Of a stretch of DNA of 64,000 nt, positions 1 through 64,000 are shown one piece after another. Source of the DNA: Acutalibacteraceae bacterium (GTDB lineage Bacteria > Bacillota > Clostridia > Oscillospirales > Acutalibacteraceae); the NCBI GenBank assembly GCA_045639785.1, contig JAZUDT010000002.1:4121-68120 (forward strand). The letters run 5' to 3'. Positions within the stretch are counted from its first letter, which is position 1. Each line of letters begins with the position of its first letter. The notes below the pieces were generated by a model. It saw nothing but the letters and a program-made list of their open reading frames with translations. It ran no database searches and was not told where the DNA came from. Both the position numbers and the translations under genes were made by a program.

Positions 1-242
1 TAAACACCATTCTCCGCACAGACGTCACAATAAAGGGCTATGAAGCCGTTTACAGTCAGAAGCTTCCTCTTCTCGTAATATGGGGCACGGACGACAAAAC
101 CATGCCTTACTATCAGAAAAAGAGAATGGAGGAGGTCTGCCCCCACGCAAAAATCATCACCTATGAGGGCTCGGGGCATATTTTCGTCTATGACGAGGGC
201 GAAAGAACAATGAGCGACATTTTGCCGTTCATAAGCGAATAA
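1..242 (+). CDS. alpha/beta-fold hydrolase, C-terminal fragment (5' end outside window)
   Basis: Frame 3 is open from the window edge to TAA at 240-242. The translation ...LPLLVIWGTDDKTMPYYQ...YEGSGHIFVYDEG... has the C-terminal Asp (GTDD) and His (GSGH) blocks typical of alpha/beta hydrolases. Confidence 0.5.
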   Translation, partial: NTILRTDVTIKGYEAVYSQKLPLLVIWGTDDKTMPYYQKKRMEEVCPHAKIITYEGSGHIFVYDEGERTMSDILPFISE

Positions 243-260
243 CACCTGAGGTATATTCTT

Positions 261-1757
261 ATGAAAAGAAGCAGCGGAATACTTATGCCGATATTTTCCC
301 TCCCCTCCCCTCACGGTATAGGGACACTCGGAAAAGCGGCATACGACTTTATTGATTTTCTGAAAGATGCCGGTCAGTCCTGGTGGCAGATTCTGCCCGT
401 CGGGCCGACAAGCTACGGCGATTCGCCCTATCAGAGCTTTTCAACCTATGCAGGAAACCCCTATTTCATTGATTTGGATATGCTTGCTGACGACTCTCTT
501 CTGACAAAGGAGGAGGTCGCCTTATGCGATAACATCTCCGATGAAGAGCGTGTTGACTACGGTGAAATTTATCTCACCCGTTTTTCGGTGCTCGAAAAAG
601 CAAAGAAGCGTGGCTTTGAGCGTGACCGTGAGAAAATTGAGGCTTTTCGCAGTGAAAACAGCGCATGGCTCGACGACTACGCTCTCTTTATGGCTCTCAA
701 ACGCTTCTTTTCAATGAAGATGTGGCCTGAGTGGGAGGACAGAGAAATCCGGCTTCATAAAAAAGAGGCTGTTGAAAAATATACTGTGCTTCTGAGGGAC
801 GACATTGAGCTTTTCATATATATTCAGTACCTTTTCTTCTCTCAGTGGAAAAAACTGCGTGCATACGCAAAGGAAAACGGAATAGGCATTATCGGAGATA
901 TGCCGATATATGTTGCGCTCGACTCCGCCGACGTCTGGTCAAGCCCCGAAAGCTTCATGCTTGACGAGGACAACGTACCCGTTGAAGTGGCGGGAGTTCC
1001 GCCCGATTATTTCAGTGAGGATGGTCAGCTCTGGGGCAATCCCCTATATAACTGGGACAAAATGCGTGAGAACGGCTACGGCTGGTGGATAAGAAGAATC
1101 GGCGGTGCTTCAAAGCTGTATGACGTGGTACGCATTGACCATTTCAGAGGTCTTGAAAGCTACTGGGCAGTACCCTACGGCGAAAAGACGGCAAAACACG
1201 GACGGTGGATTAAAGGCCCGGGAATATATTTTGTGAAGATGATAACCGGCTGGTTCTCCGGTATTCAGTTTATTGCGGAAAATCTCGGTCTGCTGACTGA
1301 GGAGGTTCACGAGCTTCTCGAAGAATCCGGTCTGCCCGGAATGAAAGTGCTCGAATTTGCCTTTGACGCAAAAAAGCCGAGCACATACCTGCCGCATACC
1401 TACAGCGGCAACTGTATATGCTACGCCGGCACGCACGACAACAACACTCTTTTAGGCTGGACAAAAGAAGAAAAAGCCGAAAATCTGAAATTTGCCGAAG
1501 AGTATCTCGGTCTGAGCAATATCACAGACCTGCCGAAAGGAATAATACGTGCGGGAATGTCGAGCGTTGCCGATGTTTTTATCGCTCAGCTTCAGGACTA
1601 TCTCAGCCTCGGCTCAGAGGCGAGAATAAACACTCCGGGGGTTGCGAGCGGCAACTGGCAGTGGCGAATGAAGAAAGACGCTCTGACACAGACGCTTGCC
1701 CGTGAAATTTTCAATATGACAAAAATGTACTCAAGAACAGACAATGAAGAGATTTAA
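261..1757 (+). CDS. malQ: 4-alpha-glucanotransferase (amylomaltase, GH77)
   Basis: 498-aa ORF. SGILMPIFSLPSPHGIGTLG, WQILPVGPT, GDSPYQSFS, AGNPYFIDLD and RIDHFRG are characteristic MalQ/GH77 blocks. Confidence 0.9.
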   Translation: MKRSSGILMPIFSLPSPHGIGTLGKAAYDFIDFLKDAGQSWWQILPVGPTSYGDSPYQSFSTYAGNPYFIDLDMLADDSLLTKEEVALCDNISDEERVDYGEIYLTRFSVLEKAKKRGFERDREKIEAFRSENSAWLDDYALFMALKRFFSMKMWPEWEDREIRLHKKEAVEKYTVLLRDDIELFIYIQYLFFSQWKKLRAYAKENGIGIIGDMPIYVALDSADVWSSPESFMLDEDNVPVEVAGVPPDYFSEDGQLWGNPLYNWDKMRENGYGWWIRRIGGASKLYDVVRIDHFRGLESYWAVPYGEKTAKHGRWIKGPGIYFVKMITGWFSGIQFIAENLGLLTEEVHELLEESGLPGMKVLEFAFDAKKPSTYLPHTYSGNCICYAGTHDNNTLLGWTKEEKAENLKFAEEYLGLSNITDLPKGIIRAGMSSVADVFIAQLQDYLSLGSEARINTPGVASGNWQWRMKKDALTQTLAREIFNMTKMYSRTDNEEI

Positions 1758-2334
1758 TAATTCGGAAAAGCTGACGGATATGATTGATTATCTGCTCAGC
1801 GTGAAAGAATACGTCACCGTTGCGATAGACGGTCCGTGCACTTCGGGCAAAACCACTCTTGCCTCTCTTTTGGCGGAAAAATATGGCGCAACTGTTTTTC
1901 ACGCCGACGACTTTTTTCTGCGCAGGGAGCAGAGAACGCCTGAGAGACTTTCACAGGTCGGCGGAACTCTTGACCGTGAGAGGTTTTTCTGCGAGGTCAT
2001 CGCTCCGCTCACGGAAAAGCGGGATATTTCCTATTCGCCTTTTTCCTGCCGCACGCAGACGCTCGGTGAAAAAATCAGCGTAAAAATTAAAGCCCTCAAC
2101 ATAGTCGAAGGCTCTTATTGCCACCACCCGTATTTCGGTGAGGCTTATGACTTGAGAGTATTTATTGACATTGACGAAAACGAGCAGAGAAAACGTATTC
2201 TTATGAGAAATCCCGATAAGGCAGAACGGTTTTTCAGCGAATGGACAGTTAAGGAAAATGAGTATTTTGAAAAATTCAAAATAAAAGAAAAGGCAGATAT
2301 TGTATTAAATGATACAAAAAGCGGCGAAGCTTAA
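1744..2334 (+). CDS. uridine-kinase-like P-loop nucleoside/nucleotide kinase
   Basis: 196-aa ORF overlapping the malQ stop by 14 nt. It has Walker A GPCTSGKTT and an overall uridine kinase family layout. The substrate cannot be inferred. Confidence 0.55.
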   Translation: MKRFNNSEKLTDMIDYLLSVKEYVTVAIDGPCTSGKTTLASLLAEKYGATVFHADDFFLRREQRTPERLSQVGGTLDRERFFCEVIAPLTEKRDISYSPFSCRTQTLGEKISVKIKALNIVEGSYCHHPYFGEAYDLRVFIDIDENEQRKRILMRNPDKAERFFSEWTVKENEYFEKFKIKEKADIVLNDTKSGEA

Positions 2335-2356
2335 CAGCTTCGCCGTCTGTTTTTTA
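2323..2356 (+). terminator. rho-independent terminator
   Basis: The stem ggcgaagc (2323-2330) pairs with gcttcgcc (2337-2344) around a 6-nt loop. It is followed by gtctgtttttt and overlaps the stop of the kinase-like gene. Confidence 0.7.
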
Positions 2357-3772
2357 TACATTGACTGTATCTTTTTCGTCTTTTCTTTCTTCAATTCGCC
2401 TGACTATTTCTTCATCACAGTTATCCGCCATTGAGCCCACCGTGTTCCAAAGTGCGTCTGCGTGCTTCACCCATTCCTCAAAGCCCTCCGGCGTTTCGGG
2501 GAAGCTTTCATAATGTGAAGCGACGTTCATTCCGTTGATAAAGGCTTTTGTTACGCTCGCAAGAAATGATATTCTTAATTTTCCGAGAGTTACACCGAGA
2601 TTGACATAATGGAGCATTTTTGCAATATCCGCCGGCGAAAGAGAAATGCCGCCCGTGATATTCTGAAACATTTTTTCGCTGAAAATAATATCGTGCTTGA
2701 AAAAGTATTCATTTTCCTGTGCATTGAGTCCCGCCGCACCGGTGAGCATGGCAAGATTTGACGCAAACGCCTTTCCCTGAACGTCGATATAGCGTTTGTT
2801 TATACTCCAGAGCCTTTCCCTTGTCAGATAGCCGCCTTCTCTGAGTGCCTTTGAAATAACCTCGGCGGCAATATCCGCCTGATAGATTGAAGAGGTACAG
2901 CCCTCGCCGTTATTGGGCTTTGTCAGGCAGGCAGCATCGCCCATTGCGATAAATCCGTCCGCAACAAAGGAATAAGGCGGTCTGCGATACGGTGTTGCTC
3001 CCCTCTCCTCTTTTAAAAGCTCATAGGGCGGAAGAGGAACATTCTTTGAAAACACCTTGAACATTTCCTCCGCATATTCAAAGCTGAGATTTGCACCCAC
3101 GCCGAGTATTCCGCCGTTTTCATCAGCCGACGGAGCAGACCAGCATTTATACTGAAGAAATGAGTCGGTGTGGATAATCTTCTCATGGGTTTCGGGGTAC
3201 CTGACATAGTATATTATCACGTAGAACATATCTCTCGGCGTTATTTCAAAGTTCTCAACGCCGTAGCCGTCGGGCAGTTTTCTTCTCGCCGCCGACGGAA
3301 TACCCGTGCAGTCGGCAACTATTTTTGCGTATGCCTCGTGCTCACCCGTCTCTGTAAGATATTTTGCGCCGATTATTTTTCCGTCTTCGTTATATATAAA
3401 ATCGGAGAAAGCGGCTTCGTATATCAGCTCTGCGCCCGCTTTAACGGCGTTGTCATTAAGGCGCAGTATGTATTCGTGCTTATGCATACCGACAGTTTCG
3501 GTGTGCGTTTTTTTCGGATAATTTCCGTATGCCGAATAGGCCGCACCGCCGACAAATTCAAAAGCATAGTCAATATCGCCCTCAACCGGAACCGGATAAC
3601 CGAATTTTTCCATTTCTCCCTTTGCCATGTGGAAAACGTCATAGTTCCTTGAGATGCCGTCTCTGCTGTTTTTTTCGAGCATGAGCACCTTAAAGCCCTG
3701 ACTTGCCATTTTTTCGGCGAACCAGCTGCCCGTTGTCGAAGCACCGGCAACGATAATATCATATTCTTTCAT
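2354..3772 (-). CDS. FAD-dependent oxidoreductase (geranylgeranyl-reductase-like family)
   Basis: 472-aa ORF. The N-terminal dinucleotide-binding motif is YDIIVAGASTTGSWFAEKMASQGFKVLMLEK. The specific function is unknown. Confidence 0.6.
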   Translation of the reverse strand: MKEYDIIVAGASTTGSWFAEKMASQGFKVLMLEKNSRDGISRNYDVFHMAKGEMEKFGYPVPVEGDIDYAFEFVGGAAYSAYGNYPKKTHTETVGMHKHEYILRLNDNAVKAGAELIYEAAFSDFIYNEDGKIIGAKYLTETGEHEAYAKIVADCTGIPSAARRKLPDGYGVENFEITPRDMFYVIIYYVRYPETHEKIIHTDSFLQYKCWSAPSADENGGILGVGANLSFEYAEEMFKVFSKNVPLPPYELLKEERGATPYRRPPYSFVADGFIAMGDAACLTKPNNGEGCTSSIYQADIAAEVISKALREGGYLTRERLWSINKRYIDVQGKAFASNLAMLTGAAGLNAQENEYFFKHDIIFSEKMFQNITGGISLSPADIAKMLHYVNLGVTLGKLRISFLASVTKAFINGMNVASHYESFPETPEGFEEWVKHADALWNTVGSMADNCDEEIVRRIEERKDEKDTVNV

Positions 3773-3854
3773 TATTGCGCCTCCGTATGAACTGAAATTT
3801 GTTTAAATACAATTTATATATTATCACCGTTTTTCCGATAAATCAATTAAAATG

Positions 3855-3882
3855 AATAAAAACCGCAGGTCAGTGCGGTTTC
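3855..3882 (-). terminator. rho-independent terminator of the metal-efflux operon
   Basis: On the minus strand, aaaccgca / tgcggttt form a hairpin followed by TTTTTATT, directly after the EamA gene stop at 3896. Confidence 0.65.
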
Positions 3883-3895
3883 ACATAAAGAAAAA

Positions 3896-4783
3896 TCAGG
3901 TGGTTACTTTATTCTTAAAATCAAGCTCACCCGAAACGGTTGAGCCGAGAATGAGCACCGCCCCGATTATCTGGGGTACTCCCATGCTTTCACGGAGAAT
4001 GAGGGCTGAGAGAAGAAGAGCCACAACGGGGTCGATATAGCTCAAAAGAGCAATGCTCTGTGCGCTCATATTGTCCATCGAGCCGAAATAGACGGCATAA
4101 GAAATACCTGTGTGGACTATGCCGACGGCAAGGAGAACGGCGACGGTTTTAAGGTTAATATCGGCGGTGTTCACCCTTTCGGCTATGAGCGTATACGGCA
4201 GAATAACAGCCGAAGCCGCCGCAAGCTGGACTATCGTTTTATCGTATGCACCGATGTCGTGAATTTTTCGGTTGAGCATTATTACACCGGCATAGAGCAC
4301 CGCCGCACCGAGCCCGAGAAGTATTCCTTTGACAGATGTGCTTTCACCTCTCCCCTGACTTGTAACGCCCGACACAAGGAGCATACCGATAAGCGAAGTG
4401 AAAACGCATATTCCGTTTTTCAGCGTGAGCTTTTCTCTGAGCACAAAGGGCGAAAGTATGAGCACAATAATCGGTGCCATATAATAACAGAGCGTCGCCG
4501 TCGCAACGGTGGTATAGTTATAAGCCTCAAACAGAAGAATCCAGTTCGCGCCGATGAATGCGCCCGAGAGACAAAGGAAAAGCGCATTTTTTCTAAGAGC
4601 CTCTCTGTCTCTTTTCTGCTTTTTCAGAAGCATAAGCACAAGAAGAAACAGTGCGCCGGTTATACCTCTGAAAAACGCTATTGTTCCCGACGGAAACGGC
4701 AGGTATCTTCTGAAAATACCGATAGTACCGAAAACAAACATTGAGCCGGAAAAGCACAGCTTTGATTTTAACTTCTCATTCAT
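3896..4783 (-). CDS. EamA/DMT-family transporter
   Basis: Polytopic membrane protein with two EamA-like halves. I place the start at ATG 4781-4783 (MNEKLKSKL...), which overlaps the upstream ATPase TAA by 1 nt (TAATG). The longer ORF-track start at 4855 would lie inside the ATPase gene. Confidence 0.7.
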   Translation of the reverse strand: MNEKLKSKLCFSGSMFVFGTIGIFRRYLPFPSGTIAFFRGITGALFLLVLMLLKKQKRDREALRKNALFLCLSGAFIGANWILLFEAYNYTTVATATLCYYMAPIIVLILSPFVLREKLTLKNGICVFTSLIGMLLVSGVTSQGRGESTSVKGILLGLGAAVLYAGVIMLNRKIHDIGAYDKTIVQLAAASAVILPYTLIAERVNTADINLKTVAVLLAVGIVHTGISYAVYFGSMDNMSAQSIALLSYIDPVVALLLSALILRESMGVPQIIGAVLILGSTVSGELDFKNKVTT

Positions 4784-6603
4784 TATCTTTGTCCCCTCAG
4801 AGCGTTTAATACGGCTATTACGCTGACTCCGACATCGGCGAAAACGGCAAGCCACATATTTGCAATCCCGAGTGTGCCGAGCACCATGACCGCAAGCTTG
4901 ACGGAAAGAGCAAAAATGACATTCTCTCTGACAATGCGCATTGTCTTTCTGCCTATTCTGACGGCTTCGGGAATTTTCTTTATATCGTCGTTCATAATTA
5001 CAATATCCGCTTCTTCTATTGCGGCGGCACTGCCCGATTTTCCCATAGCAATACCTACATCAGCCGCCGCAATAACGGGTGCGTCGTTAAGACCGTCGCC
5101 CGTATAGACGGTGAGCGACTTTTGTTTTATCTTTTCGATAATTCTCACTTTATCCTGCGGCAGAAGCCTTGCTTCAACTGTGTCAATTCCGGCTTTTTGG
5201 CTTACATAGCGTCCCGCTTCTGCACTGTCGCCCGTGAGCATAACCGTATTCCCGACACCGAGCGTTCTCAGCTCTCTTATCGCCTCATCTGCTCCGCTTT
5301 TCATTTCATCGGCAACGGTTATATAGCCTGCGTATTTTCCGTCAAGTGCCGCATAGATTACCGTCAGTGGTGTCTTTGCCTTTTCAAAGGCGACTCCGCT
5401 TTTTTCTATGAGCTTTTCGTTTCCGACTAAAACATCTCTGCCGCATACCCTGCACGAAACGCCGAAGCCCGTGAGCTGTTTTGCGTTTTCAATCTTATCC
5501 GTACCGGTTTTCTCACCGTATGCCTCTCTGATACAGCGGGCTATCGGGTGGTCAATATAGCTCTCGGCAAGAGCACATATTTCGAGAAGCTCATCTTTTG
5601 TCATGCCGTCAGGGCATATCTCTTCAACACGGAATTTTCCGCTTGTGAGAGTTCCCGTTTTGTCAAAAGCAAAGCTCTGCGCCTTTGACACAGCCTCAAG
5701 AAAGTTACTGCCCTTAACGAGTATTCCGCTTTTTGACGCTCTGCCGATACCGCAGAAGAAGCTCAACGGCACGCTTATCACAAGCGCGCACGGGCAGGAC
5801 ACAACAAGAAACAGCAGTGCCCTCGACACCCATTTTGACACTTCTCCCGTCACGAGGGAGCCCGACACTGCAAGGAGCACTGCAAAAGCAACCACCGCAG
5901 GGGTATAATATTTCGCAAAGCGGGTGATAAAGCTTTCTGCTTCGGATTTATTATCCGTCGCCTCCTCGATAAGATACATAATGCGGCTGACTGTTGAATT
6001 TTCAAATTCCTTTTCAGCCCTGACCTTTATTGCGGCGGATATATTTATACTGCCGCTGAGTATTTCGTCGCCGGCACTCACTTCAAGGGGAACGCTCTCC
6101 CCTGTCAGCGCAGACGTATCCAAAAGCGTTTCGCCCTCTGTCACTTTTGCGTCAACTGGCACTTTTTCGCCCGGCTTTATAACAAGCACCTCACCCGTTT
6201 CCACTTCCTCGGGGAGCACACGGCATATTTCGCCGTTTCTTATCACATTAGCATATTCGGGCGCAAGGTCTATAAGTGCGCTCACCGAATCCCTCGACCT
6301 GCCGACGGCTATGCTTTCAAAAAGCTCTCCAATCTGATAAAAGAGCATAACTGCCGCCGCCTCGGCATATTCACCGAGAGCGAGTGCTCCGGCGCAGGCA
6401 ACCGTCATGAGAAAATTCTCGTCAAACACCTGACCGTGAAATATGTTTTTCGCCGCCTTGATAATCACGCTGTAGCCCACAGCGGCAAAAGAGAGAATAA
6501 GCACCAATGCTCTGTATTTTTCTTCTCTGATTAAGAGACAAAAAGCAAAAAGCACGGCGGAGGATATTATTCTTATCAGCAGCTTTTTCTGTTTTTTCGT
6601 CAT
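4783..6603 (-). CDS. cadA: heavy-metal translocating P1B-type ATPase (Cd/Zn-type), no fused metal-binding domain
   Basis: 606-aa ORF with the transmembrane CPC motif (VVSCPCALVISVP), phosphorylation site DKTGTLT and GDGLNDAP hinge. The operon context is ArsR plus an HMA protein. Confidence 0.85.
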   Translation of the reverse strand: MTKKQKKLLIRIISSAVLFAFCLLIREEKYRALVLILSFAAVGYSVIIKAAKNIFHGQVFDENFLMTVACAGALALGEYAEAAAVMLFYQIGELFESIAVGRSRDSVSALIDLAPEYANVIRNGEICRVLPEEVETGEVLVIKPGEKVPVDAKVTEGETLLDTSALTGESVPLEVSAGDEILSGSINISAAIKVRAEKEFENSTVSRIMYLIEEATDNKSEAESFITRFAKYYTPAVVAFAVLLAVSGSLVTGEVSKWVSRALLFLVVSCPCALVISVPLSFFCGIGRASKSGILVKGSNFLEAVSKAQSFAFDKTGTLTSGKFRVEEICPDGMTKDELLEICALAESYIDHPIARCIREAYGEKTGTDKIENAKQLTGFGVSCRVCGRDVLVGNEKLIEKSGVAFEKAKTPLTVIYAALDGKYAGYITVADEMKSGADEAIRELRTLGVGNTVMLTGDSAEAGRYVSQKAGIDTVEARLLPQDKVRIIEKIKQKSLTVYTGDGLNDAPVIAAADVGIAMGKSGSAAAIEEADIVIMNDDIKKIPEAVRIGRKTMRIVRENVIFALSVKLAVMVLGTLGIANMWLAVFADVGVSVIAVLNALRGQR

Positions 6604-6616
6604 TTCATCACCGGCT

Positions 6617-6835
6617 TCATCTTATTATGCGGCAATCCGGCTCAATACGGCTTATCGCTTTCTGCGCCTCGTCGATTATGCGTTCAAAATCGCTCTCGTC
6701 GGCGGTGACGGTAAGCTTTTTCATCATAAAATTCACCGTTGCCTTTTCAACTCCGTTTATCTTGTTTATTGCATTTTCCATTTTCGCCGCACAGTTTGCG
6801 CAGTCAATATCCTCAAGTCTGAACACTTTTTTCAT
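6617..6835 (-). CDS. heavy-metal-associated (HMA) domain metallochaperone
   Basis: MKKVFRLEDIDCANCAAKMENAINKINGVEKATVNF carries the CxxC HMA motif. The start at 6835 is preceded by GGAGG with 8-nt spacing. Confidence 0.8.
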   Translation of the reverse strand: MKKVFRLEDIDCANCAAKMENAINKINGVEKATVNFMMKKLTVTADESDFERIIDEAQKAISRIEPDCRIIR

Positions 6836-6862
6836 AAAACAAACCTCCGCATACATGAAATA

Positions 6863-7222
6863 TCATTCTTCGATGTGCTCTATCCCCATATCTATTATCG
6901 TTCTCACGTGGTCGTCCGAAAGCGAATAAAAAATCGTCTTGCCGTCACGTCTGAATTTAATGAGGCGGGCGTTTTTCAGCACCCGAAGCTGATGCGAAAT
7001 CGCCGACTGACTCATCTCAAGAAGCTGTGCAATATCGCACACGCACATTTCGCTCTCAAAAAGCACATAGAGTATTTTTATTCTCGTGCTGTCGCCGAAT
7101 ATTTTGTAAAGCTCCGACAGCTCAAACAGTTTTTCCTCGCCGGGTATTGTGTCTCTGACCTTTCTCACAATATCGTCGTGAGCGTGTATATAGTCGCACG
7201 AGGGTACATATTCATTTTCCAT
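6863..7222 (-). CDS. ArsR/SmtB-family metal-sensing repressor (CadC-like)
   Basis: The winged-HTH block is LFELSELYKIFGDSTRIKILYVLFESEMCVCDIAQLLEMSQSAISHQLRVLK. The start MENEYVP at 7222 is preceded by AGGAG. The longer ORF-track start at 7330 would run through the promoter. Confidence 0.85.
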   Translation of the reverse strand: MENEYVPSCDYIHAHDDIVRKVRDTIPGEEKLFELSELYKIFGDSTRIKILYVLFESEMCVCDIAQLLEMSQSAISHQLRVLKNARLIKFRRDGKTIFYSLSDDHVRTIIDMGIEHIEE

Positions 7223-7243
7223 TTTTTGTCTCCTTGTTTTATA

Positions 7244-7261
7244 TATGAACATCTGTTCATA
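7244..7261 (-). promoter_or_regulatory. ArsR/SmtB-type palindromic operator (TGAACA-N2-TGTTCA core)
   Basis: The perfect palindrome tatgaaca-tc-tgttcata lies between the predicted -10 and the ArsR RBS. It matches the 12-2-12 operator class of SmtB/ArsR repressors. Confidence 0.7.
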
Positions 7262-7265
7262 CGTT

Positions 7266-7294
7266 ATTATATTCCGCATTTTGCAATTTGTCAA
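7266..7294 (-). promoter_or_regulatory. sigma-A-type promoter of the ArsR-HMA-ATPase-EamA operon
   Basis: The minus strand reads TTGACA-17 nt-TATAAT (tgtcaa at 7289-7294, attata at 7266-7271). Confidence 0.7.
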
Positions 7295-7433
7295 CAAATA
7301 TTTTCGTATGCGGCGGGTGCGCTTTCTCATACTCAGACTTATTTACAGAATATCAGCCTTTATTTCCCGAAGAAACCCTGTTTATTATAACTGCATAACA
7401 TCAGCGGCGGAGGTCACCCTCCGCCGCTTTGCT

Positions 7434-8264
7434 TCACATTTTTCTGCAATAATTAAGATTGACCCAGCCCGACGGTGTTTTTGCCCACTCGCCTTTTATT
7501 TGGCTCGCTGTGAACTCAACGCCTCTGACATAGCCGTCTTTTTTTCTGCCGTAAAGCCTGATAATCTGATTCTGCGCCGATTTTGTCATGCTGTCAAAGC
7601 GCACAAAATCGTAATTTGTGCCCGGTCCCTTTCTCACGTTCAGCACAGAAGCGGTCACAATATAGTTTTGCGTTTTCTTTTCTTCTTTTTCCTCCGGCAG
7701 ATACTTGAACGAGAGTCCGCCGTCCTTTTTGATTTTTGTGAAGCTCTTATCAACATAAAAAAGCTTTTCGGGCTTTTCTGCTTTCCCCGTGACAGAGAGC
7801 ACCCATTTTCCGCTTGAATTTTTCGTCCAGCCTGACGAGCCCATCTTACCCTTTCCGGCTGAAAAGTGGAAATGATTGCCCGTTGCGTTACCGTCTCTGC
7901 CCTCACGGCAGATTTTGTCTCCCCTCTTGAAAACCTGCCCCTGCCTGAGCTTTCTGAGGTCGTCGTCGCCCGGGTGAGTCACCATAATCGTAACAAAGCC
8001 GCTTGAGCCGTCGGCGAAAACTACCTCCTGCACGGACTGGAGCCAGATTGTATTCGTGCCGGAGTTGCCCACGCCGTATATTCTTCTGACGAGCATTTCA
8101 TCGCATGGGCAGTACATATATTCCCTCTGCGTGTCCGCCCCCGCCTCATCAATGGGATAATCCGCAGGCGTTCCCAAGGTATGCGGAAGATGTGACGCTG
8201 AGCCGGAATAGGTCTGCGTTATATTCATATTCTTAACCGGATAAACAAGATAATTTTTTTCCAT
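7434..8264 (-). CDS. M23-family metallopeptidase with C-terminal SH3-like domain (cell-wall hydrolase)
   Basis: HPGDD (HxxxD) and HFHF (HxH) motifs, with a C-terminal YIVTASVLNVRKGPGTNYDFV SH3b-like segment. There is no obvious signal peptide. Confidence 0.6.
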   Translation of the reverse strand: MEKNYLVYPVKNMNITQTYSGSASHLPHTLGTPADYPIDEAGADTQREYMYCPCDEMLVRRIYGVGNSGTNTIWLQSVQEVVFADGSSGFVTIMVTHPGDDDLRKLRQGQVFKRGDKICREGRDGNATGNHFHFSAGKGKMGSSGWTKNSSGKWVLSVTGKAEKPEKLFYVDKSFTKIKKDGGLSFKYLPEEKEEKKTQNYIVTASVLNVRKGPGTNYDFVRFDSMTKSAQNQIIRLYGRKKDGYVRGVEFTASQIKGEWAKTPSGWVNLNYCRKM

Positions 8265-8434
8265 AATAACCCTTCTTTCTTTTTTATCATATTACATCAA
8301 GGGGTTTCATTATCCGTGTCCCTCCTCACGAAAAAGGAAATTATTCTTTGATACATAATATGATTGCACAAAAATAAAAAACCGTGAGAGAATAATCTCC
8401 CACAGCTAAATTATAGAACGTTTGTTCGCTTTTG

Positions 8435-9190
8435 TCAAGAATGAAGTGCATCGTTTCTCAGGCACAGCATAGCTTTTGCCTCCTTGTAGTAGCCCCACAC
8501 ATAAAATGCCGGAAGCACGGGCAGGCACAGAAGAAACCAGGGCAGAAACGAAATGCGGAAAAAAGAAATTCTGCCGTATGCGCCGTGTGTAATCTCCATA
8601 CTTTTTTCAAAAGCTTCATTGGGCTTTATTGTTTCGTTTGAGACATATACACTGTAATATGCAAAATATCTTGCTGAATAAATAAAATAAAAAACAAGTC
8701 CGCTGAGAAAAAGAACGGCGGCGAAAGCGAAAACGGCATACGAAACATAGGCTGAAATTTCGCCCTCACCAAGAGAAAAATAAAGCACGCCGAAAAGACA
8801 GGCGGACGGAAAAACAAAAAGAAGAAATGCCGCCGTTTTTTTCACGGCACAGAAGAGTACCGCCCTTATGCTCACGATAATTCTTCGTGGCGAAAAATAA
8901 TAAAACAGCTCAGTGACAGGGGCTTTTTCCCCTTTGCCGACAAAGAGAAACCACCTCTCCGTTCCGAGCCTCAGCGGTGCATAAACGGTGAGAAAAATTA
9001 TTATTCCGGCAGCGGACAGAAGCGCATACACGGCGTTTTCCGTCACGTAATCCGAAAATGAAACGCCTGCCGCTCTCATTGCTTCAAAGGCGAGAAATGA
9101 AAAATTGCCGAGAATGACGGTTATCAGAAGTCCGAGCGAAAAAGCAAAAAACAGCTTTGACGTTTCTCCGACAAGACGGTACTTTGCCAT
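8435..9190 (-). CDS. integral membrane protein, unknown function
   Basis: Multiple hydrophobic helices. I prefer the internal start MAKYRLVGE at 9190, because the long ORF start at 9262 overlaps the upstream gene by 41 nt. The RBS is weak, so the start is uncertain. Confidence 0.45.
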   Translation of the reverse strand: MAKYRLVGETSKLFFAFSLGLLITVILGNFSFLAFEAMRAAGVSFSDYVTENAVYALLSAAGIIIFLTVYAPLRLGTERWFLFVGKGEKAPVTELFYYFSPRRIIVSIRAVLFCAVKKTAAFLLFVFPSACLFGVLYFSLGEGEISAYVSYAVFAFAAVLFLSGLVFYFIYSARYFAYYSVYVSNETIKPNEAFEKSMEITHGAYGRISFFRISFLPWFLLCLPVLPAFYVWGYYKEAKAMLCLRNDALHS

Positions 9191-9221
9191 GATTTTTATT
9201 TTGCCCACTTGCCTGCCTCCT

Positions 9222-9914
9222 TTAAAAGCGTTTCTTTTTACTCTTCTTTTCTTTTTCCGCAATATACTTTACACCTTTTTTGTCTGCGGCAAGAATGAGC
9301 ACGTCCTTTCTTTCGAGTCTTCTGCTTTTCAGAATTTCATCAAGCTTTTTTTCGTCAAGAGCACAGCCGGAAAAGCTCTCGCTTATTATTCTTCCGTCAC
9401 TGACTATGACAAACGGGATTCCGTTATTTTCGGTTTTAATGCCGATGTCTTCCGCTTTCGGCGGACTTTTTTCGTCCTTGAGCTTGACACTGAGCTGTCC
9501 GTTTGTCTCAACATAAGCGTATTCCACCTCGCTTATGTCAAACGCTCCGTTAATTCTCAGCCCTTCCGTCAGGTCATCGACAGTCAGTCTTGTTTTTTTC
9601 AGTATTTTTTCGTCAATTTTTCCGTCATTTATCACAAGCAGAGAATTGCCCTGAATAAGGTGCCTGAATTTCGGAAGCTTCAATGTGACAAACGACATAA
9701 GTATTTCAAGCACCACCAGAAAGACTATTATAGCCAGCGACTGAACAAACGGAATATCTCTGTTTTCAATCGGCATAACGGCTATCTCCGATATGAGTAT
9801 TGTGATTACAAGGTCTGCCGGCTGAAGCTGACCTATCTCTCTTTTGCCCATGAGACGCACGCTGATTATCAAAAGAAAATACACTACCGAGCTTCTCAGA
9901 AGAAGATTGAGCAT
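9222..9914 (-). CDS. YetF/DUF421-family membrane protein
   Basis: MLNLLLRSSVVYFLLIISVRLMGKREIGQLQPADLVITILISEIA is the typical DUF421 N-terminus. The start at 9914 is preceded by GGAGGG. Confidence 0.7.
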   Translation of the reverse strand: MLNLLLRSSVVYFLLIISVRLMGKREIGQLQPADLVITILISEIAVMPIENRDIPFVQSLAIIVFLVVLEILMSFVTLKLPKFRHLIQGNSLLVINDGKIDEKILKKTRLTVDDLTEGLRINGAFDISEVEYAYVETNGQLSVKLKDEKSPPKAEDIGIKTENNGIPFVIVSDGRIISESFSGCALDEKKLDEILKSRRLERKDVLILAADKKGVKYIAEKEKKSKKKRF

Positions 9915-9987
9915 AAATATCCCTCCCGTAAGATTATTGAAAGCTTTTCGTGTTATATGCAGTGAAAAATTTACCTTACGCATACCG

Positions 9988-10015
9988 CATATTTAACGCC
10001 GTTTTCTCATAGTAT
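9988..10015 (+). promoter_or_regulatory. candidate sigma-E (mother-cell) promoter of spoIIID
   Basis: CATATT (9988-9993), a 14-nt spacer, then CATAGTAT (10008-10015). This resembles the Bacillus sigma-E consensus (ATATT-14-CATACAnT) and lies 29 nt upstream of the spoIIID ATG. Confidence 0.5.
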
Positions 10016-10043
10016 TGAGTGTAAAATACTTTGGAGGAAAATT

Positions 10044-10307
10044 ATGAAAGCCGATAATGAAGACAGAGCCGTGCGCCTTGCCCGCTACATAATAAAAAAT
10101 AACGCCACCGTCAGACAAACGGCGGCCTGGTCGGGGGTGTCAAAATCAACCGTGCACTCCGACGTAACAAAAAAGCTGTCGCAAAAGGACGGTGTGCTCT
10201 ATGAAAAGGTCAGAGCCGTTCTCGACGAAAACAAGGCGGAAAGACACATGAGGGGCGGACTTGCCACAAAGGAAAAATGGAAAAATAAATATACGGAAGA
10301 GGAATAA
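10044..10307 (+). CDS. spoIIID: sporulation transcriptional regulator SpoIIID
   Basis: 87 aa. RAVRLARYIIKNNATVRQTAAWSGVSKSTVHSDVTKKL...KAERHMRGGLATKEKW closely matches the conserved SpoIIID HTH and C-terminal basic region. Confidence 0.92.
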   Translation: MKADNEDRAVRLARYIIKNNATVRQTAAWSGVSKSTVHSDVTKKLSQKDGVLYEKVRAVLDENKAERHMRGGLATKEKWKNKYTEEE

Positions 10308-10337
10308 TAACGTATAAGTTGTGCTGTTTAAGACAGA

Positions 10338-10378
10338 AAGAACGGTTTTAAGGCTCTCTCAGCCTTAAAACCGTTCTT
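10338..10378. terminator. bidirectional terminator between spoIIID and iolG
   Basis: An 18-bp perfect stem, aagaacggttttaaggct / agccttaaaaccgttctt, with a 5-nt loop between the convergent genes. Confidence 0.7.
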
Positions 10379-10393
10379 GTATTATTAAGATAA

Positions 10394-11404
10394 TCAGATT
10401 TCAGAGAGAAGCACCGGTCTGTGCTCTTTCACCGACTTTTTAGCCGCAAGTCCGATTTTCACGCTCTGCATACCTGCGTGAATACCGACGGGGACTTCCT
10501 CATCGTTTTCACAGGCGTTGACGAACTGACGCATTTCCTCAGAGAAGGATTCCATGTATCTCTCAAGGAAGAAGAAGAGGGGCTTTTCACCCGTTACTCC
10601 GTCAGCGTTTGAGATAACTGCCGATGAAAGGGTGTCGTTCGATGTAGCAACCATTCCCTTTGAACCGAAAAGCTCCGCTCTCTGGTCATAGCCGTATGCC
10701 GCTCTTCTGGAGTTGTCAATGACCGCAAGTGCGCCGTTTGACATTTTCATTGTGATAATGGCTGTATCGACATCGCCCTGCTCGCCGATAGCGGGGTCAA
10801 CAAGCACTGCCGAATTGACATAGATTTCTTCGACGTCGCTGTTTGTCAAAAAGCACGCCATATCAAAATCATGGATTGTCATATCGAGGAATATGCCGCC
10901 CGAAACGGCAATGTATTTCGGATTGGGAGGCTCAGGGTCTCTCGAGGTTATTTTGAGAATATGGGCTTCGCCGATTTTGCCCTCGTCGTATGCCTTACGC
11001 ACAGCCGCAAAGTTATGGTCAAAGCGGCGGTTGAAGCCAACCTGGAATTTAATGCCCGGGTGAGCAGCAAGAGCATCTGCGACAGCCTGTATTTTCTCAA
11101 CGGAATGGTCAACGGGCTTTTCACAGAAAACGTGCTTGCCGGCGTTTATCGCTTCAATCGAAATCTGAGCGTGTGTATCGGTTGAGGAACAGACTAAGAC
11201 TGCGTCGATTGTTTCGTCCGATAAAATTTCTTTATAGTCCTTGCAGATTTTCTCAACGCCGAAGCTTTTAATGAATTTCTCCGTCTCTTCGCTGAGATAC
11301 GGCTCGGCAACAGCCTTGACCGTTGCATTTTTGACGTGGTAGGAAATTGACTCAAGATGAACCTTGCCGATTCTTCCTGCGCCGATAATACCGATGTTTA
11401 ACAT
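10394..11404 (-). CDS. iolG: inositol 2-dehydrogenase (Gfo/Idh/MocA family)
   Basis: MLNIGIIGAGRIGKVHLESI Rossmann N-terminus, 336 aa, last gene of an iol operon. Confidence 0.8.
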   Translation of the reverse strand: MLNIGIIGAGRIGKVHLESISYHVKNATVKAVAEPYLSEETEKFIKSFGVEKICKDYKEILSDETIDAVLVCSSTDTHAQISIEAINAGKHVFCEKPVDHSVEKIQAVADALAAHPGIKFQVGFNRRFDHNFAAVRKAYDEGKIGEAHILKITSRDPEPPNPKYIAVSGGIFLDMTIHDFDMACFLTNSDVEEIYVNSAVLVDPAIGEQGDVDTAIITMKMSNGALAVIDNSRRAAYGYDQRAELFGSKGMVATSNDTLSSAVISNADGVTGEKPLFFFLERYMESFSEEMRQFVNACENDEEVPVGIHAGMQSVKIGLAAKKSVKEHRPVLLSEI

Positions 11405-11437
11405 AATTTATCTCCCTTTCAGATATTCTTTTCAAAA

Positions 11438-12943
11438 TCAGATTGTGCCGTCCCATGTGCTGACGTTTGTTGAGGTTTTTTCCTCCTCGTCGAACCAGCG
11501 TGTTGTCACGCACTTTGACTCGGTGTAGAAGCGGTAGCCGTCCTTGCCCAGACAGTGCTGGTCACCGAAGAATGAAAGCTTGTGCCCTGAGAACGGGAAG
11601 AAACCGATGGGTACGGGGATACCGACGTTTACGCCGACCATACCGCCGTCGGTGTGACGGGTGAATTCTCTTGCGAAATATCCGTTCTGCGTGAAAATGA
11701 CCGAGCCGTTTGCATACGGATTGCCGTTCATCTTTGCAAGACCGTCACTGAAGTCCTTGCATCTCTTTATGCAGAGAACGGGTCCGAACACTTCGTCTCT
11801 GCCGATTGTCATGTCGTCTTCAACACGGTCAAATATTGTCGGTCCGACATAGTAGCCGTTTTCATAGCCCTCAACAACGCAGTTTCTGCCGTCGAGGACA
11901 AGCTCTGCGCCCTCTCTGACGCCTTTTTCTATATCGGCGATAACCTCGTCATAATGCTTTTTGTATGTAATGGGACCGAGCTTTGACGTTTTGTCGTATG
12001 CGGGTCCGACCTTTATCTGTGATGCCTGCTTTTTAAGCTCCTCAACAAATTCGTCGGCAATGCTCTCTTCGACGACACAGCATGAGAGAGCCATACATCT
12101 CTGACCGGCACAGCCGAAAGCTGAGTTTATAACTCCGGCAACAGTTCTCTGAATGGGAGTGTCGCTCATGACAAGGGCATGATTCTTTGCCTGCGTGAGA
12201 CACTGAACACGCTTGCCGTTCTTTGCCGCTTTTTCATATATAAGTCTGCCGACCGGTGTTGAGCCGACAAAAGTGATTCCCTTTATATCGGGATGCTCAA
12301 GAAGAACATCAATTTCGTTTCTTGAACAGGTAACAATATTCACAACGCCGTCCGGCATACCCGCCTCTTTATAGAGAGCGGCTATTCTCAGAGCTGTTCT
12401 CGGTGTGAGTGACGCCGCCTTGAGAACAATGGTATTGCCGCAGGCAACGCATACGGGAGTCATCCAGCCGAAGGGAATCATTGCGGGGAAATTGACCGGC
12501 ACTATTCCGGCAAAAACGCCGAGCGGCTCACGGTAGAGCACTGTGTCATACCCTTTTGATGCGTCCATTGTGCTCTCGCCCATCATGAGCGACGGCACCT
12601 GACAGGCAAGCTCCGTGCCCTCCTTGGCCTTAAGCACGTCGCCCTCCGCCTCAGACCAGCACTTGCCGTTTTCCTCGGCGACAAGGTGAGTCAGCTCCTC
12701 CATGTGCTCAATGAGAAGGTCTCTGACCTTATAGAGAATCTGTGAGCGTTTAATCGCCGGTGTTGCGCTCCATGAGGGGAATGCGGCTTTTGCCGCCGCA
12801 ACGGCCTCGTTGACCTCCTCTGACGTACAGCAGGGGGCATAGCCCGTGACCTCGCCCGTTGAGGGATTATGCAGGTCATAGTATTTGTCGGTTTTCGATT
12901 CGACAAACTGACCGTTTACAAAATATTTTAATTTTTCAGGCAT
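11438..12943 (-). CDS. iolA: methylmalonate-semialdehyde dehydrogenase (CoA-acylating)
   Basis: 501-aa aldehyde dehydrogenase with a catalytic Cys region (FGCAGQRCMA) and an MmsA/IolA-like N-terminus (KYFVNGQFVESKTDKYYDLHNPSTGEV). It lies in iol operon context. Confidence 0.85.
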   Translation of the reverse strand: MPEKLKYFVNGQFVESKTDKYYDLHNPSTGEVTGYAPCCTSEEVNEAVAAAKAAFPSWSATPAIKRSQILYKVRDLLIEHMEELTHLVAEENGKCWSEAEGDVLKAKEGTELACQVPSLMMGESTMDASKGYDTVLYREPLGVFAGIVPVNFPAMIPFGWMTPVCVACGNTIVLKAASLTPRTALRIAALYKEAGMPDGVVNIVTCSRNEIDVLLEHPDIKGITFVGSTPVGRLIYEKAAKNGKRVQCLTQAKNHALVMSDTPIQRTVAGVINSAFGCAGQRCMALSCCVVEESIADEFVEELKKQASQIKVGPAYDKTSKLGPITYKKHYDEVIADIEKGVREGAELVLDGRNCVVEGYENGYYVGPTIFDRVEDDMTIGRDEVFGPVLCIKRCKDFSDGLAKMNGNPYANGSVIFTQNGYFAREFTRHTDGGMVGVNVGIPVPIGFFPFSGHKLSFFGDQHCLGKDGYRFYTESKCVTTRWFDEEEKTSTNVSTWDGTI

Positions 12944-12967
12944 TTCAAATTCTTCCTTTCGTGAAAA

Positions 12968-13864
12968 TTAAAGTCCTGTTTTTTCCGCTATGTATTTTCT
13001 CGCCTTAACCGCATACTCAAAGGGATTGGCTATTGCGGGGTCCTGCTCTGCTTCAACAAGAAGCCAGCCCTCGTAGCCCGCCTCGTCGAGAATATCGAAA
13101 ACGGGTTTGAAGTCGATTGCGCCGTCACCGGGCACTGTGAATGCACCCATTCTCACGCCCTGCAAAAATGACTTATGACCGTCCTTAACCTGTCTGACGA
13201 TTTCGGGACGCACGTCCTTGAGATGAACGTGCTTTATCCTCTTTGCGTACTTTTTAAGAACGTTAAGATAATCCTCGCCGCAGTAGGCAAGATGACCTGT
13301 ATCAAAGAGAAGATAGACAGCCTCGCTGTCGCACATTTCCATCATGCGGTCGATTTCCTCTGCCGTCTGAACAACAGTACCCATGTGATGATGATAGACG
13401 AGAGTTATGCCGTATTCCTTTGCGATGTTGCCGAGGCGTGAAAGACCGTCGGTAAATCTCTTCCACTCGCTGTCATTCATGACGTATTTCTTTTCAAATA
13501 CGGGAGTGTCCATCTGCCCCTGAATGCTGTAGCTCTGCTCCGAAGCACCTATGCGCTTTGCGCCGCAGGCTCTGAGAAATTCGCAGTTTTCTCTGAAATC
13601 CTTTTCTACCTCTTCAAAGGGCTTTGTGAGAATGAATGAAGAGAACCAGCGGTTTGCTATTTCAAGACCTCTTATGTCGAGGTATCTGTGCATTTCTTCC
13701 GCTGTCTTGGGGTACTTGTTGCCGATTTCACAGCCCTTGTAGCCGGCAAGAGCCATTTCGGAAACGCACTGTTCAAACGTGTTCTCACTGCCGAGGTCGG
13801 GCATATCGTCATTTGTCCAGCCTATCGGGGCAATACCGAGTTTAACTTTATTCTTATCAAGCAT
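12968..13864 (-). CDS. iolE: myo-inosose-2 dehydratase
   Basis: Xylose-isomerase-like TIM barrel. [25 protein letters not shown] is the typical IolE N-terminus. The ATG at 13862-13864 overlaps the iolD TAA by 1 nt. Confidence 0.85.
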   Translation of the reverse strand: MLDKNKVKLGIAPIGWTNDDMPDLGSENTFEQCVSEMALAGYKGCEIGNKYPKTAEEMHRYLDIRGLEIANRWFSSFILTKPFEEVEKDFRENCEFLRACGAKRIGASEQSYSIQGQMDTPVFEKKYVMNDSEWKRFTDGLSRLGNIAKEYGITLVYHHHMGTVVQTAEEIDRMMEMCDSEAVYLLFDTGHLAYCGEDYLNVLKKYAKRIKHVHLKDVRPEIVRQVKDGHKSFLQGVRMGAFTVPGDGAIDFKPVFDILDEAGYEGWLLVEAEQDPAIANPFEYAVKARKYIAEKTGL

Positions 13865-15780
13865 TAATATTTCCTCGCTTTGCTTAAATTTTCTTCTTTT
13901 TGTTCGTATGCGCTTCTGACGCCGGACATCTCGCTCGTCGAGGCTATGCCGACGTGCCACCATGCACCGTAGCCATCCGTCATTGATTTGGGCAGTACCT
14001 TTATATCAATGAGGGTTGAAACGCTCTGCTTTTTTGCGTCCTCAAGGGCAAATCTCAGCTCGTCAAGAGTTCTTGCGGTGTAGGTCTTTGCGCCGTAGCC
14101 CCTTGCGCTCATGGCATAGTCGATTTTCATAATATCGCCCAGAAGTCTGCCGTTTTCGTCTCTCTTTCTGAACTCGGTGGCAAGATTGCCGATTCCGTTG
14201 CCCATCTGGAGATTATTGATACAGCCGAAGCCTGCATTATCGAAGATGAGAACATTTATCTTTTTGCCCTCCTGAATGGAGGTGACAAGCTCGGAGTGAA
14301 GCATGAGATAGCTTCCGTCACCGGCAAAGGCATAAACCTGTTTTGTGTCGTCGGCAAGCTTTGCGCCGAATGCTCCGGCAATTTCATAGCCCATGCAGGA
14401 ATAGCCGTATTCCATATTGTATGAATACCGTGCGTCCGTTGTCCACATTCTCTGCATATCGCCCGGAAGTGACCCCGCCGCCGCAACCGCAACGGCATCG
14501 CTTTCGATATTTTCTCTTATGAATGCAAGTGCCTGAGTCTGTGTGAGCGCGCTGCCGTAAAGCTCAACAAATTCAGGTATGGTCTTTTCGTATCTCGCTT
14601 TGATGAGAGGCTCAAAGTCCTTATCATATTTGTATTCGGAGAGGAACTTCATCTCCTTTGCCCACTCGCTCTTGGCTTTTTCTATTTCATCGCCGTAGGA
14701 AGCCTTGTAGCCCTTTTTCTCAAGAGCGTTTTCAAGCTTCTCTATCGCTATCTTTGCGTCGGCAACACATTTGACTGCGTCAAGCTTATATGCGTCAAAG
14801 CGGTCGGTGTTGATTGTGACTACCTTTGCATTTGCGAAAAGGGATTTTGAAGCCGTCGTGAAATCGGAAAAGCGTGTGCCCACACCGATTATCACATCTG
14901 CGTCCTTTGCAATTACGTTAGCCGAATAATTGCCCGTCACGCCCACGCCGCCGAGATTGTATGCGTGAGAGGAAAGCACTGCGCTTTTGCCCGACTGCGT
15001 TTCGGCAAACGGAATATTGAATTTTTCACAGAATTTTTCGACCGACTCGCCCGCTTCGGAGTATCTCACTCCGCCGCCGGCTATCAGAAGCGGCTTTTTC
15101 GCAGAGGCTATTACTGCGGCTATATCTTCAATTTCTTCATCTGCGGGATTGATTCTTGTTATTCTGTGCACTCTCTTTTCAAAAAAGCTTTCGGGGAAGT
15201 CGTAGCTTTCACCCTCAACGTCCTGACAAAGTGCGATGCATACCGCTCCGGCATTTGAGGTGTCGGTCAGACAGCGCATTGCATTTATCATTGCACTCAT
15301 CAGGTGCTCGGGTCTTGCTATTCTGTCAAAATAACGGCAAACCGCTCTGTATGCGTCATTCGTCGTCACCGTCAGAGAATAGCTCTGCTCAAACTGCTGC
15401 AAAACGGGGTCGGGCTGACGTGTGGAAAACGTGTCCGCCGGAAAAAGAAGAAGCGGAATATTATTCACCGTTGCCGTTGCGGCGGCAGTGACCATGTTTG
15501 CCGCTCCGGGGCCTATTGATGATGAACAGGCGATTATCTTTCTGCGGTTGTTCTGCTTTGCAAAAGCTGTTGCCGCATGAGCCATTCCCTGCTCATTCTT
15601 GCCCTGAAACACCTTTAGTGAGCCGGGATTTTCGTCAAGTGCCTGACCTAAGCCGCATACGATTCCGTGACCGAATACGGTGAAAATGCCCTCAACGAAT
15701 TTTGTCTCTTTTCCGTCAAAGGAAACATACTGATTATCAAGAAATTTTACGAGTGCCTGTGCTGTTGTCATTTTCGGCAT
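13864..15780 (-). CDS. iolD: 3D-(3,5/4)-trihydroxycyclohexane-1,2-dione acylhydrolase (TPP-dependent)
   Basis: 638-aa TPP enzyme with a GDGSYLM thiamine-diphosphate motif and an [17 protein letters not shown]-terminus typical of IolD. Confidence 0.88.
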
Positions 15781-15797
15781 ATAGCGTCAGCCTCCTT

Positions 15798-16568
15798 TTA
15801 TAAATTTACGAGCCATTCATGCTCCGGACTTACGAATCTTGTTGTTTTGAACCAGGGGTCGCCCTCAAGGTGCCTTATGAGCCAGACGTAATACATCTCA
15901 TAGCCGGGTGCCGCCGCCTGCTGGTGGTCGTTTCCGCTCGTTATATAACAGACCGAGCCGTCCTTTGTCTTGAAAACGTCCTCGCCGTTGAAGCAGGCAC
16001 CGAAGCCCTGCGGCTTATCGAACTCATAGTAATACACCTCCGGCTGAGGGTGGTGGTGCGGCGGATAGCTTGACCATTTTCCCGCCTTTGTGAATACCTC
16101 GCCGAGAACCATATTTGAATAAGGTGCATTGTCATAGTCAAACAGGGTGGAGACAACTCTGTGCCCTGCCCCGCCCCACTGACCTTTTCCGAATTCCTGA
16201 TAGAGGCAGTTCTCGGGGGTATAGAAATGAGCGGAGAATATTTTTTCGTTATCCGTCTGCTCAATAATCACTCTGCTCTCGCAAAGTGCCTCGACCGTGA
16301 ACTCTGTCTCACGGCAAACGTGAAGCGCATAGGGCTTAAGGTCAAACGGATTTTTTCTTTCACATTCCCGGCTCTCCGCTCCCCAGAGAAACCTGATTTT
16401 TCCCGAAAGGAGCATAACAGCCGTCTCGTTATTCTTATCGCAGAGAGTGAATTTTTCGCCCGCTTTAAGCTTTCGCACATATATATTCATCAGCATTTCG
16501 GAGTGCACGCCGTTCATTTCGCACAGCGTTTTCACTCCGTTTTCATCAAACTGAGGATATTCCAGCAT
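15798..16568 (-). CDS. iolB: 5-deoxy-glucuronate isomerase
   Basis: 256-aa cupin-like protein placed between iolC and iolD. It carries the SSYPPHHH motif of IolB. Confidence 0.8.
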   Translation of the reverse strand: MLEYPQFDENGVKTLCEMNGVHSEMLMNIYVRKLKAGEKFTLCDKNNETAVMLLSGKIRFLWGAESRECERKNPFDLKPYALHVCRETEFTVEALCESRVIIEQTDNEKIFSAHFYTPENCLYQEFGKGQWGGAGHRVVSTLFDYDNAPYSNMVLGEVFTKAGKWSSYPPHHHPQPEVYYYEFDKPQGFGACFNGEDVFKTKDGSVCYITSGNDHQQAAAPGYEMYYVWLIRHLEGDPWFKTTRFVSPEHEWLVNL

Positions 16569-16581
16569 TTTTACGCCTCCG

Positions 16582-17598
16582 TTACGCCCTTGCGACCATT
16601 TCTCCGTATTCGGCTTTTTCTTTTGCTATGAACTCTCTGACCTGTTCGACATTCGGCATATCCTGCGAGCAGGCGTGGGAAGCGACAAGCATTGCCGCCG
16701 AAGCCGAGCCGAATTCAAGGCAGTCGATTATTTCTTTCTCCTCAAAGAGGCTGTAAAGAAATGCGGAGGTATATCCGTCGCCGCCGCCGAATGATTTGAG
16801 AAGCTTGACGGGGAACGGCTTTATCGAAAAGCTCTGACCGTCGTTTGTGTATGCGGTTGAGCCGTCCTTTCCGTGCGTGACGATAACGATTTTTGCGCCC
16901 TTTCCGTGCCAATATGCGGCTGAGGCTTTATCTGTACCGTCAAGTCCTATAAGTCCCTCACAAAGGTCATATTCCTCTCTTGAACCGATTATCATATCCG
17001 CATTTGAAGCAACAAGCGAATAATAGACGGCTATCTCGTCCTTGTTCTTCCAGTTGTACGCTCTGTAGTCAAGAACGAAGATGACGGGGATATTGTTCTT
17101 CTTCGCAAGAAGCATAGCCTTGAGAGAGGCCTCTCTCGACGGGCTTTCCGCAAGCGCAACACCCGAAATAAGCACAGCCGCACCCTGCTTTATATATTCC
17201 TCGTCAATATCTTCACACTCAAGCTTGAGGTCAGCCGCTTCGTTTCTGTACATAACGATACTCGACTCTGTCTCTGACTTGATTTCGGTAAATGTGAGAC
17301 CTGTTTTTTCGCCGTTTTTACAGCGGACTATTCTTGAGGTGTCAATCCCCTCTTTTTTGAAAAAGTCAGTAACGAATGTGCCGAACTGGTCATCGGACAC
17401 TCTTGCGAAAAATCCGCATTTTTTACCCAGTCTTGCAAGACCGACGGCAATATTTGCGGGTGAGCCACCGAGGTAGCGTTTAAAAGTCGTGCTCTCGTTT
17501 AAGGGGCAGTAATAGTCAACGGGGTTGAAATCAACCGCAACTCTGCCCACGAGAATTAAATCGTACTTTTTGCTTTTGTCAAATTCAATGTACTTCAT
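16582..17598 (-). CDS. iolC: 5-dehydro-2-deoxygluconokinase (PfkB family)
   Basis: PfkB ribokinase-like sequence (GGSPANIAVGLARLG; GGGDGYTSAF). I prefer the start MKYIEFDK at 17598, preceded by GGAG at 7 nt. The ORF-track start at 17631 would overlap iolJ. Confidence 0.85.
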   Translation of the reverse strand: MKYIEFDKSKKYDLILVGRVAVDFNPVDYYCPLNESTTFKRYLGGSPANIAVGLARLGKKCGFFARVSDDQFGTFVTDFFKKEGIDTSRIVRCKNGEKTGLTFTEIKSETESSIVMYRNEAADLKLECEDIDEEYIKQGAAVLISGVALAESPSREASLKAMLLAKKNNIPVIFVLDYRAYNWKNKDEIAVYYSLVASNADMIIGSREEYDLCEGLIGLDGTDKASAAYWHGKGAKIVIVTHGKDGSTAYTNDGQSFSIKPFPVKLLKSFGGGDGYTSAFLYSLFEEKEIIDCLEFGSASAAMLVASHACSQDMPNVEQVREFIAKEKAEYGEMVARA

Positions 17599-17608
17599 CT
17601 CAATCTCC

Positions 17609-18445
17609 TTATCTGTTATTGAATATTTCAATATGCTTTTTCACATTTTCATACACGCCCTCGCTCATTTGAGATGAGAGAGCGAAATAATCCGGAGTCG
17701 CTGAACTGCCGCAATATGCTTTTGCAGAGCGTGCAAGGCTGTCAAATGAAGCCGTAGCGATATTGATTTTGCGTATTCCGAGATTTATTGAACGGGTGAA
17801 CATTTCCGCCGTTATCCCCGTTCCGCCGTGAAGAACAAGGGGAACAGAAACCGCCTTGTTGATTTTTTCGAGAATATCAAAGCGAAGAGACGGCAAAACG
17901 GGATAATTGCCGTGAGCGTTGCCTATTGCAACGGCAAGACAGTTGATTTTTGTTTCTTCACAGAAGCGTTTTGCCACCTCGGGGTCGGTGCAGGTTATGA
18001 CGTGTTCCTGAGTGTCGCCCTCATTTCCGCCGACAACACCGAGCTCCGCTTCAACGGTTGCGCCCGTTTCTGCGGCAAGCGCAACGACCTCCTTCGTCCT
18101 TTTTATATTCTCCTCAAGTGGCAGAAGTGAAAGGTCAAGCATAACCGACGTGAAGCCGAAATCAAGTGCTTTTCGTATGCATTCGGGCGTCAGTCCGTGA
18201 TCAAGGTGAACGGCTATATCCACACTCGAATTTCTCGCCGCCGAAATCATCATCGGAGCCATCAGCTCAAGGGGCGAATTGAGAAGCCTTTTTTCCGCTA
18301 TCTGGAGAATAATCGGCGTGTTAGTCTCTTCGGCCGCTCTGACTGCGCCCATGACCATTTCCATATTGCCGACGCTGAATGCGCCGACAGCTTTGTTTTC
18401 TTTTTCCGCTCTTTCAAGAAGAGCTTTCATTTTTACCAGAGGCAT
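17609..18445 (-). CDS. iolJ: class II aldolase, 6-phospho-5-dehydro-2-deoxy-D-gluconate aldolase
   Basis: 278-aa class II FBP-aldolase family protein (GAFSVGNMEMV, HLDHG, LVLHGGTG). It is the first gene of the iol cluster. Confidence 0.75.
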   Translation of the reverse strand: MPLVKMKALLERAEKENKAVGAFSVGNMEMVMGAVRAAEETNTPIILQIAEKRLLNSPLELMAPMMISAARNSSVDIAVHLDHGLTPECIRKALDFGFTSVMLDLSLLPLEENIKRTKEVVALAAETGATVEAELGVVGGNEGDTQEHVITCTDPEVAKRFCEETKINCLAVAIGNAHGNYPVLPSLRFDILEKINKAVSVPLVLHGGTGITAEMFTRSINLGIRKINIATASFDSLARSAKAYCGSSATPDYFALSSQMSEGVYENVKKHIEIFNNR

Positions 18446-18458
18446 ACGCTTTCACCTC

Positions 18459-19928
18459 TTATTTTGCCGAAGCAAGCTTAATGTATTTTTTGAAGAATGT
18501 CAGAGAGCTTTCGATACATTCAACCGGCAGTCTCTCGTTTGTTGAGTGCGTCGTAAGAAGCAGGTCAACCCCCGCCTTGAACGGTGCGAAACGGTAGATG
18601 TTTTCGCATACGGGCTGATAATAGCAGGCGTCTGTGCCGCCCATGACAAGAAACGGCGCAACGATAACTCTCGGGTCACTGCTCTCTGTCAGCTCCTTGA
18701 TTATGTTGTAACAGCGGGAATCCGTCGGCGAAAAAGCCGAGGGCTCCTTGCCCTGAATAAGCTCAACGTCAATGTTTTTGTTTCTGACGACCTTGCGGAT
18801 ATGATTTTCCACGTCCTTTACGCTCGTGCCGGGCATCATGCGGAAATTGACCGTGACTGACGCCGCCTGCGGAAGCACGTTTGCGGCAGGGCTTCCCTCT
18901 GCCATAGTGATACCCGTTGTGGTGCGTATGAACGATGCCGCAGGGGGAATCTGCTTCATAATCTCTTTCATAACGGGCTTGAGGAATTTAAGGTTGCAGG
19001 TGACAAGTCTCACCGGATAGGTGCAGTTTTTGCCGATAGACGAAAACAGCTCAAACGTATCCTTTGAAATATGCGAGGGGAACTGATGGTTCTCTATATC
19101 CTTTATCACATCGGCGAGCTTTCCGACGGCGGTATGCTTGGGCGACTGTGAGGAGTGACCGCCCTTTGAGTGCACCGTCACCTTATAGTCGGCATATCCC
19201 TTTTCGGCAATGCCGATACCGGCGAGGTATTTATCGTTGAGCACGCCCTTGATGTTGACGGGGAGCATGGCTCCGCCCTCGTCGATTATGCTGTCAAGGT
19301 GAACTCCCTTGTCTTGCAGATAATGCATTATTGCCGTTGCACCGCTGTCGTCTGAGGCGACAACCTCTTCATTTTCACCGAAGAGAAGATATACGTCTCT
19401 CTCGGGCTCAAAGCCCTCCTCAAGCAGGGTTTCCACCGATTCCATAACCGCCATGAGGTGATTTTTCATATCGAGAGCACCTCTGCCCCAGATAAATTCG
19501 CCGTCATCGTATCCCTCAAATGCGGGGTGAACCCAGTCACCGTCCGTGCCCTCTTCAACGGGCACAACGTCCTGATGGCTGAGAAGTGCAATGGGGTCAA
19601 GGGAGGAATCTTTGCCTTTCCAGAGAAAAACAAGGTTTGCTCTGCCGACAACGGTAAGCTCAAGCTTCTCTTTGATGAGCGGGTGCGTTTCAAGAAGAAA
19701 CTCTCTGAACTCGTCGAATTTTGACCAGTCGGTGTCCTCGGGATTATTGTGTGATATTGTCTGTATGGAGATAGCCCGACTTAGATTTTTGCGGTATCTT
19801 TCAACATTCACATTCTCTTTTTCAAAAGGAGGATAATCCTTTTTTTCGGGAACAAATTTTGCCGCACGCACGGCATTTATTGCCACCGCCGCACCGGCAA
19901 CGGACAAAACAGCATATCTTTTTTTCAT
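18459..19928 (-). CDS. M20/M25/M40-family metallopeptidase with N-terminal signal/anchor
   Basis: LLSHQDVVPV and GRGALDMK motifs. The start MKKRYAVLSVAGAAV at 19928 is preceded by GAGG. Its stop is only 13 nt upstream of iolJ. Confidence 0.7.
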   Translation of the reverse strand: MKKRYAVLSVAGAAVAINAVRAAKFVPEKKDYPPFEKENVNVERYRKNLSRAISIQTISHNNPEDTDWSKFDEFREFLLETHPLIKEKLELTVVGRANLVFLWKGKDSSLDPIALLSHQDVVPVEEGTDGDWVHPAFEGYDDGEFIWGRGALDMKNHLMAVMESVETLLEEGFEPERDVYLLFGENEEVVASDDSGATAIMHYLQDKGVHLDSIIDEGGAMLPVNIKGVLNDKYLAGIGIAEKGYADYKVTVHSKGGHSSQSPKHTAVGKLADVIKDIENHQFPSHISKDTFELFSSIGKNCTYPVRLVTCNLKFLKPVMKEIMKQIPPAASFIRTTTGITMAEGSPAANVLPQAASVTVNFRMMPGTSVKDVENHIRKVVRNKNIDVELIQGKEPSAFSPTDSRCYNIIKELTESSDPRVIVAPFLVMGGTDACYYQPVCENIYRFAPFKAGVDLLLTTHSTNERLPVECIESSLTFFKKYIKLASAK

Positions 19929-20082
19929 GAAATCTTCCTCTCTGAAATTATTGCTCCTATTATACAGGAAAAAACTGAGAAATACAATACAACACATATT
20001 AAAAATGTATTATAAATACTACAAAACAGGTGCAAAACCAGCCTCTAATCGTGACTGATTCTGCACCCGCAGGTTTATAGCT

Positions 20083-20880
20083 TTACCGAGTCAGGTCAAG
20101 TGTACATTTTTCAGAGAAAATGAACGGAGAAAACGGCTCCTGCATATCGGTCGAAACAGCGACCTTAAAGGAAAGTGTTTTCGCCTTTTCTTCTCCTTTC
20201 AGAGAAACGGGAACGGAAAATCCGATTTCGCTTGTGCCCTGAACTGCGAAAATGTCGGAGTCGTTTTTCTTGTTTGAGTCAACGGATATTTCCGTCAGTC
20301 TGACCGCAACGAGGCTGTCTCTGCCGTTGATAACATCAATGCCTATGAAATAACTGCCGTCTTCGTCCCGATAGCCGTTATCCGTCAGTGCTATTTTAAC
20401 GCCCTGCGCATCAATGATATTGTCATAATCAGTCCTTGCCGCCTCGTTCCGACAAGCCTCCTCCCCGAGAACAGAGAAGATTTCGCCGGAGTTTTTCAGC
20501 TTGTAGAAGCAGGTCTGAGAGCCGGAGGTGACTGACACGTATTTCTGCGAAAATGAGAGCGTTTCTTTTTTGTCGAGAGAGAAAAGCTCAACTGTATATT
20601 CGGCGTCGAAGCTGTCGGGGCTAACCTGCCTGCCGACAGTAACGCTGTCGATTTCACCGCATATTTTTCCGATGAAATCCGAATCGGCCAAGTCATAAAT
20701 CTCTGCCGACACCTCCGGTGTGTTCACAATGACGTTCACCTTGTCCGGCAATGCACCGTCCTCATGGCAGAGGGTATCTGTGCAGAGTGAAGAGAGCTTT
20801 TTCCCGCTCTGTGGGGTGCAGGCGCACAGTGAAAATATCACAACCGCACAAAGCAGTAAAAGCGCAACTGTTTTTTTCAT
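20083..20880 (-). CDS. lipoprotein, unknown function
   Basis: MKKTVALLLLCAVVIFSLCAC is a signal peptide with a lipobox Cys. No recognisable domain. Confidence 0.5.
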   Translation of the reverse strand: MKKTVALLLLCAVVIFSLCACTPQSGKKLSSLCTDTLCHEDGALPDKVNVIVNTPEVSAEIYDLADSDFIGKICGEIDSVTVGRQVSPDSFDAEYTVELFSLDKKETLSFSQKYVSVTSGSQTCFYKLKNSGEIFSVLGEEACRNEAARTDYDNIIDAQGVKIALTDNGYRDEDGSYFIGIDVINGRDSLVAVRLTEISVDSNKKNDSDIFAVQGTSEIGFSVPVSLKGEEKAKTLSFKVAVSTDMQEPFSPFIFSEKCTLDLTR

Positions 20881-20911
20881 CTTCCATGCCTCCCGTTACA
20901 AGCGGTATGCG

Positions 20912-22876
20912 TCACTTGATTTTCACTTTGCCGACCGCTGAAAATTTACCGTATAATTTTTTCCCGTCACAGGTTTTATATGCTCTGACCTTGAAATAAT
21001 ATGTTTTCCCGCTTTTAAGCTTTGAATATGTGTAAGGCGTTTTTGTCACCGCTTTAAGCTTTGAAAAACCGGACGTTTTTTTCGTGCTGTAATAAATCTC
21101 ATATCCGCTTGAGCCGCTGAGCTTTGAAAACGAAATTTTGACGCTCTTTTTCGCCTTAGAGGAAAGGGAAAGCCCTTTGACCTGCGCCGGAGAAATCGTA
21201 TATGTGAGCGTTTTTTGCCCGCTGTATTTACCCTTGAGAGTGATAACAACGGTGTATTTTCCCGGATTTTTGCTCTTTGAATTTGAATATTTCACGGTGT
21301 AATCCACCGAATTTTTCAGCTTGTTACCCTTTGAATCCACAACCGTAACTGACGGCTTCTGAGCTTTTCCGTTAGCGGTAAACGAGGTTTTTGAAAGCTT
21401 TGCCGACGACACCTTGTAAATCTTATTCTGTGCGGTTATCGTCTTTCCGCATACCTTGCAATGCGAGCCGGAGGTTTTTCCGTCGGAGGAAAATGTAGCC
21501 TTGACCGCTTTATCCGTAACTGAGGTATGCGCCGCTTTTTCGGTGTAATTCCCTCTGTAGCTGTAGCCGCACAGACAGATAAAATCGGTGTAGCCCTTTT
21601 CGGTGCAGGTCGGCTTTGTGACAAGACGGCTGAACGAATGAATGTGCTCCAGATTTTTCAGTGCCGCAGTGTAAACCTCTGTGTCGGATTTATTCGGGCT
21701 CTTCTTCAGATGATACTTTACCCCCGAGGAATCCGCACTCATATCGTATATGCGCCCCTTTGCGTTTTCCTCAGCCGAAAGAATATATACGAGCTTGTCG
21801 TCTGTTCCGTCGGTTTTCATGCTTCTGACGGTGTCGTGGGTGTTGTAGAATATTCTGTCGTTTAAAATGACGGCATCGGAATACCCCAGCACGTAATAGT
21901 ACATTTCGTCGTCCCAGAGGAACCATTTGTCATCAACGGTTTTCAGCAGCTTTTCACTTAAATCGGCAGTTGAGCCGACGCATATATCGGTACCGTCGGA
22001 ATAATACCATTTTCCGCCGGAATATGACATCGAAAACATTGCTTTTGAGAAAAAGGCATCGTCATATTTTCTGCTTGTGCATTTTCCCATGCAGGATTCC
22101 GCTCTGTTGATAACCCAGTCCCTCGTTGAGTTAAGATGACCGGTTTCAACCAATTTGTATTCACTGCACAGCACGTTATCGTGAACTGCCAGAGTGTCAT
22201 CCCACGTCACGTCAACAAAATAATAGCTGCCGCCTATCTTTACGATATTCCACGCGTGCTGATTTTCGTCACTGCTGACATATTTGCACTCGATTCCGGC
22301 TCTGTTCATAAGAAGCATAAATGTCTTGGCATAGCCCTCGCATACGCAGGAGCCGCCGACAAGACAGTCATATATAGTCCGCTTGGTCTGCGAAATGTCA
22401 AATTCCGTGTTTTCGGTCAGATACTCATGAAGAAAGACAACCTTGTCAATATCGCTTTTAAAGGTCGAAAGAATGTTCAGCACCTTATGAATTTCAGCAT
22501 TGAGTGCCGCAGTCTGCGCCTCGGTGCACTGCTCATATACGAATGTTATGCTTTTAATCAGCTTGCCCGTGTATGAAAAAGCAAAATTCGACGTGAGATA
22601 ATAACAGTCGAGATTATCGAAAAACGCTCTGTTGAATGCACTCTCAACCTGCGATATTTCAATGCCGTACTTTGAAACATCTATCGTCTTTTCGTGATTC
22701 TTCCACGCCGCAGCACATGCCTTTTCAAAGCCGGCAAAATCGGCATCTGCCGCCTGCGTATAAAAACACACAGTTGACGCCGAAATCGTCAGTACAAGTA
22801 TAAATGCAACAATTCTGCTGATGAAATTTGTCTTTTTCAATAGGAACATCCTTTCGCTACTGGTGTATGTTTCCAT
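20912..22876 (-). CDS. secreted transglutaminase-like cysteine protease-fold protein with C-terminal Ig/Fn3-like repeats
   Basis: It has a signal/anchor (ISRIVAFILVLTISASTVCFYTQAADA). The transglutaminase-core triad context is CVCEGYAKTFMLLMNRAGIECKYV...HAWNIVKIGGSYYFVDVTWDD. The C-terminus has repeated K/S/T-rich beta-sandwich-like segments. Confidence 0.65.
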   Translation of the reverse strand: METYTSSERMFLLKKTNFISRIVAFILVLTISASTVCFYTQAADADFAGFEKACAAAWKNHEKTIDVSKYGIEISQVESAFNRAFFDNLDCYYLTSNFAFSYTGKLIKSITFVYEQCTEAQTAALNAEIHKVLNILSTFKSDIDKVVFLHEYLTENTEFDISQTKRTIYDCLVGGSCVCEGYAKTFMLLMNRAGIECKYVSSDENQHAWNIVKIGGSYYFVDVTWDDTLAVHDNVLCSEYKLVETGHLNSTRDWVINRAESCMGKCTSRKYDDAFFSKAMFSMSYSGGKWYYSDGTDICVGSTADLSEKLLKTVDDKWFLWDDEMYYYVLGYSDAVILNDRIFYNTHDTVRSMKTDGTDDKLVYILSAEENAKGRIYDMSADSSGVKYHLKKSPNKSDTEVYTAALKNLEHIHSFSRLVTKPTCTEKGYTDFICLCGYSYRGNYTEKAAHTSVTDKAVKATFSSDGKTSGSHCKVCGKTITAQNKIYKVSSAKLSKTSFTANGKAQKPSVTVVDSKGNKLKNSVDYTVKYSNSKSKNPGKYTVVITLKGKYSGQKTLTYTISPAQVKGLSLSSKAKKSVKISFSKLSGSSGYEIYYSTKKTSGFSKLKAVTKTPYTYSKLKSGKTYYFKVRAYKTCDGKKLYGKFSAVGKVKIK

Positions 22877-22911
22877 TGTATCACAAAAAATTCGATTTGT
22901 CTAATAATATT

Positions 22912-22950
22912 TGAAAATACCGCCGTCGATTTTCCGAGGCGGTATTTTCA
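22912..22950 (-). terminator. terminator downstream of nhaC
   Basis: A 13-bp perfect stem, tgaaaataccgcc / ggcggtattttca, with a 13-nt loop immediately after the NhaC stop. The tail is A/T-rich but not a clean U-run. Confidence 0.5.
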
Positions 22951-22955
22951 ATCAT

Positions 22956-24575
22956 TTACCCGTCTATTTTCAAGGGTATTTTTTTATCTTTTCTTTTGAT
23001 AACCGCCTTTATCACGAACAGAACAGTCACAAGTAAAGCAAAGCCTATCGGCAGACACACAAGCGCACTCTTTGTCAGTCCCGCAACAAAATATACGGCA
23101 AATGAAATTGCAAGCGGAACAGCCGCATAGGGAAGCTGTGTCGCATTATGGGCAAGATGGTCACATCTTGCCGCAGTTGACGACATTATGTTGGTGTCCG
23201 AAATCGGTGAGCAATGGTCGCCGCAAACCGCACCCGCAAGGCACGCCGAAACAGAAATGACCATCATCTGTTCCTCAAGGCCTATTCCGGCGACTATCGG
23301 CAGAAGAATTCCCATAGTGCCCCACGACGAGCCGGTCGCAAACGCAAGACCGACTGAAACGGCAAACACAATCGCCGGAAGAAGAAAATGAAGCTGTGAC
23401 GCACCGCCGGCAAAAATGCCCGCAACATAATCATTGACGCCGAGAAGAAGCGTTATTTCGCTCAGACTCCACGCAAAAATAAGAATGAGCATTGCCGGGA
23501 CCATTGACTTGAAGCCGGTGGCAATAGAGTCCATGAGCTCTTTAAATTCCATGAGCCCTCTGAGAAAATAATAGACTATCGTCAGACCGAGTGTAACAAG
23601 AGAACCCATGCAGAGACCGAGAGCGGCATCGCAGTCGGCAAACGCTTCTATAAGCCCCTTGCCCGAGAAAAATCCGCCGGTGTATATCATGTAGATAACG
23701 CAGGTCAGAATAAGAATAATAACGGGCAGAACAAGGTCGATAACACGTCCCTTTCCGTTTATGTCCTCTTCTTCGGTTTCAAGATTGGGATTTTCCACCG
23801 TGAAAAGGTCGCCGTGAAGGGCATTATTCTCGTGCACACGCATTGCACCGTAATCGAACTGCATAACCGATATGAGCACAACCATACCGAGAGTGAGAAG
23901 AGAATAAAAATTGAAAGGTATTGCTTTCAGAAAAAGCTCAACGCCGTTGACGCCCTCAATATTGCTTGAGACAGCCGCCGCCCATGAAGAAATGGGCATT
24001 ATCATACACATCGGTGCCGCAGTTGCATCTATTATGTATGCGAGCTTCGCACGTGAAATTTTATTTTCGTCGGTTATCGGGCGCATTACGTTTCCGACGG
24101 TGAGGGTGTTGAAATAGTCGTCAACGCTGAGCACAACGCCGAGCGCAAAGGTGGAGAGCATGGCGACACGCCTTGAGTGGATATGCCTGCTTGCCCATCT
24201 GCCGTATGCCGCCGTGCCTCCGCTTCTGCCCAGAAGCACAACGAGAATACCGAGCGTGGTCAGAAATGTCAGAATACCGAGATTGCCTGAATTTTCACCG
24301 GACAGAGCACCGATTATTCCGTTTGTAAAAACAGCCTCAAGCGTGTCGAGAGTATTGAATTTTGAATAAAGAAGCGCACCGGCGACAAGTCCGAGAAAGA
24401 GAGAGGAATAAACCTCCTTTGTGATAAGCGCAAGCACTATTGCAATAACAGGCGGAAGAACAGACCAAGCTGTGCCGATGAAATTAATCCGGCTGAGAAC
24501 TCCGCTGTAAAAGACACAGCATATACCGATGATGCAAAGCACCAGTCCGGCGGCAAAAATAACTCTTTTTTTCAT
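22956..24575 (-). CDS. nhaC: Na+/H+ antiporter NhaC-family transporter
   Basis: 539-aa polytopic membrane protein with NhaC-family sequence character. It is preceded by a lysine riboswitch. Confidence 0.75.
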   Translation of the reverse strand: MKKRVIFAAGLVLCIIGICCVFYSGVLSRINFIGTAWSVLPPVIAIVLALITKEVYSSLFLGLVAGALLYSKFNTLDTLEAVFTNGIIGALSGENSGNLGILTFLTTLGILVVLLGRSGGTAAYGRWASRHIHSRRVAMLSTFALGVVLSVDDYFNTLTVGNVMRPITDENKISRAKLAYIIDATAAPMCMIMPISSWAAAVSSNIEGVNGVELFLKAIPFNFYSLLTLGMVVLISVMQFDYGAMRVHENNALHGDLFTVENPNLETEEEDINGKGRVIDLVLPVIILILTCVIYMIYTGGFFSGKGLIEAFADCDAALGLCMGSLVTLGLTIVYYFLRGLMEFKELMDSIATGFKSMVPAMLILIFAWSLSEITLLLGVNDYVAGIFAGGASQLHFLLPAIVFAVSVGLAFATGSSWGTMGILLPIVAGIGLEEQMMVISVSACLAGAVCGDHCSPISDTNIMSSTAARCDHLAHNATQLPYAAVPLAISFAVYFVAGLTKSALVCLPIGFALLVTVLFVIKAVIKRKDKKIPLKIDG

Positions 24576-24589
24576 TGCTTTACCTCCAT

Positions 24590-24626
24590 AAAAAAACAGA
24601 ACAAAGGCTCGCCGAGTCTTTGTTCC
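24590..24626 (-). terminator. riboswitch expression-platform terminator (attenuator)
   Basis: The minus strand has GAACAAAGACTCGGCGAGCCTTTGTTC followed by TGTTTTTTT, 14 nt upstream of the nhaC RBS. Confidence 0.75.
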
Positions 24627-24680
24627 CGATAAAACAAAAACGGAGCAGCCAAATTTTCTTTGGCAGTACTCCGTAATAAG

Positions 24681-24820
24681 CTACGACAGTGAAGCGCATA
24701 TTCTGCGAAACACCAGCATATTCGCCCGTACCGGCGAAATACACTTCGGCGGCGTCTCTCTTTTGTTCCCCCGCAGTACGGCGTTCAAGGGAGAAAAGGT
24801 AGAAACCGCACCTCTGTCAA
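24681..24820 (-). promoter_or_regulatory. lysine riboswitch (L-box) aptamer
   Basis: The minus strand reads AGAGGTGCG...GGGGGAAC...GAGACGCCGCCGAAG...TGCTGG...CACTGTCG. This parallels the B. subtilis lysC L-box blocks AGAGGUGCG / GCGUCGCCGAAG / GCUGG / CUGUCA. An extended -10 (TGgTAAAAT) lies just upstream at about 24828-24836. Confidence 0.7.
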
Positions 24821-24866
24821 CAGCCCATATTTTACCACAGAAAAGCTTGCGTTGTCAAGGGAAAAC

Positions 24867-26060
24867 TTACTTATTTGCGGTGAAATCCGGAAAATCAACC
24901 CACACCGAGCCCTGTTCAATGCTCTGCTTCGACAAAGCCGTCACGCTCATCCATGCGGCGGCGTCATAAACGTCTATTGTCGGGGGCGTTTTGTTTACAA
25001 AGCTCTCGACCATGTTGCGAAGCATGAGATAATCCATGCCGCCGTGACCGGCTTTTTCTTTCGCCCTTGTGATTTTTTTCCACATCTTCGGCGCATACTT
25101 TTTCTCGTATTTTTTAGCATTGCAGTAGAGACGCTCCGGCTCAAATTCCGCCTTCTCGCCGTATTTTTTCACCGTCTCACCGTCAATGAAAAGAACGTCG
25201 CCGTCCTCCTGATAGAGTGCCTTTGTGCCGTGAATCGTGAAGCCTCTCGAATAAAATCTCGGAAGCGTTGTGTCAAGGGTGAGCCTTATCGTTTCACCGT
25301 TTTCACACTCGATAACGGTGGTAATGATATCCGCCTGACTGAACTTTATATCTCTGAGACGCTCGTCGTCCTTTTTCTTCTCGTTCACGTATTCGTGAAG
25401 CCCGTATGAGCCGGAGGCAAGAGAAATGAGACGCTTCATTCTGTTGCCGTTATTTATGCCGATGATTTTCGCTATCGGTCCGAGCTCGTGGGTAGGATAG
25501 TTGTCACAGTTATTTGCGATATAGTGCTCAAGACGGTAGTGTCTGTTTTCCTTTCCGAATGCGACCTCGTTTCTCAGGTCGTGTGAATAGGAGCCGTCGC
25601 ACTGCACTATTTTGCCGAAAACGCCGTCTTTTGCCATATTGAGACACATGAGCTCCCTCCTGCCGAAACAACAGTTTTCAAGAAACATGAACGGAGTTTT
25701 TGTCTCTTCATAAGCTTCGATGAGTTTGAAGCAATTTTCGATTTCATAAGTGCCGCCGACCTCAAGAGCCGTATATTTTCCGCTTTTCATAGCGTCGCAG
25801 GCAAGCTGTGTATGCGCCTGCCATGAAGCCGAGATGAGAACTATATCAACATCGTCTCTCTTAAGAAGCTCAGTATAATCCGACGTGCCGAAAGGCTTTG
25901 TGTACTTTCTGAGCTTCACCTTTTTTTGTGCACTTTCCACTCTGTCGGAATACAAATCGCATACCGCAGTAACGGTGACGTCTTTCATTGAAAGCATATT
26001 GTCCATAAGCCCCATGCCTCTGCCGCCGAGACCGATAACACCAATTCTGACCTGATTCAT
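24867..26060 (-). CDS. Gfo/Idh/MocA-family NAD-dependent oxidoreductase (GH109-like architecture)
   Basis: MNQVRIGVIGLGGRGMGLMDNM Rossmann N-terminus, 397 aa. It is divergent from a GPH sugar transporter. Confidence 0.65.
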   Translation of the reverse strand: MNQVRIGVIGLGGRGMGLMDNMLSMKDVTVTAVCDLYSDRVESAQKKVKLRKYTKPFGTSDYTELLKRDDVDIVLISASWQAHTQLACDAMKSGKYTALEVGGTYEIENCFKLIEAYEETKTPFMFLENCCFGRRELMCLNMAKDGVFGKIVQCDGSYSHDLRNEVAFGKENRHYRLEHYIANNCDNYPTHELGPIAKIIGINNGNRMKRLISLASGSYGLHEYVNEKKKDDERLRDIKFSQADIITTVIECENGETIRLTLDTTLPRFYSRGFTIHGTKALYQEDGDVLFIDGETVKKYGEKAEFEPERLYCNAKKYEKKYAPKMWKKITRAKEKAGHGGMDYLMLRNMVESFVNKTPPTIDVYDAAAWMSVTALSKQSIEQGSVWVDFPDFTANK

Positions 26061-26209
26061 ACAAATCCCTCCGTCTGAAATATGTCACATTATAACACAT
26101 CTGTTATTTGCTGGCAATAACTTTTGCTCAAATACCGCCGCCGAATTTGATTGACACTTCATTCATTGTGTGTTAAAATCCGATTATAAAAGGATTGGAG
26201 GAAACAGCT

Positions 26210-27664
26210 TTGAAAGAAATCAGCACCGAAAAAAGCTACGTCGGGCTTAAGGAAACCGTGCTCTACGGCGTTGCAAACGGCGGGCAGTGCCTTGGTTATA
26301 ACCTTTTGCGCTCCCAGCTTACGTTTTTCCTTGTCACTGTGTGCCGCATACCCGCTGAAGCGGTCGCCACTATGGTTCTCATAATGGGCACATGGGACAC
26401 GATTAATGACCCCATCATGGGCTCGATTGTTGACAGAACAAGAACAAGATTCGGAAAGCTTCGCCCTTATCTTATCTTCGTGCCGCTTCCGCTGTCGGTC
26501 GTGACAATACTGTTTTTCAGCGGCGGCGAGCTTCTCAGGGACGTAAAGTCAACCGCAGTCAAAATAGCATTCATGTACATCTCATATTTTCTGTGGGAGT
26601 TTTTCTACACAATAGGCGATATTCCGTTCTGGGGGCTTTCGGCGGCTATTTCTCCGAGCCCGAAGGACCGTTCAAGAGCCATAATGAGCGCACGATTTAT
26701 TTCCGGCATCATCGGCGGTCTTGTCGGAATAGCAATGCCCATTTTTATTGACCTGAGCACAAAGAATGTAATAAATCTTTCGCTTGAAAAAGTCTTTCTG
26801 ATTATGGGCATTTTCGCCGGCACTGTCGGCACTGCTCTCTTCTCTCTTGCGGGTCTTTGCACGAAAGAAAGAGTTGTTCAGTCAACAAAGGAAGACGGCT
26901 TTTTCACCATCGTCAAATGCCTCAAAAACAATAAACCCCTTATTCTTCTCGTCATTTCAAGCGTTATCAGCACGGTCGGCGCAATAGGCGGAACACTCAC
27001 TCAGTACTACTACCTTTTCTCGCTCGGCTTTGCTTCGCTTTCGCTCCTTGCCGGAGTGCCGGGTACAATAATGTCGTTTCTTACATTCCTGCTCATACCT
27101 AAAATCGAACAGAGACTTTCGTCAAAGCGCATTGTTATCTACTGCGGTTTTCTCAATGCCATTGTCGGCACAGTCGTATTCCTTGCCGGAAGCAGATTTT
27201 ACACAAACCCGAAGGTTATTGTTCCTCTTCTTGCCGTCTCGGGTATTTTTACGTCATTCACAGCCTGCATAGCCGGAGTTATACCGACCAAGATGATAGG
27301 CGACACGGTGGACTATATGGAGTGGAAAACGGGCGAAAGAAACGAGGGCATATCATTTTCATTCCTCACCTTTATCAGCAAGCTCACCGGCTCATTTTCG
27401 ACAGCTATCGCAACTGCGATTATGCCGATTATCGGTCTTCAGAATATCAACAATGAATGGCAGCTTATTGACAGCGGCGTAAACACAAAATTCTGGCTGT
27501 GGGCTCTTATCACCGTGATACCGCCCGTTCTCAATCTTCTTTCACTCATTCCGTATTTCTTCTATGACCTTGAGGGTGAAAAATTACAGAAAATACAGGA
27601 CGAGATGGGACAGCACAGAAAAGAGCGTGCAAATCTTGTTTCGGGAGGTAACGAAAATGGATAA
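26210..27664 (+). CDS. glycoside-pentoside-hexuronide (GPH):cation symporter, MFS superfamily
   Basis: 12-TM MelB/GPH-like sequence (DRTRTRFGKLRPYL motif). I prefer the TTG at 26210, which lies 7 nt after GGAGGA, over the ORF-track TTG at 26195. Confidence 0.75.
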   Translation: MKEISTEKSYVGLKETVLYGVANGGQCLGYNLLRSQLTFFLVTVCRIPAEAVATMVLIMGTWDTINDPIMGSIVDRTRTRFGKLRPYLIFVPLPLSVVTILFFSGGELLRDVKSTAVKIAFMYISYFLWEFFYTIGDIPFWGLSAAISPSPKDRSRAIMSARFISGIIGGLVGIAMPIFIDLSTKNVINLSLEKVFLIMGIFAGTVGTALFSLAGLCTKERVVQSTKEDGFFTIVKCLKNNKPLILLVISSVISTVGAIGGTLTQYYYLFSLGFASLSLLAGVPGTIMSFLTFLLIPKIEQRLSSKRIVIYCGFLNAIVGTVVFLAGSRFYTNPKVIVPLLAVSGIFTSFTACIAGVIPTKMIGDTVDYMEWKTGERNEGISFSFLTFISKLTGSFSTAIATAIMPIIGLQNINNEWQLIDSGVNTKFWLWALITVIPPVLNLLSLIPYFFYDLEGEKLQKIQDEMGQHRKERANLVSGGNENG

Positions 27665-27914
27665 CAGATGCCCGAAATGCGGCGAAAAGCTCAGCATATT
27701 CTACATTAAGGAAAACTGCCCCAAGTGCGGCGCAAACATACTCTACTACAATATGGAGGAGCGTCTTGAGGAGGATGCGGTAAAAGCGCAGGCGGAATAT
27801 GAAAAGGCGCAGGCTCTGGTTGATAAAATCACGCCGAAATTTGTTAAAAAGATACTGGATAAAAAGAAAAACGCCGGAGAAGAAACGGCGCAGAAAGAAG
27901 AAACAAACGAATAA
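27657..27914 (+). CDS. small zinc-ribbon protein
   Basis: MDNRCPKCGEKLSIFYIKENCPKCGANILYY has two CPKCG knuckles. The ATG at 27657 is preceded by GGGAGG and overlaps the transporter stop by 8 nt. Confidence 0.55.
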   Translation: MDNRCPKCGEKLSIFYIKENCPKCGANILYYNMEERLEEDAVKAQAEYEKAQALVDKITPKFVKKILDKKKNAGEETAQKEETNE

Positions 27915-27918
27915 AAGA

Positions 27919-27958
27919 ACTGCCGAACAGGGTTTAACGCTCTGCCGGCAGTGTTTTT
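27919..27958 (+). terminator. candidate terminator
   Basis: The actgccg / cggcagt stem is followed by gttttta, between convergent genes. Confidence 0.45.
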
Positions 27959-28523
27959 ATGCTGTTTTATCAGGGGGCGAAAAGCTTATTTTCATATTCT
28001 GCGTCAAAATTTCGATGTATTCGTCATAATCGGTTTTTCCGTCTTTTTCGACGAGCTTTCTCAGCTCGATTTCGCCAAGCGAAAGATAATACGTATAAAA
28101 CCTTGTCATATCGACGCTGCTTAGCCCCACTCCCTTTTCGGTGCTTCGGCTTTTATTATACTCTGCGGCCTTATTCTCGAAATATTCCCACGAAACACCG
28201 TCATAAATGCCGTATTTTTGCATTTCGATAAATTTCACCTTTGCCTGAGCCGCATTTTCAAGTGCTCTTTTTTCAAGAGCCTGCTGAGGTGTTATGCCGC
28301 CGTATTCGGTGCTCCAGAAGTCGGAGAAATCAGAAATATTGTATTCCTGCGAAAATTCACGCATAATATCCGCTCTGCTTCTGGAGAGGAAGAAGTCAAA
28401 TTCTTTCTGTGTTATCTCCTGAGAATTAACGTATGCATACACACTGTTTTCAGCCGTTTTTTCCGAGCACGAGCACAGAAAAAGCAATGCCGCCGCAATG
28501 AGAAACAAGCTGATTTTTTTCAT
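27957..28523 (-). CDS. lipoprotein, unknown function
   Basis: MKKISLFLIAAALLFLCSCS has a lipobox. Its start lies 2 nt from the upstream gene stop, so the two are an operon partner pair. Confidence 0.5.
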   Translation of the reverse strand: MKKISLFLIAAALLFLCSCSEKTAENSVYAYVNSQEITQKEFDFFLSRSRADIMREFSQEYNISDFSDFWSTEYGGITPQQALEKRALENAAQAKVKFIEMQKYGIYDGVSWEYFENKAAEYNKSRSTEKGVGLSSVDMTRFYTYYLSLGEIELRKLVEKDGKTDYDEYIEILTQNMKISFSPPDKTA

Positions 28524-28524
28524 G

Positions 28525-30396
28525 TTATCTTATGAAAAGGCTTCTGAAAAAGTCAATTATCGCTCTGATTATCGGGAAGTATCTGAGCGTTCTGACTGAT
28601 TTTTCGGTCTCGCCCGCGCCCTCATAGCAACCTATGTTGTGCGTATCGGTGAGTGCATTGCCGAAGAAATCGTGCTCACCCATGTTATCCTCAACCCTTA
28701 TTCCCTTTCCGATAAGGCGGGAATCCTTTGCAAGCATGAAGCTGTTTTTGTCGCCCGTGTCAGAGCCGGCAAAGCCGGGGTCGCAGACGTAATTGCCCAC
28801 TGCTCCGACGGGAACGGGCATATAGTAAAAGCAGTTGTTTCTGAATTTGTTGTTTACTCCGAGAATGAGAGAAAGAGACGAAATATACTCGTTGCCGACA
28901 AAAATATTGTTTTCAACCGTTGCGCCGCTTATAATGCCGAACACGGTGGGAGCGCAGTTGATAACGGTATTGTTATAAAACTTCAGTCCCTTCATTGACC
29001 ACGCATGGTCGCTGAAATCATATTTTTTCGACATATTGACAAAGGACATCATATTAAAGGTTCTGTTGTCGTTGACGGAGAGACAGTAGCGAACGGTGTT
29101 GCCGCTGTTGCTTGTAGTTTTATCAAACGTATTACTCTTGATAAAGCAGGAGTTATCGTGCGAATAGATATACTGATAGGTTGAATTCGTTGTCCAGCCG
29201 TCAAAATCGACAGTCATACCGTCGTAGGTGTTCTGCGTGCCGGCAATTTCACAGTTTTCAACCGTAACGTCATCGCACCAGTGCATCCAGATAGGAGCGG
29301 TGTAGCCGTCATTATGTATGCAGGTATTAATCGCCGAGCAGTTTCTGACAAGACAGCCCTTGACTGCTCCTATAATGAGTGCATCATAGCCAATATCGGT
29401 GAAGCTGATATTTTCAAAAAGAAAATCACGGTTATACGATTTTTCGGGGCTGATGAAAAACTCTTTTCTCTCTTCAATATTGTTGCCCTTTACCTGAATT
29501 CCGAGGGCGCAGTTATACATTTCAACATTCTGAACCTTTACGTTCACGAACTTCGTGCCCTGACCGCTCGTGTTGAAGAACATCGGGCGGTACGTGCTCG
29601 AATAAATCACATCGGCATCACGGTTATTGTTGAGGTCGTGGAAAACAAGATTTCTGAATGTGAGATTTTCACAGATAAGCTCTTCGGGAAGAGATGGGTC
29701 AAACAAGGGCTCGCACGGCTCCTCGTCGATATAGTCGAGCAGGTCTTCGACTGTGCCCTTTATTCCCTCAAGAGTGCCCTTGATGCTGTCGGGTATGGAC
29801 TCGATGGTTTCTCTGACTTTTTCAAGAAAGCCCTTTTCTTCTCCCGGTTCTTCGGGGATTTCCGGCTCTTCCGGCTGATTGAGAAGATAGTCGCCGAAAA
29901 GGTGGTCGGCTTTTCTTGAAGCGATATAATTTTCGATATCTTCCTCTTTTGCGTTGATTGCCATAGCGTAAATACCGCCGCCGTATTCAGCGGTAAACTC
30001 AAGATTTTCCACAATCCAGTTGCTCGCATTTACAAAAACAATGTCATGCTCTGTCGTGCCGGTGGTGAGAACCGGTCTGCCGTCGGACTCAATATCACCG
30101 TAGGACGAAAGAGTAATCGGATTTTCATCAGTTCCGCATGCCTTTGTGACAAAAAGTCCCTCATACATTCCGCCCGCCTTGAGCAGAATTTTATCTCCAG
30201 GCATAAATTCAAAATCGCTGTGCGCCGAGAGCGACTTCCAGGCAGCTTGAGCCGATGTGCCGGCGTTTGCGTCGTCACCGGAGACGCTGTCAATGTAATA
30301 GGTTGTACCCGTTTTTGCTTCAGCCGTAATACCGGCAGGGGCAAAGAGACAAAGTACAAGCGTAAGAGTGATAAACAATGAAATAATTTTCTTCAT
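28525..30396 (-). CDS. secreted right-handed parallel beta-helix repeat protein (pectate-lyase-fold)
   Basis: It has a signal peptide (MKKIISLFITLTLVLCLFAPAGITAEA). Repeated N/G/V-rich approximately 22-aa turns (NCAPTVFGIISGATVENNIFVGN, VRNCSAINTCIH...) are typical of beta-helix proteins. Confidence 0.6.
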   Translation of the reverse strand: MKKIISLFITLTLVLCLFAPAGITAEAKTGTTYYIDSVSGDDANAGTSAQAAWKSLSAHSDFEFMPGDKILLKAGGMYEGLFVTKACGTDENPITLSSYGDIESDGRPVLTTGTTEHDIVFVNASNWIVENLEFTAEYGGGIYAMAINAKEEDIENYIASRKADHLFGDYLLNQPEEPEIPEEPGEEKGFLEKVRETIESIPDSIKGTLEGIKGTVEDLLDYIDEEPCEPLFDPSLPEELICENLTFRNLVFHDLNNNRDADVIYSSTYRPMFFNTSGQGTKFVNVKVQNVEMYNCALGIQVKGNNIEERKEFFISPEKSYNRDFLFENISFTDIGYDALIIGAVKGCLVRNCSAINTCIHNDGYTAPIWMHWCDDVTVENCEIAGTQNTYDGMTVDFDGWTTNSTYQYIYSHDNSCFIKSNTFDKTTSNSGNTVRYCLSVNDNRTFNMMSFVNMSKKYDFSDHAWSMKGLKFYNNTVINCAPTVFGIISGATVENNIFVGNEYISSLSLILGVNNKFRNNCFYYMPVPVGAVGNYVCDPGFAGSDTGDKNSFMLAKDSRLIGKGIRVEDNMGEHDFFGNALTDTHNIGCYEGAGETEKSVRTLRYFPIIRAIIDFFRSLFIR

Positions 30397-30469
30397 ATCC
30401 GTTCGCCTTTCTGAAATATATTTATTTCATTGTAATACAAATTTTACCTTTTTGCAAGTATTGCATTTT

Positions 30470-31201
30470 TTATTTTTCATTAACGTAAGTTTCTATCGCC
30501 CGTGAAACAAAGTCAGCTGTTCCCGGGGAGGAAAAGCGGTCAATGTTCTCTCTGAAGCGTTCATCGCCCGAATACATCTGACCGAGCGACGAAAGTATTT
30601 CATCGGTGCATTCATAGAAATTATCGCTGATAAAGGCTTTGAGACGCACAACCTGTTTTTTCACTTCCTCGCAGTCTGCATTTCTGTCCCTCATTTCGCC
30701 AAACTCCCTGAAAATTATCATAAGTCCCTCAGAAATAAGGTCTTCTTCTGCTTCACTGCGATTTTCCGCTTTTTCAGCATATTCGCCGTATGCCTTTGTT
30801 TTTCCCCATTTTTGTTTTGCTTCCTCTCTGTAAAGCGTTTCTTCCTTTTCGTCAAATGCCGAAAAATCCATAATATCATCTCCGTTTTCACATATTTTTT
30901 CCGCAAGCTCAATAACGGCATCGAGACGTTTTCTTTTTGCCTTGAGCATCTGAAGCTGCTCTTTGATAAGGGCATCAATGTCGTTTCTTTCGCTGTGCAT
31001 TACTGTTTTAATCTCTTCGAGTGTGAAGCCGAGCTCCTTGAAAATCAAAATCGTTCTCAGACTTTTAAGCGACTCATCGTCATAGAGACGGTAGCCCGAT
31101 TCGGTTATCTCCGCAGGTCTGAGCAGTCCTTTTTTATCATAGTATCTCAGCGTTCTTACGCTCACCGACGAAATTTTGCTTATTTCTCCGACAGTTTTCA
31201 T
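30470..31201 (-). CDS. MerR-family transcriptional regulator with TipAS-like C-terminal domain
   Basis: MKTVGEISKISSVSVRTLRYYDKKGLLRP HTH and an LYDDESL coiled-coil linker. The 243-aa length is consistent with the TipA/Mta class. Confidence 0.8.
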   Translation of the reverse strand: MKTVGEISKISSVSVRTLRYYDKKGLLRPAEITESGYRLYDDESLKSLRTILIFKELGFTLEEIKTVMHSERNDIDALIKEQLQMLKAKRKRLDAVIELAEKICENGDDIMDFSAFDEKEETLYREEAKQKWGKTKAYGEYAEKAENRSEAEEDLISEGLMIIFREFGEMRDRNADCEEVKKQVVRLKAFISDNFYECTDEILSSLGQMYSGDERFRENIDRFSSPGTADFVSRAIETYVNEK

Positions 31202-31403
31202 TTTTTCACCTCCTCTGTGTTAAATATAAACCGTGACGTAACGTCAGTGTCAATGATTTGATGAAGATATTTTCAAAAAATGCGAATTTGTGCATAATCA
31301 TACTAATATGCGGCAGTATTGTGCTATTTCAGAGGCGAGTGCAAAAGGTATAATTAGTAAAACAATATAATATGGATTTTTATGTCGTATATCGGAGGAA
31401 AAC

Positions 31404-32510
31404 ATGAAGAAAAAGAAAGTACTTATCATCATTGCCGTCACGCTTGCTGTTTTAATCGTCGGCGGCGCAGTAACGGCTTATTCGCTTCTCTCACACCCGC
31501 TCAGCTGTGATATTGACACCATAGAGAGCATCGGCTCTGATGTTGAAATTGTCAGTGAGGGCGACGACTTTGTGTCGGTCAGAAAAAAGTCCGGCGGCGA
31601 TTTCAGGGTACTGATGTTCACCGATTTGCACCTTGACGAAAAAATTGACACCTCGAATATGACCGTCACAAACCTTATCTCAAACATACAGAAAGAAAAA
31701 CCCGACCTTGTTCTTCTCGGCGGTGACAATATCACGTCTTATTTCAACAAAAAAAGGTCGGCTCAGCTTGCGATGATATTTGAAAAGCTCGGAGTTTACT
31801 GGGCGGGAGTTCTCGGCAATCACGAGGGCGACAATCCTCTCTCTGTCAGCAGAAGCAAAATGATTGATATTTTCTCCTCTTATGAGCACTGCCTCATGCG
31901 CAAGGGAAAAAGCGGTGTTGACGGAAACGGAAATTATGTGCTGAGCATTCTTCGCTCCGACAGCTCAATTCAGGAAAGCTTTTTCTTCATGGACACTATG
32001 GACGAAATGTCAAAAAAGCAGAAAAAGCAATACGGTATTCCCGTGAGCGAAAGCAAATATGACGGCGTTAAAGAGTCGCAGGTGTGCTGGTACTCCGAAA
32101 CTCTCGAAAGCATGAAAAAGGAGAGCGGAGATTTCAGCTCCGTCGTTATTATTCATATTCCCCTGCCGCAGTATAAAACAGCGGCGGAAAAAGGAAACAC
32201 TTTCGTCTACGGTGATATGCGTGAGACAATATGCTCTTCCGGCTTTGACAGCGGACTTTTTTCCGCTATAAAGAAAGGCGGCTCGACAAAAGCGGTGTTC
32301 TGCGGTCACGACCACGTCAACAATTTCGGCGTTATGTATGACGACATTCTTCTCAGCTATATTCAGCCCTCCGGCTACGGCTCATACACGGCGGCAAGTA
32401 AGCTCGGCTATGAAGAAAAGGACTGGCTTCAGGGCTACACGGCTCTCACTGTTCACGACAACGGCTCTTTAACTCAGACACAGTACAGAAACAGCGAGAA
32501 TATTAAATGA
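31404..32510 (+). CDS. membrane-anchored metallophosphoesterase
   Basis: N-terminal TM helix, then calcineurin-like motifs DLH, GGDN, GNHEGD and GHDH. Confidence 0.75.
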   Translation: MKKKKVLIIIAVTLAVLIVGGAVTAYSLLSHPLSCDIDTIESIGSDVEIVSEGDDFVSVRKKSGGDFRVLMFTDLHLDEKIDTSNMTVTNLISNIQKEKPDLVLLGGDNITSYFNKKRSAQLAMIFEKLGVYWAGVLGNHEGDNPLSVSRSKMIDIFSSYEHCLMRKGKSGVDGNGNYVLSILRSDSSIQESFFFMDTMDEMSKKQKKQYGIPVSESKYDGVKESQVCWYSETLESMKKESGDFSSVVIIHIPLPQYKTAAEKGNTFVYGDMRETICSSGFDSGLFSAIKKGGSTKAVFCGHDHVNNFGVMYDDILLSYIQPSGYGSYTAASKLGYEEKDWLQGYTALTVHDNGSLTQTQYRNSENIK

Positions 32511-32550
32511 AAACACATCTCATAAAAACTCAGCTTAAGGAGGATGCACA

Positions 32551-34026
32551 ATGGCAGGCATTTCCACGCTGAAAGAAAAATTCAGCGCATACGTCAGGGA
32601 ATCCGAATTCACGCCAAAGGAGCAGTTCGGCTATTCGGCGGCTACCTTCGGCAACGCAATGGCTCAGGACTCGGTTGAAACCTATTCCGAGATGTTTATC
32701 ATCGACGATATGGGACTGGGCGCAAACGCACCGAAATACACCCTCACTCTCAAGGCGATAACAAAGGGGCTCAACATCATCACCGCCCCCGTTGTCGGTT
32801 ACCTTTTAGACCAAAGCAAGCCCGGTCAGAACAGAAGTCTCAAACTCATGATTTATTCTTCTATCCCTATGGCTATCTCGTCCGTGCTCGTTTTCGTTGT
32901 TCCCCCCGCCTCGGTGACTTTCAAGATAATCTGGGTGTTTTTGCTCTATCTTCTCTTCAATGTTTTTGACACATTTTTTGATATTTCATTACTTGCCCTG
33001 TCGACAAGGCTCTCCGGCGGAGAAAAATCAAGGAGTGCTCTTTTCACTATTTCAAACTTCGCTTCTTCACTCGGCTCAATGCTCCCCGGATTTGTCTTTC
33101 CACTGATAATAGGCAACCGCAAAGGCGATATTGACGCCGAAAGAAAAGCATATTTTCTGATTGCTCTGATTTTCGGCATTCTCGGTCTTATTTCAATGCT
33201 GATACCGAGTCTCGGACTTAAGGAGAAGAACATTCTGTTTTCCGGCACGAGAAAAAAGAAAGCGTCGATAGATTTCAAGCTCATTCTTCTCAACCGTCCG
33301 CTTCTTCTCCTCTGTCTCTCGCAGACGATTGATTCCATCCGTCAGGTCTGCTACGGTGCACTGCCGTATTTCTATAAATACACTCTCGGCAAATTCACTC
33401 TCAAGCCCTTTGTTGAAATGTGCAGCGGCACTCTGTCATATCTCGGACTTGCCTCACTTCCATTTGTCAGCAAAAAAATCAGCCCGAGAAGCGTGGTTGC
33501 ATACGGATATCTTTACACGGGAATTATCTATATTCTTCTCGGACTGCTCGGATATAAGAATCAGTACATTGTCGCCGTTCTAATTGCGATAGGCGGTATG
33601 CCCAACTATGCTATGGGCGCGGCGAGAAAGATAATTCTTGCCGATTCTGTGGATTACATGGAGTGGAAAACATATAAAAAATACGGCGTTTCAATGAGAA
33701 ACGAGGGTATGATTTTTGCATTCAATATTCTCTGTTCAAGAATAGCAACGCTGTGGAAAGACCTGCTTTTCACCGCCGGCCTCATTCTTATCGGCTACAA
33801 GGGCGCGGAAACAATCGGCACGGAGACTGCCGCCGCAGTTCAGACACCCGAAACGCTGAAAGGAATTTTCTGGCTTGTGGTAATACCCGGAATAATCGGA
33901 AATATAATACCCGGATTAATAATGCTTTTTGATAATTTCACGGGCGAAAGACGTGAATCAATTATGAGCGAGCTCAAGGAAATAAGAGCTATAACCGTTC
34001 AACAGGCTGAGGAGGAAAATATATGA
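32551..34026 (+). CDS. GPH/MFS-family transporter
   Basis: 491-aa polytopic protein related in layout to the 26210 transporter. Both contain the motif DSVDYMEWKT / DTVDYMEWKT. Confidence 0.7.
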   Translation: MAGISTLKEKFSAYVRESEFTPKEQFGYSAATFGNAMAQDSVETYSEMFIIDDMGLGANAPKYTLTLKAITKGLNIITAPVVGYLLDQSKPGQNRSLKLMIYSSIPMAISSVLVFVVPPASVTFKIIWVFLLYLLFNVFDTFFDISLLALSTRLSGGEKSRSALFTISNFASSLGSMLPGFVFPLIIGNRKGDIDAERKAYFLIALIFGILGLISMLIPSLGLKEKNILFSGTRKKKASIDFKLILLNRPLLLLCLSQTIDSIRQVCYGALPYFYKYTLGKFTLKPFVEMCSGTLSYLGLASLPFVSKKISPRSVVAYGYLYTGIIYILLGLLGYKNQYIVAVLIAIGGMPNYAMGAARKIILADSVDYMEWKTYKKYGVSMRNEGMIFAFNILCSRIATLWKDLLFTAGLILIGYKGAETIGTETAAAVQTPETLKGIFWLVVIPGIIGNIIPGLIMLFDNFTGERRESIMSELKEIRAITVQQAEEENI

Positions 34027-34982
34027 AAGCTAAAGGTATTGCAATGACAGCATTCGCAGGAGCGGCGGCACACATCGGCTTTTCGTTTTACACATTCTAT
34101 GAGGTGTTCGGAAGAAATGCAAAGCTCCCCGGAATGGTTGACAGAAGCATAAAAGAAAAAAAGAACGCCGGTGCAAACAAGCAAACGGATTTACGCTCCG
34201 AGTGGATGCACGAACAGACGTTTACGGAATACACAATCAAAAACGACAGAGGCGAGGCTCTTCGGGGATATTATCTCAAGGCTGAAAAAGAAAGCCGAAA
34301 CTTTGTTCTCTGCTCTCACGGCTACCGAAGCAGAGGAAAGGGCGAATTTCGTTTCATAGCGAAATTTTATCACGACAACGGCTACAATGTTTTTCTCGTT
34401 GACCACACCGCCGCCGGTGAGAGTGAGGGAGAGTTCATAAGCTTCGGTCACTATGAAAGCGCAGACCTGCTTCTGTGGGCTGAATTTCTCAACAAGACCT
34501 TCGGTGACGACATCAATATCATTCTTCACGGCGTTTCAATGGGCTGTGCAACGGTTCTGCTTCTTGCCGGAAAAGAAGAGCTGCCCGAAAACGTCAGATT
34601 CGTTATTTCCGACTGCGGATACACAAGTGCTCTTGCGCAGTTCAAGAGTGTGCTTGACAAAAATCATGTTCCGTCATACCTTTTGATTAAAACGGTTGAC
34701 ATGATAAACAAAGTGAAATGCGGATTTTCTTTCGCCGAGGTCGTACCTGTTGAAGCGGTGAAAAAAATAAAGATTCCCGTGCTCTTCATACACGGGGATA
34801 AGGATTCGCTTGTGCCGACCTATATGGCAAAGGAAATGTATGATGCGTGCAACAGCGAAAAGGAGCTTTTCATCGTCGAGGGAGCGGACCACGCAGAAAG
34901 CTACCGCATAAACAGCGCGGGATATGAGGAAAAGATACTTTCATTCACTGAAAAATATATAACCGCAAAAGAAAATAAATAA
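34023..34982 (+). CDS. alpha/beta hydrolase (serine hydrolase)
   Basis: Nucleophile elbow HGVSMGCAT (GxSxG), with C-terminal HGDKDSLV and GADH blocks. It overlaps the transporter stop by 4 nt. Confidence 0.75.
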   Translation: MKAKGIAMTAFAGAAAHIGFSFYTFYEVFGRNAKLPGMVDRSIKEKKNAGANKQTDLRSEWMHEQTFTEYTIKNDRGEALRGYYLKAEKESRNFVLCSHGYRSRGKGEFRFIAKFYHDNGYNVFLVDHTAAGESEGEFISFGHYESADLLLWAEFLNKTFGDDINIILHGVSMGCATVLLLAGKEELPENVRFVISDCGYTSALAQFKSVLDKNHVPSYLLIKTVDMINKVKCGFSFAEVVPVEAVKKIKIPVLFIHGDKDSLVPTYMAKEMYDACNSEKELFIVEGADHAESYRINSAGYEEKILSFTEKYITAKENK

Positions 34983-35002
34983 GCTCAGCGGCACAGAATA
35001 TA

Positions 35003-35047
35003 AAGCCGGACAACACACTTTTTTGTATGCTGTCCGGTTTATTTTGA
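35003..35047. terminator. terminator between convergent genes
   Basis: The aagccggaca / tgtccggttt stem is followed by attttg. Confidence 0.6.
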
Positions 35048-35051
35048 TGCT

Positions 35052-35759
35052 TCAAAACTCGGGGTGCCCCTCCCCGTTTCTGTAAGCCTGCATAATATCT
35101 CTGAAAATCTCTCCGTTTGCCGGCGGTGTCCACGATATTGCATTAGCTCCGGCGTCTATCGTCTCGGCTATGCTCTCGTCGGTGGGACCTCCCGTTGCGA
35201 GAATGGGCACCTGCGGAAACTTATTTCGTATTTTTCTCACTATTTCGGGCGTATTCGCTCCGCCGGAAACATTGAGAATCTGCGCCCCCGCTTCGAGCCT
35301 CTCGCCCACGTTACAGTTTTCAGATACCACCGTCACAATCACGGGAATATCTATTGAGCGGCTGAGCTGACTTATAACCTCGTTCTGCGTCGGGGCATTG
35401 ACGACAACACCGAGTGCTCCCTGATGCTCTGCATGCATACCGAGTTCAATAACTCTCGCCCCCTGCGTCAGACCTCCGCCGACACCGACAAACACGGGCG
35501 ATTCCGCCGCAAGCATTATCGACTGTGTAATAACCGGCTGAGGCGTGAACGGATAGACGGCTATGACTGCGTCTGCGTTTACATTTCTGATGATACAGAC
35601 GTCCGTCGAAAACACCACCGATTTTATACGTCTGCCCAGCACAATAATTCCGCTCGCCCTTTCTATTTCGGCGGGTACGCTCAACCGGAATTTTCTCAGT
35701 GTGCCCTGAATTTCGGGTATAAACTGTTCTGCCATAATTTTCAACTCCTTTATTTTCAT
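35052..35759 (-). CDS. conserved hypothetical, probable phosphate-binding TIM-barrel protein
   Basis: 235 aa with alternating beta/alpha character and glycine-rich loops (VGVGGGLTQG, ILATGGPTD). I do not recognise the family precisely. Confidence 0.3.
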   Translation of the reverse strand: MKIKELKIMAEQFIPEIQGTLRKFRLSVPAEIERASGIIVLGRRIKSVVFSTDVCIIRNVNADAVIAVYPFTPQPVITQSIMLAAESPVFVGVGGGLTQGARVIELGMHAEHQGALGVVVNAPTQNEVISQLSRSIDIPVIVTVVSENCNVGERLEAGAQILNVSGGANTPEIVRKIRNKFPQVPILATGGPTDESIAETIDAGANAISWTPPANGEIFRDIMQAYRNGEGHPEF

Positions 35760-35858
35760 TCATTTTATCACAAACTATGGTAAAAATTTGTTGTTATCAG
35801 GTAAATTTTTACTGAATAAGTGATATAATATTATTAAAATAAATTTGGGAGGATTAAA

Positions 35859-36362
35859 ATGTTTCGTGAAATCAGAATAAAAGAGCTTAAAGAAAGCCCT
35901 GTCGAGCTTTTTGACTCACGCTGGGGGCTTCTTTCGGCGGGCACAGAAGAAAAATACAACATGATGACAATATCGTGGGGTATGCTCGGAGAGCTGTGGG
36001 GGAAGGAGGTCTGCACCGTCTTTGTCAGACCTCAGCGATACACCTATAAATTCACTGAAAACGGCAGTCACTTTACGGTCAGTTTCTTTCCGAAAAGTAT
36101 GAAAAAGGCACTCTCACTGTGCGGGACAAAAAGCGGAAGAAACATCGACAAGGCAAAAGAAGCCGGACTTTCGCCGCATTTTTGCGGAAAGTATCTCGTT
36201 TATGACGAAGCCGAAATCGTCATCTGCTGTAAAAAGCTGTACGCTCAGAAAATCGACGCAGAGTGCTTCACCGAAAAAGATATTGACAAAGAAATATATT
36301 CTCAGAAGGATTATCACACCGTTTATGTGTGCGAAATCGAAAAGGTGCTGATGAATAACTGA
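35859..36362 (+). CDS. flavin reductase-like domain protein
   Basis: The N-terminal pattern LFDSRWGLLSAGTEEKYNMMTISWGMLGELWGKEVCTVFVRPQRYT is typical of the flavin-reductase-like (FMN-binding split barrel) family. Confidence 0.6.
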   Translation: MFREIRIKELKESPVELFDSRWGLLSAGTEEKYNMMTISWGMLGELWGKEVCTVFVRPQRYTYKFTENGSHFTVSFFPKSMKKALSLCGTKSGRNIDKAKEAGLSPHFCGKYLVYDEAEIVICCKKLYAQKIDAECFTEKDIDKEIYSQKDYHTVYVCEIEKVLMNN

Positions 36363-36372
36363 ATGACAAAAA

Positions 36373-36399
36373 ACAGCAGAGACGAAACATCTCTGCTGT
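36373..36399. terminator. bidirectional terminator
   Basis: The acagcagag / ctctgctgt stem lies between the convergent flavin reductase and rpsR genes, with an A/T-rich tail. Confidence 0.6.
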
Positions 36400-36415
36400 A
36401 ATTTATTATTGATTA

Positions 36416-36670
36416 TTATTCTGCAACATAAGGCAGTAATGCAACATTTCTTGCACGCTTGATAGCAACTGTGAGCTCTCTCTGATGCTTTGCGCAAGTG
36501 CCTGTTACACGGCGGGGAAGGATTTTAGCTCTGTCAGAAGTGAACTTTCTGAGCTTAGCAATATCCTTGTAGTCGATTTCTTCGACCTTGTCAACGCAAA
36601 ATGCGCAAACCTTCTTGTGGGGCTTTCTTGCACCCTGGCGAACCGGTCTGTCGCTCTTTTCGTATGCCAT
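36416..36670 (-). CDS. rpsR: 30S ribosomal protein S18
   Basis: The [63 protein letters not shown] signature. Confidence 0.95.
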
Positions 36671-36702
36671 GAGAATATCCTCCTTGTAAATTTCAGTTTG
36701 AA

Positions 36703-37125
36703 TCAGAACGGTAAATCTTCCTCATCGGGTATTTCTTCAAAATCAGAGGCGTTAGCCGTCTGGTATGCGGGAGCTGTTGCGCCCGCCGAAGCGGTACCCG
36801 TTTCGGATTTTGAGCCGCAGAAGCTTGCTCTGTCAGCGACTACCTCAGTGGTATAGACTCTGTTGCCGTTCTTGTCATCGTATGAGCCGGTCTGGATTGA
36901 GCCGGTGATGGCAATCATGGAGCCCTTTTTGAAGTAGCGGCAGATAAATTCAGCCTGCTGTCTCCAGGCGAGGATTCTGATAAAATCAGCCTGTCTTTCT
37001 TCTCCGTTCCTGACGTAGGCACGGTCAACCGCTATTGTGAAGCGGGTCGTGCTGATGCCCGAAGTCGTTGTTCTGAGTTCGGGGTCGGCGGTAAGTCTGC
37101 CCATTAAAACGACATTGTTAATCAT
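36703..37125 (-). CDS. ssb: single-stranded DNA-binding protein
   Basis: OB-fold N-terminus [18 protein letters not shown] and an acidic C-terminal tip DEEDLPF, located between rpsF and rpsR. Confidence 0.95.
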
Positions 37126-37139
37126 TGAAACGAACCTCC

Positions 37140-37421
37140 TTATGCCTTCTTGACTGTCTGTAAGCGAAGTACGCCTTCTGTGATGTTTGCCACACGGTCA
37201 AGCTCTGCCGGGAATGTGGCTTCGCTCTCGAATGTGATGACAACATAGTAGCCGTCCGGCTCATAGTTGATGGGATATGCGAGCTTGCGCTTGCCCCAGT
37301 CATCGACATTGGCAATAGTGCCGTTTGCCTCGATAAGAGCCTTGAACTTCTCGACCAGAGCCTGTGTCTTTTCTTCGCCTTCTGCAACTGAAATAACGAT
37401 CATGGTCTCATAGTTTGTCAT
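37140..37421 (-). CDS. rpsF: 30S ribosomal protein S6
   Basis: MTNYETMIVISV...WGKRKLAYPI... signature. First gene of rpsF-ssb-rpsR. Confidence 0.95.
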   Translation of the reverse strand: MTNYETMIVISVAEGEEKTQALVEKFKALIEANGTIANVDDWGKRKLAYPINYEPDGYYVVITFESEATFPAELDRVANITEGVLRLQTVKKA

Positions 37422-37503
37422 AATTTAAGCACCTCCTTCTGGACTTTGGCCCCGCCAGCTTTTGCGGAGCAAGGTTGCTGTACAGATATTTACAGCGGTA
37501 CAA

Positions 37504-37532
37504 ATTATAACAACTGTAAGACATTTTGTCAA
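37504..37532 (-). promoter_or_regulatory. sigma-A promoter of rpsF-ssb-rpsR
   Basis: The minus strand reads TTGACA-17 nt-TATAAT (tgtcaa at 37527-37532, attata at 37504-37509). The roughly 80-nt leader could hold the S6:S18 autoregulatory structure, but I did not verify this. Confidence 0.75.
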
Positions 37533-37631
37533 GGATTTTTTTCAAAAGAGTAAAAAACGCTAAAAAATAAATTCCCAAGTAAATCCCGCACCGAAAAAAA
37601 GCGTGAATTACATTGGGAATTTAAAGGTTTC

Positions 37632-38042
37632 TCAGCTCAGAATCACAAACTGAATACTGCACGGCAGATATACGGAATTTGTGTTTGAGTCGGATTTTAT
37701 TTCACCGCATACCGCCTCATCGGGTTTATAGTAAGTACTGTCGTCGAGGGCGGATAAAATAACCGAAAAAAGCTCAAGAAGCTTTGACGGATTGCCGCTC
37801 TCGGAGCAGTGAATATTTATTCCCACCTTATAGGTCGTCTGCTTCGTGTAGCTTGTGTAATCGTCTCGGTAGGGAATAACGCTGACCTTTATGGGGTTGA
37901 GCAGAACATAGGTCTTGACCAGGGGGTTCGGTATTGCGTTTTTCTGATACGAAAGCCTGACCTCGGTAAAGGTATGGTCAATGCCCTCATAGGTATCGAT
38001 GAGCTCTTTTATCGCTTCAATAATGCTTTCAATAACAACCAT
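37632..38042 (-). CDS. phage hypothetical protein (position of a head-tail joining/neck protein)
   Basis: 136-aa ORF whose start overlaps the upstream stop by 1 nt. It is the last gene of the module. No recognisable motif. Confidence 0.4.
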   Translation of the reverse strand: MVVIESIIEAIKELIDTYEGIDHTFTEVRLSYQKNAIPNPLVKTYVLLNPIKVSVIPYRDDYTSYTKQTTYKVGINIHCSESGNPSKLLELFSVILSALDDSTYYKPDEAVCGEIKSDSNTNSVYLPCSIQFVILS

Positions 38043-38434
38043 TAACCGACCGCACCTCCTCCGGGTTCATTCCCCTCGTCATTGTCTTCGCCGAGAGTTA
38101 CCGGTCTTATTATCGCCCACACGTATATATCTTTTCCGCCGACATTGTGTTTTTCAGCTCTGTAAACAAGATAGGATTCCTCGCCTATGTACAGAATAGT
38201 GAACACCCCGTCCACACCCGATATATCAATATCCGGCGGACCTATGTAGAGATAATAGTCCTCCCTGTTTTTTCCTATTTCGGTATATTTCCCCCTGAGA
38301 TAGAGCTTGTTTTTGTATCTGAGAGGCTGAATAAACGCCTTAAAATTGTATATTGTCGATTCTTCCCCTATTATTTTAAGCTTTGCTTTCTGCCCGTATT
38401 TTTCAAAAAGCTTTTCCGTTTTCATATACTCCAC
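38042..38434 (-). CDS. phage head-closure / head-tail adaptor-like protein
   Basis: 130 aa, with size, position after the connector and beta-rich sequence like SPP1 gp16/HK97-type head-closure proteins. The assignment rests mainly on synteny. Confidence 0.45.
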   Translation of the reverse strand: MEYMKTEKLFEKYGQKAKLKIIGEESTIYNFKAFIQPLRYKNKLYLRGKYTEIGKNREDYYLYIGPPDIDISGVDGVFTILYIGEESYLVYRAEKHNVGGKDIYVWAIIRPVTLGEDNDEGNEPGGGAVG

Positions 38435-38787
38435 ACCCCGAACGAATTGTCACTGACAAGCTCCCGGACAGCCTGAGCTCCGTCATTTTTTATCTTTTCG
38501 GCAATATCAAGCGTTTCCTTCAGCCGTCTTTTGACGGTTAAGTCGCCCGCCTTGAAATCCGCATTTTCCTCAACGTCAGCCATGAGCGACAGCGCATACG
38601 AATAATATGCGTCGCAGGCGGCGGCATAGGGAATGCGAGGGTCGGAAAGGTCAGCGTCGCTTCTGAGCGTTTTCAGAAGCTTATCGAGCGAGGAACAGCA
38701 AAGGGACAGTATTCTCTCTGTCCCTTTTACGCTGTCGGGTGAAATGAGTGTGAGAAAAATGTTATAAACATCATCTGCGCTTATCAT
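38422..38787 (-). CDS. phage head-tail connector (gp6-like) protein
   Basis: 121-aa helical protein directly downstream of the capsid gene. The assignment is synteny-based. Confidence 0.45.
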   Translation of the reverse strand: MISADDVYNIFLTLISPDSVKGTERILSLCCSSLDKLLKTLRSDADLSDPRIPYAAACDAYYSYALSLMADVEENADFKAGDLTVKRRLKETLDIAEKIKNDGAQAVRELVSDNSFGVWSI

Positions 38788-38803
38788 AATTTCACCCTTT
38801 CAT

Positions 38804-39811
38804 TTACTGTGCGAGAACCTTTGAAGCATCGGAATAAATCTTGGCAAAGCCCGCTATTGAGGTGACGGCGGCTCTTTCAAGCTGGCGGTCAATGAGTTTG
38901 TCAAAGTCGGTGATTACGTCGCCCGCCTGCACCTTTTCGAGAGCACAGCTTCTGTCAAGGGCAATCATCTTGCCCGCCGGCACTGCATCACAGCGGATAA
39001 TCTCTGCGCCGAGAGGAGTAATGCACTTGCCGGTGCCGTGAAATGTGAGACCTGCGCTTGCGTCCTTGAACTCGCTCATGCTGAGAAGCTGAGTCATGAC
39101 ATCGGGCGGAACAATAACGGTTGTCATCTCATAGGGGTCAAATTTGTTCCAGAGCTTGACAAGGTCGTTATAGGTCAAAACGCCGGATGTGCCGGTTGAA
39201 ATAACCTCAGCGGAGTTGTTGTTGCCGTCGCCGTTTATGAGAACGTCAACTGCGTCCTTGAGCTGTGAGCGTGCGATGTATGCGCCAATCTGTCTGAGAG
39301 TGACGGTAAAAAGGTCGAGACGCTGGAATTTTACCGCCTCGTATGAAGCAACAAGCATTCTGCCTCTCTTGTTGAGCTTAACGAGATTTTCCTGCGTCTT
39401 AATTGTTGTCGAGGGGATAATCGCACCCTCGTTGACCGAATAGAGCTCCTTGCTGTCGTCGTCCGAAACGGAGGTTATCGAGCGGTAATCGAGAGAATTG
39501 ACCTTTGTCGTGGTGGCGATTATTCTGTCGAGCTTATCCGCTTTTTCCATACCCTGACGCACCGCACGGTTTACATACTCGGGGAAAAGAGCGGCGGAAT
39601 CTGAGGTTTTGAAGAATTTTTCCACCGTGTCGCTGGTTCTTCCGTTGACGTGGATACCGAAACGCTTGAGCTGTCTCTGGTATGCGTCAAGACCTTCGAG
39701 CGGCGAGCCCTTGTAGTTTTCCGACGGGTCAAGCTCCTCAAGAAGCTGTGAAAAGCTTTTTGAAGACGTGTAGAAGCTCTTGTCAAGCTTTAAATTCATA
39801 TATTCTGACAT
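38804..39811 (-). CDS. phage major capsid protein (HK97-fold class)
   Basis: 335 aa, positioned after the protease and the DUF2190-like gene. The sequence (ASYEAVKFQRLDLFTVTLRQIG...) resembles major capsid proteins as I recall them. Confidence 0.7.
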   Translation of the reverse strand: MSEYMNLKLDKSFYTSSKSFSQLLEELDPSENYKGSPLEGLDAYQRQLKRFGIHVNGRTSDTVEKFFKTSDSAALFPEYVNRAVRQGMEKADKLDRIIATTTKVNSLDYRSITSVSDDDSKELYSVNEGAIIPSTTIKTQENLVKLNKRGRMLVASYEAVKFQRLDLFTVTLRQIGAYIARSQLKDAVDVLINGDGNNNSAEVISTGTSGVLTYNDLVKLWNKFDPYEMTTVIVPPDVMTQLLSMSEFKDASAGLTFHGTGKCITPLGAEIIRCDAVPAGKMIALDRSCALEKVQAGDVITDFDKLIDRQLERAAVTSIAGFAKIYSDASKVLAQ

Positions 39812-39826
39812 TTTTCTTCCTCCTGA

Positions 39827-40177
39827 TTATAAAATAAAACCGACGACTGCGTTTTCAGCGTCGATGTCCGTGACGAGAATGCTTGAAGCAGTTGAAAGAA
39901 TCTTTGCTTTTCCGTCTGCGTCAAGTCCGAGATTACATTTTCCGAGAGTGATTGTCTCGCCGGAAAGAATCGGCGCAGTCATGTAGCCTTTGACCTGAAC
40001 TGTAACAAGGTCGCCGCATACATCGGCGCATTTTCCGACTATTTCGCCTGCCGCAACCGCCGAGACGGTGGCATTTGCGCTTATTGAGACAAAGTCGCCC
40101 TTTTCGATTTCGGCACTTGCCGCTTTTTTGAAGGTGAGGTATTCTGCTCCGGCACCCTCGAATGATACTTTTTTCAT
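39827..40177 (-). CDS. DUF2190-like small capsid-associated protein
   Basis: 116-aa beta-rich protein between the protease and the capsid gene, the canonical position and size for the DUF2190 family. Confidence 0.5.
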   Translation of the reverse strand: MKKVSFEGAGAEYLTFKKAASAEIEKGDFVSISANATVSAVAAGEIVGKCADVCGDLVTVQVKGYMTAPILSGETITLGKCNLGLDADGKAKILSTASSILVTDIDAENAVVGFIL

Positions 40178-40190
40178 TTTAGTCCTCCTG

Positions 40191-41105
40191 TTAAATCATG
40201 TAGTCGCTGTCCGGCTGACTTACTGTGTTTTCGTTTTTCTTTGCCGTCTGCGGAGCGCAGGGAAAAATTGCGCTCTTCTTTTTTTCAAGACTTTTTCTGA
40301 GCTGTCTGAGCGAGGCTGTGTCAAGTCCGGCACAAAGCTCCTGGGCGATGCCTTTTGATATTTCCGGCACCGTTAAGGAAAAAAGCTTTGTCACCTCAGA
40401 CAAAAGCTCGCTGCGGTATTCTCTTGCCTGAGAGGCTTCCTTTTCAAGCTCGCCGATATAGTCGCAGAGCTTCTTTTTTTCATCTTCGCCGCAGGCAAAT
40501 TCTTTGATAATATCTGTGGGATTTTCCGTTTTAACCGTCTCCTTTTTTCTGTACGATTTTGTGACGCCCGCCTCTCTCTGTGCGGGTACGGCAACGAATG
40601 ACCATTCATAAGCGTCTGTCGCCTTATCAAGCACCGTGCAGCAGATTTTTCCGCCATACGTCTTTCCCCTGATATGATTACAGTGCTCCATGCCGCATAT
40701 TGAGCAGGTATGCTTTGAGACACAGCAGCCGACGCTGACCTCTTTCTTTATACCTGCGTCAATTTCTTTGATAACGTCTTCGTTTTTCTTTGTTCTGACC
40801 ATGTAGGCTTTTGCTTTGAGCGCAGTGTAGGTTTCGCCTCTGCGAGTTGTTCTTCCGGGCGTTTCCTCAACCCATGTGCTGAATATTCTTGCCGACTGGT
40901 CGCCGCTTCTCATGCTGTGGTCGCTTATTCCCGTCTTTCCGATAAACAGCGTTTTAAGCTCGCTCAGAGCTTCGACGGTGAAGGCTTCATAATCCCTGTC
41001 AATTTCATTATCGCATAATGTGACGGGGAAAATATACACGTCCTCCTCCGACAGCTTCTTTCGTGAAAGCCCGTTGATAAGCTCCATATCTTTCTTACTT
41101 TCCAT
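40191..41105 (-). CDS. prohead protease / scaffold-like protein
   Basis: 304 aa between portal and capsid. The N-terminal half is protease-like (GKTGISDHSM) and the C-terminal half is charged coiled-coil, like a scaffold. A Cys cluster (CCVSKHTCSICGMEHCNH) is unusual. Confidence 0.5.
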   Translation of the reverse strand: MESKKDMELINGLSRKKLSEEDVYIFPVTLCDNEIDRDYEAFTVEALSELKTLFIGKTGISDHSMRSGDQSARIFSTWVEETPGRTTRRGETYTALKAKAYMVRTKKNEDVIKEIDAGIKKEVSVGCCVSKHTCSICGMEHCNHIRGKTYGGKICCTVLDKATDAYEWSFVAVPAQREAGVTKSYRKKETVKTENPTDIIKEFACGEDEKKKLCDYIGELEKEASQAREYRSELLSEVTKLFSLTVPEISKGIAQELCAGLDTASLRQLRKSLEKKKSAIFPCAPQTAKKNENTVSQPDSDYMI

Positions 41106-42339
41106 CTTTTTCCTCCGTTATGAGCTTTTGCGCCTGAGCGTTATAGTAGTTTGTCTGTGCAAGCTGTAATGAATCCTGAAGAGTAACGTCATTCCACTCA
41201 AGACTGAAGTTGGTGTCAATGCCGTTGAGTGAAAACCAGAATGAGCATATTTTTCTCAGTGCGGGATTGAGAATTTCACGGTAAAATTCTATTTCACTGG
41301 TGAGAATATCAGCCTGCTGAGCCGACATTCTTTCGGTCGATGACCAGTTGAGACCGAGAAGAAACGGCGGAACACCGAGCTTTGCCACAATCTGCTCAAG
41401 AAGCTGTCTGACGGGTATCTCACTGTCGGGTATCTGGCTGTCTGCGCCGATAACCTTGATGTCAACGTCACCGACGGCGACAAAGTCTCTCACGGGACCT
41501 GAGCTTTCCATCGTCTTGCTCCACTGCTCAGCGACCTGCTTTGCTCTCTGCTTTGCAAATGCCTTATCGGAGGAATCGTTCTGCGGCTTATACGTTACCG
41601 CATACCTGATATTCCCCGTTCTCTCCCAGTTTGTGCCGATAGTGTTGTAGATTTTGAGAAGAATATCGGCGACAAACGGCAGTCCCTTGAGAATCGAAGT
41701 GCCGTAGGGCGTGACGGGATTTTGTCCTATCGTGCTGATGAAAACAAGCTCCGGATACCTTATCGGCACAAACGAGCCGCTCCCGTCCTCAACCGAAACA
41801 ACGGTGCTGAGTCTGTCGGCGGAAAACGAAAGCTCTATATCGGAAATATCCGCATTGTATAAAGCCCCGAAGCTGTTTCCGTCGGTGACGATTTCACCGA
41901 CAGCCGTGCCGTAGGTGAGAAGAGAAGCAAAGTATTCACTGATAAAGCTGTTTATTCCCGCTGATGATGCGCCGACCTTGACACTGCAAAGAAAGCGGTT
42001 TATTTCCTCTTCGGCAAACTTGTCGGTGCATACCACTCTGAATGTGCCGAGAAGCCGTGTGAGCTTTTCTATTGCGGCACCGATGACGGGCACTGCGTCC
42101 TTCAGCTCGCCATACAGCTTCATTTCGCTTTTCTGTGACGGAAAATAATCCGAGAGGTGTGAATAGGGATGCTCATGCTTTTTTGTCTGAACTGCATTCT
42201 CGCACCCTGCGTCACTCTGATTTTTTCTCTGTTTTCCGAAAATCAAATCATTCTCCTTTCTCCGTATTTCATACGGAATTTCTTTCTGCCGCCACGACGA
42301 AGAAATCGTCCTCTTTTTTAAATAAAACCGTTGAAACAA
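41095..42339 (-). CDS. phage portal protein
   Basis: Approximately 400-aa ORF immediately after terL. The start is uncertain: the ORF-track start overlaps terL by 71 nt, and the internal Met (MKLYGELKD) is at 42123. Confidence 0.65.
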   Translation of the reverse strand: MFQRFYLKKRTISSSWRQKEIPYEIRRKENDLIFGKQRKNQSDAGCENAVQTKKHEHPYSHLSDYFPSQKSEMKLYGELKDAVPVIGAAIEKLTRLLGTFRVVCTDKFAEEEINRFLCSVKVGASSAGINSFISEYFASLLTYGTAVGEIVTDGNSFGALYNADISDIELSFSADRLSTVVSVEDGSGSFVPIRYPELVFISTIGQNPVTPYGTSILKGLPFVADILLKIYNTIGTNWERTGNIRYAVTYKPQNDSSDKAFAKQRAKQVAEQWSKTMESSGPVRDFVAVGDVDIKVIGADSQIPDSEIPVRQLLEQIVAKLGVPPFLLGLNWSSTERMSAQQADILTSEIEFYREILNPALRKICSFWFSLNGIDTNFSLEWNDVTLQDSLQLAQTNYYNAQAQKLITEEKDGK

Positions 42340-43546
42340 AATACCTTATATCGTCCATGGCGTGGTCATTTTCCTTTACGGGCGCATCTTTGCCGTGAGA
42401 TGAGTCCCAGCGGTAGAGCGAAAATTCTCTCAGTGCGTCCCTGCAGGAGGGTGAAATGCGTATAAGTGAGCTTCTCAGTGCGTCTGAGACTTTTCTTATT
42501 CCGTCAATTACGTCATTATCCGCCTTGATAACACGGTATTTTCCGTGTCTGCGTATGCATTCGATAAATGACGATGCCGACGGGTCAACGATAACTCCCG
42601 AAATATCATTTTCGGCGCAGAGAGAGCAAAGGTCGGCGTAATATTCCTCGTCGGTCTTCTGATAGCCCTCTCTTCTTGAAGAAAAGTAATGTTCCCTTTC
42701 CCTGTACCATACGCCGTCGCCGTGTAGTCCCCACAAACCCATTGAAGTCGGGTTGACTGTTCCGTAGTCACACGAGACAAAATGGGACGCCGCTTCATTG
42801 TCGGGAGGGGCAAGGGTATATTTTCCGTTTGCCGCATCGGGGTAAACAAGTCCGTCCGCCGCAACCCATTTTCCGAGCACGAAGCGTTCATAAAACGCTC
42901 CGCTGTAAAGGTTTTCGTACCGGCTTATCACTTTTTTTGAAAGGGAGGGATTGTCTTTCATTGTAAAGTGAAGATACAGTGCGTTTTTTTCTTCGCTTTT
43001 CTGTATCCATTCCTTATAAAACCAGTGCTGAGGATTTTCGGGATTGCAGTTGAACCAGAATCTTGCGCCGTCGAGCGAGCAACGTGCGAGAGCCTGCTCC
43101 ACGAATGAACGGGGCATAAGTGCGACTTCATCGAGCAGTACACCGCCCAATGTTACGCCCTGAATAAGTGAAGCGGAGCTTTCGTCCTTTCCGCCGAAGA
43201 GATAGTATCTGTTCTTTCTGCCTGACTGTGATATTTCGATAAAATTACGGGTGATGGTCTCCTTGCACTCAAAGCCGAGCCTTTTAAGCACCGGTATAAG
43301 CGGAGTGACGACATTTCTCCTCAGTGAGGACACCGTCTTTCCGCACAGCGCAAAATCGGCAGAGCTGAAAGAAGAAAAGCTCCAGGCGATGAAGCCTATC
43401 GACATACAGGTTGTTTTTCCGCTTCTCACCGCTCCGTCACAGATTATTGCGTCTTTTTCGCAATAGGGGGAATTTTTATTCCACCAGCTCAGAGCGGTGA
43501 GCTGTTTTTCACTGAAAGCGGTGAAATCTTTTTTACCTGTTTTCAT
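42269..43546 (-). CDS. phage terminase large subunit (PBSX-family-like)
   Basis: Walker A CDGAVRSGKTT, Walker B-like GVLLDE, and a C-terminal nuclease-domain acidic motif (HAMDDIRY). 425 aa. Confidence 0.85.
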   Translation of the reverse strand: MKTGKKDFTAFSEKQLTALSWWNKNSPYCEKDAIICDGAVRSGKTTCMSIGFIAWSFSSFSSADFALCGKTVSSLRRNVVTPLIPVLKRLGFECKETITRNFIEISQSGRKNRYYLFGGKDESSASLIQGVTLGGVLLDEVALMPRSFVEQALARCSLDGARFWFNCNPENPQHWFYKEWIQKSEEKNALYLHFTMKDNPSLSKKVISRYENLYSGAFYERFVLGKWVAADGLVYPDAANGKYTLAPPDNEAASHFVSCDYGTVNPTSMGLWGLHGDGVWYREREHYFSSRREGYQKTDEEYYADLCSLCAENDISGVIVDPSASSFIECIRRHGKYRVIKADNDVIDGIRKVSDALRSSLIRISPSCRDALREFSLYRWDSSHGKDAPVKENDHAMDDIRYFVSTVLFKKEDDFFVVAAERNSV

Positions 43547-44024
43547 CGTATCCTTTCCTCAGGGCGTCGGCACCGTCCTCGATGGCTTTGAAAAAGCTGT
43601 CGGTCGGATTTTCGTCATTGACGGCGGCAAGCTGAGAGAGCTTTTCAAGAGCCTTTATTCTGTCGAAAAACTTGATTTCGACTCCCTTTCCCTTGCTGAC
43701 CTTGATTTCCGAAATTCCAAACAAATCCATGTTTTTCACTTCCTCAGCGTCAAAATCCTCCGAAAGAGCAATTTTGACGGCGTCGCTGACACAGCCGAAG
43801 GCTATTCTTCTCAGCCCCGCCTCAACCTCGTTCGGGCAGGCACGGTTTTCCTTTGAAAGGGCGGCTATTTTTGCTTTAACGTTCTCTCTTCTGAGGAGCT
43901 TCACCGCAGTTCTCTCGGGCATAATGCCGTAGCCCGCCTTGATTGCCGCCTCAGTGGCATTTCTCCCCACGCTGTAATAAGTGCAAAACAGTTTTTCTTT
44001 TTCTGTGAGTGCTTTGTCTTTCAT
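43533..44024 (-). CDS. phage terminase small subunit
   Basis: LTEKEKLFCTYYSVGRNATEAAIKAGYG is the HTH signature of Terminase_2-type small subunits. It overlaps the terL start by 14 nt. Confidence 0.8.
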   Translation of the reverse strand: MKDKALTEKEKLFCTYYSVGRNATEAAIKAGYGIMPERTAVKLLRRENVKAKIAALSKENRACPNEVEAGLRRIAFGCVSDAVKIALSEDFDAEEVKNMDLFGISEIKVSKGKGVEIKFFDRIKALEKLSQLAAVNDENPTDSFFKAIEDGADALRKGYDENR

Positions 44025-44307
44025 TTTTCACCATTCCTTATACGCATTTTTCGTGCAGTGCAATATCCGAAGTCGTATGCGACTGCACATTTGCCCTCCG
44101 TAAATACCCTTAACAGCCCGATTTCCGTCGCAAAAAGTGACTGAAAACAAAGAGGACTTCACTTGTTAATAAAAAATTCATAAATTCCCCATGTTTTTAC
44201 CCTTTTTTATCAACTTTTTATAATTCATTTCCGATTTGGTCTTGATATTGAGCGAAAAAAATAGTTTAATATAAGGCGTACATATAAAATTACCGGAGGT
44301 AACAGAA

Positions 44308-45330
44308 ATGAATGTATTTATGATTGGCGGAACAGGTCTTCTCGGCTGTGAAGCCGCAAAACAGCTCATCAGTCACGGTCATAAGGTCACGAGCGTGGCT
44401 CTTCCCCCTCTTCCGCAGGGTGCACCCATTCCGGAGGAAATGGAAATTGTTTTCGGCGATATCAACAAGAGAAGCGACGACGAAATAAGAGATATGCTCA
44501 AGGGGCAGGACGTTTTCGTCTTTGCGGCGGGTGTCGATGAAAGAGTTGAGTTCCCCGCACCGGTTATGGATTACTACTACAAGTTCAACATCGCTCCTTT
44601 AAAGAGAATATTCCCCCTCTGCAAGGAGGCTGGAGTTAAAAGAGCAGTCGTGCTCGGCTCGTATTTTGCATACCTTTCAAAGCTCAAGCCCGAAAAGAAG
44701 TATGACGAGCAGAATCCCTATTTCAAGTCAAGACTTATACAGGAAAAGGTCTGCGAGGAGGCTTGTGATGAAAGCTTCAGCGTAAAGGTTCTTGAGCTTC
44801 CGTACATTTTCGGCACACAGCCCGGAAGAAAGCCCGTCTGGACAATACTCATTGACCAGATAGCAATGATGGATAAGCTTCCGTTCACCATGTATCCGAA
44901 GGGCGGTACTGCAATGCTCACCTGCCGTCAGGTCGGCGAGGTTATATGCGGTGCGGCGGAGAGAGAGAAGCCCGGCTTCGAGGCGTTCCCGATTGCAATG
45001 TACAATATGAAATGGGACGAATTTCTCTCCTACGTTTACGACGCAAGAGGAATGGGCAAGGACAGAAAGATTATCGGCGTAGCACCCTGGATGATGAAGC
45101 TGGGTATGATAAAGATTGCGCTTGACTATAAAAAGAGAAATATTGATTCGGGTATGGACCCGTTCGGACTTCCCGACATTATGGACTATGACCTCTTCAT
45201 TGACAATTCATATTCCATTGAGCTCGGTGCAACACCCGATGACATTGTCGCCGCCATTACCGATTCTATAAAGGTTTCCGTCGCCGCTTATAACGGAACG
45301 GTGAAGCTTCTCGAAATGAAAGGCGAATAA
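44308..45330 (+). CDS. NAD(P)-dependent oxidoreductase (SDR/epimerase-dehydratase fold)
   Basis: MNVFMIGGTGLLGCEAAKQLISHGHKV Rossmann motif, 340 aa. Confidence 0.7.
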   Translation: MNVFMIGGTGLLGCEAAKQLISHGHKVTSVALPPLPQGAPIPEEMEIVFGDINKRSDDEIRDMLKGQDVFVFAAGVDERVEFPAPVMDYYYKFNIAPLKRIFPLCKEAGVKRAVVLGSYFAYLSKLKPEKKYDEQNPYFKSRLIQEKVCEEACDESFSVKVLELPYIFGTQPGRKPVWTILIDQIAMMDKLPFTMYPKGGTAMLTCRQVGEVICGAAEREKPGFEAFPIAMYNMKWDEFLSYVYDARGMGKDRKIIGVAPWMMKLGMIKIALDYKKRNIDSGMDPFGLPDIMDYDLFIDNSYSIELGATPDDIVAAITDSIKVSVAAYNGTVKLLEMKGE

Positions 45331-45343
45331 TTAAAGAAAAATA

Positions 45344-45386
45344 AAAGTGCGTTCACCGGAAATAACCGTATGAACGCACTTTTTTC
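45344..45386 (+). terminator. rho-independent terminator
   Basis: The aaagtgcgttca / tgaacgcacttt stem is followed by ttttt. Confidence 0.75.
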
Positions 45387-45534
45387 TGCCGCTTTTAAAG
45401 CGGTTTAAATTAAGCAGAATGAAGCTGAATTTAAGGAGGCTGTTTTTTTGCGAAGCTGCATAAATATATCATTAACAAATAAATATCACTGTTTCAGCCG
45501 ATGCGTTTCCTCTTCGATTTTTTCACTCAAGCTA

Positions 45535-45563
45535 TTGTGCATACCTGTATCATTTGATATAAT
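45535..45563 (+). promoter_or_regulatory. sigma-A-type promoter (extended -10) of the peptide-export operon
   Basis: TTGTGC (45535-45540), a 17-nt spacer, then TGaTATAAT (TG at 45555-45556, TATAAT at 45558-45563). Confidence 0.6.
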
Positions 45564-45598
45564 AAATCAGTAAATAATTCAGTGGGAGAAACGTGCAG

Positions 45599-46018
45599 AT
45601 GAAAGATGAAATATTCAGAAAGAAAAGTCTTGATAAGGTGAAATCCCCCGAAAGCCTCGATGATTATATCCGCCTCTCCAATCCGGGAGTGTGGCTCCTG
45701 CTCGTCAGCGTCATAGTACTTTTAGCCGGTGCATGCGTCTGGGGCATATTCGGTCACATAGACAGAACCGTTGATACAAATATTTTTTCTCATGACGGAA
45801 CAGCGGTTTGCTATGTATCTGAAAAAGATATATCCGCCGTAAAACCCGATATGACCGTAAAGGGCGAAAACTATGAGGCTGTAATTGACAGTATCGGAGG
45901 AAAAACCGAATGGGGATATGTATGCCTTCTTCATTCCGACCAAAAGCTACCGGACGGACTTTATGACGGGGAGATAATCACAAACAAAATAAGACCGTTA
46001 TCATTTATTTTAAGCTGA
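45599..46018 (+). CDS. truncated HlyD-like (NHLP-type bacteriocin secretion adaptor N-terminal region) membrane protein
   Basis: FRKKSLDKVKSPESLDDYIRLSNPGVWLLLVSVIVLLAG is the conserved N-terminus plus TM helix of HlyD-family bacteriocin secretion proteins. The ORF is only about 139 aa, against roughly 400 aa for full adaptors. Confidence 0.6.
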   Translation: MKDEIFRKKSLDKVKSPESLDDYIRLSNPGVWLLLVSVIVLLAGACVWGIFGHIDRTVDTNIFSHDGTAVCYVSEKDISAVKPDMTVKGENYEAVIDSIGGKTEWGYVCLLHSDQKLPDGLYDGEIITNKIRPLSFILS

Positions 46019-46028
46019 GGTCGTTCTT

Positions 46029-48200
46029 ATGGCAGAAAAAGCAAAAAAACCTATATCAAAAGGCGTAGCCAAGGTGCCTGTCGTAATGCAGCTCGAAGCA
46101 CTGGAATGCGGTGCGGCAAGCCTTTGTATGATTTTAGCCTACTACAATAAATGGATACCTCTTGAACAGGTCCGTGAGGATTGCGGTGTATCCCGTGACG
46201 GCTCAAACGCAATGAATATGCTGAAAGCGGCAAGGGCATACGGGCTTAATGCAAGAGGATATCGCTATGAGCCGGAAAGTCTTAAAGAAAACGGCTCTTT
46301 CCCGTGTATTATACATTGGAATTTCAATCATTTTGTTGTGCTTGACGGCTTCAGAGGCGGAAAAGCCTTTTTGAATGACCCGGCTAAAGGCGCATACAGC
46401 GTTTCTATGGAGGCTTTCGACGAATCCTTCACCGGAATATGCCTTCAGTTTGAGCCGTCGGATTCCTTCGCCCCCTCGGGAAAGCCGAAAAGTATGCTTT
46501 CCTTTGCCGCAAAAAGGCTTAAAGGGAGCAGCGTTGCGATTATATTTACAGTCCTGACGGGCGTTATAGCCGCCACAATGGGCTTTGTTCAGCCTGCTTT
46601 TTCACGGGTATTTCTTGATTATCTGCTCAGCGGTGAGGAAAGAGACTGGGCTGTTCCGTTTCTTATTTTCCTCGGAGCTTTTAATTTAATTCAGATAATT
46701 ATGTCGGCATTAGAGGCTGTTTATTCCCTTCGTATAAACGGCAAAATGGCGGCAGTCGGAAACGCCTCCTATATGTGGAAGGTGCTCAAAATGCCGATGA
46801 AGTTTTTTTCACAGCGTATGGCGGGAGATATTCAGGGGCGGCAGAGTTCCCACGCTTCCATTGCCAATACACTGATAGGCACATTTGCCCCTCTTCTGCT
46901 CAATGCGATCATGATGATATTCTATCTTGCGGTAATGCTGAAATACAGTGTCGTGCTGACCGTTATCGGTCTTTTGTCACTTAGTATAAACGCTTTTGTT
47001 TCGGGTTACATATCAAAAAAGCGTGTCAATATCACAAGAGTTTCTATGCGTGACAGTGCAAAGCTTGCCGCCTCCACCGTTTCCGGAATTGAAATGATAG
47101 AAACAATTAAAGCATCCGGTGCGGAAGACGGGTATTTTAAAAAGTGGTCAGGCTATCAGGCAAGTGTGAATACACAGCAGGTGAAGTTTTTGAAGCTTGA
47201 CAGGTATCTCGGTATGATACCGCAGTTTGTTTCCGTCCTTGCAGATGACCTCGTACTGTTTATCGGTGTGTGGCTGACCATGCGGGGAGATTTCACCGTT
47301 GGTATGATTATGGCGTTTCAGGGATTTCTTGCCTCATTTATGGCTCCTGCTTTGACAATGGTTTCCGCCGGACAGACTATTCAGGAAATGCGTACACAGA
47401 TGGAACGTGTGGACGATGTTATGGAGTACCCCGATGATATCGTTTTAGCTGAAAGTCAATCCGACGGTAAAATAGAAAAGCTGTCAGGAAAAATGGAACT
47501 CAAGCATATCGTTTTCGGCTATTCTCCGCTTTCTGAGCCGCTTATACATGACTTTAATCTGACGGTGACACCGGGCAAAAGTGTCGCCGTTGTCGGTGCC
47601 TCAGGGTGCGGAAAATCAACCGTGTCAAAGCTTATTTCCGGACTGTATAAGCCTTGGAGCGGTGAAATACTTTTTGACGGAAAACCGATGAATGAAATTC
47701 CGAAGAATGTTTTTCGCTCTTCGCTTGCCGTTGTTGACCAGGATATAATTCTATTTGAGGATACTATCGCAAACAATATAAAAATGTGGGATGACAGCAT
47801 TGAAGACTTTGAAATGATTATTGCCGCCCACGACGCACAGCTTCACGAGGATATTATGCAGAGACCCAAGGGCTATCAGCATAAGCTCATTGAAGGCGGA
47901 AACGGTTTTTCCGGCGGGCAGAAACAGCGTATGGAAATTGCCCGTGCTCTTGCACAGGATCCGACAATCATTATTCTTGATGAGGCAACAAGTGCTCTTG
48001 ATGCCAAGACGGAATATGAGGTCGTAAAGGCGATACGCAACCGTAATATTACCTGCATAGTTATCGCACACCGACTCTCGACCATTCGTTCCTGTGATGA
48101 AATAATCGTTATGGAAAACGGCGAAATAAAGGACAGAGGAACACATAAAGAGCTTTTAGAGACAAGCGAAATTTACCGCGAACTCATCACTGCGGAATAA
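46029..48200 (+). CDS. bacteriocin-type ABC exporter with N-terminal C39 peptidase domain (NHLP-system peptidase/permease/ATPase)
   Basis: The C39 catalytic Cys context is QLEALECGAASLCMILAYYNKW, with HFVVLDG downstream. It has 6 TM helices, Walker A GASGCGKST, signature FSGGQKQR and Walker B IIILDEATSALD. Confidence 0.9.
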   Translation: MAEKAKKPISKGVAKVPVVMQLEALECGAASLCMILAYYNKWIPLEQVREDCGVSRDGSNAMNMLKAARAYGLNARGYRYEPESLKENGSFPCIIHWNFNHFVVLDGFRGGKAFLNDPAKGAYSVSMEAFDESFTGICLQFEPSDSFAPSGKPKSMLSFAAKRLKGSSVAIIFTVLTGVIAATMGFVQPAFSRVFLDYLLSGEERDWAVPFLIFLGAFNLIQIIMSALEAVYSLRINGKMAAVGNASYMWKVLKMPMKFFSQRMAGDIQGRQSSHASIANTLIGTFAPLLLNAIMMIFYLAVMLKYSVVLTVIGLLSLSINAFVSGYISKKRVNITRVSMRDSAKLAASTVSGIEMIETIKASGAEDGYFKKWSGYQASVNTQQVKFLKLDRYLGMIPQFVSVLADDLVLFIGVWLTMRGDFTVGMIMAFQGFLASFMAPALTMVSAGQTIQEMRTQMERVDDVMEYPDDIVLAESQSDGKIEKLSGKMELKHIVFGYSPLSEPLIHDFNLTVTPGKSVAVVGASGCGKSTVSKLISGLYKPWSGEILFDGKPMNEIPKNVFRSSLAVVDQDIILFEDTIANNIKMWDDSIEDFEMIIAAHDAQLHEDIMQRPKGYQHKLIEGGNGFSGGQKQRMEIARALAQDPTIIILDEATSALDAKTEYEVVKAIRNRNITCIVIAHRLSTIRSCDEIIVMENGEIKDRGTHKELLETSEIYRELITAE

Positions 48201-48214
48201 AGGGGGTGTCATAA

Positions 48215-50401
48215 ATGGGATGGTTTGAAGAACAGCTTAAATATCGGGAAGAAACTGACAATGCCGACTTTGCTGATGCTATAGATTCCATTGCCGGTGC
48301 GGTTATGGGAAGACATTTGCAGGATGCCCTGAGCCAGAATGAGATTGCCGATTCCGCCATTGATGAAATACTGAAATTCTATCACTGCAAGACAAGGACG
48401 GAAGAAATTCCGCCGCAGATAAAAACACCAGAAGAAAAAATCAAATACCGTATGCGTCCGTTCGGTATTAAGAGCCGCACGGTAACGCTCGACAGGGGCT
48501 GGTACCGCCATGCGGTGGGTGCAATGCTCGGCACGCTAAAAGAGGACGGCTCCGCCACCGCTCTGATACCGGGCAAGTTTTCCGGCTATCATCTCATAAA
48601 CTTCAAAACGGGTGAACGGGTAAAACTCAACCGAAAAAACGAAAACCTCATTAATAAGGAAGCATTATGCTTTTACGAGCCGCTTCCTCAAAAGGCTCTT
48701 TCGGTGAGCGACCTTCTGAAATTTATGTTTCAGCATCTCAGTTTTTCGGATATTTTTCTGTATCTGCTTCTTATGGCACTTTCGTCCGCCTTGGGGCTTC
48801 TTTCCCCTCTTTTCACAAGGTGGCTTTTCAGCGACGTTCTCGAAAGCGGTAATTTGCAGATTTTAGTTTCCCTTGCAATATTTATGATATGCTTTTCAGT
48901 AAGCAGTCTTTGCTTCGGCACATTTCAGACGCTTATCAATTCACGCATTTCGATAAAGCAGAATATTGCCGTGCAGGCGGCGGTTATGAACCGCATTATA
49001 AGTCTGCCGCCGTCATTCTTCAAAAACTATTCCGCCGGTGAGCTTTCACAGCGTGCCTCTTATGTTCAGTCACTGTGCTCCACCATGTTCAACACAATAG
49101 GTATGACGGGACTGACTTCTCTCTTTTCACTTATATATATCGGGCAGATTTTTGTCTTTGCTCCGTCACTTGTCGTGCCCGCTCTTCTCATCACTGTTTT
49201 AACGGTTGTTCTTTCCCTTATAACTACGTTTATGCAGATAAGAATTACACGTGAAACAATGGAAATTTCCGCAAAGACAAGCGGTCTTACATATTCAACA
49301 ATTACGGGCATACAAAAAATCAAACTTGCCGGAGCGGAAAAAAGGATGTTTTCACGATGGGCAAGACAATATGCAAGAGAAGCACAGCTCAGCTACAATC
49401 CGCCTCTCTTTCTTAAGTTGAGCACGACAATGAGCCTTGCACTTTCACTTATCGGAACAATGGTGCTTTATGCCGTTGCGATAAAAAATCAAGTCGGTGT
49501 TGCCGATTACTATGCTTTCAACACCGCATACGGTATGGTTTCATCGGCGTTTATGTCTGCTGTATCCATTGCCGTGACCGCCGCAAACATAAAGCCGACG
49601 CTTGAAATGGCAAAGCCCATTATGGAAGCTGAGCCGGAGGTGCACGACGGAAAAGAAAATATTGCCGAGCTTCATGGTGCTATTGAGCTGTCGCACGTTT
49701 CTTTTCGCTATGAGGAGTCAATGCCGAATATAATCGACGATTTGTCACTGAAAATAACACCGGGTGAATATCTTGCCGTTGTCGGTCCCACAGGATGCGG
49801 AAAAAGTACACTTCTGCGTCTGCTTTTAGGCTTTGAAACGCCGCAAAGGGGAAATATTTTATTTGATAAAAAGGATATTGTTTCAATAGACCTCGAATCA
49901 CTTCGCAGAAAAATCGGCGTTGTGATGCAGGACGGAAAGCTGTTTTTAGGTGATATATATTCCAACATAGTCATTACCGCCCCCGAGCTCACCTTGGATG
50001 AAGCGTGGGAAGCGGCTGAAACAGCATCTATAGCAGATGATATTCGCAATATGCCGATGGGCATGAGCACTGTGATTTGCGAGGGACAGGGCGGCATTTC
50101 CGGCGGACAGAAGCAGCGTCTTATGATAGCCAGAGCCATCGCCCCTAAGCCGAAAATACTGATGTTTGACGAAGCGACAAGTGCACTTGATAATATTACG
50201 CAAAAGAAAGTGTCCGATGCGATAGACTCTCTCAAATGCACAAGAATTGTTATAGCTCACCGTCTTTCCACCATTCAGCACGCAGACCGTATCATTTATC
50301 TTGAAAACGGCAGGATAGTTGAAGACGGAACATATAAAGAGCTTATCGAAAAGAACGGATGCTTTGCAAAGCTTATTGAGCGTCAGAGGCTTGATATTTG
50401 A
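48215..50401 (+). CDS. second ABC exporter subunit (NHLP-system permease/ATPase, no peptidase Cys)
   Basis: 728 aa. The N-terminal approximately 150-aa non-C39 domain is followed by a TMD and an NBD (GPTGCGKST, ISGGQKQR, ILMFDEATSALD). This matches the partner ABC of NHLP/NHLM export systems. Confidence 0.85.
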   Translation: MGWFEEQLKYREETDNADFADAIDSIAGAVMGRHLQDALSQNEIADSAIDEILKFYHCKTRTEEIPPQIKTPEEKIKYRMRPFGIKSRTVTLDRGWYRHAVGAMLGTLKEDGSATALIPGKFSGYHLINFKTGERVKLNRKNENLINKEALCFYEPLPQKALSVSDLLKFMFQHLSFSDIFLYLLLMALSSALGLLSPLFTRWLFSDVLESGNLQILVSLAIFMICFSVSSLCFGTFQTLINSRISIKQNIAVQAAVMNRIISLPPSFFKNYSAGELSQRASYVQSLCSTMFNTIGMTGLTSLFSLIYIGQIFVFAPSLVVPALLITVLTVVLSLITTFMQIRITRETMEISAKTSGLTYSTITGIQKIKLAGAEKRMFSRWARQYAREAQLSYNPPLFLKLSTTMSLALSLIGTMVLYAVAIKNQVGVADYYAFNTAYGMVSSAFMSAVSIAVTAANIKPTLEMAKPIMEAEPEVHDGKENIAELHGAIELSHVSFRYEESMPNIIDDLSLKITPGEYLAVVGPTGCGKSTLLRLLLGFETPQRGNILFDKKDIVSIDLESLRRKIGVVMQDGKLFLGDIYSNIVITAPELTLDEAWEAAETASIADDIRNMPMGMSTVICEGQGGISGGQKQRLMIARAIAPKPKILMFDEATSALDNITQKKVSDAIDSLKCTRIVIAHRLSTIQHADRIIYLENGRIVEDGTYKELIEKNGCFAKLIERQRLDI

Positions 50402-50527
50402 GAGTTAGAAATTAGGAGAGAGGAGTGAGGAGTTATCCGAGCAAGAATATATTTCCATAAAAAGTGATTGCGAAGAAATAAAAAAGATGCTGTCATCTTC
50501 CACAAAAACATTAAAGGACGAATTGAA

Positions 50528-51040
50528 ATGAAAACTTCTTACTTCTCCAACCTCACTCCTAACGCTCTGAAAGAGCAAATCTACCGTGATTTTTACGGCA
50601 AGGTCTACGGTTACATACTGTCGAAAATTCAGAATGTGCAGAATGCGGAGGACCTGACGTCGAATGTTTTTCTCAAGGTATATGAAAAGCTCGACACGTT
50701 TGACGACAGCAAGGCCTCTCTTTCCACATGGATTTACACCATAACAAGAAACACGCTGACGGATTTTTACCGCACGAGAAAGGTTTTTGACGAAATACCC
50801 GAAAACCAGGAGAGCGGCTTTTCTCTTGAAGATGAGGTATGCAATGCTCAGACGCTTGAAATGCTGGCACAGGCACTTGAAACGCTTGACGAGCGGGAAC
50901 GGGATATTGTTATTTTCCGCTACTACTCGGGCAAAACGCTCAGGGATATTTCGGAGCAGATGAATATTTCGTATGCATACGTTAAGGTGCTTCAGAATAA
51001 AGCGTTGGCAAAATTGAGAAAATTTTTGGAAAATCAGTAG
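50528..51040 (+). CDS. ECF-like sigma-70 family RNA polymerase sigma factor
   Basis: Region 2 is AEDLTSNVFLKVYEKLDTFDDSKASLSTWIYTITRNTLTDFYR and region 4 is ERERDIVIFRYYSGKTLRDISEQMNISYAYVKVLQNKALAKLR. The start MKTSYF at 50528 follows AAGGA. Confidence 0.85.
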   Translation: MKTSYFSNLTPNALKEQIYRDFYGKVYGYILSKIQNVQNAEDLTSNVFLKVYEKLDTFDDSKASLSTWIYTITRNTLTDFYRTRKVFDEIPENQESGFSLEDEVCNAQTLEMLAQALETLDERERDIVIFRYYSGKTLRDISEQMNISYAYVKVLQNKALAKLRKFLENQ

Positions 51041-51066
51041 CCGCTTTTTAAATTTCATCGTATAAA
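51028..51066 (+). promoter_or_regulatory. conserved promoter/5'UTR module, copy 1 (overlaps sigma gene stop)
   Basis: ggaaaatcagtagccgctttttaaatttcatcgtataaa. It shares GAAAAATCAGTAGCC-N-CTTTT-N-AAA-N3-CATCGTATAAA with copies 2 and 3. An RBS and ATG of peptide gene a follow about 30 nt downstream. Confidence 0.55.
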
Positions 51067-51095
51067 CAGATGAAAGGGGCAAGGAGGTAACAAAA

Positions 51096-51275
51096 ATGGA
51101 AAAGAAATTTGAACTTAATGATAAAGAGCTTGAAAAAGTCAGCGGCGGACCCGAAGAACGCACGGTGCTCGGCTTGAAGGCTTCATCGGATTGCAGAAAA
51201 TGCGAATGCGGGCAGATTATTGAAGATGACGGCCTTGCGTTCTGCCCGTTTTGCGGAAGCAAAATAAGCGATTGA
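51096..51275 (+). CDS. double-glycine-leader peptide a (zinc-ribbon-like core)
   Basis: Not in the ORF track because it is only 59 aa. The sequence is MEKKFELNDKELEKVSGG / PEERTVLGLKASSDCRKCECGQIIEDDGLAFCPFCGSKISD. The RBS AAGGAGG lies 8 nt upstream. Confidence 0.7.
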   Translation: MEKKFELNDKELEKVSGGPEERTVLGLKASSDCRKCECGQIIEDDGLAFCPFCGSKISD

Positions 51276-51283
51276 TAAAAACA

Positions 51284-51323
51284 GAAAAATCAGTAGCCAC
51301 TTTTTAAAAAGCATCGTATAAAT
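51284..51323 (+). promoter_or_regulatory. conserved promoter/5'UTR module, copy 2
   Basis: gaaaaatcagtagccactttttaaaaagcatcgtataaa, followed by AAGGAGG and ATG 51353. Confidence 0.55.
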
Positions 51324-51352
51324 ATATGCAACGAGGTAAGGAGGCAATAAAA

Positions 51353-51610
51353 ATGGAAAGAAAACTTAATGCAATTTTTGATTATCAGAATTTTGAAAAA
51401 AATCCCCGTCTTGAAAAGCTTATTTCGGAAACCGAGAACCGGTATGCGAGGGAGCTTTCAGATGACGATCTCACTTTTGTCAATGCGGCTGGCGATTTCA
51501 ACATGAGCGGCGGACTTATAAGCGAAAATGAAATTTCTGAAAAAAACAGCACTCCGACATCGTCCGCTGTATTTGGTAAATCAGTCAATGTCAATGAAGT
51601 GCTTACCTAA
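51353..51610 (+). CDS. small hydrophilic protein b (possible long-leader peptide or regulator)
   Basis: 85 aa: MERKLNAIFDYQNFEKNPRLEKLISETENRYARELSDDDLTFVNAAGDFNMSGG / LISENEISEKNSTPTSSAVFGKSVNVNEVLT. The RBS AAGGAGG lies 7 nt upstream. It has no TM segment. Confidence 0.55.
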   Translation: MERKLNAIFDYQNFEKNPRLEKLISETENRYARELSDDDLTFVNAAGDFNMSGGLISENEISEKNSTPTSSAVFGKSVNVNEVLT

Positions 51611-51660
51611 GCCTGAAAATTGAATGAATAATAATTAAACTGAAAGAGGTGGATTCTGAA

Positions 51661-51900
51661 ATGAAAACAAAAGAAGAACTGAATGAGCTCAAAAAAGAAT
51701 ACGAAAACGTAAAAAGCAAGCTTTCCGAGCTTAGTGAATACGAGCTTAAAGAGGTCACGGGCGGCTATCATTGCGGGATCAATGCGAACTCCGGCACAAT
51801 GATTCATGCACCGACCTTCGGAGCGGTTGCAGATACGGCTCCATACATTGATACAGGATTATCTTCAGATGTTAACAATAAAGAAATAAAGGTCGATTAA
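51661..51900 (+). CDS. double-glycine-leader peptide c
   Basis: 79 aa: MKTKEELNELKKEYENVKSKLSELSEYELKEVTGG / YHCGINANSGTMIHAPTFGAVADTAPYIDTGLSSDVNNKEIKVD. RBS AGAGGTGG. Confidence 0.75.
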   Translation: MKTKEELNELKKEYENVKSKLSELSEYELKEVTGGYHCGINANSGTMIHAPTFGAVADTAPYIDTGLSSDVNNKEIKVD

Positions 51901-51926
51901 ATTATATTATAGGAGGAGATTTAACC

Positions 51927-52097
51927 ATGAAAACTAAAGAAGAACTGAACGAACTCAAAAAAGAATACGAAAACGTAAAAAGCAAGCTTTCCGAGCTTAG
52001 CGAAGACGAGCTTAAAGAAGTCGTCGGCGGAGTCGGAGGCGATCCGATTGACATCGAAGTATATACCAACTGGGAAATTCTACCCACAATACAGTAA
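51927..52097 (+). CDS. double-glycine-leader peptide d
   Basis: Not in the ORF track (56 aa). The sequence is MKTKEELNELKKEYENVKSKLSELSEDELKEVVGG / VGGDPIDIEVYTNWEILPTIQ. RBS AGGAGGAG. The leader is 33/35 identical to peptide c. Confidence 0.75.
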   Translation: MKTKEELNELKKEYENVKSKLSELSEDELKEVVGGVGGDPIDIEVYTNWEILPTIQ

Positions 52098-52135
52098 CGG
52101 ATTTGACAGTAAAAACTAAAAAGGAGGAATTTCTC

Positions 52136-52318
52136 ATGGAAAACGAAAAGAATAAAAAATCAATATCCGATGAAGAGCTTGGAGATGTCACCGGCGGCGG
52201 TATCCTCGACAAGCTCACGACAGGAACGCAAGTTAATTCCTCTAAAGATGACCCCGACGGTTATCAGATAAGCGAAAGACTGCGTGTTCTGATTAGACCG
52301 GGTGATACTGCTGAATAG
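52136..52318 (+). CDS. double-glycine-leader peptide e
   Basis: 60 aa: MENEKNKKSISDEELGDVTGG / GILDKLTTGTQVNSSKDDPDGYQISERLRVLIRPGDTAE. The RBS AAGGAGGA lies 7 nt upstream. Confidence 0.75.
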   Translation: MENEKNKKSISDEELGDVTGGGILDKLTTGTQVNSSKDDPDGYQISERLRVLIRPGDTAE

Positions 52319-52380
52319 CTTGCTGATAAATACTCAGAAAAAATTTGGAATAAGAGTAATAAAAAATGCCAACGATATCC

Positions 52381-52420
52381 GGAAAAATCAGTAGCCCTTT
52401 TGAAAAAAGCATCGTATAAA
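52381..52420 (+). promoter_or_regulatory. conserved promoter/5'UTR module, copy 3
   Basis: ggaaaaatcagtagcccttttgaaaaaagcatcgtataaa, followed by AAGGAG and ATG 52452. Confidence 0.55.
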
Positions 52421-52451
52421 ATAATGAAAGAAAACAAAAGGAGCAATCATT

Positions 52452-52616
52452 ATGAAACTTGATGAAAACGAAAGCAAGAAGCAAGCAGAAATTAACGGAG
52501 ATGTACTTACGGAAGTCACGGGCGGTAAGGAAGATTTAACAATCAAGCCCAATGACGGAGAATTCTGGCATTCGTGGAATCCGGCATTTATCATTTCAGA
52601 CGAATCCATCAAATGA
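52452..52616 (+). CDS. double-glycine-leader peptide f
   Basis: Not in the ORF track (54 aa). The sequence is MKLDENESKKQAEINGDVLTEVTGG / KEDLTIKPNDGEFWHSWNPAFIISDESIK. RBS AAGGAG. Confidence 0.7.
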   Translation: MKLDENESKKQAEINGDVLTEVTGGKEDLTIKPNDGEFWHSWNPAFIISDESIK

Positions 52617-52684
52617 ATCAAGATAATATTTAACAAAAAATCAACCGATAACAGGTATGCAAAACACAGAAAGGAAAAATCAGA

Positions 52685-52879
52685 ATGGAAAACGAAAAGA
52701 ATATTAAAGCAATATCCGAAGAAGATCTTAAAAATGTCACCGGCGGCAAAGAAAATATCAATTCTGAGGAACTTTGGTTTGAGGGTACAGATGTTGACAG
52801 GATTGCCATGCTAAATTCCGGTCCCGCAAACGGAGTCACTCCGATAATTTTTACCGCCACAGTGAATGGGGATAAGTAA
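52685..52879 (+). CDS. double-glycine-leader peptide g
   Basis: 64 aa: MENEKNIKAISEEDLKNVTGG / KENINSEELWFEGTDVDRIAMLNSGPANGVTPIIFTATVNGDK. The leader is paralogous to peptide e. Confidence 0.7.
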   Translation: MENEKNIKAISEEDLKNVTGGKENINSEELWFEGTDVDRIAMLNSGPANGVTPIIFTATVNGDK

Positions 52880-52915
52880 ATTATCGTTTTGTTTTGAAAA
52901 GCAAGTAAAAATCAG

Positions 52916-52952
52916 AAAAACGCTTGAAACCTTTGCGTTTCAAGCGTTTTTT
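52916..52952. terminator. bidirectional terminator shared by the peptide operon and the recombinase gene
   Basis: aaaaacgcttgaaac / gtttcaagcgttttt form an 11-bp core stem extended by A/T tracts. The recombinase stop codon (52940-52942) lies in the right arm. Confidence 0.75.
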
Positions 52953-54427
52953 GATTTTGGTGCACCGAAATCGGTGAAATCCGAACCTTTTTCTGCCGCT
53001 TCAATTTCGGCAAAGGTTATTGTTTTTGAACCGTCTTTGAAATTAAAAGTGATTACCATTTTGTCATCGTCAAGATAAATTGCGTTGATAAATGTATCAA
53101 TCAGCTTGCGGCGATGTTCAAGTTTCTCTATGTTAAGCTTTCTCAATCTGTGGAACCAAAACAGTATCTGTTCTCTTGTAAGAACCGGTTTTGACATTTC
53201 TTCTTTCATTATCTGAACCGAAAGTTCGCCTTTTTGCTGTTCAAGTTCTTCAAGTCTTTGTTTGGTTGACGGTGTAATTATGCCTTGCTCTATTGCGTTC
53301 AGCATATTATTTATAGCTTTTTCAGTCTCTGAATACCGTTTTTGAAGTATCGGTAAAACCTTGTTTTCAGAACCTAATTTTTCTAAAGCCATATCGGCAA
53401 GGCGTTCAATCAGATCATCATCAAGAATGATTTTTTGTATCTGTTCAAGGACTAAATTCTCTATCCAATCCTTTTTTACGGTCTTTTTATTACATCCACG
53501 GTGTTCTTTTACGCTGACACATTTATAGTATCTGTGAACCTCACCTGTATGACTTGTACCGCTTTCGCCAACCATAAAGCATTTACATTTTGCACAGTAA
53601 AGTTTAGTTGTCAACAGATATTCATCTTCGGCTTTATGTTTAGCCGGAGCTTTTTTATTTAATGCCATTCGCTCCTGTACTCTGTCAAACATTTCTTGGG
53701 TTACAATAGCGGGAATACCTCCGGGGATAACAACATCCTTGTATTTATATTCGCCTATGTACTTACGGTTATGAAGCATACTTGTAACATTATCCGTATC
53801 AAGCTTGCCGTTATGCCGCTGTGTTCTGACACCTCTGATATTCAATTCATCGGCTATCTGCTGCATACCCATTCCGTTTGCATACATCTCAAAAGCGTCC
53901 GCAACGGCAGGCGAAGTTATGGGATCAAGCTGATAATGTTTATCGCTGTCAATTACATATCCGATAGGGAGCGTACCGCCGTTATACTTGCATTTAAGGG
54001 CATTTTCTTTCATTCCACGGTTTACTTTTTCGGCAAGTTCAACGGAATAATATTCTGCCATACCCTCAAGCATTGTTTCAAGAAGCACGCCTTCTGAGCC
54101 TTTTGAAATGGCTTCGGTTGCAGAAACAACCTTAACGCCGTTCTTTTTTAATGCCGCTTTATAGTGTGCAGAATCAAAACGATTACGAGCAAATCTGTCA
54201 AGCTTCCAAACTATAACAACATCGAAATTTTTTCTGCTGCTGTCTTTAATCATCCTTTGAAAATCAGGTCTTTTATCGGTTTTTGCAGAAAATGCACGGT
54301 CGATATATATATCAACTATATTGATGCAGTTCCGTTCGGCAAATTCCTTGCACTCACGAATCTGACCTTCAATAGATTCTTCACGCTGACTGTCCGAAGA
54401 ATATCTTGCATAAATTACACCGTTCAT
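52940..54427 (-). CDS. large serine recombinase (resolvase/invertase catalytic domain + recombinase + zinc-ribbon domains)
   Basis: MNGVIYARYSSDSQREESIEGQ carries the catalytic Ser motif. Also present are VIVWKLDRFARN and the Cys-rich CAKCKCFMVG...YYKCVSVKEHRGC zinc ribbon. The start at 54427 is the first Met before the conserved N-terminus. Confidence 0.9.
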   Translation of the reverse strand: MNGVIYARYSSDSQREESIEGQIRECKEFAERNCINIVDIYIDRAFSAKTDKRPDFQRMIKDSSRKNFDVVIVWKLDRFARNRFDSAHYKAALKKNGVKVVSATEAISKGSEGVLLETMLEGMAEYYSVELAEKVNRGMKENALKCKYNGGTLPIGYVIDSDKHYQLDPITSPAVADAFEMYANGMGMQQIADELNIRGVRTQRHNGKLDTDNVTSMLHNRKYIGEYKYKDVVIPGGIPAIVTQEMFDRVQERMALNKKAPAKHKAEDEYLLTTKLYCAKCKCFMVGESGTSHTGEVHRYYKCVSVKEHRGCNKKTVKKDWIENLVLEQIQKIILDDDLIERLADMALEKLGSENKVLPILQKRYSETEKAINNMLNAIEQGIITPSTKQRLEELEQQKGELSVQIMKEEMSKPVLTREQILFWFHRLRKLNIEKLEHRRKLIDTFINAIYLDDDKMVITFNFKDGSKTITFAEIEAAEKGSDFTDFGAPKSKNA

Positions 54428-54532
54428 TTTCTCACTGTCCTTTCTGCCGGGTTTCAGGGCTGTCCCTGACAAGTGCCGTGCATATGCAACGGCGATGCTT
54501 GATAAGACAATGTCCATTGGATTTCAAGCATC

Positions 54533-54573
54533 CAAGCGAATTTGTGCTATCACAATTCATTGCTTGATAAGAC
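54533..54573 (+). repeat. inverted repeat, left copy (caagcgaatt-N11-aattcattgcttgataagac)
   Basis: The reverse complement occurs at 62035-62074 (20/20 and 10/10 matches around a 10-11 nt non-conserved spacer). The local partner gttgtcttgaaagcaatg (54581-54597) can also pair with it. Confidence 0.8.
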
Positions 54574-54613
54574 AACCCCGTTGTCTTGAAAGCAATGTAA
54601 AATTGGGAGGACA

Positions 54614-54639
54614 AATTCATTGCTTGATGATACGATACC
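54614..54639 (+). repeat. third copy of the repeat core (aattcattgcttgat-gatacgatacc)
   Basis: It is a direct repeat of 54554-54568. Its 3' part (gatacgatacc) resembles the extension of the right copy (aagacgatacc). A shorter partial copy, gatgcttgataagacaa, is at 54494-54510. Confidence 0.7.
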
Positions 54640-54795
54640 GCTTACAAATGGAGTATATCATATCCTAAAAGAAAAGTCTATAATAAAATCTATATTTTCA
54701 AAATAAAATTGATTTTTTCAATTTTATTGTTGCTTATTTATTAAGCTTGTGATATACTTAAAACTGTTGAATTATATCCATAGGAGGGCTGCGCT

Positions 54796-55005
54796 TTGGC
54801 TCGCTCATACAATAAACTTTGGAAACTGATGATTGATAAAAAGATGAATAAAACACAACTCCGTGAAGCCTCAAAAATCACTACTAATGCAATGGCTAAA
54901 CTTGCAAAAGATGAATCAGTACCCCTTGAAACTCTTGAAAAGATTTGTGCCGTTTTGCATTGCAATATTGAGGATATTGTAGAAGTTACTTATGAAGAAA
55001 ACTAA
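54796..55005 (+). CDS. XRE-family HTH regulator (possible R-M controller protein)
   Basis: 69 aa with a TTG start 7 nt after TAGGAGGG. The HTH is MNKTQLREASKITTNAMAKLAKDESVPLETLEKICAVLHCNIEDIVEV. It is the first gene of the co-directional cassette. Confidence 0.75.
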   Translation: MARSYNKLWKLMIDKKMNKTQLREASKITTNAMAKLAKDESVPLETLEKICAVLHCNIEDIVEVTYEEN

Positions 55006-55107
55006 AACTTATCTTCATTATATTGAAAGAAATGTCCGTTAATATGGACTTTATATTTGTTATAATAGTCGATAGATGTACTGCTGTCTTTAGAGAGGTT
55101 CATGTTT

Positions 55108-56121
55108 ATGCCTTATCAAATTTGGAACAGAAGATATACAGGAAGCAAATATAAAATTGCTGAATGGATACACGGTTTAATATCTGAAAATTGTATTGGA
55201 ACATCTTTTTGTGATATTTTTGCCGGTACTGCAATTATCAGTAAACATGCATTAGATAATTATGAAGAAGTATATATAAATGATTTTCTCTATTCAAACG
55301 AAATAATATATAAAGCGTTTTTTGAACAAAATTATTATGATATAGAGAAACTAAATAAATTATGCAAGCAATTCAATTCAGTAGATTGTTCAAATATTCC
55401 TGATAACTATATATCTCTTAATTTCGGAAACAAATATTTTTCCTACTCAGATGCTCTTTTAATCGGTTATATTCGTGATCGAATCGAAAAAGAAGAACTA
55501 ACCGAAAAAGAAAAAAATATTCTGCTTGCTTCATTACTTTATTCGGCAGATAAATCTGCAAATACAGTCGGTCACTATGATGCCTATATTAAAGGAAAAG
55601 CAATCCCCGATACTTTTAAATTTGATTTAATTGTACCTTATAAATACAAAAACAAAAAGATACATATAACACGTAAAGATGCCAATGAATTAGCAAAGGA
55701 AATTCAAACAGATATTGTATATATCGATCCACCATACAATTCAAGACAATACAGTAGATTTTATCATGTGCTCGAAAACATAGCTTGTTGGAATAAGCCC
55801 GATTTGTTTGGCGAGGCTTGTAAGCCTATTCCCGAAAACATGAGTGAGTATTGTCGAAATGCAGCAACAGCAGTGTTTGAAGATCTTATAAATTCACTCA
55901 AATGCAAGTATATTGTTGTTTCGTATAATAACACATACAATTCAAAAAGCAGTTCATCTAAAAATAAAATAACATTAGAAGATATTGAAAGAATACTTGC
56001 AAAAAGAGGGAAAGTTTCAATTTATGAAAAACCGTTTCAATACTTTAATGCAGGAAAAACAGATTTGAAAGATCATAAGGAACTAATATTTATAGTGGAA
56101 GTTGGTAAAGAAAATGATTGA
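55108..56121 (+). CDS. D12-class N6-adenine DNA methyltransferase (M1)
   Basis: RRYTGSKYKIAEWI N-terminus, motif I-like FCDIFAGTAIIS, catalytic DPPYNSRQY. An alternative ATG is at 55102. Confidence 0.8.
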   Translation: MPYQIWNRRYTGSKYKIAEWIHGLISENCIGTSFCDIFAGTAIISKHALDNYEEVYINDFLYSNEIIYKAFFEQNYYDIEKLNKLCKQFNSVDCSNIPDNYISLNFGNKYFSYSDALLIGYIRDRIEKEELTEKEKNILLASLLYSADKSANTVGHYDAYIKGKAIPDTFKFDLIVPYKYKNKKIHITRKDANELAKEIQTDIVYIDPPYNSRQYSRFYHVLENIACWNKPDLFGEACKPIPENMSEYCRNAATAVFEDLINSLKCKYIVVSYNNTYNSKSSSSKNKITLEDIERILAKRGKVSIYEKPFQYFNAGKTDLKDHKELIFIVEVGKEND

Positions 56122-57022
56122 AAGAAGTGAATGCAGACGTTCTCCATTCTTTTATGTTGGAGATAAATTCAAGCTCGTTCCTCAACTAAAAGAAAATTTT
56201 CCGAAAGATATTGACCGCTTTATTGAACCCTTTTGTGGTGGCGGAAGCGTTTTTTTGAATACTGAAGCAAACCAATATTTGCTGAACGATATTGATTCAT
56301 ATATGATCAAGCTGCATCAGTTTTTAATCTCTGCAAGCGAGAACACAGAGCAGTTTTGGAGTGAACTGAAGTTTGATATAGATAAGTATAGGCTTTCTGC
56401 AACATTTCTCGGAAAAGATGTTCCCTCGGAATACAGAAAAGAATTTGTGAAGACATATTTTGCCAAATACAATAAAGAATCATATATGAAAATGAGAGCA
56501 GATTTCAACGATGGTAAAGATGATATGATGCTTCTTTATATGCTTTTAATCTATGGCTTCAACAGAATGTTAAGATTTAATCGTAAAGGAGACTTTAATC
56601 TTCCGGTAGGAAATGTTGACTTCAATCAGAATGTTGTTGATGCACTGAATTCATATTTTGATTATGTGAATGATAGAGATATTGAATTGTTCAATATGGA
56701 TTTTCAGGACTTCATCGAGAAAGTTCAGCCGACTCCCAATGATATGGTTTATTTAGATCCGCCGTATTTAATTACTTTCAGCGAATATAACAAATTGTGG
56801 AATGAAGATAGTGAAATGCGACTAATTGACTATTTGGATGAGCTTGATGCTCGTGGTGTTCGATTTGCCGTTTCGAATGTTTTATGGCACAGAAAGAGAT
56901 ATAACGGCACATTTAATGCATGGGCACAAAAATATAATATTGTGCGCATACAGAGCAATTACATAAGCTATCATGACAACTCAGAAAAAGACTCATACGA
57001 AGTATTGGTGAAAAACTATTAA
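56114..57022 (+). CDS. D12-class (Dam-like) N6-adenine DNA methyltransferase (M2)
   Basis: FFYVGDKFKLVPQL, EPFCGGGSVFLN (motif I) and DPPYLITFSEYN (motif IV). The ATG at 56114 overlaps the M1 stop (ATGATTGA). Confidence 0.85.
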   Translation: MIERSECRRSPFFYVGDKFKLVPQLKENFPKDIDRFIEPFCGGGSVFLNTEANQYLLNDIDSYMIKLHQFLISASENTEQFWSELKFDIDKYRLSATFLGKDVPSEYRKEFVKTYFAKYNKESYMKMRADFNDGKDDMMLLYMLLIYGFNRMLRFNRKGDFNLPVGNVDFNQNVVDALNSYFDYVNDRDIELFNMDFQDFIEKVQPTPNDMVYLDPPYLITFSEYNKLWNEDSEMRLIDYLDELDARGVRFAVSNVLWHRKRYNGTFNAWAQKYNIVRIQSNYISYHDNSEKDSYEVLVKNY

Positions 57023-57035
57023 GGATGTGAGATTT

Positions 57036-58610
57036 ATGCCAAGAGAAAGAGCTGCTGAATATAAGCCATTATCATTTTCAACAACAATGAGAAATCCTGC
57101 AAGAATAGCAGGGTTCCTGAACTGCATTATTCCTTTTGAAGGACAGCTATTAACCAATGATATTATTATGAACGTTGCAAAAACGCTTATAAAGAAAAAA
57201 TTATATATCCCGATGTATGTAACTCGGATTCCTAATTTGAAAGCGGTATTAAATGATGAAAGAGAATTTACTGATTCGGAAGTAATCGAAATAATTGACC
57301 ATAGCCCGCAAAATCATAAAGAAGCAGGATTTGAAAAAGGTTGGCCTTCAAGATTTGACACTTGGTATAAATTGGCTATGGAATTTGGTTTTGTATTTTA
57401 TCAAATAGATTCTCCGATTGTTATTTCAACAACGGGGCATATGTTAGTTGATGCATTTAATGAAAATCCTATTAATGATGAGAAAATAAAAAATGTTTTC
57501 CTTAATGCATTAATGAAATATCAAACCAACAATCCGTTTAGAAAAAATGCCAACGCCAATTCACCTTTGGTTCTTTTATTAAAAGTGATAAAACTATTAA
57601 AAAATGATCCCGAAGAGAATGATGCAGGTGTTTTCAGAAATGAGCTGTCTTTATTGATTTGTTGGAGAGATAATGATGCGGATGCTCTGTATCATAAAAT
57701 TAAAGAACTGCGTCAACTTCATCAATTTACATACGGTGATGAGGTTATTTATGAAATCTGTCTTGATCTTCTTGGAGCTGCCGAAGAACAAAAGAACAGG
57801 TTTAAAATCAATCAAATTACCGGCGAGGCGGTTGATGAATTCATCAGAAAAATGCGTATAACAGGTATTGTTTCTTTAAGAGGAAATGGCCGTTTTATAG
57901 ATTTTAACTCCTTTGAATCCGATAAAATACAGTATATTTTAGATAACTATTCGGATTATGAAACATACGATGATAAAAACGCTTATTTCCAATATATGGG
58001 TACTATTGACACAGACATTGTATCAATGGTTCAGCCTATAAATGAGGAAGCGGTTAATGATGCCCGAATTTCAACACTAAATCAATGGGCAAATGAATAC
58101 TCAAAAGAAGATATAATAAACGAATTGAATATTGTTTGCAGAAACAGAGAAAGTAGAAATCCTGTTTTAAGAATTATTGATAAACCTACTCGTTTGGAAT
58201 TTTTAACGAGTATAGCATTAAAACAGCATTTTGACACTTTAGTTGTAAAACCCAATTATCATGTTGACGATGAAGGTTTGCCAACTTTTACCGCATCAGG
58301 TGGTATGGCGGACATTGAGTGCTTTGATACAGATTGCAATCCGCTTGTAGAAGTTACTCTTATGTGTGCGAGGAATCAGGCAACAAATGAAATGCCCGCT
58401 ATTACCCGACATTTGCAGGAAGCAATCGAAAAATATCCGACAGTAACGGTATTCTCTATCCTTGTGGCACCGTCTATTCATGCAGATACAAAATATATGG
58501 CTGAGTTCTCTAAATTCAGATATAATGTTGATGTTTTGACTTTTACAAACGAAGAATTTATTGAACAAATAAGTTGTAAAGATAGGATTATTGAAATGTT
58601 AAATTACTGA
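57036..58610 (+). CDS. type II restriction endonuclease, AlwI-family-like (probably type IIS)
   Basis: 525 aa immediately after two methyltransferases. The N-terminal LSFSTTMRNPARIAGFL resembles what I recall of the RE_AlwI family N-terminus. A C-terminal PD-(D/E)xK-like block is present (ADIECFD...VEVTLM). Confidence 0.55.
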   Translation: MPRERAAEYKPLSFSTTMRNPARIAGFLNCIIPFEGQLLTNDIIMNVAKTLIKKKLYIPMYVTRIPNLKAVLNDEREFTDSEVIEIIDHSPQNHKEAGFEKGWPSRFDTWYKLAMEFGFVFYQIDSPIVISTTGHMLVDAFNENPINDEKIKNVFLNALMKYQTNNPFRKNANANSPLVLLLKVIKLLKNDPEENDAGVFRNELSLLICWRDNDADALYHKIKELRQLHQFTYGDEVIYEICLDLLGAAEEQKNRFKINQITGEAVDEFIRKMRITGIVSLRGNGRFIDFNSFESDKIQYILDNYSDYETYDDKNAYFQYMGTIDTDIVSMVQPINEEAVNDARISTLNQWANEYSKEDIINELNIVCRNRESRNPVLRIIDKPTRLEFLTSIALKQHFDTLVVKPNYHVDDEGLPTFTASGGMADIECFDTDCNPLVEVTLMCARNQATNEMPAITRHLQEAIEKYPTVTVFSILVAPSIHADTKYMAEFSKFRYNVDVLTFTNEEFIEQISCKDRIIEMLNY

Positions 58611-58690
58611 TTAACTGTATGTAAAATATGGCCTAATCTGAATGAATTGTCCTTTATCGAATCCACAATAAAACCGATGGAGTGATGAAA

Positions 58691-60043
58691 ATGAATAATA
58701 ATTTGTACGGAAAATTAGAATACAATAATGAAAAATACCCTTTCTATTTAGAGGATAGAATAGTTCGTATTATTGGAGAACCTTTTCAATACAATAACGA
58801 TTTCAAAAATGCGGATGAGATTGAAATAATAAGGGGTATCACCTCTGGGAATAAAGATATTATATTTTTGCGTTGCAAATTCATAAAAAAGAGTTTTAAA
58901 TTTATCGAATTTTCTATTGAAGGTTACGCAATTTCCAAAAGTGATATGGGAGTCCCTTGCGATTTTACATATACCAGTAGTTCGTTTGAATCGGATGCAA
59001 TAGACACGTTTTTTTCACCGCAAAAAGCCGTCAACTTCGATGAGGGCATAAATGATGAAACAGGAGAAATTTCAATTAAAATATCTCCGTTTAAAGCTAC
59101 TTCTATTGGGTTTGATTATTTAGATTCAAAATGTCAGTTTAGTATTTCTCGTTATGTACGAATTCATAGAGATCCCACAAGTATCGGACAAGTAAAATCA
59201 GTATTTACATTTGAACATTCACAAGTTCAATCCATAACAAAAGTAATTGATGATTATTGTGCTATATATGATTTTTTGTCATTTGTAAACTATAGTACAA
59301 ATATTCCATTCAAAAAAATAATTATCGGTAAAAAGAATGATGATGGATGTTTTGAAAATACTGCCATAGTGCACTTTTTTATTGATAAATCAGAGTATGA
59401 AAATACGGATTTTAATACGATTACCATAGATGATATACCTCAAGAAAAGCTTTGTGATATTTTTTCATGCATTGCATCGCTTAGAAATAAAGATAAACGG
59501 TTGCGATTTTACTTTCCTGAAAACAATCAAGAAAGGCGATATATTGATCCGGGTAAATGGCTTATTGCAGCATTAAATTTCGAAGGATTGTTTACAGAAA
59601 CATATCCTGGTTTTAAATGCAATATGACACCTTCATTTAATAATGCAAAACAGCTTGCTTTAGAGAGAATAGACAATACATCAGACGGTAAATCCTTATC
59701 AAAAAATGAGCAAAAGCATTATCAAAATTGTCGAAGGCAAATTGAACGTTACGAAGGACAATTAGAAGAAAAATTCAATTATGTCCTCAAGAATAACAAA
59801 GATGTTGTAGCACAAATTTTACAATATAATGAAAAACATCTTAGTACAAAGTTATCAGAGAATTATGGAAAAATATTTGCCGATTACCGTAATAAAATTG
59901 CACACGGCTCTGTCGAACCAATAGCAGATAAACAAGTGGCAGCATATCGTCTTTTGCGTCCATTCATTTATCTTTTGATTTTATCGAAAATAGATTTAAC
60001 ACCTAATGAAAAGAAAAAAGTCATTGCAAAATTATTTGAGTAA
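58691..60043 (+). CDS. ApeA-like abortive-infection candidate with C-terminal HEPN domain
   Basis: The C-terminal FADYRNKIAHGS contains the HEPN R-x4-H motif. The N-terminal YGKLEYNNEKYPFYLEDRIVRIIG resembles ApeA N-terminal domains. The start at 58691 lies 8 nt after GGAG. Confidence 0.5.
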   Translation: MNNNLYGKLEYNNEKYPFYLEDRIVRIIGEPFQYNNDFKNADEIEIIRGITSGNKDIIFLRCKFIKKSFKFIEFSIEGYAISKSDMGVPCDFTYTSSSFESDAIDTFFSPQKAVNFDEGINDETGEISIKISPFKATSIGFDYLDSKCQFSISRYVRIHRDPTSIGQVKSVFTFEHSQVQSITKVIDDYCAIYDFLSFVNYSTNIPFKKIIIGKKNDDGCFENTAIVHFFIDKSEYENTDFNTITIDDIPQEKLCDIFSCIASLRNKDKRLRFYFPENNQERRYIDPGKWLIAALNFEGLFTETYPGFKCNMTPSFNNAKQLALERIDNTSDGKSLSKNEQKHYQNCRRQIERYEGQLEEKFNYVLKNNKDVVAQILQYNEKHLSTKLSENYGKIFADYRNKIAHGSVEPIADKQVAAYRLLRPFIYLLILSKIDLTPNEKKKVIAKLFE

Positions 60044-60156
60044 AATTATGGCATAACAACCGATAGGATGATTAATGCACGAGCATATAAGATTTTATGA
60101 CTCGTCTAAGGATGAAATTGCTCTTGTTGTAAAATCGATTAAGTAAAGGAGAAGAA

Positions 60157-61248
60157 ATGAGCAAGCCTAAGAAAATACAAATCCCTGGCAAAAACTATTT
60201 TGCTTGGAAATACGAAGAACAAACAAAGGTAAAGCATAAAGTTTTAGGTTCTTATGCTAAGATTTGGATATCAAAACTTGGTTATAAATGCAATACTCTA
60301 TTTTTTGATTGCCACGGCGGATGTGGCGCGTATATTGATGAGGAAGCCTCGGTTTCATATGGCTCATCAATATTAGTAAAGCAATTAGCCGATAAAATCA
60401 GCGAAAAGCGTTCGACAAAGACAGGAGTATATTACTGCGAAAAAGATAAAGGTACTTATGATAACTTTATTAACATAAAAAATGAATTGAACAACATAAA
60501 AATCAATACATATAACGATTCGTTTGAAAATATAATTGCAAAACCTGATGTTTCAAAGTACTACAATAAATATCCAACCCTTTTTCTTGTTGATCCTTTT
60601 GGTTACAATTTTGATATTAACGAATTATCTGTAATGATGAAGGGTTTCGGAAATGAAGTAATAGTAAATTTCATGTTTGATTTTATAACTCGTTTCATTT
60701 CAAAAAATGAGCTTAAAGATTCTTTAAATCGTTTCTTCGGATCTAACGAATGGGAAAATGCTATTAATTTAACAGGAAGAGAACGAGAAACATTCTTAGT
60801 AAATATTTTCAAAAACAAAATCAAAGAGGTAACAGGTGCAAAATTTGTTTTTCCATATCGGTTATGCTATCCCGATAAGGATCAAACATATTATTATTTG
60901 ATACACGCAACTAATCATATTGACGGAATTACTTTGATGAAAGATGCATTTGCAAGCATTAATAATGGCAGGGTACAGTATTTAGGTAGGCATAATAACG
61001 ATATTTCTATCTTTGATATGGACTGTATTAAAGCGGATGATATATACAACTCGTATATGAAAAATAGAAAAGGCGAAAGTTTTTCAGTTGATGATTTTTG
61101 GGTTGGCATTGTTGAAGAAACCGCCTATACAAGAAAAGATTTAAGCAGTATATTAAATGAATTAGTAAACACTGGGAAAATAGTGATTGATAGAATTTCA
61201 TCAAAACGTGGTTCATATCGGGAAAAAGATATAATCACGATTATATAG
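60157..61248 (+). CDS. three-Cys-motif partner protein TcmP-like
   Basis: WKYEEQTKVKHKVLGSYAKIW...LFFDCHGGCGAYIDE...YGSSILV matches my recollection of the TcmP family N-terminal signature (W..HT..K...L..Y; D.FAG.G.Y; GS). It is adjacent to a three-Cys protein. Confidence 0.6.
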   Translation: MSKPKKIQIPGKNYFAWKYEEQTKVKHKVLGSYAKIWISKLGYKCNTLFFDCHGGCGAYIDEEASVSYGSSILVKQLADKISEKRSTKTGVYYCEKDKGTYDNFINIKNELNNIKINTYNDSFENIIAKPDVSKYYNKYPTLFLVDPFGYNFDINELSVMMKGFGNEVIVNFMFDFITRFISKNELKDSLNRFFGSNEWENAINLTGRERETFLVNIFKNKIKEVTGAKFVFPYRLCYPDKDQTYYYLIHATNHIDGITLMKDAFASINNGRVQYLGRHNNDISIFDMDCIKADDIYNSYMKNRKGESFSVDDFWVGIVEETAYTRKDLSSILNELVNTGKIVIDRISSKRGSYREKDIITII

Positions 61249-61258
61249 AGGGCGTAAT

Positions 61259-62017
61259 ATGAAAACAATCAACAGGCAATCTATGCTTTATAAAACCGGT
61301 GTAGAGTATGGAGATTATACGTTAAACCATGTGCAAGGTTGTGCACACGGTTGCAAATATCCTTGCTATGCTATGCAGATGGCAAAACGTTTTGGAAAAG
61401 TCAAAACATACGAAGAATGGTGTGAACCGAAACTTGCCGAAAACACATTAGAAATACTTGATAAAGAACTCCCGAAACTTAAAAATAAGATTGAATCGGT
61501 GCATCTTTGTTTTACTACTGATCCGTTTATGTATGGATATGATGAAGTTAAAAAAATGAGTATCGAGATTCTAAAAAAGATTAATTCGTATGATATAAAA
61601 TGCACGGTTCTGACAAAAGGCATATTACCTTTTGAGCTTGCCAGCTTAACAAAAGAAAACGAATATGGGATTACTTTGGTATCTTTGGATGAAGATTTTC
61701 ACATAAAATATGAGCCAAATACAGCTCCTATGAATGATAGAATTGAAGCTTTAAAAGCTCTGCATAATGCAGGGTGCAAAACATGGGTAAGCATAGAACC
61801 ATATCCCACACCGAATATTATTGAGCAAGATCTTAAAGCAATTTTAGACTCTATCAGTTTTGTTGATAAAATCATTTTCGGACGGATGCACTATAATAAG
61901 TTAATCAGTGAATACAAAGAGCATAAATCTTTTTTCAACAAATGTGCCGATTCAGTTATTAAGTATTGTACTGAAAATGGAATCGCATATCACATAAAAA
62001 ATGGTACAATGACTTGA
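61259..62017 (+). CDS. radical-SAM-like three-Cys-motif (C-x3-C-x3-C) protein, related to COG1533/SPL-like DNA-acting enzymes
   Basis: YTLNHVQGCAHGCKYPCYAM lies near the N-terminus. At 252 aa it is compatible with a partial TIM barrel. The gap after the TcmP-like gene is 10 nt. Confidence 0.6.
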   Translation: MKTINRQSMLYKTGVEYGDYTLNHVQGCAHGCKYPCYAMQMAKRFGKVKTYEEWCEPKLAENTLEILDKELPKLKNKIESVHLCFTTDPFMYGYDEVKKMSIEILKKINSYDIKCTVLTKGILPFELASLTKENEYGITLVSLDEDFHIKYEPNTAPMNDRIEALKALHNAGCKTWVSIEPYPTPNIIEQDLKAILDSISFVDKIIFGRMHYNKLISEYKEHKSFFNKCADSVIKYCTENGIAYHIKNGTMT

Positions 62018-62034
62018 TACATTAGCATGGTATC

Positions 62035-62074
62035 GTCTTATCAAGCAATGAATTAGGTGTACCTAATTCGCTTG
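62035..62074 (-). repeat. inverted repeat, right copy
   Basis: gtcttatcaagcaatgaatt-N10-aattcgcttg is the reverse complement of the left copy at 54533-54573. It lies 18 nt after the stop of the three-Cys gene. Confidence 0.8.
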
Positions 62075-62170
62075 TTAGGTCGCAGGTCTCCGGTGGAGAC
62101 CTCTGCCGAAGGCAGAAGCGATGTCTGAGGCGGCAGCCGAGTATTCTAAAACCCGTCCCAAAGGAGTGAT
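62075..62170. other. GC-rich structured segment of unknown function
   Basis: It contains perfect hairpins aggtctcc-ggtg-ggagacct and ctgcc-gaa-ggcag (UUCG loop when read on the minus strand). It is embedded in AT-rich DNA, and no convincing ORF spans it. Confidence 0.4.
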
Positions 62171-62178
62171 GTGTAAAA

Positions 62179-62574
62179 ATGAAAAGTTCAATATTAAAAG
62201 AGCGAGCTGCTTTTGCTTTAAATATGATTTTGTCAGCAGACAAAGTTGATTATCGTTCTTTAGAGCGTTCCCGTTTGTGCTTTTACATACAGGATTATCA
62301 TAACGATATTGAAAAAGAAGTTGCACTTGCTCTTGTTTCAGAATGGGAAGAAATCAAAAATTATGATAAGTTATCTTTTTTCAAAAGGCTTCTTGTCCGT
62401 TTACGATTTACTTGGAAAAACACAAAAGCGGAATTGGTCTTATCCGATGAAATAGTCGAGTCAATAGTTGATTTAATGCTGCCGGATATTATCTCATTCT
62501 TTGAATCAGAAGAAGGTAAGAAAGAGTTTGAGGAGTGGAAAGCGGAGAGGAAAAAGCATTCTGAGAAAATGTAA
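62179..62574 (+). CDS. hypothetical protein
   Basis: 131-aa ORF with RBS AAAGGAG. Its C-terminal EGKKEFEEWKAERKK tail recurs as a remnant at 63636-63698. Confidence 0.5.
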   Translation: MKSSILKERAAFALNMILSADKVDYRSLERSRLCFYIQDYHNDIEKEVALALVSEWEEIKNYDKLSFFKRLLVRLRFTWKNTKAELVLSDEIVESIVDLMLPDIISFFESEEGKKEFEEWKAERKKHSEKM

Positions 62575-62595
62575 AAAATGATTTAAGGAGGAACT

Positions 62596-63051
62596 ATGGG
62601 ATTATTAAATTTGGCAAGTAGTGCCTCTGCTTGGCGAGGGTATGATTATTATAAAAAAGGGGCGGTAATAACAAAACTCAAAATATCGGATACTGAGTAT
62701 TCGGGATGTGTTAATGGGAATAGCCATGCATCTTATGATGTGTTTATTGATTTAGAGCATCCGAGAAAGTCACATTGCAACTGTCCGTATGCAAACGGAA
62801 AAAGAATCATTTGCAAGCATCAAATTGCCTTGTTCTTTTCGGCATTCCCGGATGAAGCCGAAAAGTATTACAAAGAAGTGTTGGAATATGAAGAACAAGC
62901 AGAGAGGGAAGCGGAAGAACTATACGACAAAGTTGCGGATTACATATTTAAGATGAAAAAATCAGAAGCACAGCAGGTTCTATATGAGATCTTGTTTGAT
63001 GGTCCGGAATGGCAATTTGACAGGTTTGTCAGCGAACATTGGATCGAATGA
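62596..63051 (+). CDS. SWIM zinc-finger protein
   Basis: HCNCPYANGKRIICKHQIALFF fits the SWIM C-x-C-xn-C-x-H signature. RBS AAGGAGG. Confidence 0.7.
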   Translation: MGLLNLASSASAWRGYDYYKKGAVITKLKISDTEYSGCVNGNSHASYDVFIDLEHPRKSHCNCPYANGKRIICKHQIALFFSAFPDEAEKYYKEVLEYEEQAEREAEELYDKVADYIFKMKKSEAQQVLYEILFDGPEWQFDRFVSEHWIE

Positions 63052-63153
63052 TTTGTATGATTGAATTATTTTGCTGCGTTGAAGTTTGTAATTGAAAAGG
63101 AATATTAATATTTTTTGGATGCTCAGACGAAATATTAAAAGGAATAGATAAAA

Positions 63154-63630
63154 ATGGAAAATAAATATAGTATTTTAAAAAATATAATTGAACAGGCAAT
63201 AGAATCATTTAACGAAAAAGAAGAATATCTTATAAAAAACGATCTCAGCGAACGATGTATATGTTCAAGATTTGCTACATATATTACCACAGCATTGCAA
63301 GTTACTGAATTCCATGATTATGTTGCTGATGTGGAATATAATCGTGGAGCTATGGGTAAGGAAAATGGAATAAAGAAAATGGATAATAACCCAATTACGG
63401 TTGATCTAATTGTTCATAAAAGAGGATATGATATTTGGAGCGGATTCATAAATCTGATATGTATTGAAATGAAAAAATCTACAGATAGACGTGGTTGTGC
63501 TGATGATGAAGAACGATTGCGAAAAATGTGTAGTTATGAATATAAATTTTCCTATTCAGCAGGTTTTATGATTTTAATAAATAAAAAAGAAAATCGATTA
63601 GAAATAAAGAGAGAGTTTTGTTTGAGTTAA
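63154..63630 (+). CDS. hypothetical protein, possible PD-(D/E)xK nuclease fold
   Basis: VDLIVHKRG...NLICIEMKK gives a D ... E-x-K arrangement with about 20-aa spacing. Support is weak and motif-level only. Confidence 0.3.
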   Translation: MENKYSILKNIIEQAIESFNEKEEYLIKNDLSERCICSRFATYITTALQVTEFHDYVADVEYNRGAMGKENGIKKMDNNPITVDLIVHKRGYDIWSGFINLICIEMKKSTDRRGCADDEERLRKMCSYEYKFSYSAGFMILINKKENRLEIKREFCLS

Positions 63631-63635
63631 TAATA

Positions 63636-63698
63636 GGCAAAAAGGAATTTGAGGAGTGGAAAGAGAAACAAGCCGAAAAACAAAATGTGGATGTTTAA
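63636..63698 (+). pseudogene. 3' remnant of a paralogue of the 62179-62574 gene
   Basis: It reads GKKEFEEWKEKQAEKQNVDV*. The first 28 nt match 62515-62542 at 24/28 positions. No upstream ORF continues the frame. Confidence 0.5.
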
Positions 63699-63832
63699 AG
63701 CAGGTGCAATTATTGATTATTACGGCTTATTTAAACTAAAAAGTGATAGGTTAGTATACTTTAATTACTTTAAAATTTAAAACGCATACAACGCAAAAAA
63801 GTACCGAAATCAGCACCATATTTATACAGCAC

Positions 63833-63868
63833 AGCAGACCGAAGAGCTTTTCCTCGGTCTGCTTTTTT
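63833..63868. terminator. terminator between convergent genes
   Basis: The agcagaccga / tcggtctgct stem is followed by tttttt, directly abutting the TnpV stop. Confidence 0.7.
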
Positions 63869-63871
63869 AGG

Positions 63872-64000
63872 TTAATTATAAATCAGTTCAGCGTTAACGA
63901 TTTCCGTTGCACGGTTGCGGATATTATTCATCTTCTGCACCCACAGCATCTGATTTTCAGCTTTGAGTTGTTCGGTTATACCCTCGGATTTTGCCATATC
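63872..64000 (-). CDS. tnpV: TnpV-like transposon protein, C-terminal fragment (5' end outside window)
   Basis: The minus-strand frame reads ...MAKSEGITEQLKAENQMLWVQKMNNIRNRATEIVNAELIYN*. This resembles the conserved C-terminus of TnpV proteins of Tn4451-type clostridial elements. Confidence 0.6.
   Translation of the reverse strand, partial: DMAKSEGITEQLKAENQMLWVQKMNNIRNRATEIVNAELIYN

Follow-up and report, generated by a model that had tools for sequence, protein, structure and literature searches.

Hairpin units at both edges of a variable defence-gene bay in a small integrative element of Acutalibacteraceae

Why should a cassette of defence genes next to a serine recombinase gene be bracketed by inverted repeats? 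In the window (the whole 64-kb stretch of DNA that was analysed) the left repeat lies at 54533-54573 on the forward strand and reads caagcgaatt-tgtgctatcac-aattcattgcttgataagac. The right repeat at 62035-62074 is its reverse complement, with a 10-nt spacer, aggtacacct. These coordinates, given in an earlier sequence-only reading of the DNA, were borne out. A repeat search of the window returned a 20/20 inverted arm between the two repeats and a 26-nt inverted arm (92%) between 54614-54639 and 62029-62054. Allowing up to 3 mismatches, the 20-mer matched three times in the 64-kb window, where shuffles are expected to give 0.01 matches, and none of 100 shuffles reached this count, i.e. the repeat is far above the chance level.

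The repeat units and the element that carries them

The left repeat, unit U2, can be written in parts as CAAGCGAATT-tgtgctatcac-AATTCATTGCTTG-ATAAGAC (54533-54573, forward strand; DNA fold z -3.05). The additional copies that had been reported beside it are all real. What had been taken for a partial copy, 54494-54510, belongs to a full unit, U1 (54470-54508, forward strand), of which it forms the 3' half and tail; U1 has the parts CAAGTGCC-gtgcatatgcaac-GGCGATGCTTG-ATAAGAC and a DNA fold of -7.3 kcal/mol (z -2.4). Computational folding places a leader hairpin, gggtttCAGGGctgtCCCTGa (54449-54469, forward strand), between the ribosome-binding site of the recombinase gene and U1. The 3' part of the linker between U1 and U2 (54509-54532, forward strand), ggatttcaagcatc, pairs with the U1 tail to give a further hairpin, and 54449-54580 as a whole folds into four consecutive hairpins (z -5.2). 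The imperfect inverted partner at 54581-54597 reads as an inverted remnant of a unit tail, gtcttgaaagcaatg (54581/54583-54597, reverse strand). At 54583-54597 it is 9 nt from the U2 tail and looks like a tail-to-tail scar; locus L009, one of the relatives described below, is arranged in the same way. A third unit is represented by its 3' half, the copy at 54614-54639, which together with the tail extension covers 54614-54641 on the forward strand (AATTCATTGCTTGATGATAC-GATACCGC). The distal unit, including its GATACC tail extension, occupies 62029-62074 on the reverse strand with the tail towards the cargo (DNA fold -8.4 kcal/mol, z -6.0). The placement described earlier also holds: all left copies lie between the start of the recombinase gene (54427) and the XRE gene (54796), and the right repeat begins 17 nt past the stop (62017) of the last cassette gene. 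A consensus scan indicated a promoter-like site inside the bracket (TAGACT-17-TG-TATACT, 54652-54680, reverse strand), which is directed through the units at the recombinase gene and whose AGTATA box is conserved in XRE-type loci.

A small integrative element occupies the right part of the window with its left-hand 11 kb. By analogy with its relatives it is inserted at a tRNA-Leu gene, at the 3' end, which is located beyond the window. The backbone consists of the large serine recombinase (LSR), reading left, the protein o62179, reading right, and TnpV, of which the C-terminal end (63875-64000, reverse strand) is present before the gene runs off the window; it is 95% identical to the TnpV of L014, which matches PF14198. 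The LSR (52940-54427, reverse strand; 495 aa from an internal ATG) has the Pfam domains Resolvase, Recombinase and Zn_ribbon_recom, and its more than 7,700 homologues are 489-646 aa long. Its nearest curated family is CcrB, with a score under that family's cut-off. The 131-aa o62179 (62179-62574, forward strand) follows a hairpin-rich leader (62075-62178, forward strand) and ends in a conserved C-terminal motif, LPDII-FFESEEGKKEFEEWK. It matched no known family; its AlphaFold2 model is all-helical, and a PDB search gave no match.

The left end of the element is at 52957-52963, with the core TTGGTGC, which reads GCACCAA on the opposite strand, as tRNA-Leu does at its 3' end; the homology shared with L008, L010 and L011 starts at 52956-52958. 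After the core comes the inner att arm gaaatcggtgAAATCCGAACC, still within the 3'-terminal part of the LSR gene, whose last codons are host-derived. Comparison of junction sequences revealed that the matching right ends in relatives abut tRNA-Leu. The att sites of the LSR were located in this way at the 3' end of its own gene and, in relatives, at the tRNA-Leu 3' end, with the inferred arms AATCCGAACC / GGTTCGGATT and the core GCACCAA. These arms were not found within the units, which are probably not the att sites of the neighbouring recombinase.

Cargo of the bay

The first gene of the bay encodes an XRE-family (HTH_26, Pfam) regulator (54796-55005, forward strand). Its product is 97-98% identical in L008, L009 and L010 despite their different cargo, and the gene behaves as a semi-conserved backbone gene in most relatives. 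It is followed on the same strand by an AlwI-type (type IIS) restriction-modification module with two D12-class adenine methyltransferases and an endonuclease (55102-58610), and by a 453-aa protein (58682-60043) with a weak match to HEPN_MAE_28990 (E 0.0085, below the cut-off) and none in PADLOC and NCBIfam searches. The last two genes, also on the forward strand, encode TcmP (TIGR04474, 60157-61248) and its radical-SAM/DUF5131 partner (61259-62017), a pair that resembles the candidate defence pair PDC-M30.

Public genomes contain the same 20-mer at 13 related loci, with other cargo inside the bracket. The carriers are small elements in metagenome-assembled genomes of Acutalibacteraceae/Clostridia, and several unit-bearing elements can be co-resident in one such genome (L001, L006, L009). 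A search of relatives for the repeat around other cargo, as had been proposed, turned up at least 12 different defence cargos between the same repeats: AlwI restriction-modification (alone or with others), GmrSD, an OLD-like ATPase, HNH/DUF4869, DUF234-Mrr with flavin reductase and dCTP deaminase, a KAP NTPase, AAA_5, SLFN/AEP-DEAD-PLD, SIR2, HinfI restriction-modification, a sigma-like protein and DUF4236. This supports the suggestion that the repeats delimit a discrete, swappable cassette.

A near-isogenic pair is instructive in this respect. L104 and L105 share 99.95% identity over 6,490 bp, beginning exactly at the unit tail, and their cargo is unrelated. The L105 cargo and distal unit are 100% identical to those of L001, and identity falls on entering the backbone. 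In this single pair, the cargo appears to have been swapped together with the distal unit. The swap junction falls within a very short interval beside the unit (10 nt, assuming an L001-like donor), which is tighter than would be expected from plain homologous recombination.

A conserved core with a variable defence bay is also seen in the P4/P2 hotspots, the SXT ICE hotspots and pipolins (PMC11551731). As in those hotspots, the element is small and integrative, the cargo differs among close relatives, and exchange would occur between co-resident elements. The present bay is different in that both of its edges carry arrays of one hairpin unit with covarying stems and a conserved tail, and in that the distal unit appears to move with the cargo.

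Architecture of the units

Every copy is a near-palindrome in itself and folds as a hairpin. In the common plan, a stem of 5 bp (CAAGY/GCTTG) is combined with a bulge of 3 nt, an inner stem that is variable and about 8 bp long, and a conserved tail, ATAAGAC(G/A)ATACC. Across 51 instances, representing 27 distinct units that all have this architecture, 94.2% of the cells were paired and compensatory changes were present in 8 of the 13 pairs. None of 500 shuffles reached the observed pairing score, and controls with slid partners were paired at only 34-39%. In other words, the inner stem keeps its pairing, not its sequence, by compensatory changes. Arrays fold into consecutive hairpins (z about -5). 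No U-tracts were seen at the unit hairpins, which are therefore not canonical terminators. G.T wobbles are in excess (19 cells versus 2 with A.C, about two thirds of the G.T cells possibly deriving from a single ancestral change), so that folding of the bay-reading strand is favoured and not that of the outward-mRNA strand; this bias fits single-stranded DNA or antisense RNA better than a simple leader. The bulge and the conserved tail of 15-20 nt exceed what a pure stability or insulator hairpin needs and suggest a sequence-specific protein partner.

Each edge of the bay has one to three units, and the tail faces the cargo in every array. The CAAG end adjoins the leader and ribosome-binding site of an outward-reading gene, with a gggtttYAGGG-N-CCCTRA element directly before CAAG in nearly all arrays. 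The outward gene is the LSR, o62179, or a 371-aa ORF followed by the LSR (L010); in L002, L004, L006 and L103, where no LSR is seen in the contigs, it is an RHH(NikA-like)/ParB operon. In L009, L011, L095 and L098 the sequence of the o62179 leader precedes the LSR gene instead. In most loci the cargo ends with a gene that reads across the distal array into o62179. The "inverted repeat" follows entirely from the divergence of the two backbone genes, which gives the arrays opposite orientations.

Possible functions of the units

We give roughly even chances to the explanation that the units are structured junction or leader modules which also serve as anchors of cargo exchange. The arrays are predicted to be part of the 5' leader transcripts of the LSR and o62179 genes, where they would fold in RNA or in transiently single-stranded DNA and may buffer or gate the expression of the backbone genes against transcription from the changing cargo. 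Because the units are the only conserved sequence at the bay edges, they are also candidate recombination anchors, and cargo could be swapped at them between co-resident elements by homologous recombination or by some site-specific activity. REP-type hairpins and structured leaders, which uncouple the expression of neighbouring genes, are similar in that they are stable, without U-tracts, between co-transcribed genes and directly upstream of ribosome-binding sites. REP sequences occur genome-wide, however, whereas the units are confined to mobile elements and, by their conserved bulge and tail, point to a specific partner.

Of the possibilities that the sequence-only reading had raised, that of a discrete, exchangeable cassette stands. 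It is unlikely, in our estimate, that the cassette carries its own folded, structure-recognised site, like integron attC, and is inserted, excised or exchanged at a platform beside the LSR by the LSR acting non-canonically or by another factor in trans. The unit does parallel attC in its short conserved outer boxes, extrahelical bulge and variable, complementary inner stem, and in both systems the cargo has the site at its 3' end and takes it along (here in the near-isogenic pair), and the platform adjoins a recombinase gene that is transcribed divergently. That three cargo types have the same proximal terminal unit (tgtgatatcca) points the same way, as do the tail-to-tail scar (54558-54597), hybrid-looking loops and the co-resident elements. 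Unlike in integrons, however, the two sites are inverted and not direct, the motifs are others, recombination is putative, the bay never holds arrays of several cassettes with units between them, and a tyrosine integrase, or any tyrosine or HUH enzyme, is absent from all elements. Moreover, cargo varies internally without units (e.g. downstream of the AlwI module), the movement of the distal unit is seen in one near-isogenic pair, and none of about 30 loci had an empty platform or circular junction. More doubtful is a nested, non-autonomous element with attL/attR-like hybrids (short half out, long half in) that the LSR moves in trans, modelled on the Ccr recombinases with SCC-like cassettes. 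The LSR gene is always adjacent, the short/long asymmetry mimics B-type and P-type half-sites, and 17 of 21 positions agree between the attP core GAGTT-TGGTGCACC-GAAATCG and some distal spacers of the window's clade (aGGTGCACCt, with GAATT/AATTCG on either side), although this resemblance is gone in the sister clade. SCC/SCCmec islands likewise have defence cargo bracketed by repeated sites beside a recombinase gene of the CcrB kind (the present LSR scoring below cut-off), and include non-autonomous modules; there it is att sequences of the recombinase itself, in direct functional orientation, that form the module boundaries (PMC11470126), whereas here the LSR att sites are elsewhere, at tRNA-Leu, and the bracket repeats lack the arms AATCCGAACC / GGTTCGGATT. 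The earlier suggestion of P and P' arms is thus disfavoured, also by the LSR gene lying outside the bracket and by left and right loops that consistently differ (11-nt versus 10-nt spacers, with different centres). Polymorphisms between L104 and L105 fall in the "short" half, supposedly an unchanged platform, units are present in contigs without a visible LSR, and stem covariation is unexpected for a double-stranded DNA site of a single protein.

The loop and att-arm arguments apply likewise to phase variation, in which the LSR would flip the bay and an internal outward promoter would move from the LSR to o62179, or the defence genes would be turned on and off. We consider this very improbable. 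Inverted repeats do adjoin a serine recombinase gene, the promoter-like site inside the bracket is directed outward, and in L102 the XRE module is at the distal end and not at the LSR end, but two modules, each headed by a regulator and reading inward, account for L102. The AlwI cassette (window, L005, L013/L106, L104, L010+L007) and the DUF234/dCTP-deaminase cassette (L001, L011, L012, L014, L099, L105) always have the same orientation, in about 12 independent assemblies, and no inverted cassette was seen among all brackets compared, so the proposal of recombinase inversion sites is not supported. It is also improbable that hairpin and tail are a transfer origin at which a co-resident conjugative relaxase, acting in trans, mobilises the element after a strand-specific nick within GCTTGATAAGAC. 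In its favour, an oriT classically consists of a hairpin with a conserved single-strand tail behind it, the wobbles are biased towards one strand, and the unit lies upstream of an RHH (NikA-like) gene in L002, L004, L006 and L103; yet ParB and not a relaxase follows that gene, and the NikA-like matches are near the cut-off. Two inverted copies and tandem copies are unexpected of an oriT, such a role would not account for the constant fusion of the units to the leaders and ribosome-binding sites of genes that are unrelated, and plasmid and phage collections searched for the unit gave no match. The element, with TnpV and without a Mob gene, recalls the mobilisable Tn4451 family (Tn4451/Tn4453, with the LSR TnpX and TnpV; PMC5704250), small clostridial elements with LSR, TnpV and cargo. 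In Tn4451, however, the LSR gene lies at one end and reads inward, insertion has low target specificity with repeats of 2 bp (GA), and a Mob/oriT module is present (PMC5704250), while the present element targets the tRNA-Leu 3' end with its att core inside the LSR 3' end. An operator for XRE or another double-stranded-DNA-binding regulator of the two outward genes is highly improbable. Near-palindromic units between the divergent LSR and XRE genes would suit it, and the distal copy could co-regulate o62179, but bays that lack XRE (L001, L012, L099), and other elements too, have intact units, and the inner arms change in sequence yet stay complementary, unlike a protein half-site. The earlier doubt about a purely XRE-dependent operator was therefore justified.

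Terminal inverted repeats of a transposon, also proposed earlier, are not supported: there is neither a transposase inside the bracket nor a target-site duplication.

The element has a second variable spot inside the 3' end of o62179 (62546-63635, forward strand), with inserted genes for a SWIM protein (62596-63051) and for a protein like PD-Lambda-3_A (63154-63630). In L014, L001 and L005 the position corresponding to 62546 is joined directly to 63635.

The repeat unit and its fold

The left copy of the repeat, caagcgaatt-N11-aattcattgcttgataagac, is found at 54533-54573, and its reverse complement, with a 10-nt spacer, at 62035-62074. The window sequence and a shuffle test bear out this inverted pair, which had been described in the sequence-only reading, and the additional copies listed there can likewise be read in the sequence. 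The 20-nt arm has 3 matches in the window against 0.01 expected, a count that no shuffle reached, so that a chance origin was rejected. A REP- or MITE-type genome-wide repeat was also rejected: the window holds no further full units, and in 185,579 genomes, each representing one species, an exact-match scan located the 20-mer in only 14 loci. Thirteen of these 14 are in metagenome-assembled genomes (MAGs) of Acutalibacteraceae, Oscillospiraceae or other Clostridia; the match at locus L003 is a chance one, inside an ORF. The 20-mer has no match in IMG/VR, and the stretch 54440-54660 has none in plasmid and phage collections.

A scan for the tail motif revealed that the flank that had seemed separate is a further copy of the same unit, there being 1-3 units at each edge of the cassette. 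Each unit runs from CAAGY through the 5' inner arm, loop and 3' inner arm to a 3-nt bulge (ATT or GAT), then on to GCTTG and the tail ATAAGAC(G/A)ATACC. When 25 distinct units were aligned in register, pairing was seen in 94.2% of the cells, and 8 of the 13 pairs had changed on both sides (e.g. GAATT/AATTC, GCCTT/AAGGC, GTATT/AATAC, GTGTT/AACAC). The observed pairing values were reached by none of 500 shuffles, and pairing fell to 34-39% in a control with slid partners. Single-strand folds gave z values from -2.4 to -6.0 for units and of about -5 for arrays. Such retention of complementarity while the sequence changes is not expected of a double-stranded operator for a dimeric protein, and it means that the units are under selection to fold, be it as RNA or as single-stranded or cruciform DNA. 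On the strand reading into the cargo region, G.T wobbles outnumber A.C mismatches by 19 to 2, which hints at the folding strand, a hint weakened by the shared ancestry of the units of the U1 type (one of the left-array copies).

Neither Rfam nor the searched plasmid and phage collections nor the literature found contain a counterpart of the unit; Rfam returned only three sub-threshold chance hits, none of them at units. With its covarying hairpin, conserved bulge and conserved tail, the unit is a clean example of its kind that lies outside the curated RNA and DNA families. An intrinsic terminator was considered and rejected, as the units do not have a GC-rich hairpin followed by a U-tract: terminator-like sites numbered 0 in 61800-62300, and none was found at the units in 52800-55100. 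At 54558-54597 the tail of the left-array copy U2 faces an inverted, degenerate tail 9 nt away, and the same is seen in L009 (~5890-5945). This tail-to-tail arrangement could have been left behind when a cassette collapsed or was lost.

A shared architecture with variable cargo

The large serine recombinase (LSR) gene of the window (52940-54427, minus strand) encodes Resolvase, Recombinase and Zn ribbon domains; an exact-sequence look-up of the protein gave no record. The cassette, entirely on the plus strand, begins with an XRE/HTH_26 regulator (54796-55005), followed by an AlwI-type restriction-modification system with two D12 methyltransferases and an endonuclease (55102-58610), a 453-aa protein with a weak HEPN match (58682-60043), the gene that the sequence-only reading had named TcmP (60157-61248, TIGR04474) and, as the last cassette gene, its radical-SAM/DUF5131 partner (61259-62017). 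The latter two resemble the candidate defence pair PDC-M30 (60157-62017). Beyond the distal repeat lie o62179, a 131-aa protein without known family (62179-62574, plus strand), a SWIM protein (62596-63051, plus strand), a PD-Lambda-3_A-like protein (63154-63630, plus strand) and the C-terminus of a TnpV gene (63875-64000, minus strand). The G+C content is ~46% up to 50 kb, 38% around the LSR gene and ~31% in the cassette, with a fall from 45% to 39% at ~51 kb. Just left of the element there is a bacteriocin-type locus (46029-52879), made up of two bacteriocin-type C39-peptidase/ABC exporters (46029-50401) and small ORFs (51326-52879), one of which has a weak lactococcin-like match.

Further loci were collected through homologues of the LSR and of o62179 and through an LSR-based scan of metagenome contigs. 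The order common to the loci is LSR (reading out), leader, unit array, variable cargo with or without XRE, unit array, leader, o62179 (reading out), second variable spot, TnpV and tRNA-Leu. In one pair of contigs, a split AlwI gene places L007 after L010, which gives the architecture of the window. The search in related genomes that the sequence-only reading had suggested thus did find the same repeat around different cargo: AlwI restriction-modification alone or with others, GmrSD, an OLD-like ATPase, HNH/DUF4869/AAA, a DUF234-Mrr ATPase with flavin reductase and dCTP deaminase, KAP NTPase, AAA_5, SLFN/AEP-DEAD-PLD, SIR2, HinfI restriction-modification, a sigma-factor-like protein and DUF4236/TPR. 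Apart from TnpV, o91 and the distal array, followed by the proximal flank with LSR, L017 and L021 share nothing, and the backbone is therefore tiny. In a sister clade with 70% LSR identity the architecture is kept and the repeats have co-diverged (tail GTGCTTGCTGAGAC); among LSR relatives at 55-60% identity no comparable bracket was present within 10 kb. If this architecture holds, we are dealing with a compact family of defence-carrying elements (LSR, o62179 and TnpV, specific for tRNA-Leu) in uncultured gut Clostridia. The unit would then be a sequence tag of the cargo bay, and defence systems could be mined by taking whatever stands between two inward-facing tails.

The tail points towards the cargo in every array. 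At the CAAG end, the array is joined to a short leader hairpin (gggtttYAGGG-N-CCCTRA) and the ribosome-binding site of an outward-reading gene. On one side this gene is LSR (in L010, a 371-aa ORF preceding LSR), on the other side o62179; in four contigs without a visible LSR it belongs to an RHH(NikA-like)-ParB operon beside a RepA_N gene. The inverted symmetry of the bracket arises because two diverging backbone genes each carry the same upstream module. The leaders are interchangeable: that of the window's o62179 (62082-62141) stands before LSR in four other loci (L009, L011, L095, L098). Inside the bay, a promoter-like site on the minus strand (54680-54652) points through the units to LSR, and the last gene of the cargo reads, in most loci, on through the distal array to o62179, which makes it most likely that the arrays are transcribed leaders.

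The edges of the variable region can be followed in closely related loci. L104 and L105, which come from different samples, share 6,490 bp at 99.95% identity, a stretch that opens exactly at the outer end of the tail of the distal unit, and carry unrelated cargo (XRE, AlwI restriction-modification and a 227-aa protein in L104; flavin reductase and dCTP deaminase in L105). All three of their mismatches are in the terminal distal unit. L105 matches L001 at 100% identity through the end of the cargo and the distal unit, and in the backbone beyond, identity decays. Cargo and distal unit were therefore swapped as one block, and the junction lies just outside the distal unit; with an L001-like donor it falls within TGCTTGAAAT. 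The proximal terminal unit (tgtgatatcca), on the other hand, is common to three cargo types. These comparisons show the units to be the edges of the exchange unit, a pattern compatible with homologous and site-specific exchange alike.

Single MAGs can hold several such elements: one contains the unit-bearing contigs L001, L006 and L009, another L005 and L011. In such MAGs two LSR elements with different cargo stand together with a RepA_N/RHH/ParB element, all with the unit. Partners for cargo exchange therefore co-reside. In L011 (1-140), 132 bp left over from the 3' end of LSR directly adjoin the 3' end of the cargo gene for the DUF234 ATPase, and the junction shows microhomology; either LSR and the proximal array were lost by deletion, or the assembly is chimeric here.

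Element ends and attachment sites

Homology among the loci begins at ~52957, inside the last codons of LSR, with T(T)GGTGCACC-gaaatcggtg-AAATCCGAACC. At the other end, relatives run through AATCCGAACC..GGTTCGGATT-attcgagtt|TGGTGC straight into the 3' end of tRNA-Leu (6 loci, both clades). The attP reconstructed from these ends, GGTTCGGATT..GCACCAA..AATCCGAACC, has symmetric arms around a core, as is expected for an LSR. The 64-kb window itself holds no tRNA gene; the right end of the element lies beyond 64000, so that for this copy the attachment at tRNA-Leu is deduced from its relatives. The relatives are inserted at the 3' end of tRNA-Leu genes and have the att core GCACCAA inside the last codons of LSR (window, 52940-52990; L014, 2500-2660; L008, 7200-7345; L021, 6842-7045), so that integration rewrites the C-terminal tail of the recombinase; LSR homologues range from 489 to 646 aa. 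According to a review, serine integrases normally insert within genes (PMC5704250), and integration at a tRNA 3' end with the att core in the enzyme's own gene is unusual among them.

The closest known frameworks are the defence hotspots of integrative elements (PMC11551731), SCC-type LSR islands (PMC11470126), integron attC sites and the mobilisable elements of the Tn4451 family (PMC5704250). Like the latter, the element has a large serine recombinase and TnpV; unlike them, with their Mob/Pre relaxase and RS_A oriT, it has no Mob gene and inserts specifically at the tRNA-Leu 3' end (6 loci, two clades) rather than with low target specificity.

Possible roles of the units

The finding of the sequence-only reading was real, and more interesting than a simple repeat, whereas the mechanisms proposed there (inversion of the cassette, attL/attR arms, terminal inverted repeats) are mostly unsupported. 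We favour the view that the units are structured junction or leader modules that may also anchor cargo exchange, and give it about an even chance. A phase-variable inversion switch would fit inverted repeats that adjoin a recombinase gene, yet it is very unlikely: the AlwI cassette (5-6 assemblies), the DUF234/dCTP deaminase cassette (6) and all other brackets occur in one orientation only, and the loop on the left is unlike that on the right in both length and centre. L102, with XRE at the distal end and two regulator-led modules each reading inward, is uninformative in this respect. Nested att sites used by LSR in trans are quite improbable, since the half-sites (CAAGY/GCTTGATAAGAC) are unlike the arms of attP (GGTTCGGATT/AATCCGAACC), and neither these arms nor the core are found in the bracket repeats. 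Nor is there a common crossover centre: the left spacers are tgtgctatcac or tgtgatatcca (11 nt), the right ones aggtacacct, aggtgcacct or tggatatcca (10 nt), and the sister clade has tgctgtagca versus tggatagcca. Although some distal spacers (aGGTGCACCt) look similar to the attP core, an identity of the two was rejected, as the likeness to GGTGCACC is confined to the window clade and lost in the sister clade (cgctGCACCAA). Both readings are further opposed by the LSR gene lying outside the bracket in every locus and by the units in contigs without a visible LSR. A non-exhaustive search of ~30 loci gave no empty platform. Terminal inverted repeats of a transposon or IS were rejected: there is no transposase between the repeats, where the cargo consists only of restriction-modification and other defence genes, and no target-site duplication, the outer flanks gcatc/ttagg not being direct repeats.

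The conserved structure with variable sequence and the constant 3-nt extrahelical bulge recall a folded, attC-like recombination site, served by an unnamed enzyme or by LSR acting non-canonically. This is unlikely: LSR is the only recombinase, there is no tyrosine integron integrase or attI, and units form only two edge arrays, with none between cargo modules and no tandem cassettes. Slightly more doubtful still is the fuller proposal that the units are structure-recognised sites of integron-like cassette capture in gut Clostridia, in which each defence cassette would bring its own folded site and be inserted or exchanged on a platform beside LSR that does without a tyrosine integrase. Were the units recombination sites, they would represent a new route of cassette exchange in Firmicutes. 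The layout of the unit, an inverted repeat followed by a conserved tail region, is also that of an oriT, with a putative nick site; mimicry of an oriT is nevertheless improbable, the neighbours being RHH and ParB with no relaxase (on short contigs). A double-stranded DNA operator, finally, is hardly credible given that complementarity is kept while the sequence changes. The structured junction or leader module remains our preferred reading.

A second variable spot lies at 62546-63698, where the 3' end of o62179 carries the SWIM and PD-Lambda-3_A-like genes as an insertion, and a displaced copy of the o62179 C-terminal coding sequence (KEFEEWKEKQAEKQNVDV) follows at 63636-63698. In relatives the spot is either empty or occupied by a GmrSD-HNH or an HD-domain gene. 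The o62179 family has an invariant C-terminal motif, LPDII-FFESEEGKKEFEEWK, and throughout the LSR family its members occur close to LSR genes, in some cases (L022, L087) immediately upstream and in the same direction. PHROGs, Pfam and a PDB fold search gave nothing for o62179; its AlphaFold2 model is all-helical (pLDDT 85). We regard it as a candidate recombinase partner or directionality factor.

Structured elements upstream of such recombinase genes may be general. In two distant LSR relatives (57% identity) a different, 27-bp hairpin is located ~500 bp upstream of LSR (L054, 9408-9485; L085, 9438-9515), and the two copies differ by compensatory changes (CCCCCTCCCCC versus GGGCGCACCCCC).

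Follow-up and report, generated by a model that had tools for sequence, protein, structure and literature searches.

A TcmP–radical-SAM gene pair among restriction–modification genes: a candidate two-enzyme, SAM-dependent nucleic-acid module on mobile DNA

The window analyzed here is a 64,000-nucleotide stretch of a contig from an Acutalibacteraceae bacterium, and the genes under study lie on an island of low GC content within it. The GC content is 0.29–0.34 over 55–62 kb, as opposed to 0.45–0.49 upstream, and the drop spans the region of a large serine recombinase (52940..54517, minus strand; Resolvase, Recombinase, and Zn_ribbon_recom domains), which borders the island on the left. A co-directional block on the plus strand is headed by a Cro/C1-type regulator (54796..55005; Pfam HTH_26, 69.8 bits) and continues with a Type IIS-like restriction–modification (R-M) system (55102..58610), identified with Pfam and PADLOC. 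The latter comprises two Dam-family N6-adenine methyltransferases (MTases; 55102–56121 and 56102–57022; MethyltransfD12, 110.9 and 132.4 bits, respectively) and an AlwI-family endonuclease (57027–58610; RE_AlwI, 135.4 bits; PADLOC REase_II, 613 bits). An AT-rich, recombinase-borne island with a type II R-M system upstream of the pair had been proposed in a preliminary description of this DNA, and both elements are borne out. The same description called the next gene (58682..60043, plus strand), which encodes a 453-aa protein, HEPN Abi-like. The gene and its Rx4H motif, YRNKIAHG, are present and suggest a possible C-terminal HEPN domain, but the HEPN label is weak, with matches below threshold (Pfam HEPN_MAE_28990, 16.7 bits, cutoff 26.8; PADLOC, 0.0046). 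This protein was considered as a recurrent third component of the pair and rejected, as no homologue is found in any other TcmP locus; with a neighboring gene product in locus L051 it has only the Rx4H motif in common (E 0.35). Homologues of the HTH_26 regulator head equivalent blocks in loci L010 (57% identity) and L026 (46%), and a similar regulator heads that of L065; the R-M cargo differs among these blocks and the one in the window. Serine recombinases are likewise found beside the pair in L010 and the P0029 element.

The pair itself consists of two genes on the plus strand, with coordinates and sizes exactly as previously described. The first, tcmP (60157..61248), encodes a three-Cys-motif partner protein of 363 aa, identified by its TIGR04474 match, an AF2 model, and Foldseek. 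The second (61259..62017) encodes a 252-aa enzyme of the radical-SAM superfamily, identified with Pfam Radical_SAM. Shine-Dalgarno sequences precede both genes: AAGGAG in the case of tcmP and, by direct sequence reading, GAGGG within the 10-nt intergenic spacer (61249..61258, plus strand) in the case of the partner gene. Such a spacer is consistent with translational coupling or co-transcription of the two genes. Promoter and terminator scans gave numbers at shuffled expectation (47 vs 48.3 and 6 vs 4.5, respectively) and are therefore uninformative on transcription units.

The assignment of the 363-aa protein to TIGR04474, already made in the preliminary description, is confirmed by a profile search (124.1 bits, E 9.1e-36, cutoff 53), which covers profile positions 1–260 of 263. 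The blocks on which it was based are all found in the protein: W17-KYEEQTKVKHKVLGSY33, F49-FDCHGGCGAY59, and G69-SS. PADLOC PDC-M30A also matches it over its full length (2.4e-20). In the AF2 model (pLDDT 92.5, pTM 0.91), an RlmJ-like class-I SAM methyltransferase domain (approximately residues 17–275) is followed by a C-terminal winged helix (approximately residues 289–362). The best PDB matches obtained with Foldseek are RlmJ (E 8e-7), Trm1, and DUF519; RlmJ chains take ranks 1–6 and 8–12, at TM-scores of only 0.41–0.54. The C-terminal domain (61021..61242, plus strand) is a GMT-like winged helix-turn-helix (wHTH) with the secondary structure H-E-H-H-E-E and is presumed to bind nucleic acid. 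Its Pfam family, PF22560, reaches 22 bits on the window protein, which is under the cutoff of 27, and up to 1.4e-11 in homologues; the domain was found in all 48 family members examined.

Four RlmJ motifs align with invariant blocks of TcmP. Motif I, the second of the blocks given above (60301..60333, plus strand), aligns with RlmJ YLDTHAGAGRY and is the predicted SAM-binding loop. Motif IV, L142-FLVDPFGY150 (60580..60606, plus strand), aligns with RlmJ LILIDPPYE and is the predicted catalytic loop, equivalent to RlmJ 164-DPPY-167. Among 125 representatives of the TcmP family, D51 (99%), G55 (99%), G57 (96%), and Y59 (91%) are conserved in motif I, and D146 (100%), P147 (98%), F/Y148 (93%), and G149 (95%) in motif IV. 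In E. coli RlmJ, the DUF519-family methyltransferase that forms m6A2030 in 23S rRNA, residues K18, H19, H42, S100, E118, and D164 are required for catalysis or SAM binding, and the D164A mutant is inactive (PMC3814359). The corresponding positions of TcmP are, in the same order and over the same 125 representatives, K26 (98%), H27 (92%), position 53 (aromatic in 98%), S70 (98%), E/D95 (100%), and D146 (100%). Judged from this alignment, TcmP keeps all RlmJ cofactor and catalytic residues. Both proteins have a K-H in motif X, a motif I of the form D-x-H-x-G-x-G-x-Y, a G-S, and a D-P in motif IV. However, motif IV is D-P-P-Y in RlmJ and D-P-[FY]-G in TcmP, which also differs in its additional C-terminal wHTH and in its obligate radical-SAM partner. 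Ligation of a cluster by the two cysteines of TcmP motif I (C52 and C56) was considered and rejected, as neither is conserved across the 125 representatives.

Sequence comparison alone does not lead to RlmJ. Pfam methyltransferase families gave zero matches in 48 TcmPs, even at E<=1, and neither the TcmP nor the radical-SAM partner profile found anything meaningful among the sequences of all PDB chains, where the best matches were Vpr and hemolysin E, with E above 0.1. An hhalign comparison of the TcmP profile with the single E. coli RlmJ sequence gave a probability of only 3.7%. Because of this low value, the homology between TcmP and RlmJ rests on structure and motifs, and the single aligned segment was used only in combination with these two. 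A fold search of BFVD returned generic class-I methyltransferases only. On the basis of the model and the motifs, TcmP is predicted to be a divergent RlmJ-like amino-methyltransferase, i.e., a distant relative of the DUF519 family and not a member of it.

The 252-aa partner had been described as radical-SAM-like, and it matches Pfam Radical_SAM (PF04055) with 47.7 bits (cutoff 29.5, residues 23–198). Its match to DUF5131 (PF07505) is barely above the gathering score (29.6 vs 28.9 bits). The predicted cluster-binding motif C28-AHG-C32-KYP-C36, followed by Y37 (61340..61366, plus strand), lies in the sequence G27-C28-A-H-G-C32-K-Y-P-C36-Y37. This C-x3-C-x3-C arrangement, already pointed out in the preliminary description, is kept in 120 of 120 close homologues, and 46 of 47 bacterial and archaeal partners show the pattern C[AS]HGCx[YF]PCY; it is therefore no chance occurrence. 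In 39 diverse partner sequences C28, C32, and C36 are invariant, and the sole further invariant cysteine is C237. An auxiliary Fe-S cluster was rejected, since only this one extra cysteine is invariant. The motif deviates from the canonical C-x3-C-x2-C in that a proline is inserted after the usual aromatic residue (CAHGCKYPC). Non-canonical cysteine spacings occur in genuine radical SAM members, such as ThiC and HmdB, and consequently this spacing does not exclude the partner from the superfamily.

The structural model of the partner is of moderate quality (pLDDT 68.9), and residues 1–61, including the Cys loop, are below 50. In Foldseek, the top matches are radical SAM enzymes only (SuiB, HydE, PFL-AE, SkfB, LipA, BlsE, and viperin), and the barrel part of the model (pLDDT approximately 75–95, Cys loop excluded) matches SuiB, HydE, PFL-AE, SkfB, LipA, and viperin with a probability of 1.0. 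The modelled part is thus compatible with the partial (beta/alpha)6 TIM barrel of radical SAM enzymes, while the Fe-S/SAM site, owing to the unmodelled cluster loop, is predicted from the sequence. In the preliminary description, the position of the motif was compared with the cluster site of COG1533 and spore photoproduct lyase (SPL)-like enzymes. The partner is below all the NCBIfam cutoffs concerned, with 15 bits for SPL (cutoff 400), 52.8 for PA0069 (360), 44.2 for Rv2578c (430), 47.9 for rSAM_mob_pairB (410), and 18.8 for mobile pair A (355). As these scores are far under the cutoffs, it lies outside the SPL, PA0069, Rv2578c, and mobile pair A/B families. These families, including Haft's mobile pairs (TIGR04471/TIGR04470), provide its best partial NCBIfam matches, yet the COG1533/SPL-like and mobile pair enzymes have C-x3-C-x2-C instead of C-x3-C-x3-C. 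SPL has a catalytic cysteine, which the lone invariant non-cluster cysteine of the partner recalls. By sequence criteria, the partner appears to represent a clade of its own with ties to both DUF5131 and COG1533, and sister clade of DUF5131 is the most fitting description. In RadicalSAM.org, DUF5131 is placed beside SPL in megacluster 5 (PMC9477430).

The organization of the pair was compared across 47 species-level GTDB loci, which are not phylogenetically independent. In most of them, the partner lies directly 3' of TcmP or is fused to it: gene junctions show a 4-bp overlap, abutting genes, or a fusion, and in six archaeal loci the two proteins form one polypeptide. By adjacency and fusion, TcmP and its radical-SAM partner are an obligate two-enzyme unit. 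The two subunits evolve unequally, the radical-SAM enzyme being the more conserved one in 33 of 33 loci (63% vs 41% identity). In L065, for instance, the radical-SAM enzyme is 64% identical, while its TcmP is missed by tblastn yet scores 107.6 bits on TIGR04474. TcmP is the faster-evolving subunit and therefore probably sets the specificity. The three-Cys partners of TcmP fall into at least two clades, namely the radical-SAM type of the window, with C-x3-C-x3-C, and canonical DUF5131 proteins, whose motif is C-x6-C-x2-C.

The same survey bears on the defense association, which had been inferred from the single window. R-M or BREX genes are found 5' of the pair in 18 of the 47 loci; when both sides are counted, the number rises to 20 (~43%). 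The pair is operonic with them, and about half of the loci are without an R-M neighbor. The three genes upstream mostly carry Eco57I, ResIII, N6_N4_Mtase, and MmeI_Mtase domains, and those downstream are mostly housekeeping genes. The host operons with a co-directional pair (approximately 20 of the 47 loci) are of the Type III, Type IIG, HKD-SNF2/MTase, and BREX classes. In L032 and L036, Type III mod and res enclose the pair, and the ORFs overlap; the pair follows mod-res in L015, L016, and the P0029 element, precedes mod-res in L065, and follows BREX PglZ-BrxL in L019. In six loci from four phyla, it adjoins HKD-SNF2 and a IIG-like MTase. In Gordonia prophages, the TcmP-DUF5131 version is located directly after the immunity repressor, alone in the immunity module, and the TcmP gene of S. 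meliloti shares its regulation with the neighboring defense gene hna. Taken over all loci, the guilt-by-association argument is much stronger than adjacency in one window, and the pair is thus supported as a defense candidate. Some of the R-M associations may reflect co-transfer of whole islands, and co-directional embedding also fits hitch-hiking or an accessory role for the neighboring R-M system. A gene of 170–220 aa upstream of TcmP was rejected as a conserved third gene, because it clusters only within L042, L048, and L049; its L005 counterpart is a IIG enzyme fragment.

A literature search found no experimental work on any TcmP pair, in agreement with the earlier statement that the family has no established function, and nothing relevant on defense by a radical-SAM enzyme with an MTase or on the origin of GMT-wHTH/PF22560. 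The pair belongs with the TIGR04474 TcmP/three-Cys pairs of NCBIfam, being a clear family member adjoining a three-Cys protein. These pairs were named by context only, the family having no assigned fold or function; an RlmJ-like methyltransferase core, a wHTH, and at least two partner clades are now added. The idea of a defense candidate is not new, since PADLOC-DB v2 already lists TcmP and its canonical DUF5131 partner as an unvalidated phage defense candidate (PDC-M30/M41). The window pair shares with it TcmP as the A component and guilt by embedding inside known defense operons. However, the B models represent canonical DUF5131 and reach approximately 1e-110 on their own proteins, while the window partner gives only 6e-6, in a partial match of residues 12–92 to 80 of 241 profile positions. 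With the B component matched only over these 80 N-terminal residues, PADLOC would not call the window pair. Canonical DUF5131 partners (L048, phage Easley, and a P. aeruginosa plasmid) score approximately 1e-74 to 1e-116, and the L065 partner has no match to the PDC-M30/M41 B models. The motif of DUF5131/phage Gp37-Gp68 is GC-x6-C-x2-CYA, in contrast to that of the window partner, and none of the PADLOC and NCBIfam models covers the partner's clade. In P. aeruginosa, 68.8% of PDC-M30-positive strains belong to the phage-resistant group, a weak correlation (PMC10855318). New in the present analysis are the RlmJ-like TcmP with its wHTH, the archaeal fusions, the unequal evolution of the subunits, and the embedding in R-M and BREX operons.

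The reading judged most likely is that the pair is an immune module directed against phages or plasmids, with DNA as its target. In its full form, the proposal is that of an obligate two-enzyme, SAM-dependent nucleic-acid module, probably directed at DNA adenine and serving as a mobile immune cassette; it is advanced tentatively, at somewhat less than an even chance. The two proteins would act as one functional unit that needs SAM twice. TcmP, as an RlmJ-type amino (N6-adenine-type) methyltransferase with a winged helix and the probable specificity subunit, would bind nucleic acid, flip out a base, and either methylate it or hold it in the SAM-loaded pocket. Its partner, as the slowly evolving catalytic subunit, would cleave SAM and perform radical chemistry on the substrate presented by TcmP. 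The unit is probably a cassette that moves horizontally and is transcribed together with restriction systems of the amino-MTase kind (Type III, IIG, IIS, HKD-SNF2/MTase, and BREX). The logic would resemble that of Type III R-M, with TcmP as Mod, responsible for recognition and self-marking, and the radical-SAM enzyme as the effector. This is an analogy only and not a family relationship: in both cases a variable amino-MTase subunit would set the specificity for a conserved catalytic partner, and there are Type III operons with the pair physically inside them. Unlike Type III R-M, the pair is without a helicase or nuclease, its putative effector is a radical-SAM enzyme, and self/non-self discrimination is hypothetical. 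Because a recognizable nuclease or toxin is lacking, the effector step is a conjecture. The context-only name TcmP is thereby replaced by a testable proposal, namely an m6A-type methyltransferase and a radical-SAM enzyme in one complex, with K26, D146, C28, C32, C36, and C237 as candidate key residues. The natural fusion proteins offer possible material for structural work, and the R-M classes accompanying the pair are identified. If the pair is an immune system, it would add radical chemistry on polynucleotides to prokaryotic immunity.

A more specific and speculative version, to which a low probability is given, may be termed radical restriction–modification. TcmP would read DNA sequence through its wHTH and variable surfaces, in the manner of Type III Mod, and methylate adenine N6 in self DNA. 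The bound or fused radical-SAM enzyme would take the place of the nuclease and, by means of a 5'-deoxyadenosyl radical and a hydrogen-atom relay at C237, would damage or covalently alter unmethylated invader DNA. Such an orthogonal second barrier would explain the presence of the pair beside classical R-M systems. If true, it would be the first immune effector to attack nucleic acid by radical chemistry.

By sequence, the two enzymes seem to be catalytically intact, and the pair has no nuclease, which would also suit DNA hypermodification without a restriction arm. In that case, TcmP would N6-methylate adenine and the radical-SAM enzyme would elaborate the same base, much as the radical-SAM enzymes MiaB and MtaB add modifications to adenines that already carry an N6 substituent. 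The complex mark would make the mobile element or the host's DNA resistant to other restriction systems, or act epigenetically, and the product would probably be an undescribed DNA base. The carriers of the pair, which are integrative mobilizable elements, ICE-like plasmids, and prophages, agree with a protective role. However, each neighboring R-M system already owns a methyltransferase, and the Gordonia pair occupies a lysogenically expressed immunity region, the usual home of defense rather than anti-restriction genes. A fast-evolving TcmP with a slow partner is likewise easier to reconcile with target recognition that diversifies than with a protective mark that stays fixed. Hypermodification is considered unlikely.

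The nesting between mod and res with overlapping ORFs, together with the repeated company of HKD-SNF2 and a IIG-like MTase in Clostridia, Cloacimonadota, Archaea, and Vampirovibrio, raises the question of whether the pair is an accessory or guard of the neighboring R-M or BREX system and not an autonomous one. It could help one-strand m6A systems directly, or it could be a back-up, similar to PrrC, for cases in which anti-restriction factors of a phage (a SAM lyase or Ocr-type mimics) disable a SAM-dependent restriction complex. PrrC, an anticodon nuclease encoded within the type Ic hsd operon of EcoprrI, is a precedent for a second-line immune gene among R-M genes; it is unrelated to TcmP and the radical-SAM enzyme, and a latent state of the pair imposed by its R-M neighbor, or a response of the pair to inhibition of that neighbor, would be hypothetical. 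The companion systems are nearly all of SAM-dependent amino-MTase types, and both proteins of the pair are predicted SAM binders. However, activation by SAM depletion would be awkward, since radical SAM chemistry itself needs SAM. The companions also span at least five classes, which makes a specific protein–protein partnership less likely, and the pair is found without R-M genes nearby (L008, L020, L038, and other loci) as well as by itself in the immunity module of a prophage. An accessory or guard role is therefore held to be rather improbable.

As regards the substrate, RNA is a candidate because RlmJ and Trm1, to which TcmP is structurally closest, are RNA enzymes, namely an rRNA m6A and a tRNA m2,2G methyltransferase, respectively. 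Many radical SAM enzymes modify RNA as well. TcmP might recognize a tRNA or rRNA nucleotide that the radical-SAM enzyme then alters, either as an abortive-infection effector that stops translation or as an ordinary RNA modification encoded on mobile DNA. Against this, DNA is favored by the winged helix at the C-terminus and by the R-M surroundings, which are consistent, and a sparse, patchy, mobile spread over phyla argues against housekeeping RNA modification. The active site of RlmJ, moreover, resembles those of DNA m6A MTases (PMC3814359). DNA is thus the inferred substrate, and an RNA-directed module is regarded as quite improbable. A small-molecule pathway, in which the radical-SAM enzyme makes a chain terminator or toxin from a nucleotide and TcmP methylates or regulates the product, is very improbable: prokaryotic viperins are, to our knowledge, the only validated radical-SAM defense and do occur among the structural matches of the partner, but at ranks 14, 36, and 48, far from the best ones, while TcmP carries a polynucleotide-MTase catalytic loop and a wHTH domain, and a nucleotide kinase or transporter partner is missing.

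In terms of distribution, window-type TcmP was absent from viral contigs in a scan of IMG/VR. The nearest homologues point to a gut Clostridia-like host. The TcmP family as a whole comprises 4,887 clusters at 50% identity and is spread sparsely across most bacterial and archaeal phyla. On the mobile islands that carry the pair, the radical-SAM partner is among the best-conserved genes.

The tcmP gene occupies positions 60157..61248 of the plus strand and encodes a 363-aa product, and the gene of its radical-SAM partner (rSAM, 252 aa) follows on the same strand at 61259..62017. Both are preceded by a Shine-Dalgarno sequence, and the spacer between them is 10 nt. The preliminary description had given exactly these coordinates and lengths for two co-directional ORFs 10 nt apart; every peptide block that it cited is found in the two ORFs, and its family assignments, TcmP (three-Cys-motif partner protein, TIGR04474) and radical SAM, are confirmed by HMM profile scores. 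According to the gene map, Pfam and PADLOC, the pair lies at the 3' end of one co-directional gene block. This block is headed by an HTH_26 regulator (start 54796), followed by two Dam-family methyltransferases (MTases; starts 55102 and 56102), an AlwI-family endonuclease (start 57027; PADLOC REase_II, 613 bits) and a 453-aa protein directly upstream of TcmP, while a large serine recombinase on the minus strand (52940-54517) marks its left edge. At the island, GC drops from 0.45-0.49 to 0.29-0.34. The expected context of type II restriction-modification (R-M) genes, a recombinase and low GC is present, whereas the HEPN label of the 453-aa protein corresponds to sub-threshold similarity only. 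Promoter and terminator scans of the window were uninformative.

The partner passes the Pfam Radical_SAM model (47.7 against a cutoff of 29.5) and, narrowly, the DUF5131 model (29.6 against 28.9). Its C-x3-C-x3-C motif, singled out earlier as non-canonical, is real. It is a constant trait of the clade and no local oddity: 120 of 120 close homologues keep it, and 46 of 47 bacterial and archaeal partners have it in the form C[AS]HGCx[YF]PCY. The structural model has a moderate pLDDT of 68.9. The top structure matches of its barrel part are all genuine radical SAM enzymes (SuiB, HydE, PFL-AE, SkfB, LipA, BlsE, viperin and NifB). The Cys loop of the proposed cluster site falls in the unmodelled residues 1-61. 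Membership of the PA0069, Rv2578c, SPL or 'radical SAM mobile pair' A/B families is rejected at 15-53 bits, far under cutoffs of 355-430, and the partner lies outside every named family. Only four Cys (C28, C32, C36 and C237) are invariant among 39 diverse sequences. An auxiliary cluster is therefore excluded, and C237 is left as a candidate catalytic residue, for which the catalytic Cys of SPL offers a parallel. RadicalSAM.org places DUF5131 next to spore photoproduct lyase in megacluster 5 (PMC9477430).

TcmP is very probably an amino-methyltransferase that binds SAM and flips out the base, with D-P-[FY]-G as its catalytic loop and a tail that binds nucleic acid, because the catalytic and SAM-binding positions of E. 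coli RlmJ, the 23S rRNA m6A2030 methyltransferase (DUF519), are highly conserved when 125 diverse TcmP representatives are aligned. In the AlphaFold2 model, for which 48 homologues were used (pLDDT 92.5, pTM 0.91), a winged helix follows a Rossmann-type domain. In a structure search of the PDB, RlmJ chains take ranks 1-6 and 8-12; rank 7 goes to Aquifex Trm1, and LPL1258, a DUF519 protein, is also among the matches. This relationship is invisible to sequence methods: TcmP has no sequence match in the PDB, and none of 48 members hits a Pfam MTase family at E <= 1, while all 48 carry a C-terminal GMT-like wHTH. Four RlmJ motifs align with invariant TcmP blocks, namely motif X (LKHTVQ with VKHKVL), motif I (YLDTHAGAGRY with FFDCHGGCGAY), the G-S motif (YYPGSP with SYGSS) and motif IV (LILIDPPYE with LFLVDPFGY). 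In RlmJ, catalysis depends on K18 and D164, as the inactive mutants K18A and D164A show, and H19, H42, S100 and E118 bind SAM (PMC3814359). K18 corresponds to K26 of TcmP (98% conserved), H19 to H27 (92%), H42 to position 53 (aromatic in 98%), S100 to S70 (98%), E118 to E/D95 (100%), D164 to D146 (100%) and P165 to P147 (98%). The two Cys in motif I of the window protein are not conserved among the 125 representatives and are therefore ruled out as cluster ligands.

A scan of GTDB species representatives yielded 47 TcmP loci (designated L001 and so on), drawn from Clostridia, Fusobacteria, Cloacimonadota, Nitrospirota, Spirochaetota, Melainabacteria, Actinomycetota and CPR, as well as from at least eight archaeal lineages; the family as a whole comprises 4,887 clusters at 50% identity (E <= 1e-3). 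TcmP and rSAM are obligately paired and constitute one unit. In most loci an rSAM of the window type lies directly downstream of TcmP, frequently overlapping or abutting it, and in six archaeal MAG contigs (L035, L040, L045, L047, L055 and L056) the two are fused in a single chain of 487-670 aa, with TcmP N-terminal and rSAM C-terminal. Such natural fusions, of 645 aa in L035 and 638 aa in L040 for instance, would be useful for structural study of the complex. A canonical DUF5131 partner (GC-x6-C-x2-CYA) is found instead in six other loci, Gordonia phages and a P. aeruginosa plasmid, where the genes are sometimes convergent. In 33 of 33 loci, TcmP has diverged further than the rSAM, mean identity to the window proteins being 63% for rSAM and 41% for TcmP; in L065 the rSAM is 64% identical, while its TcmP is missed by tblastn, yet scores 107.6 bits with TIGR04474. 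Such asymmetry is what one would expect if a conserved catalytic subunit were joined to a fast-diversifying recognition subunit.

Variations on this arrangement were also recorded. Some loci hold two TcmP paralogues, as in L015:8843-11101, where they stand in tandem upstream of a single rSAM. In L062 (6947-10485), on the ICE-like plasmid NZ_CP124633 of P. aeruginosa, two TcmPs flank a truncated-looking 179-aa DUF5131 ORF, and the cluster adjoins a DEAD/DEAH helicase and a DUF6094 protein. Two Cloacimonadota loci encode a 360-aa domain with TPDW and, 13 residues on, IEVV, which is possibly PD-(D/E)xK-like and has no sequence match in the PDB; in L029:3482-4576 it is encoded by a gene of its own, which shares 4 bp with the rSAM gene, and in L030:11104-12936 it is fused to, or read through into, rSAM. 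L031 has in its place a downstream protein with an Mrr-like D..VQVK motif.

The enrichment of defence genes suggested for the neighbourhood is borne out. R-M or BREX genes lie no more than three genes upstream in 18 of 47 loci and on either side of the pair in 20, several other loci being truncated. Among the 95 proteins encoded by the three upstream genes, R-M domains dominate in Pfam: Eco57I (10), ResIII (9), N6_N4_Mtase and MmeI_Mtase (6 each), N6_Mtase (5), SNF2 and PLD (3 each), and BrxL and EcoRI methylase (1 each). The three downstream genes are for the most part housekeeping. Within Type III operons, the pair is inserted between mod and res, where ORFs overlap or abut (L032, L036), followed by res (L052), placed after mod-res or a lone res (L015, L016, L046 and the abundant P0029 element of the human gut), or placed before mod-res (L065). 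Elsewhere it comes after a Type IIG enzyme (L005 and L010; PADLOC REase_MTase_IIG, 1,349 bits), after PglZ-BrxL of a BREX system (L019) or after an EcoRI-type MTase with GmrSD/HNH (L004). In six loci from four phyla (L001, L026, L030, L033, L047 and L048, the last with a DUF5131-type partner), the pair stands beside an HKD(PLD)-SNF2 helicase of ~1,100 aa and an Eco57I/IIG-like MTase of ~1,050-1,280 aa with a TaqI_C domain; the hosts are Clostridia, Cloacimonadota, an archaeon and Vampirovibrio, and this duo may itself be a conserved multi-gene system. L001 and L040 additionally contain a SLFN/AlbA_2-HATPase protein. Serine recombinases, relaxases and integrases flank many TcmP blocks. The window HTH_26 regulator recurs in L010 (57% identity) and L026 (46%), a similar one heads L065, and their R-M cargo is entirely different from that of the window. 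In Gordonia phage Easley, the TcmP pair lies right after the immunity repressor, between it and the integrase, a position that in actinobacteriophages typically carries prophage-expressed defence genes. A scan of 2.9 million viral contigs returned no TcmP of the window type.

The pair is not categorically new, as it belongs to a named, uncharacterised family whose sister arrangement is already listed as a defence candidate. In PADLOC-DB v2, the model PDC-M30A matches the window TcmP from end to end (2.4e-20). The B models of PDC-M30/M41 represent canonical DUF5131, scoring ~1e-74 to 1e-116 on such proteins, whereas the window partner matches them over its N-terminal 80 residues only (6e-6). 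PDCs are unvalidated 'guilt-by-embedding' candidates; in the preprint that put this approach forward, tests were confined to Hma-embedded candidates and TcmP is not discussed. Of 100 P. aeruginosa strains, 32 are predicted to carry PDC-M30, which is weakly biased to phage-resistant ones (PMC10855318), and S. meliloti TcmP (SMa2243) is grouped and co-regulated with the adjoining defence gene hna. The earlier statement that no experimentally established function was known for TcmP agrees with the literature search, which turned up no experiments on TcmP or DUF5131 proteins.

The pair thus combines intact predicted MTase residues with a partner of radical-SAM fold, natural fusion and embedding among amino-MTase R-M and BREX genes on mobile elements. 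Some role in defence is on balance probable, and the cautious reading of the preliminary description, that of a defence or DNA-modification candidate, is supported, the feature being real and its identity correct. Tentatively, the unit would act on DNA, with recognition, and possibly a self-mark, coming from TcmP, effector chemistry from the radical-SAM enzyme, and immunity as the outcome. The same two predicted activities would also suit a pure hypermodification module, an unlikely alternative. A function as accessory or guard of the adjoining R-M system would accord with the operon nesting; it is decidedly doubtful in view of pairs without any R-M neighbour (e.g. L008, L020 and L038). RNA-directed activity is suggested by the likeness to RlmJ and is improbable beside so many DNA-modifying neighbours. 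A viperin-like small-molecule pathway, to which the viperin structure matches point, is highly improbable for an enzyme tied to a protein with a putative nucleic-acid-binding tail. The pair is a well-defined and attractive experimental target because of its rSAM clade, a TcmP that is itself an MTase, fusion of the two in archaea, and nesting in Type III, Type IIG and BREX operons.

The P0029 lineage (L066-L072, human gut metagenomes) is an integrative mobilisable element carrying Type III Mod and Res, rSAM, 299-aa and 144-aa genes, a relaxase, ParB and a serine recombinase, with a 379-aa gene without a Pfam hit on record at the TcmP position. Its chromosomal neighbours differ between samples, and its rSAM cluster occurs in 114 indexed blocks of the collection. 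In the window, the Dam-family MTase genes overlap by 20 nt (56102-56121), the second starting with TTG before the first has ended, as would suit translational coupling of two strand-specific MTases for an asymmetric AlwI-type site. The block runs on past the pair to the window end with three ORFs at 62179-63630: a 131-aa ORF without hits, a SWIM zinc-finger protein (62596-63051; partial PADLOC PDC-S62 match, 5e-11) and a 158-aa PD-Lambda-3_A-like protein (63154-63630; 8e-11). Further defence-type cargo may lie beyond. On the other side of the recombinase, six small plus-strand ORFs at 51096-52880 bear double-glycine leader-like motifs (KVSGG, EVTGG, EVVGG, DVTGG, EVTGG and NVTGG). Upstream of them lie two ORFs of ~725 aa (46029-48200 and 48215-50401, the second with ABC-transporter signatures) and a sigma-70-like ORF (50468-51040), and the region 46029-52880 is probably a bacteriocin or RiPP locus adjoining the recombinase island.
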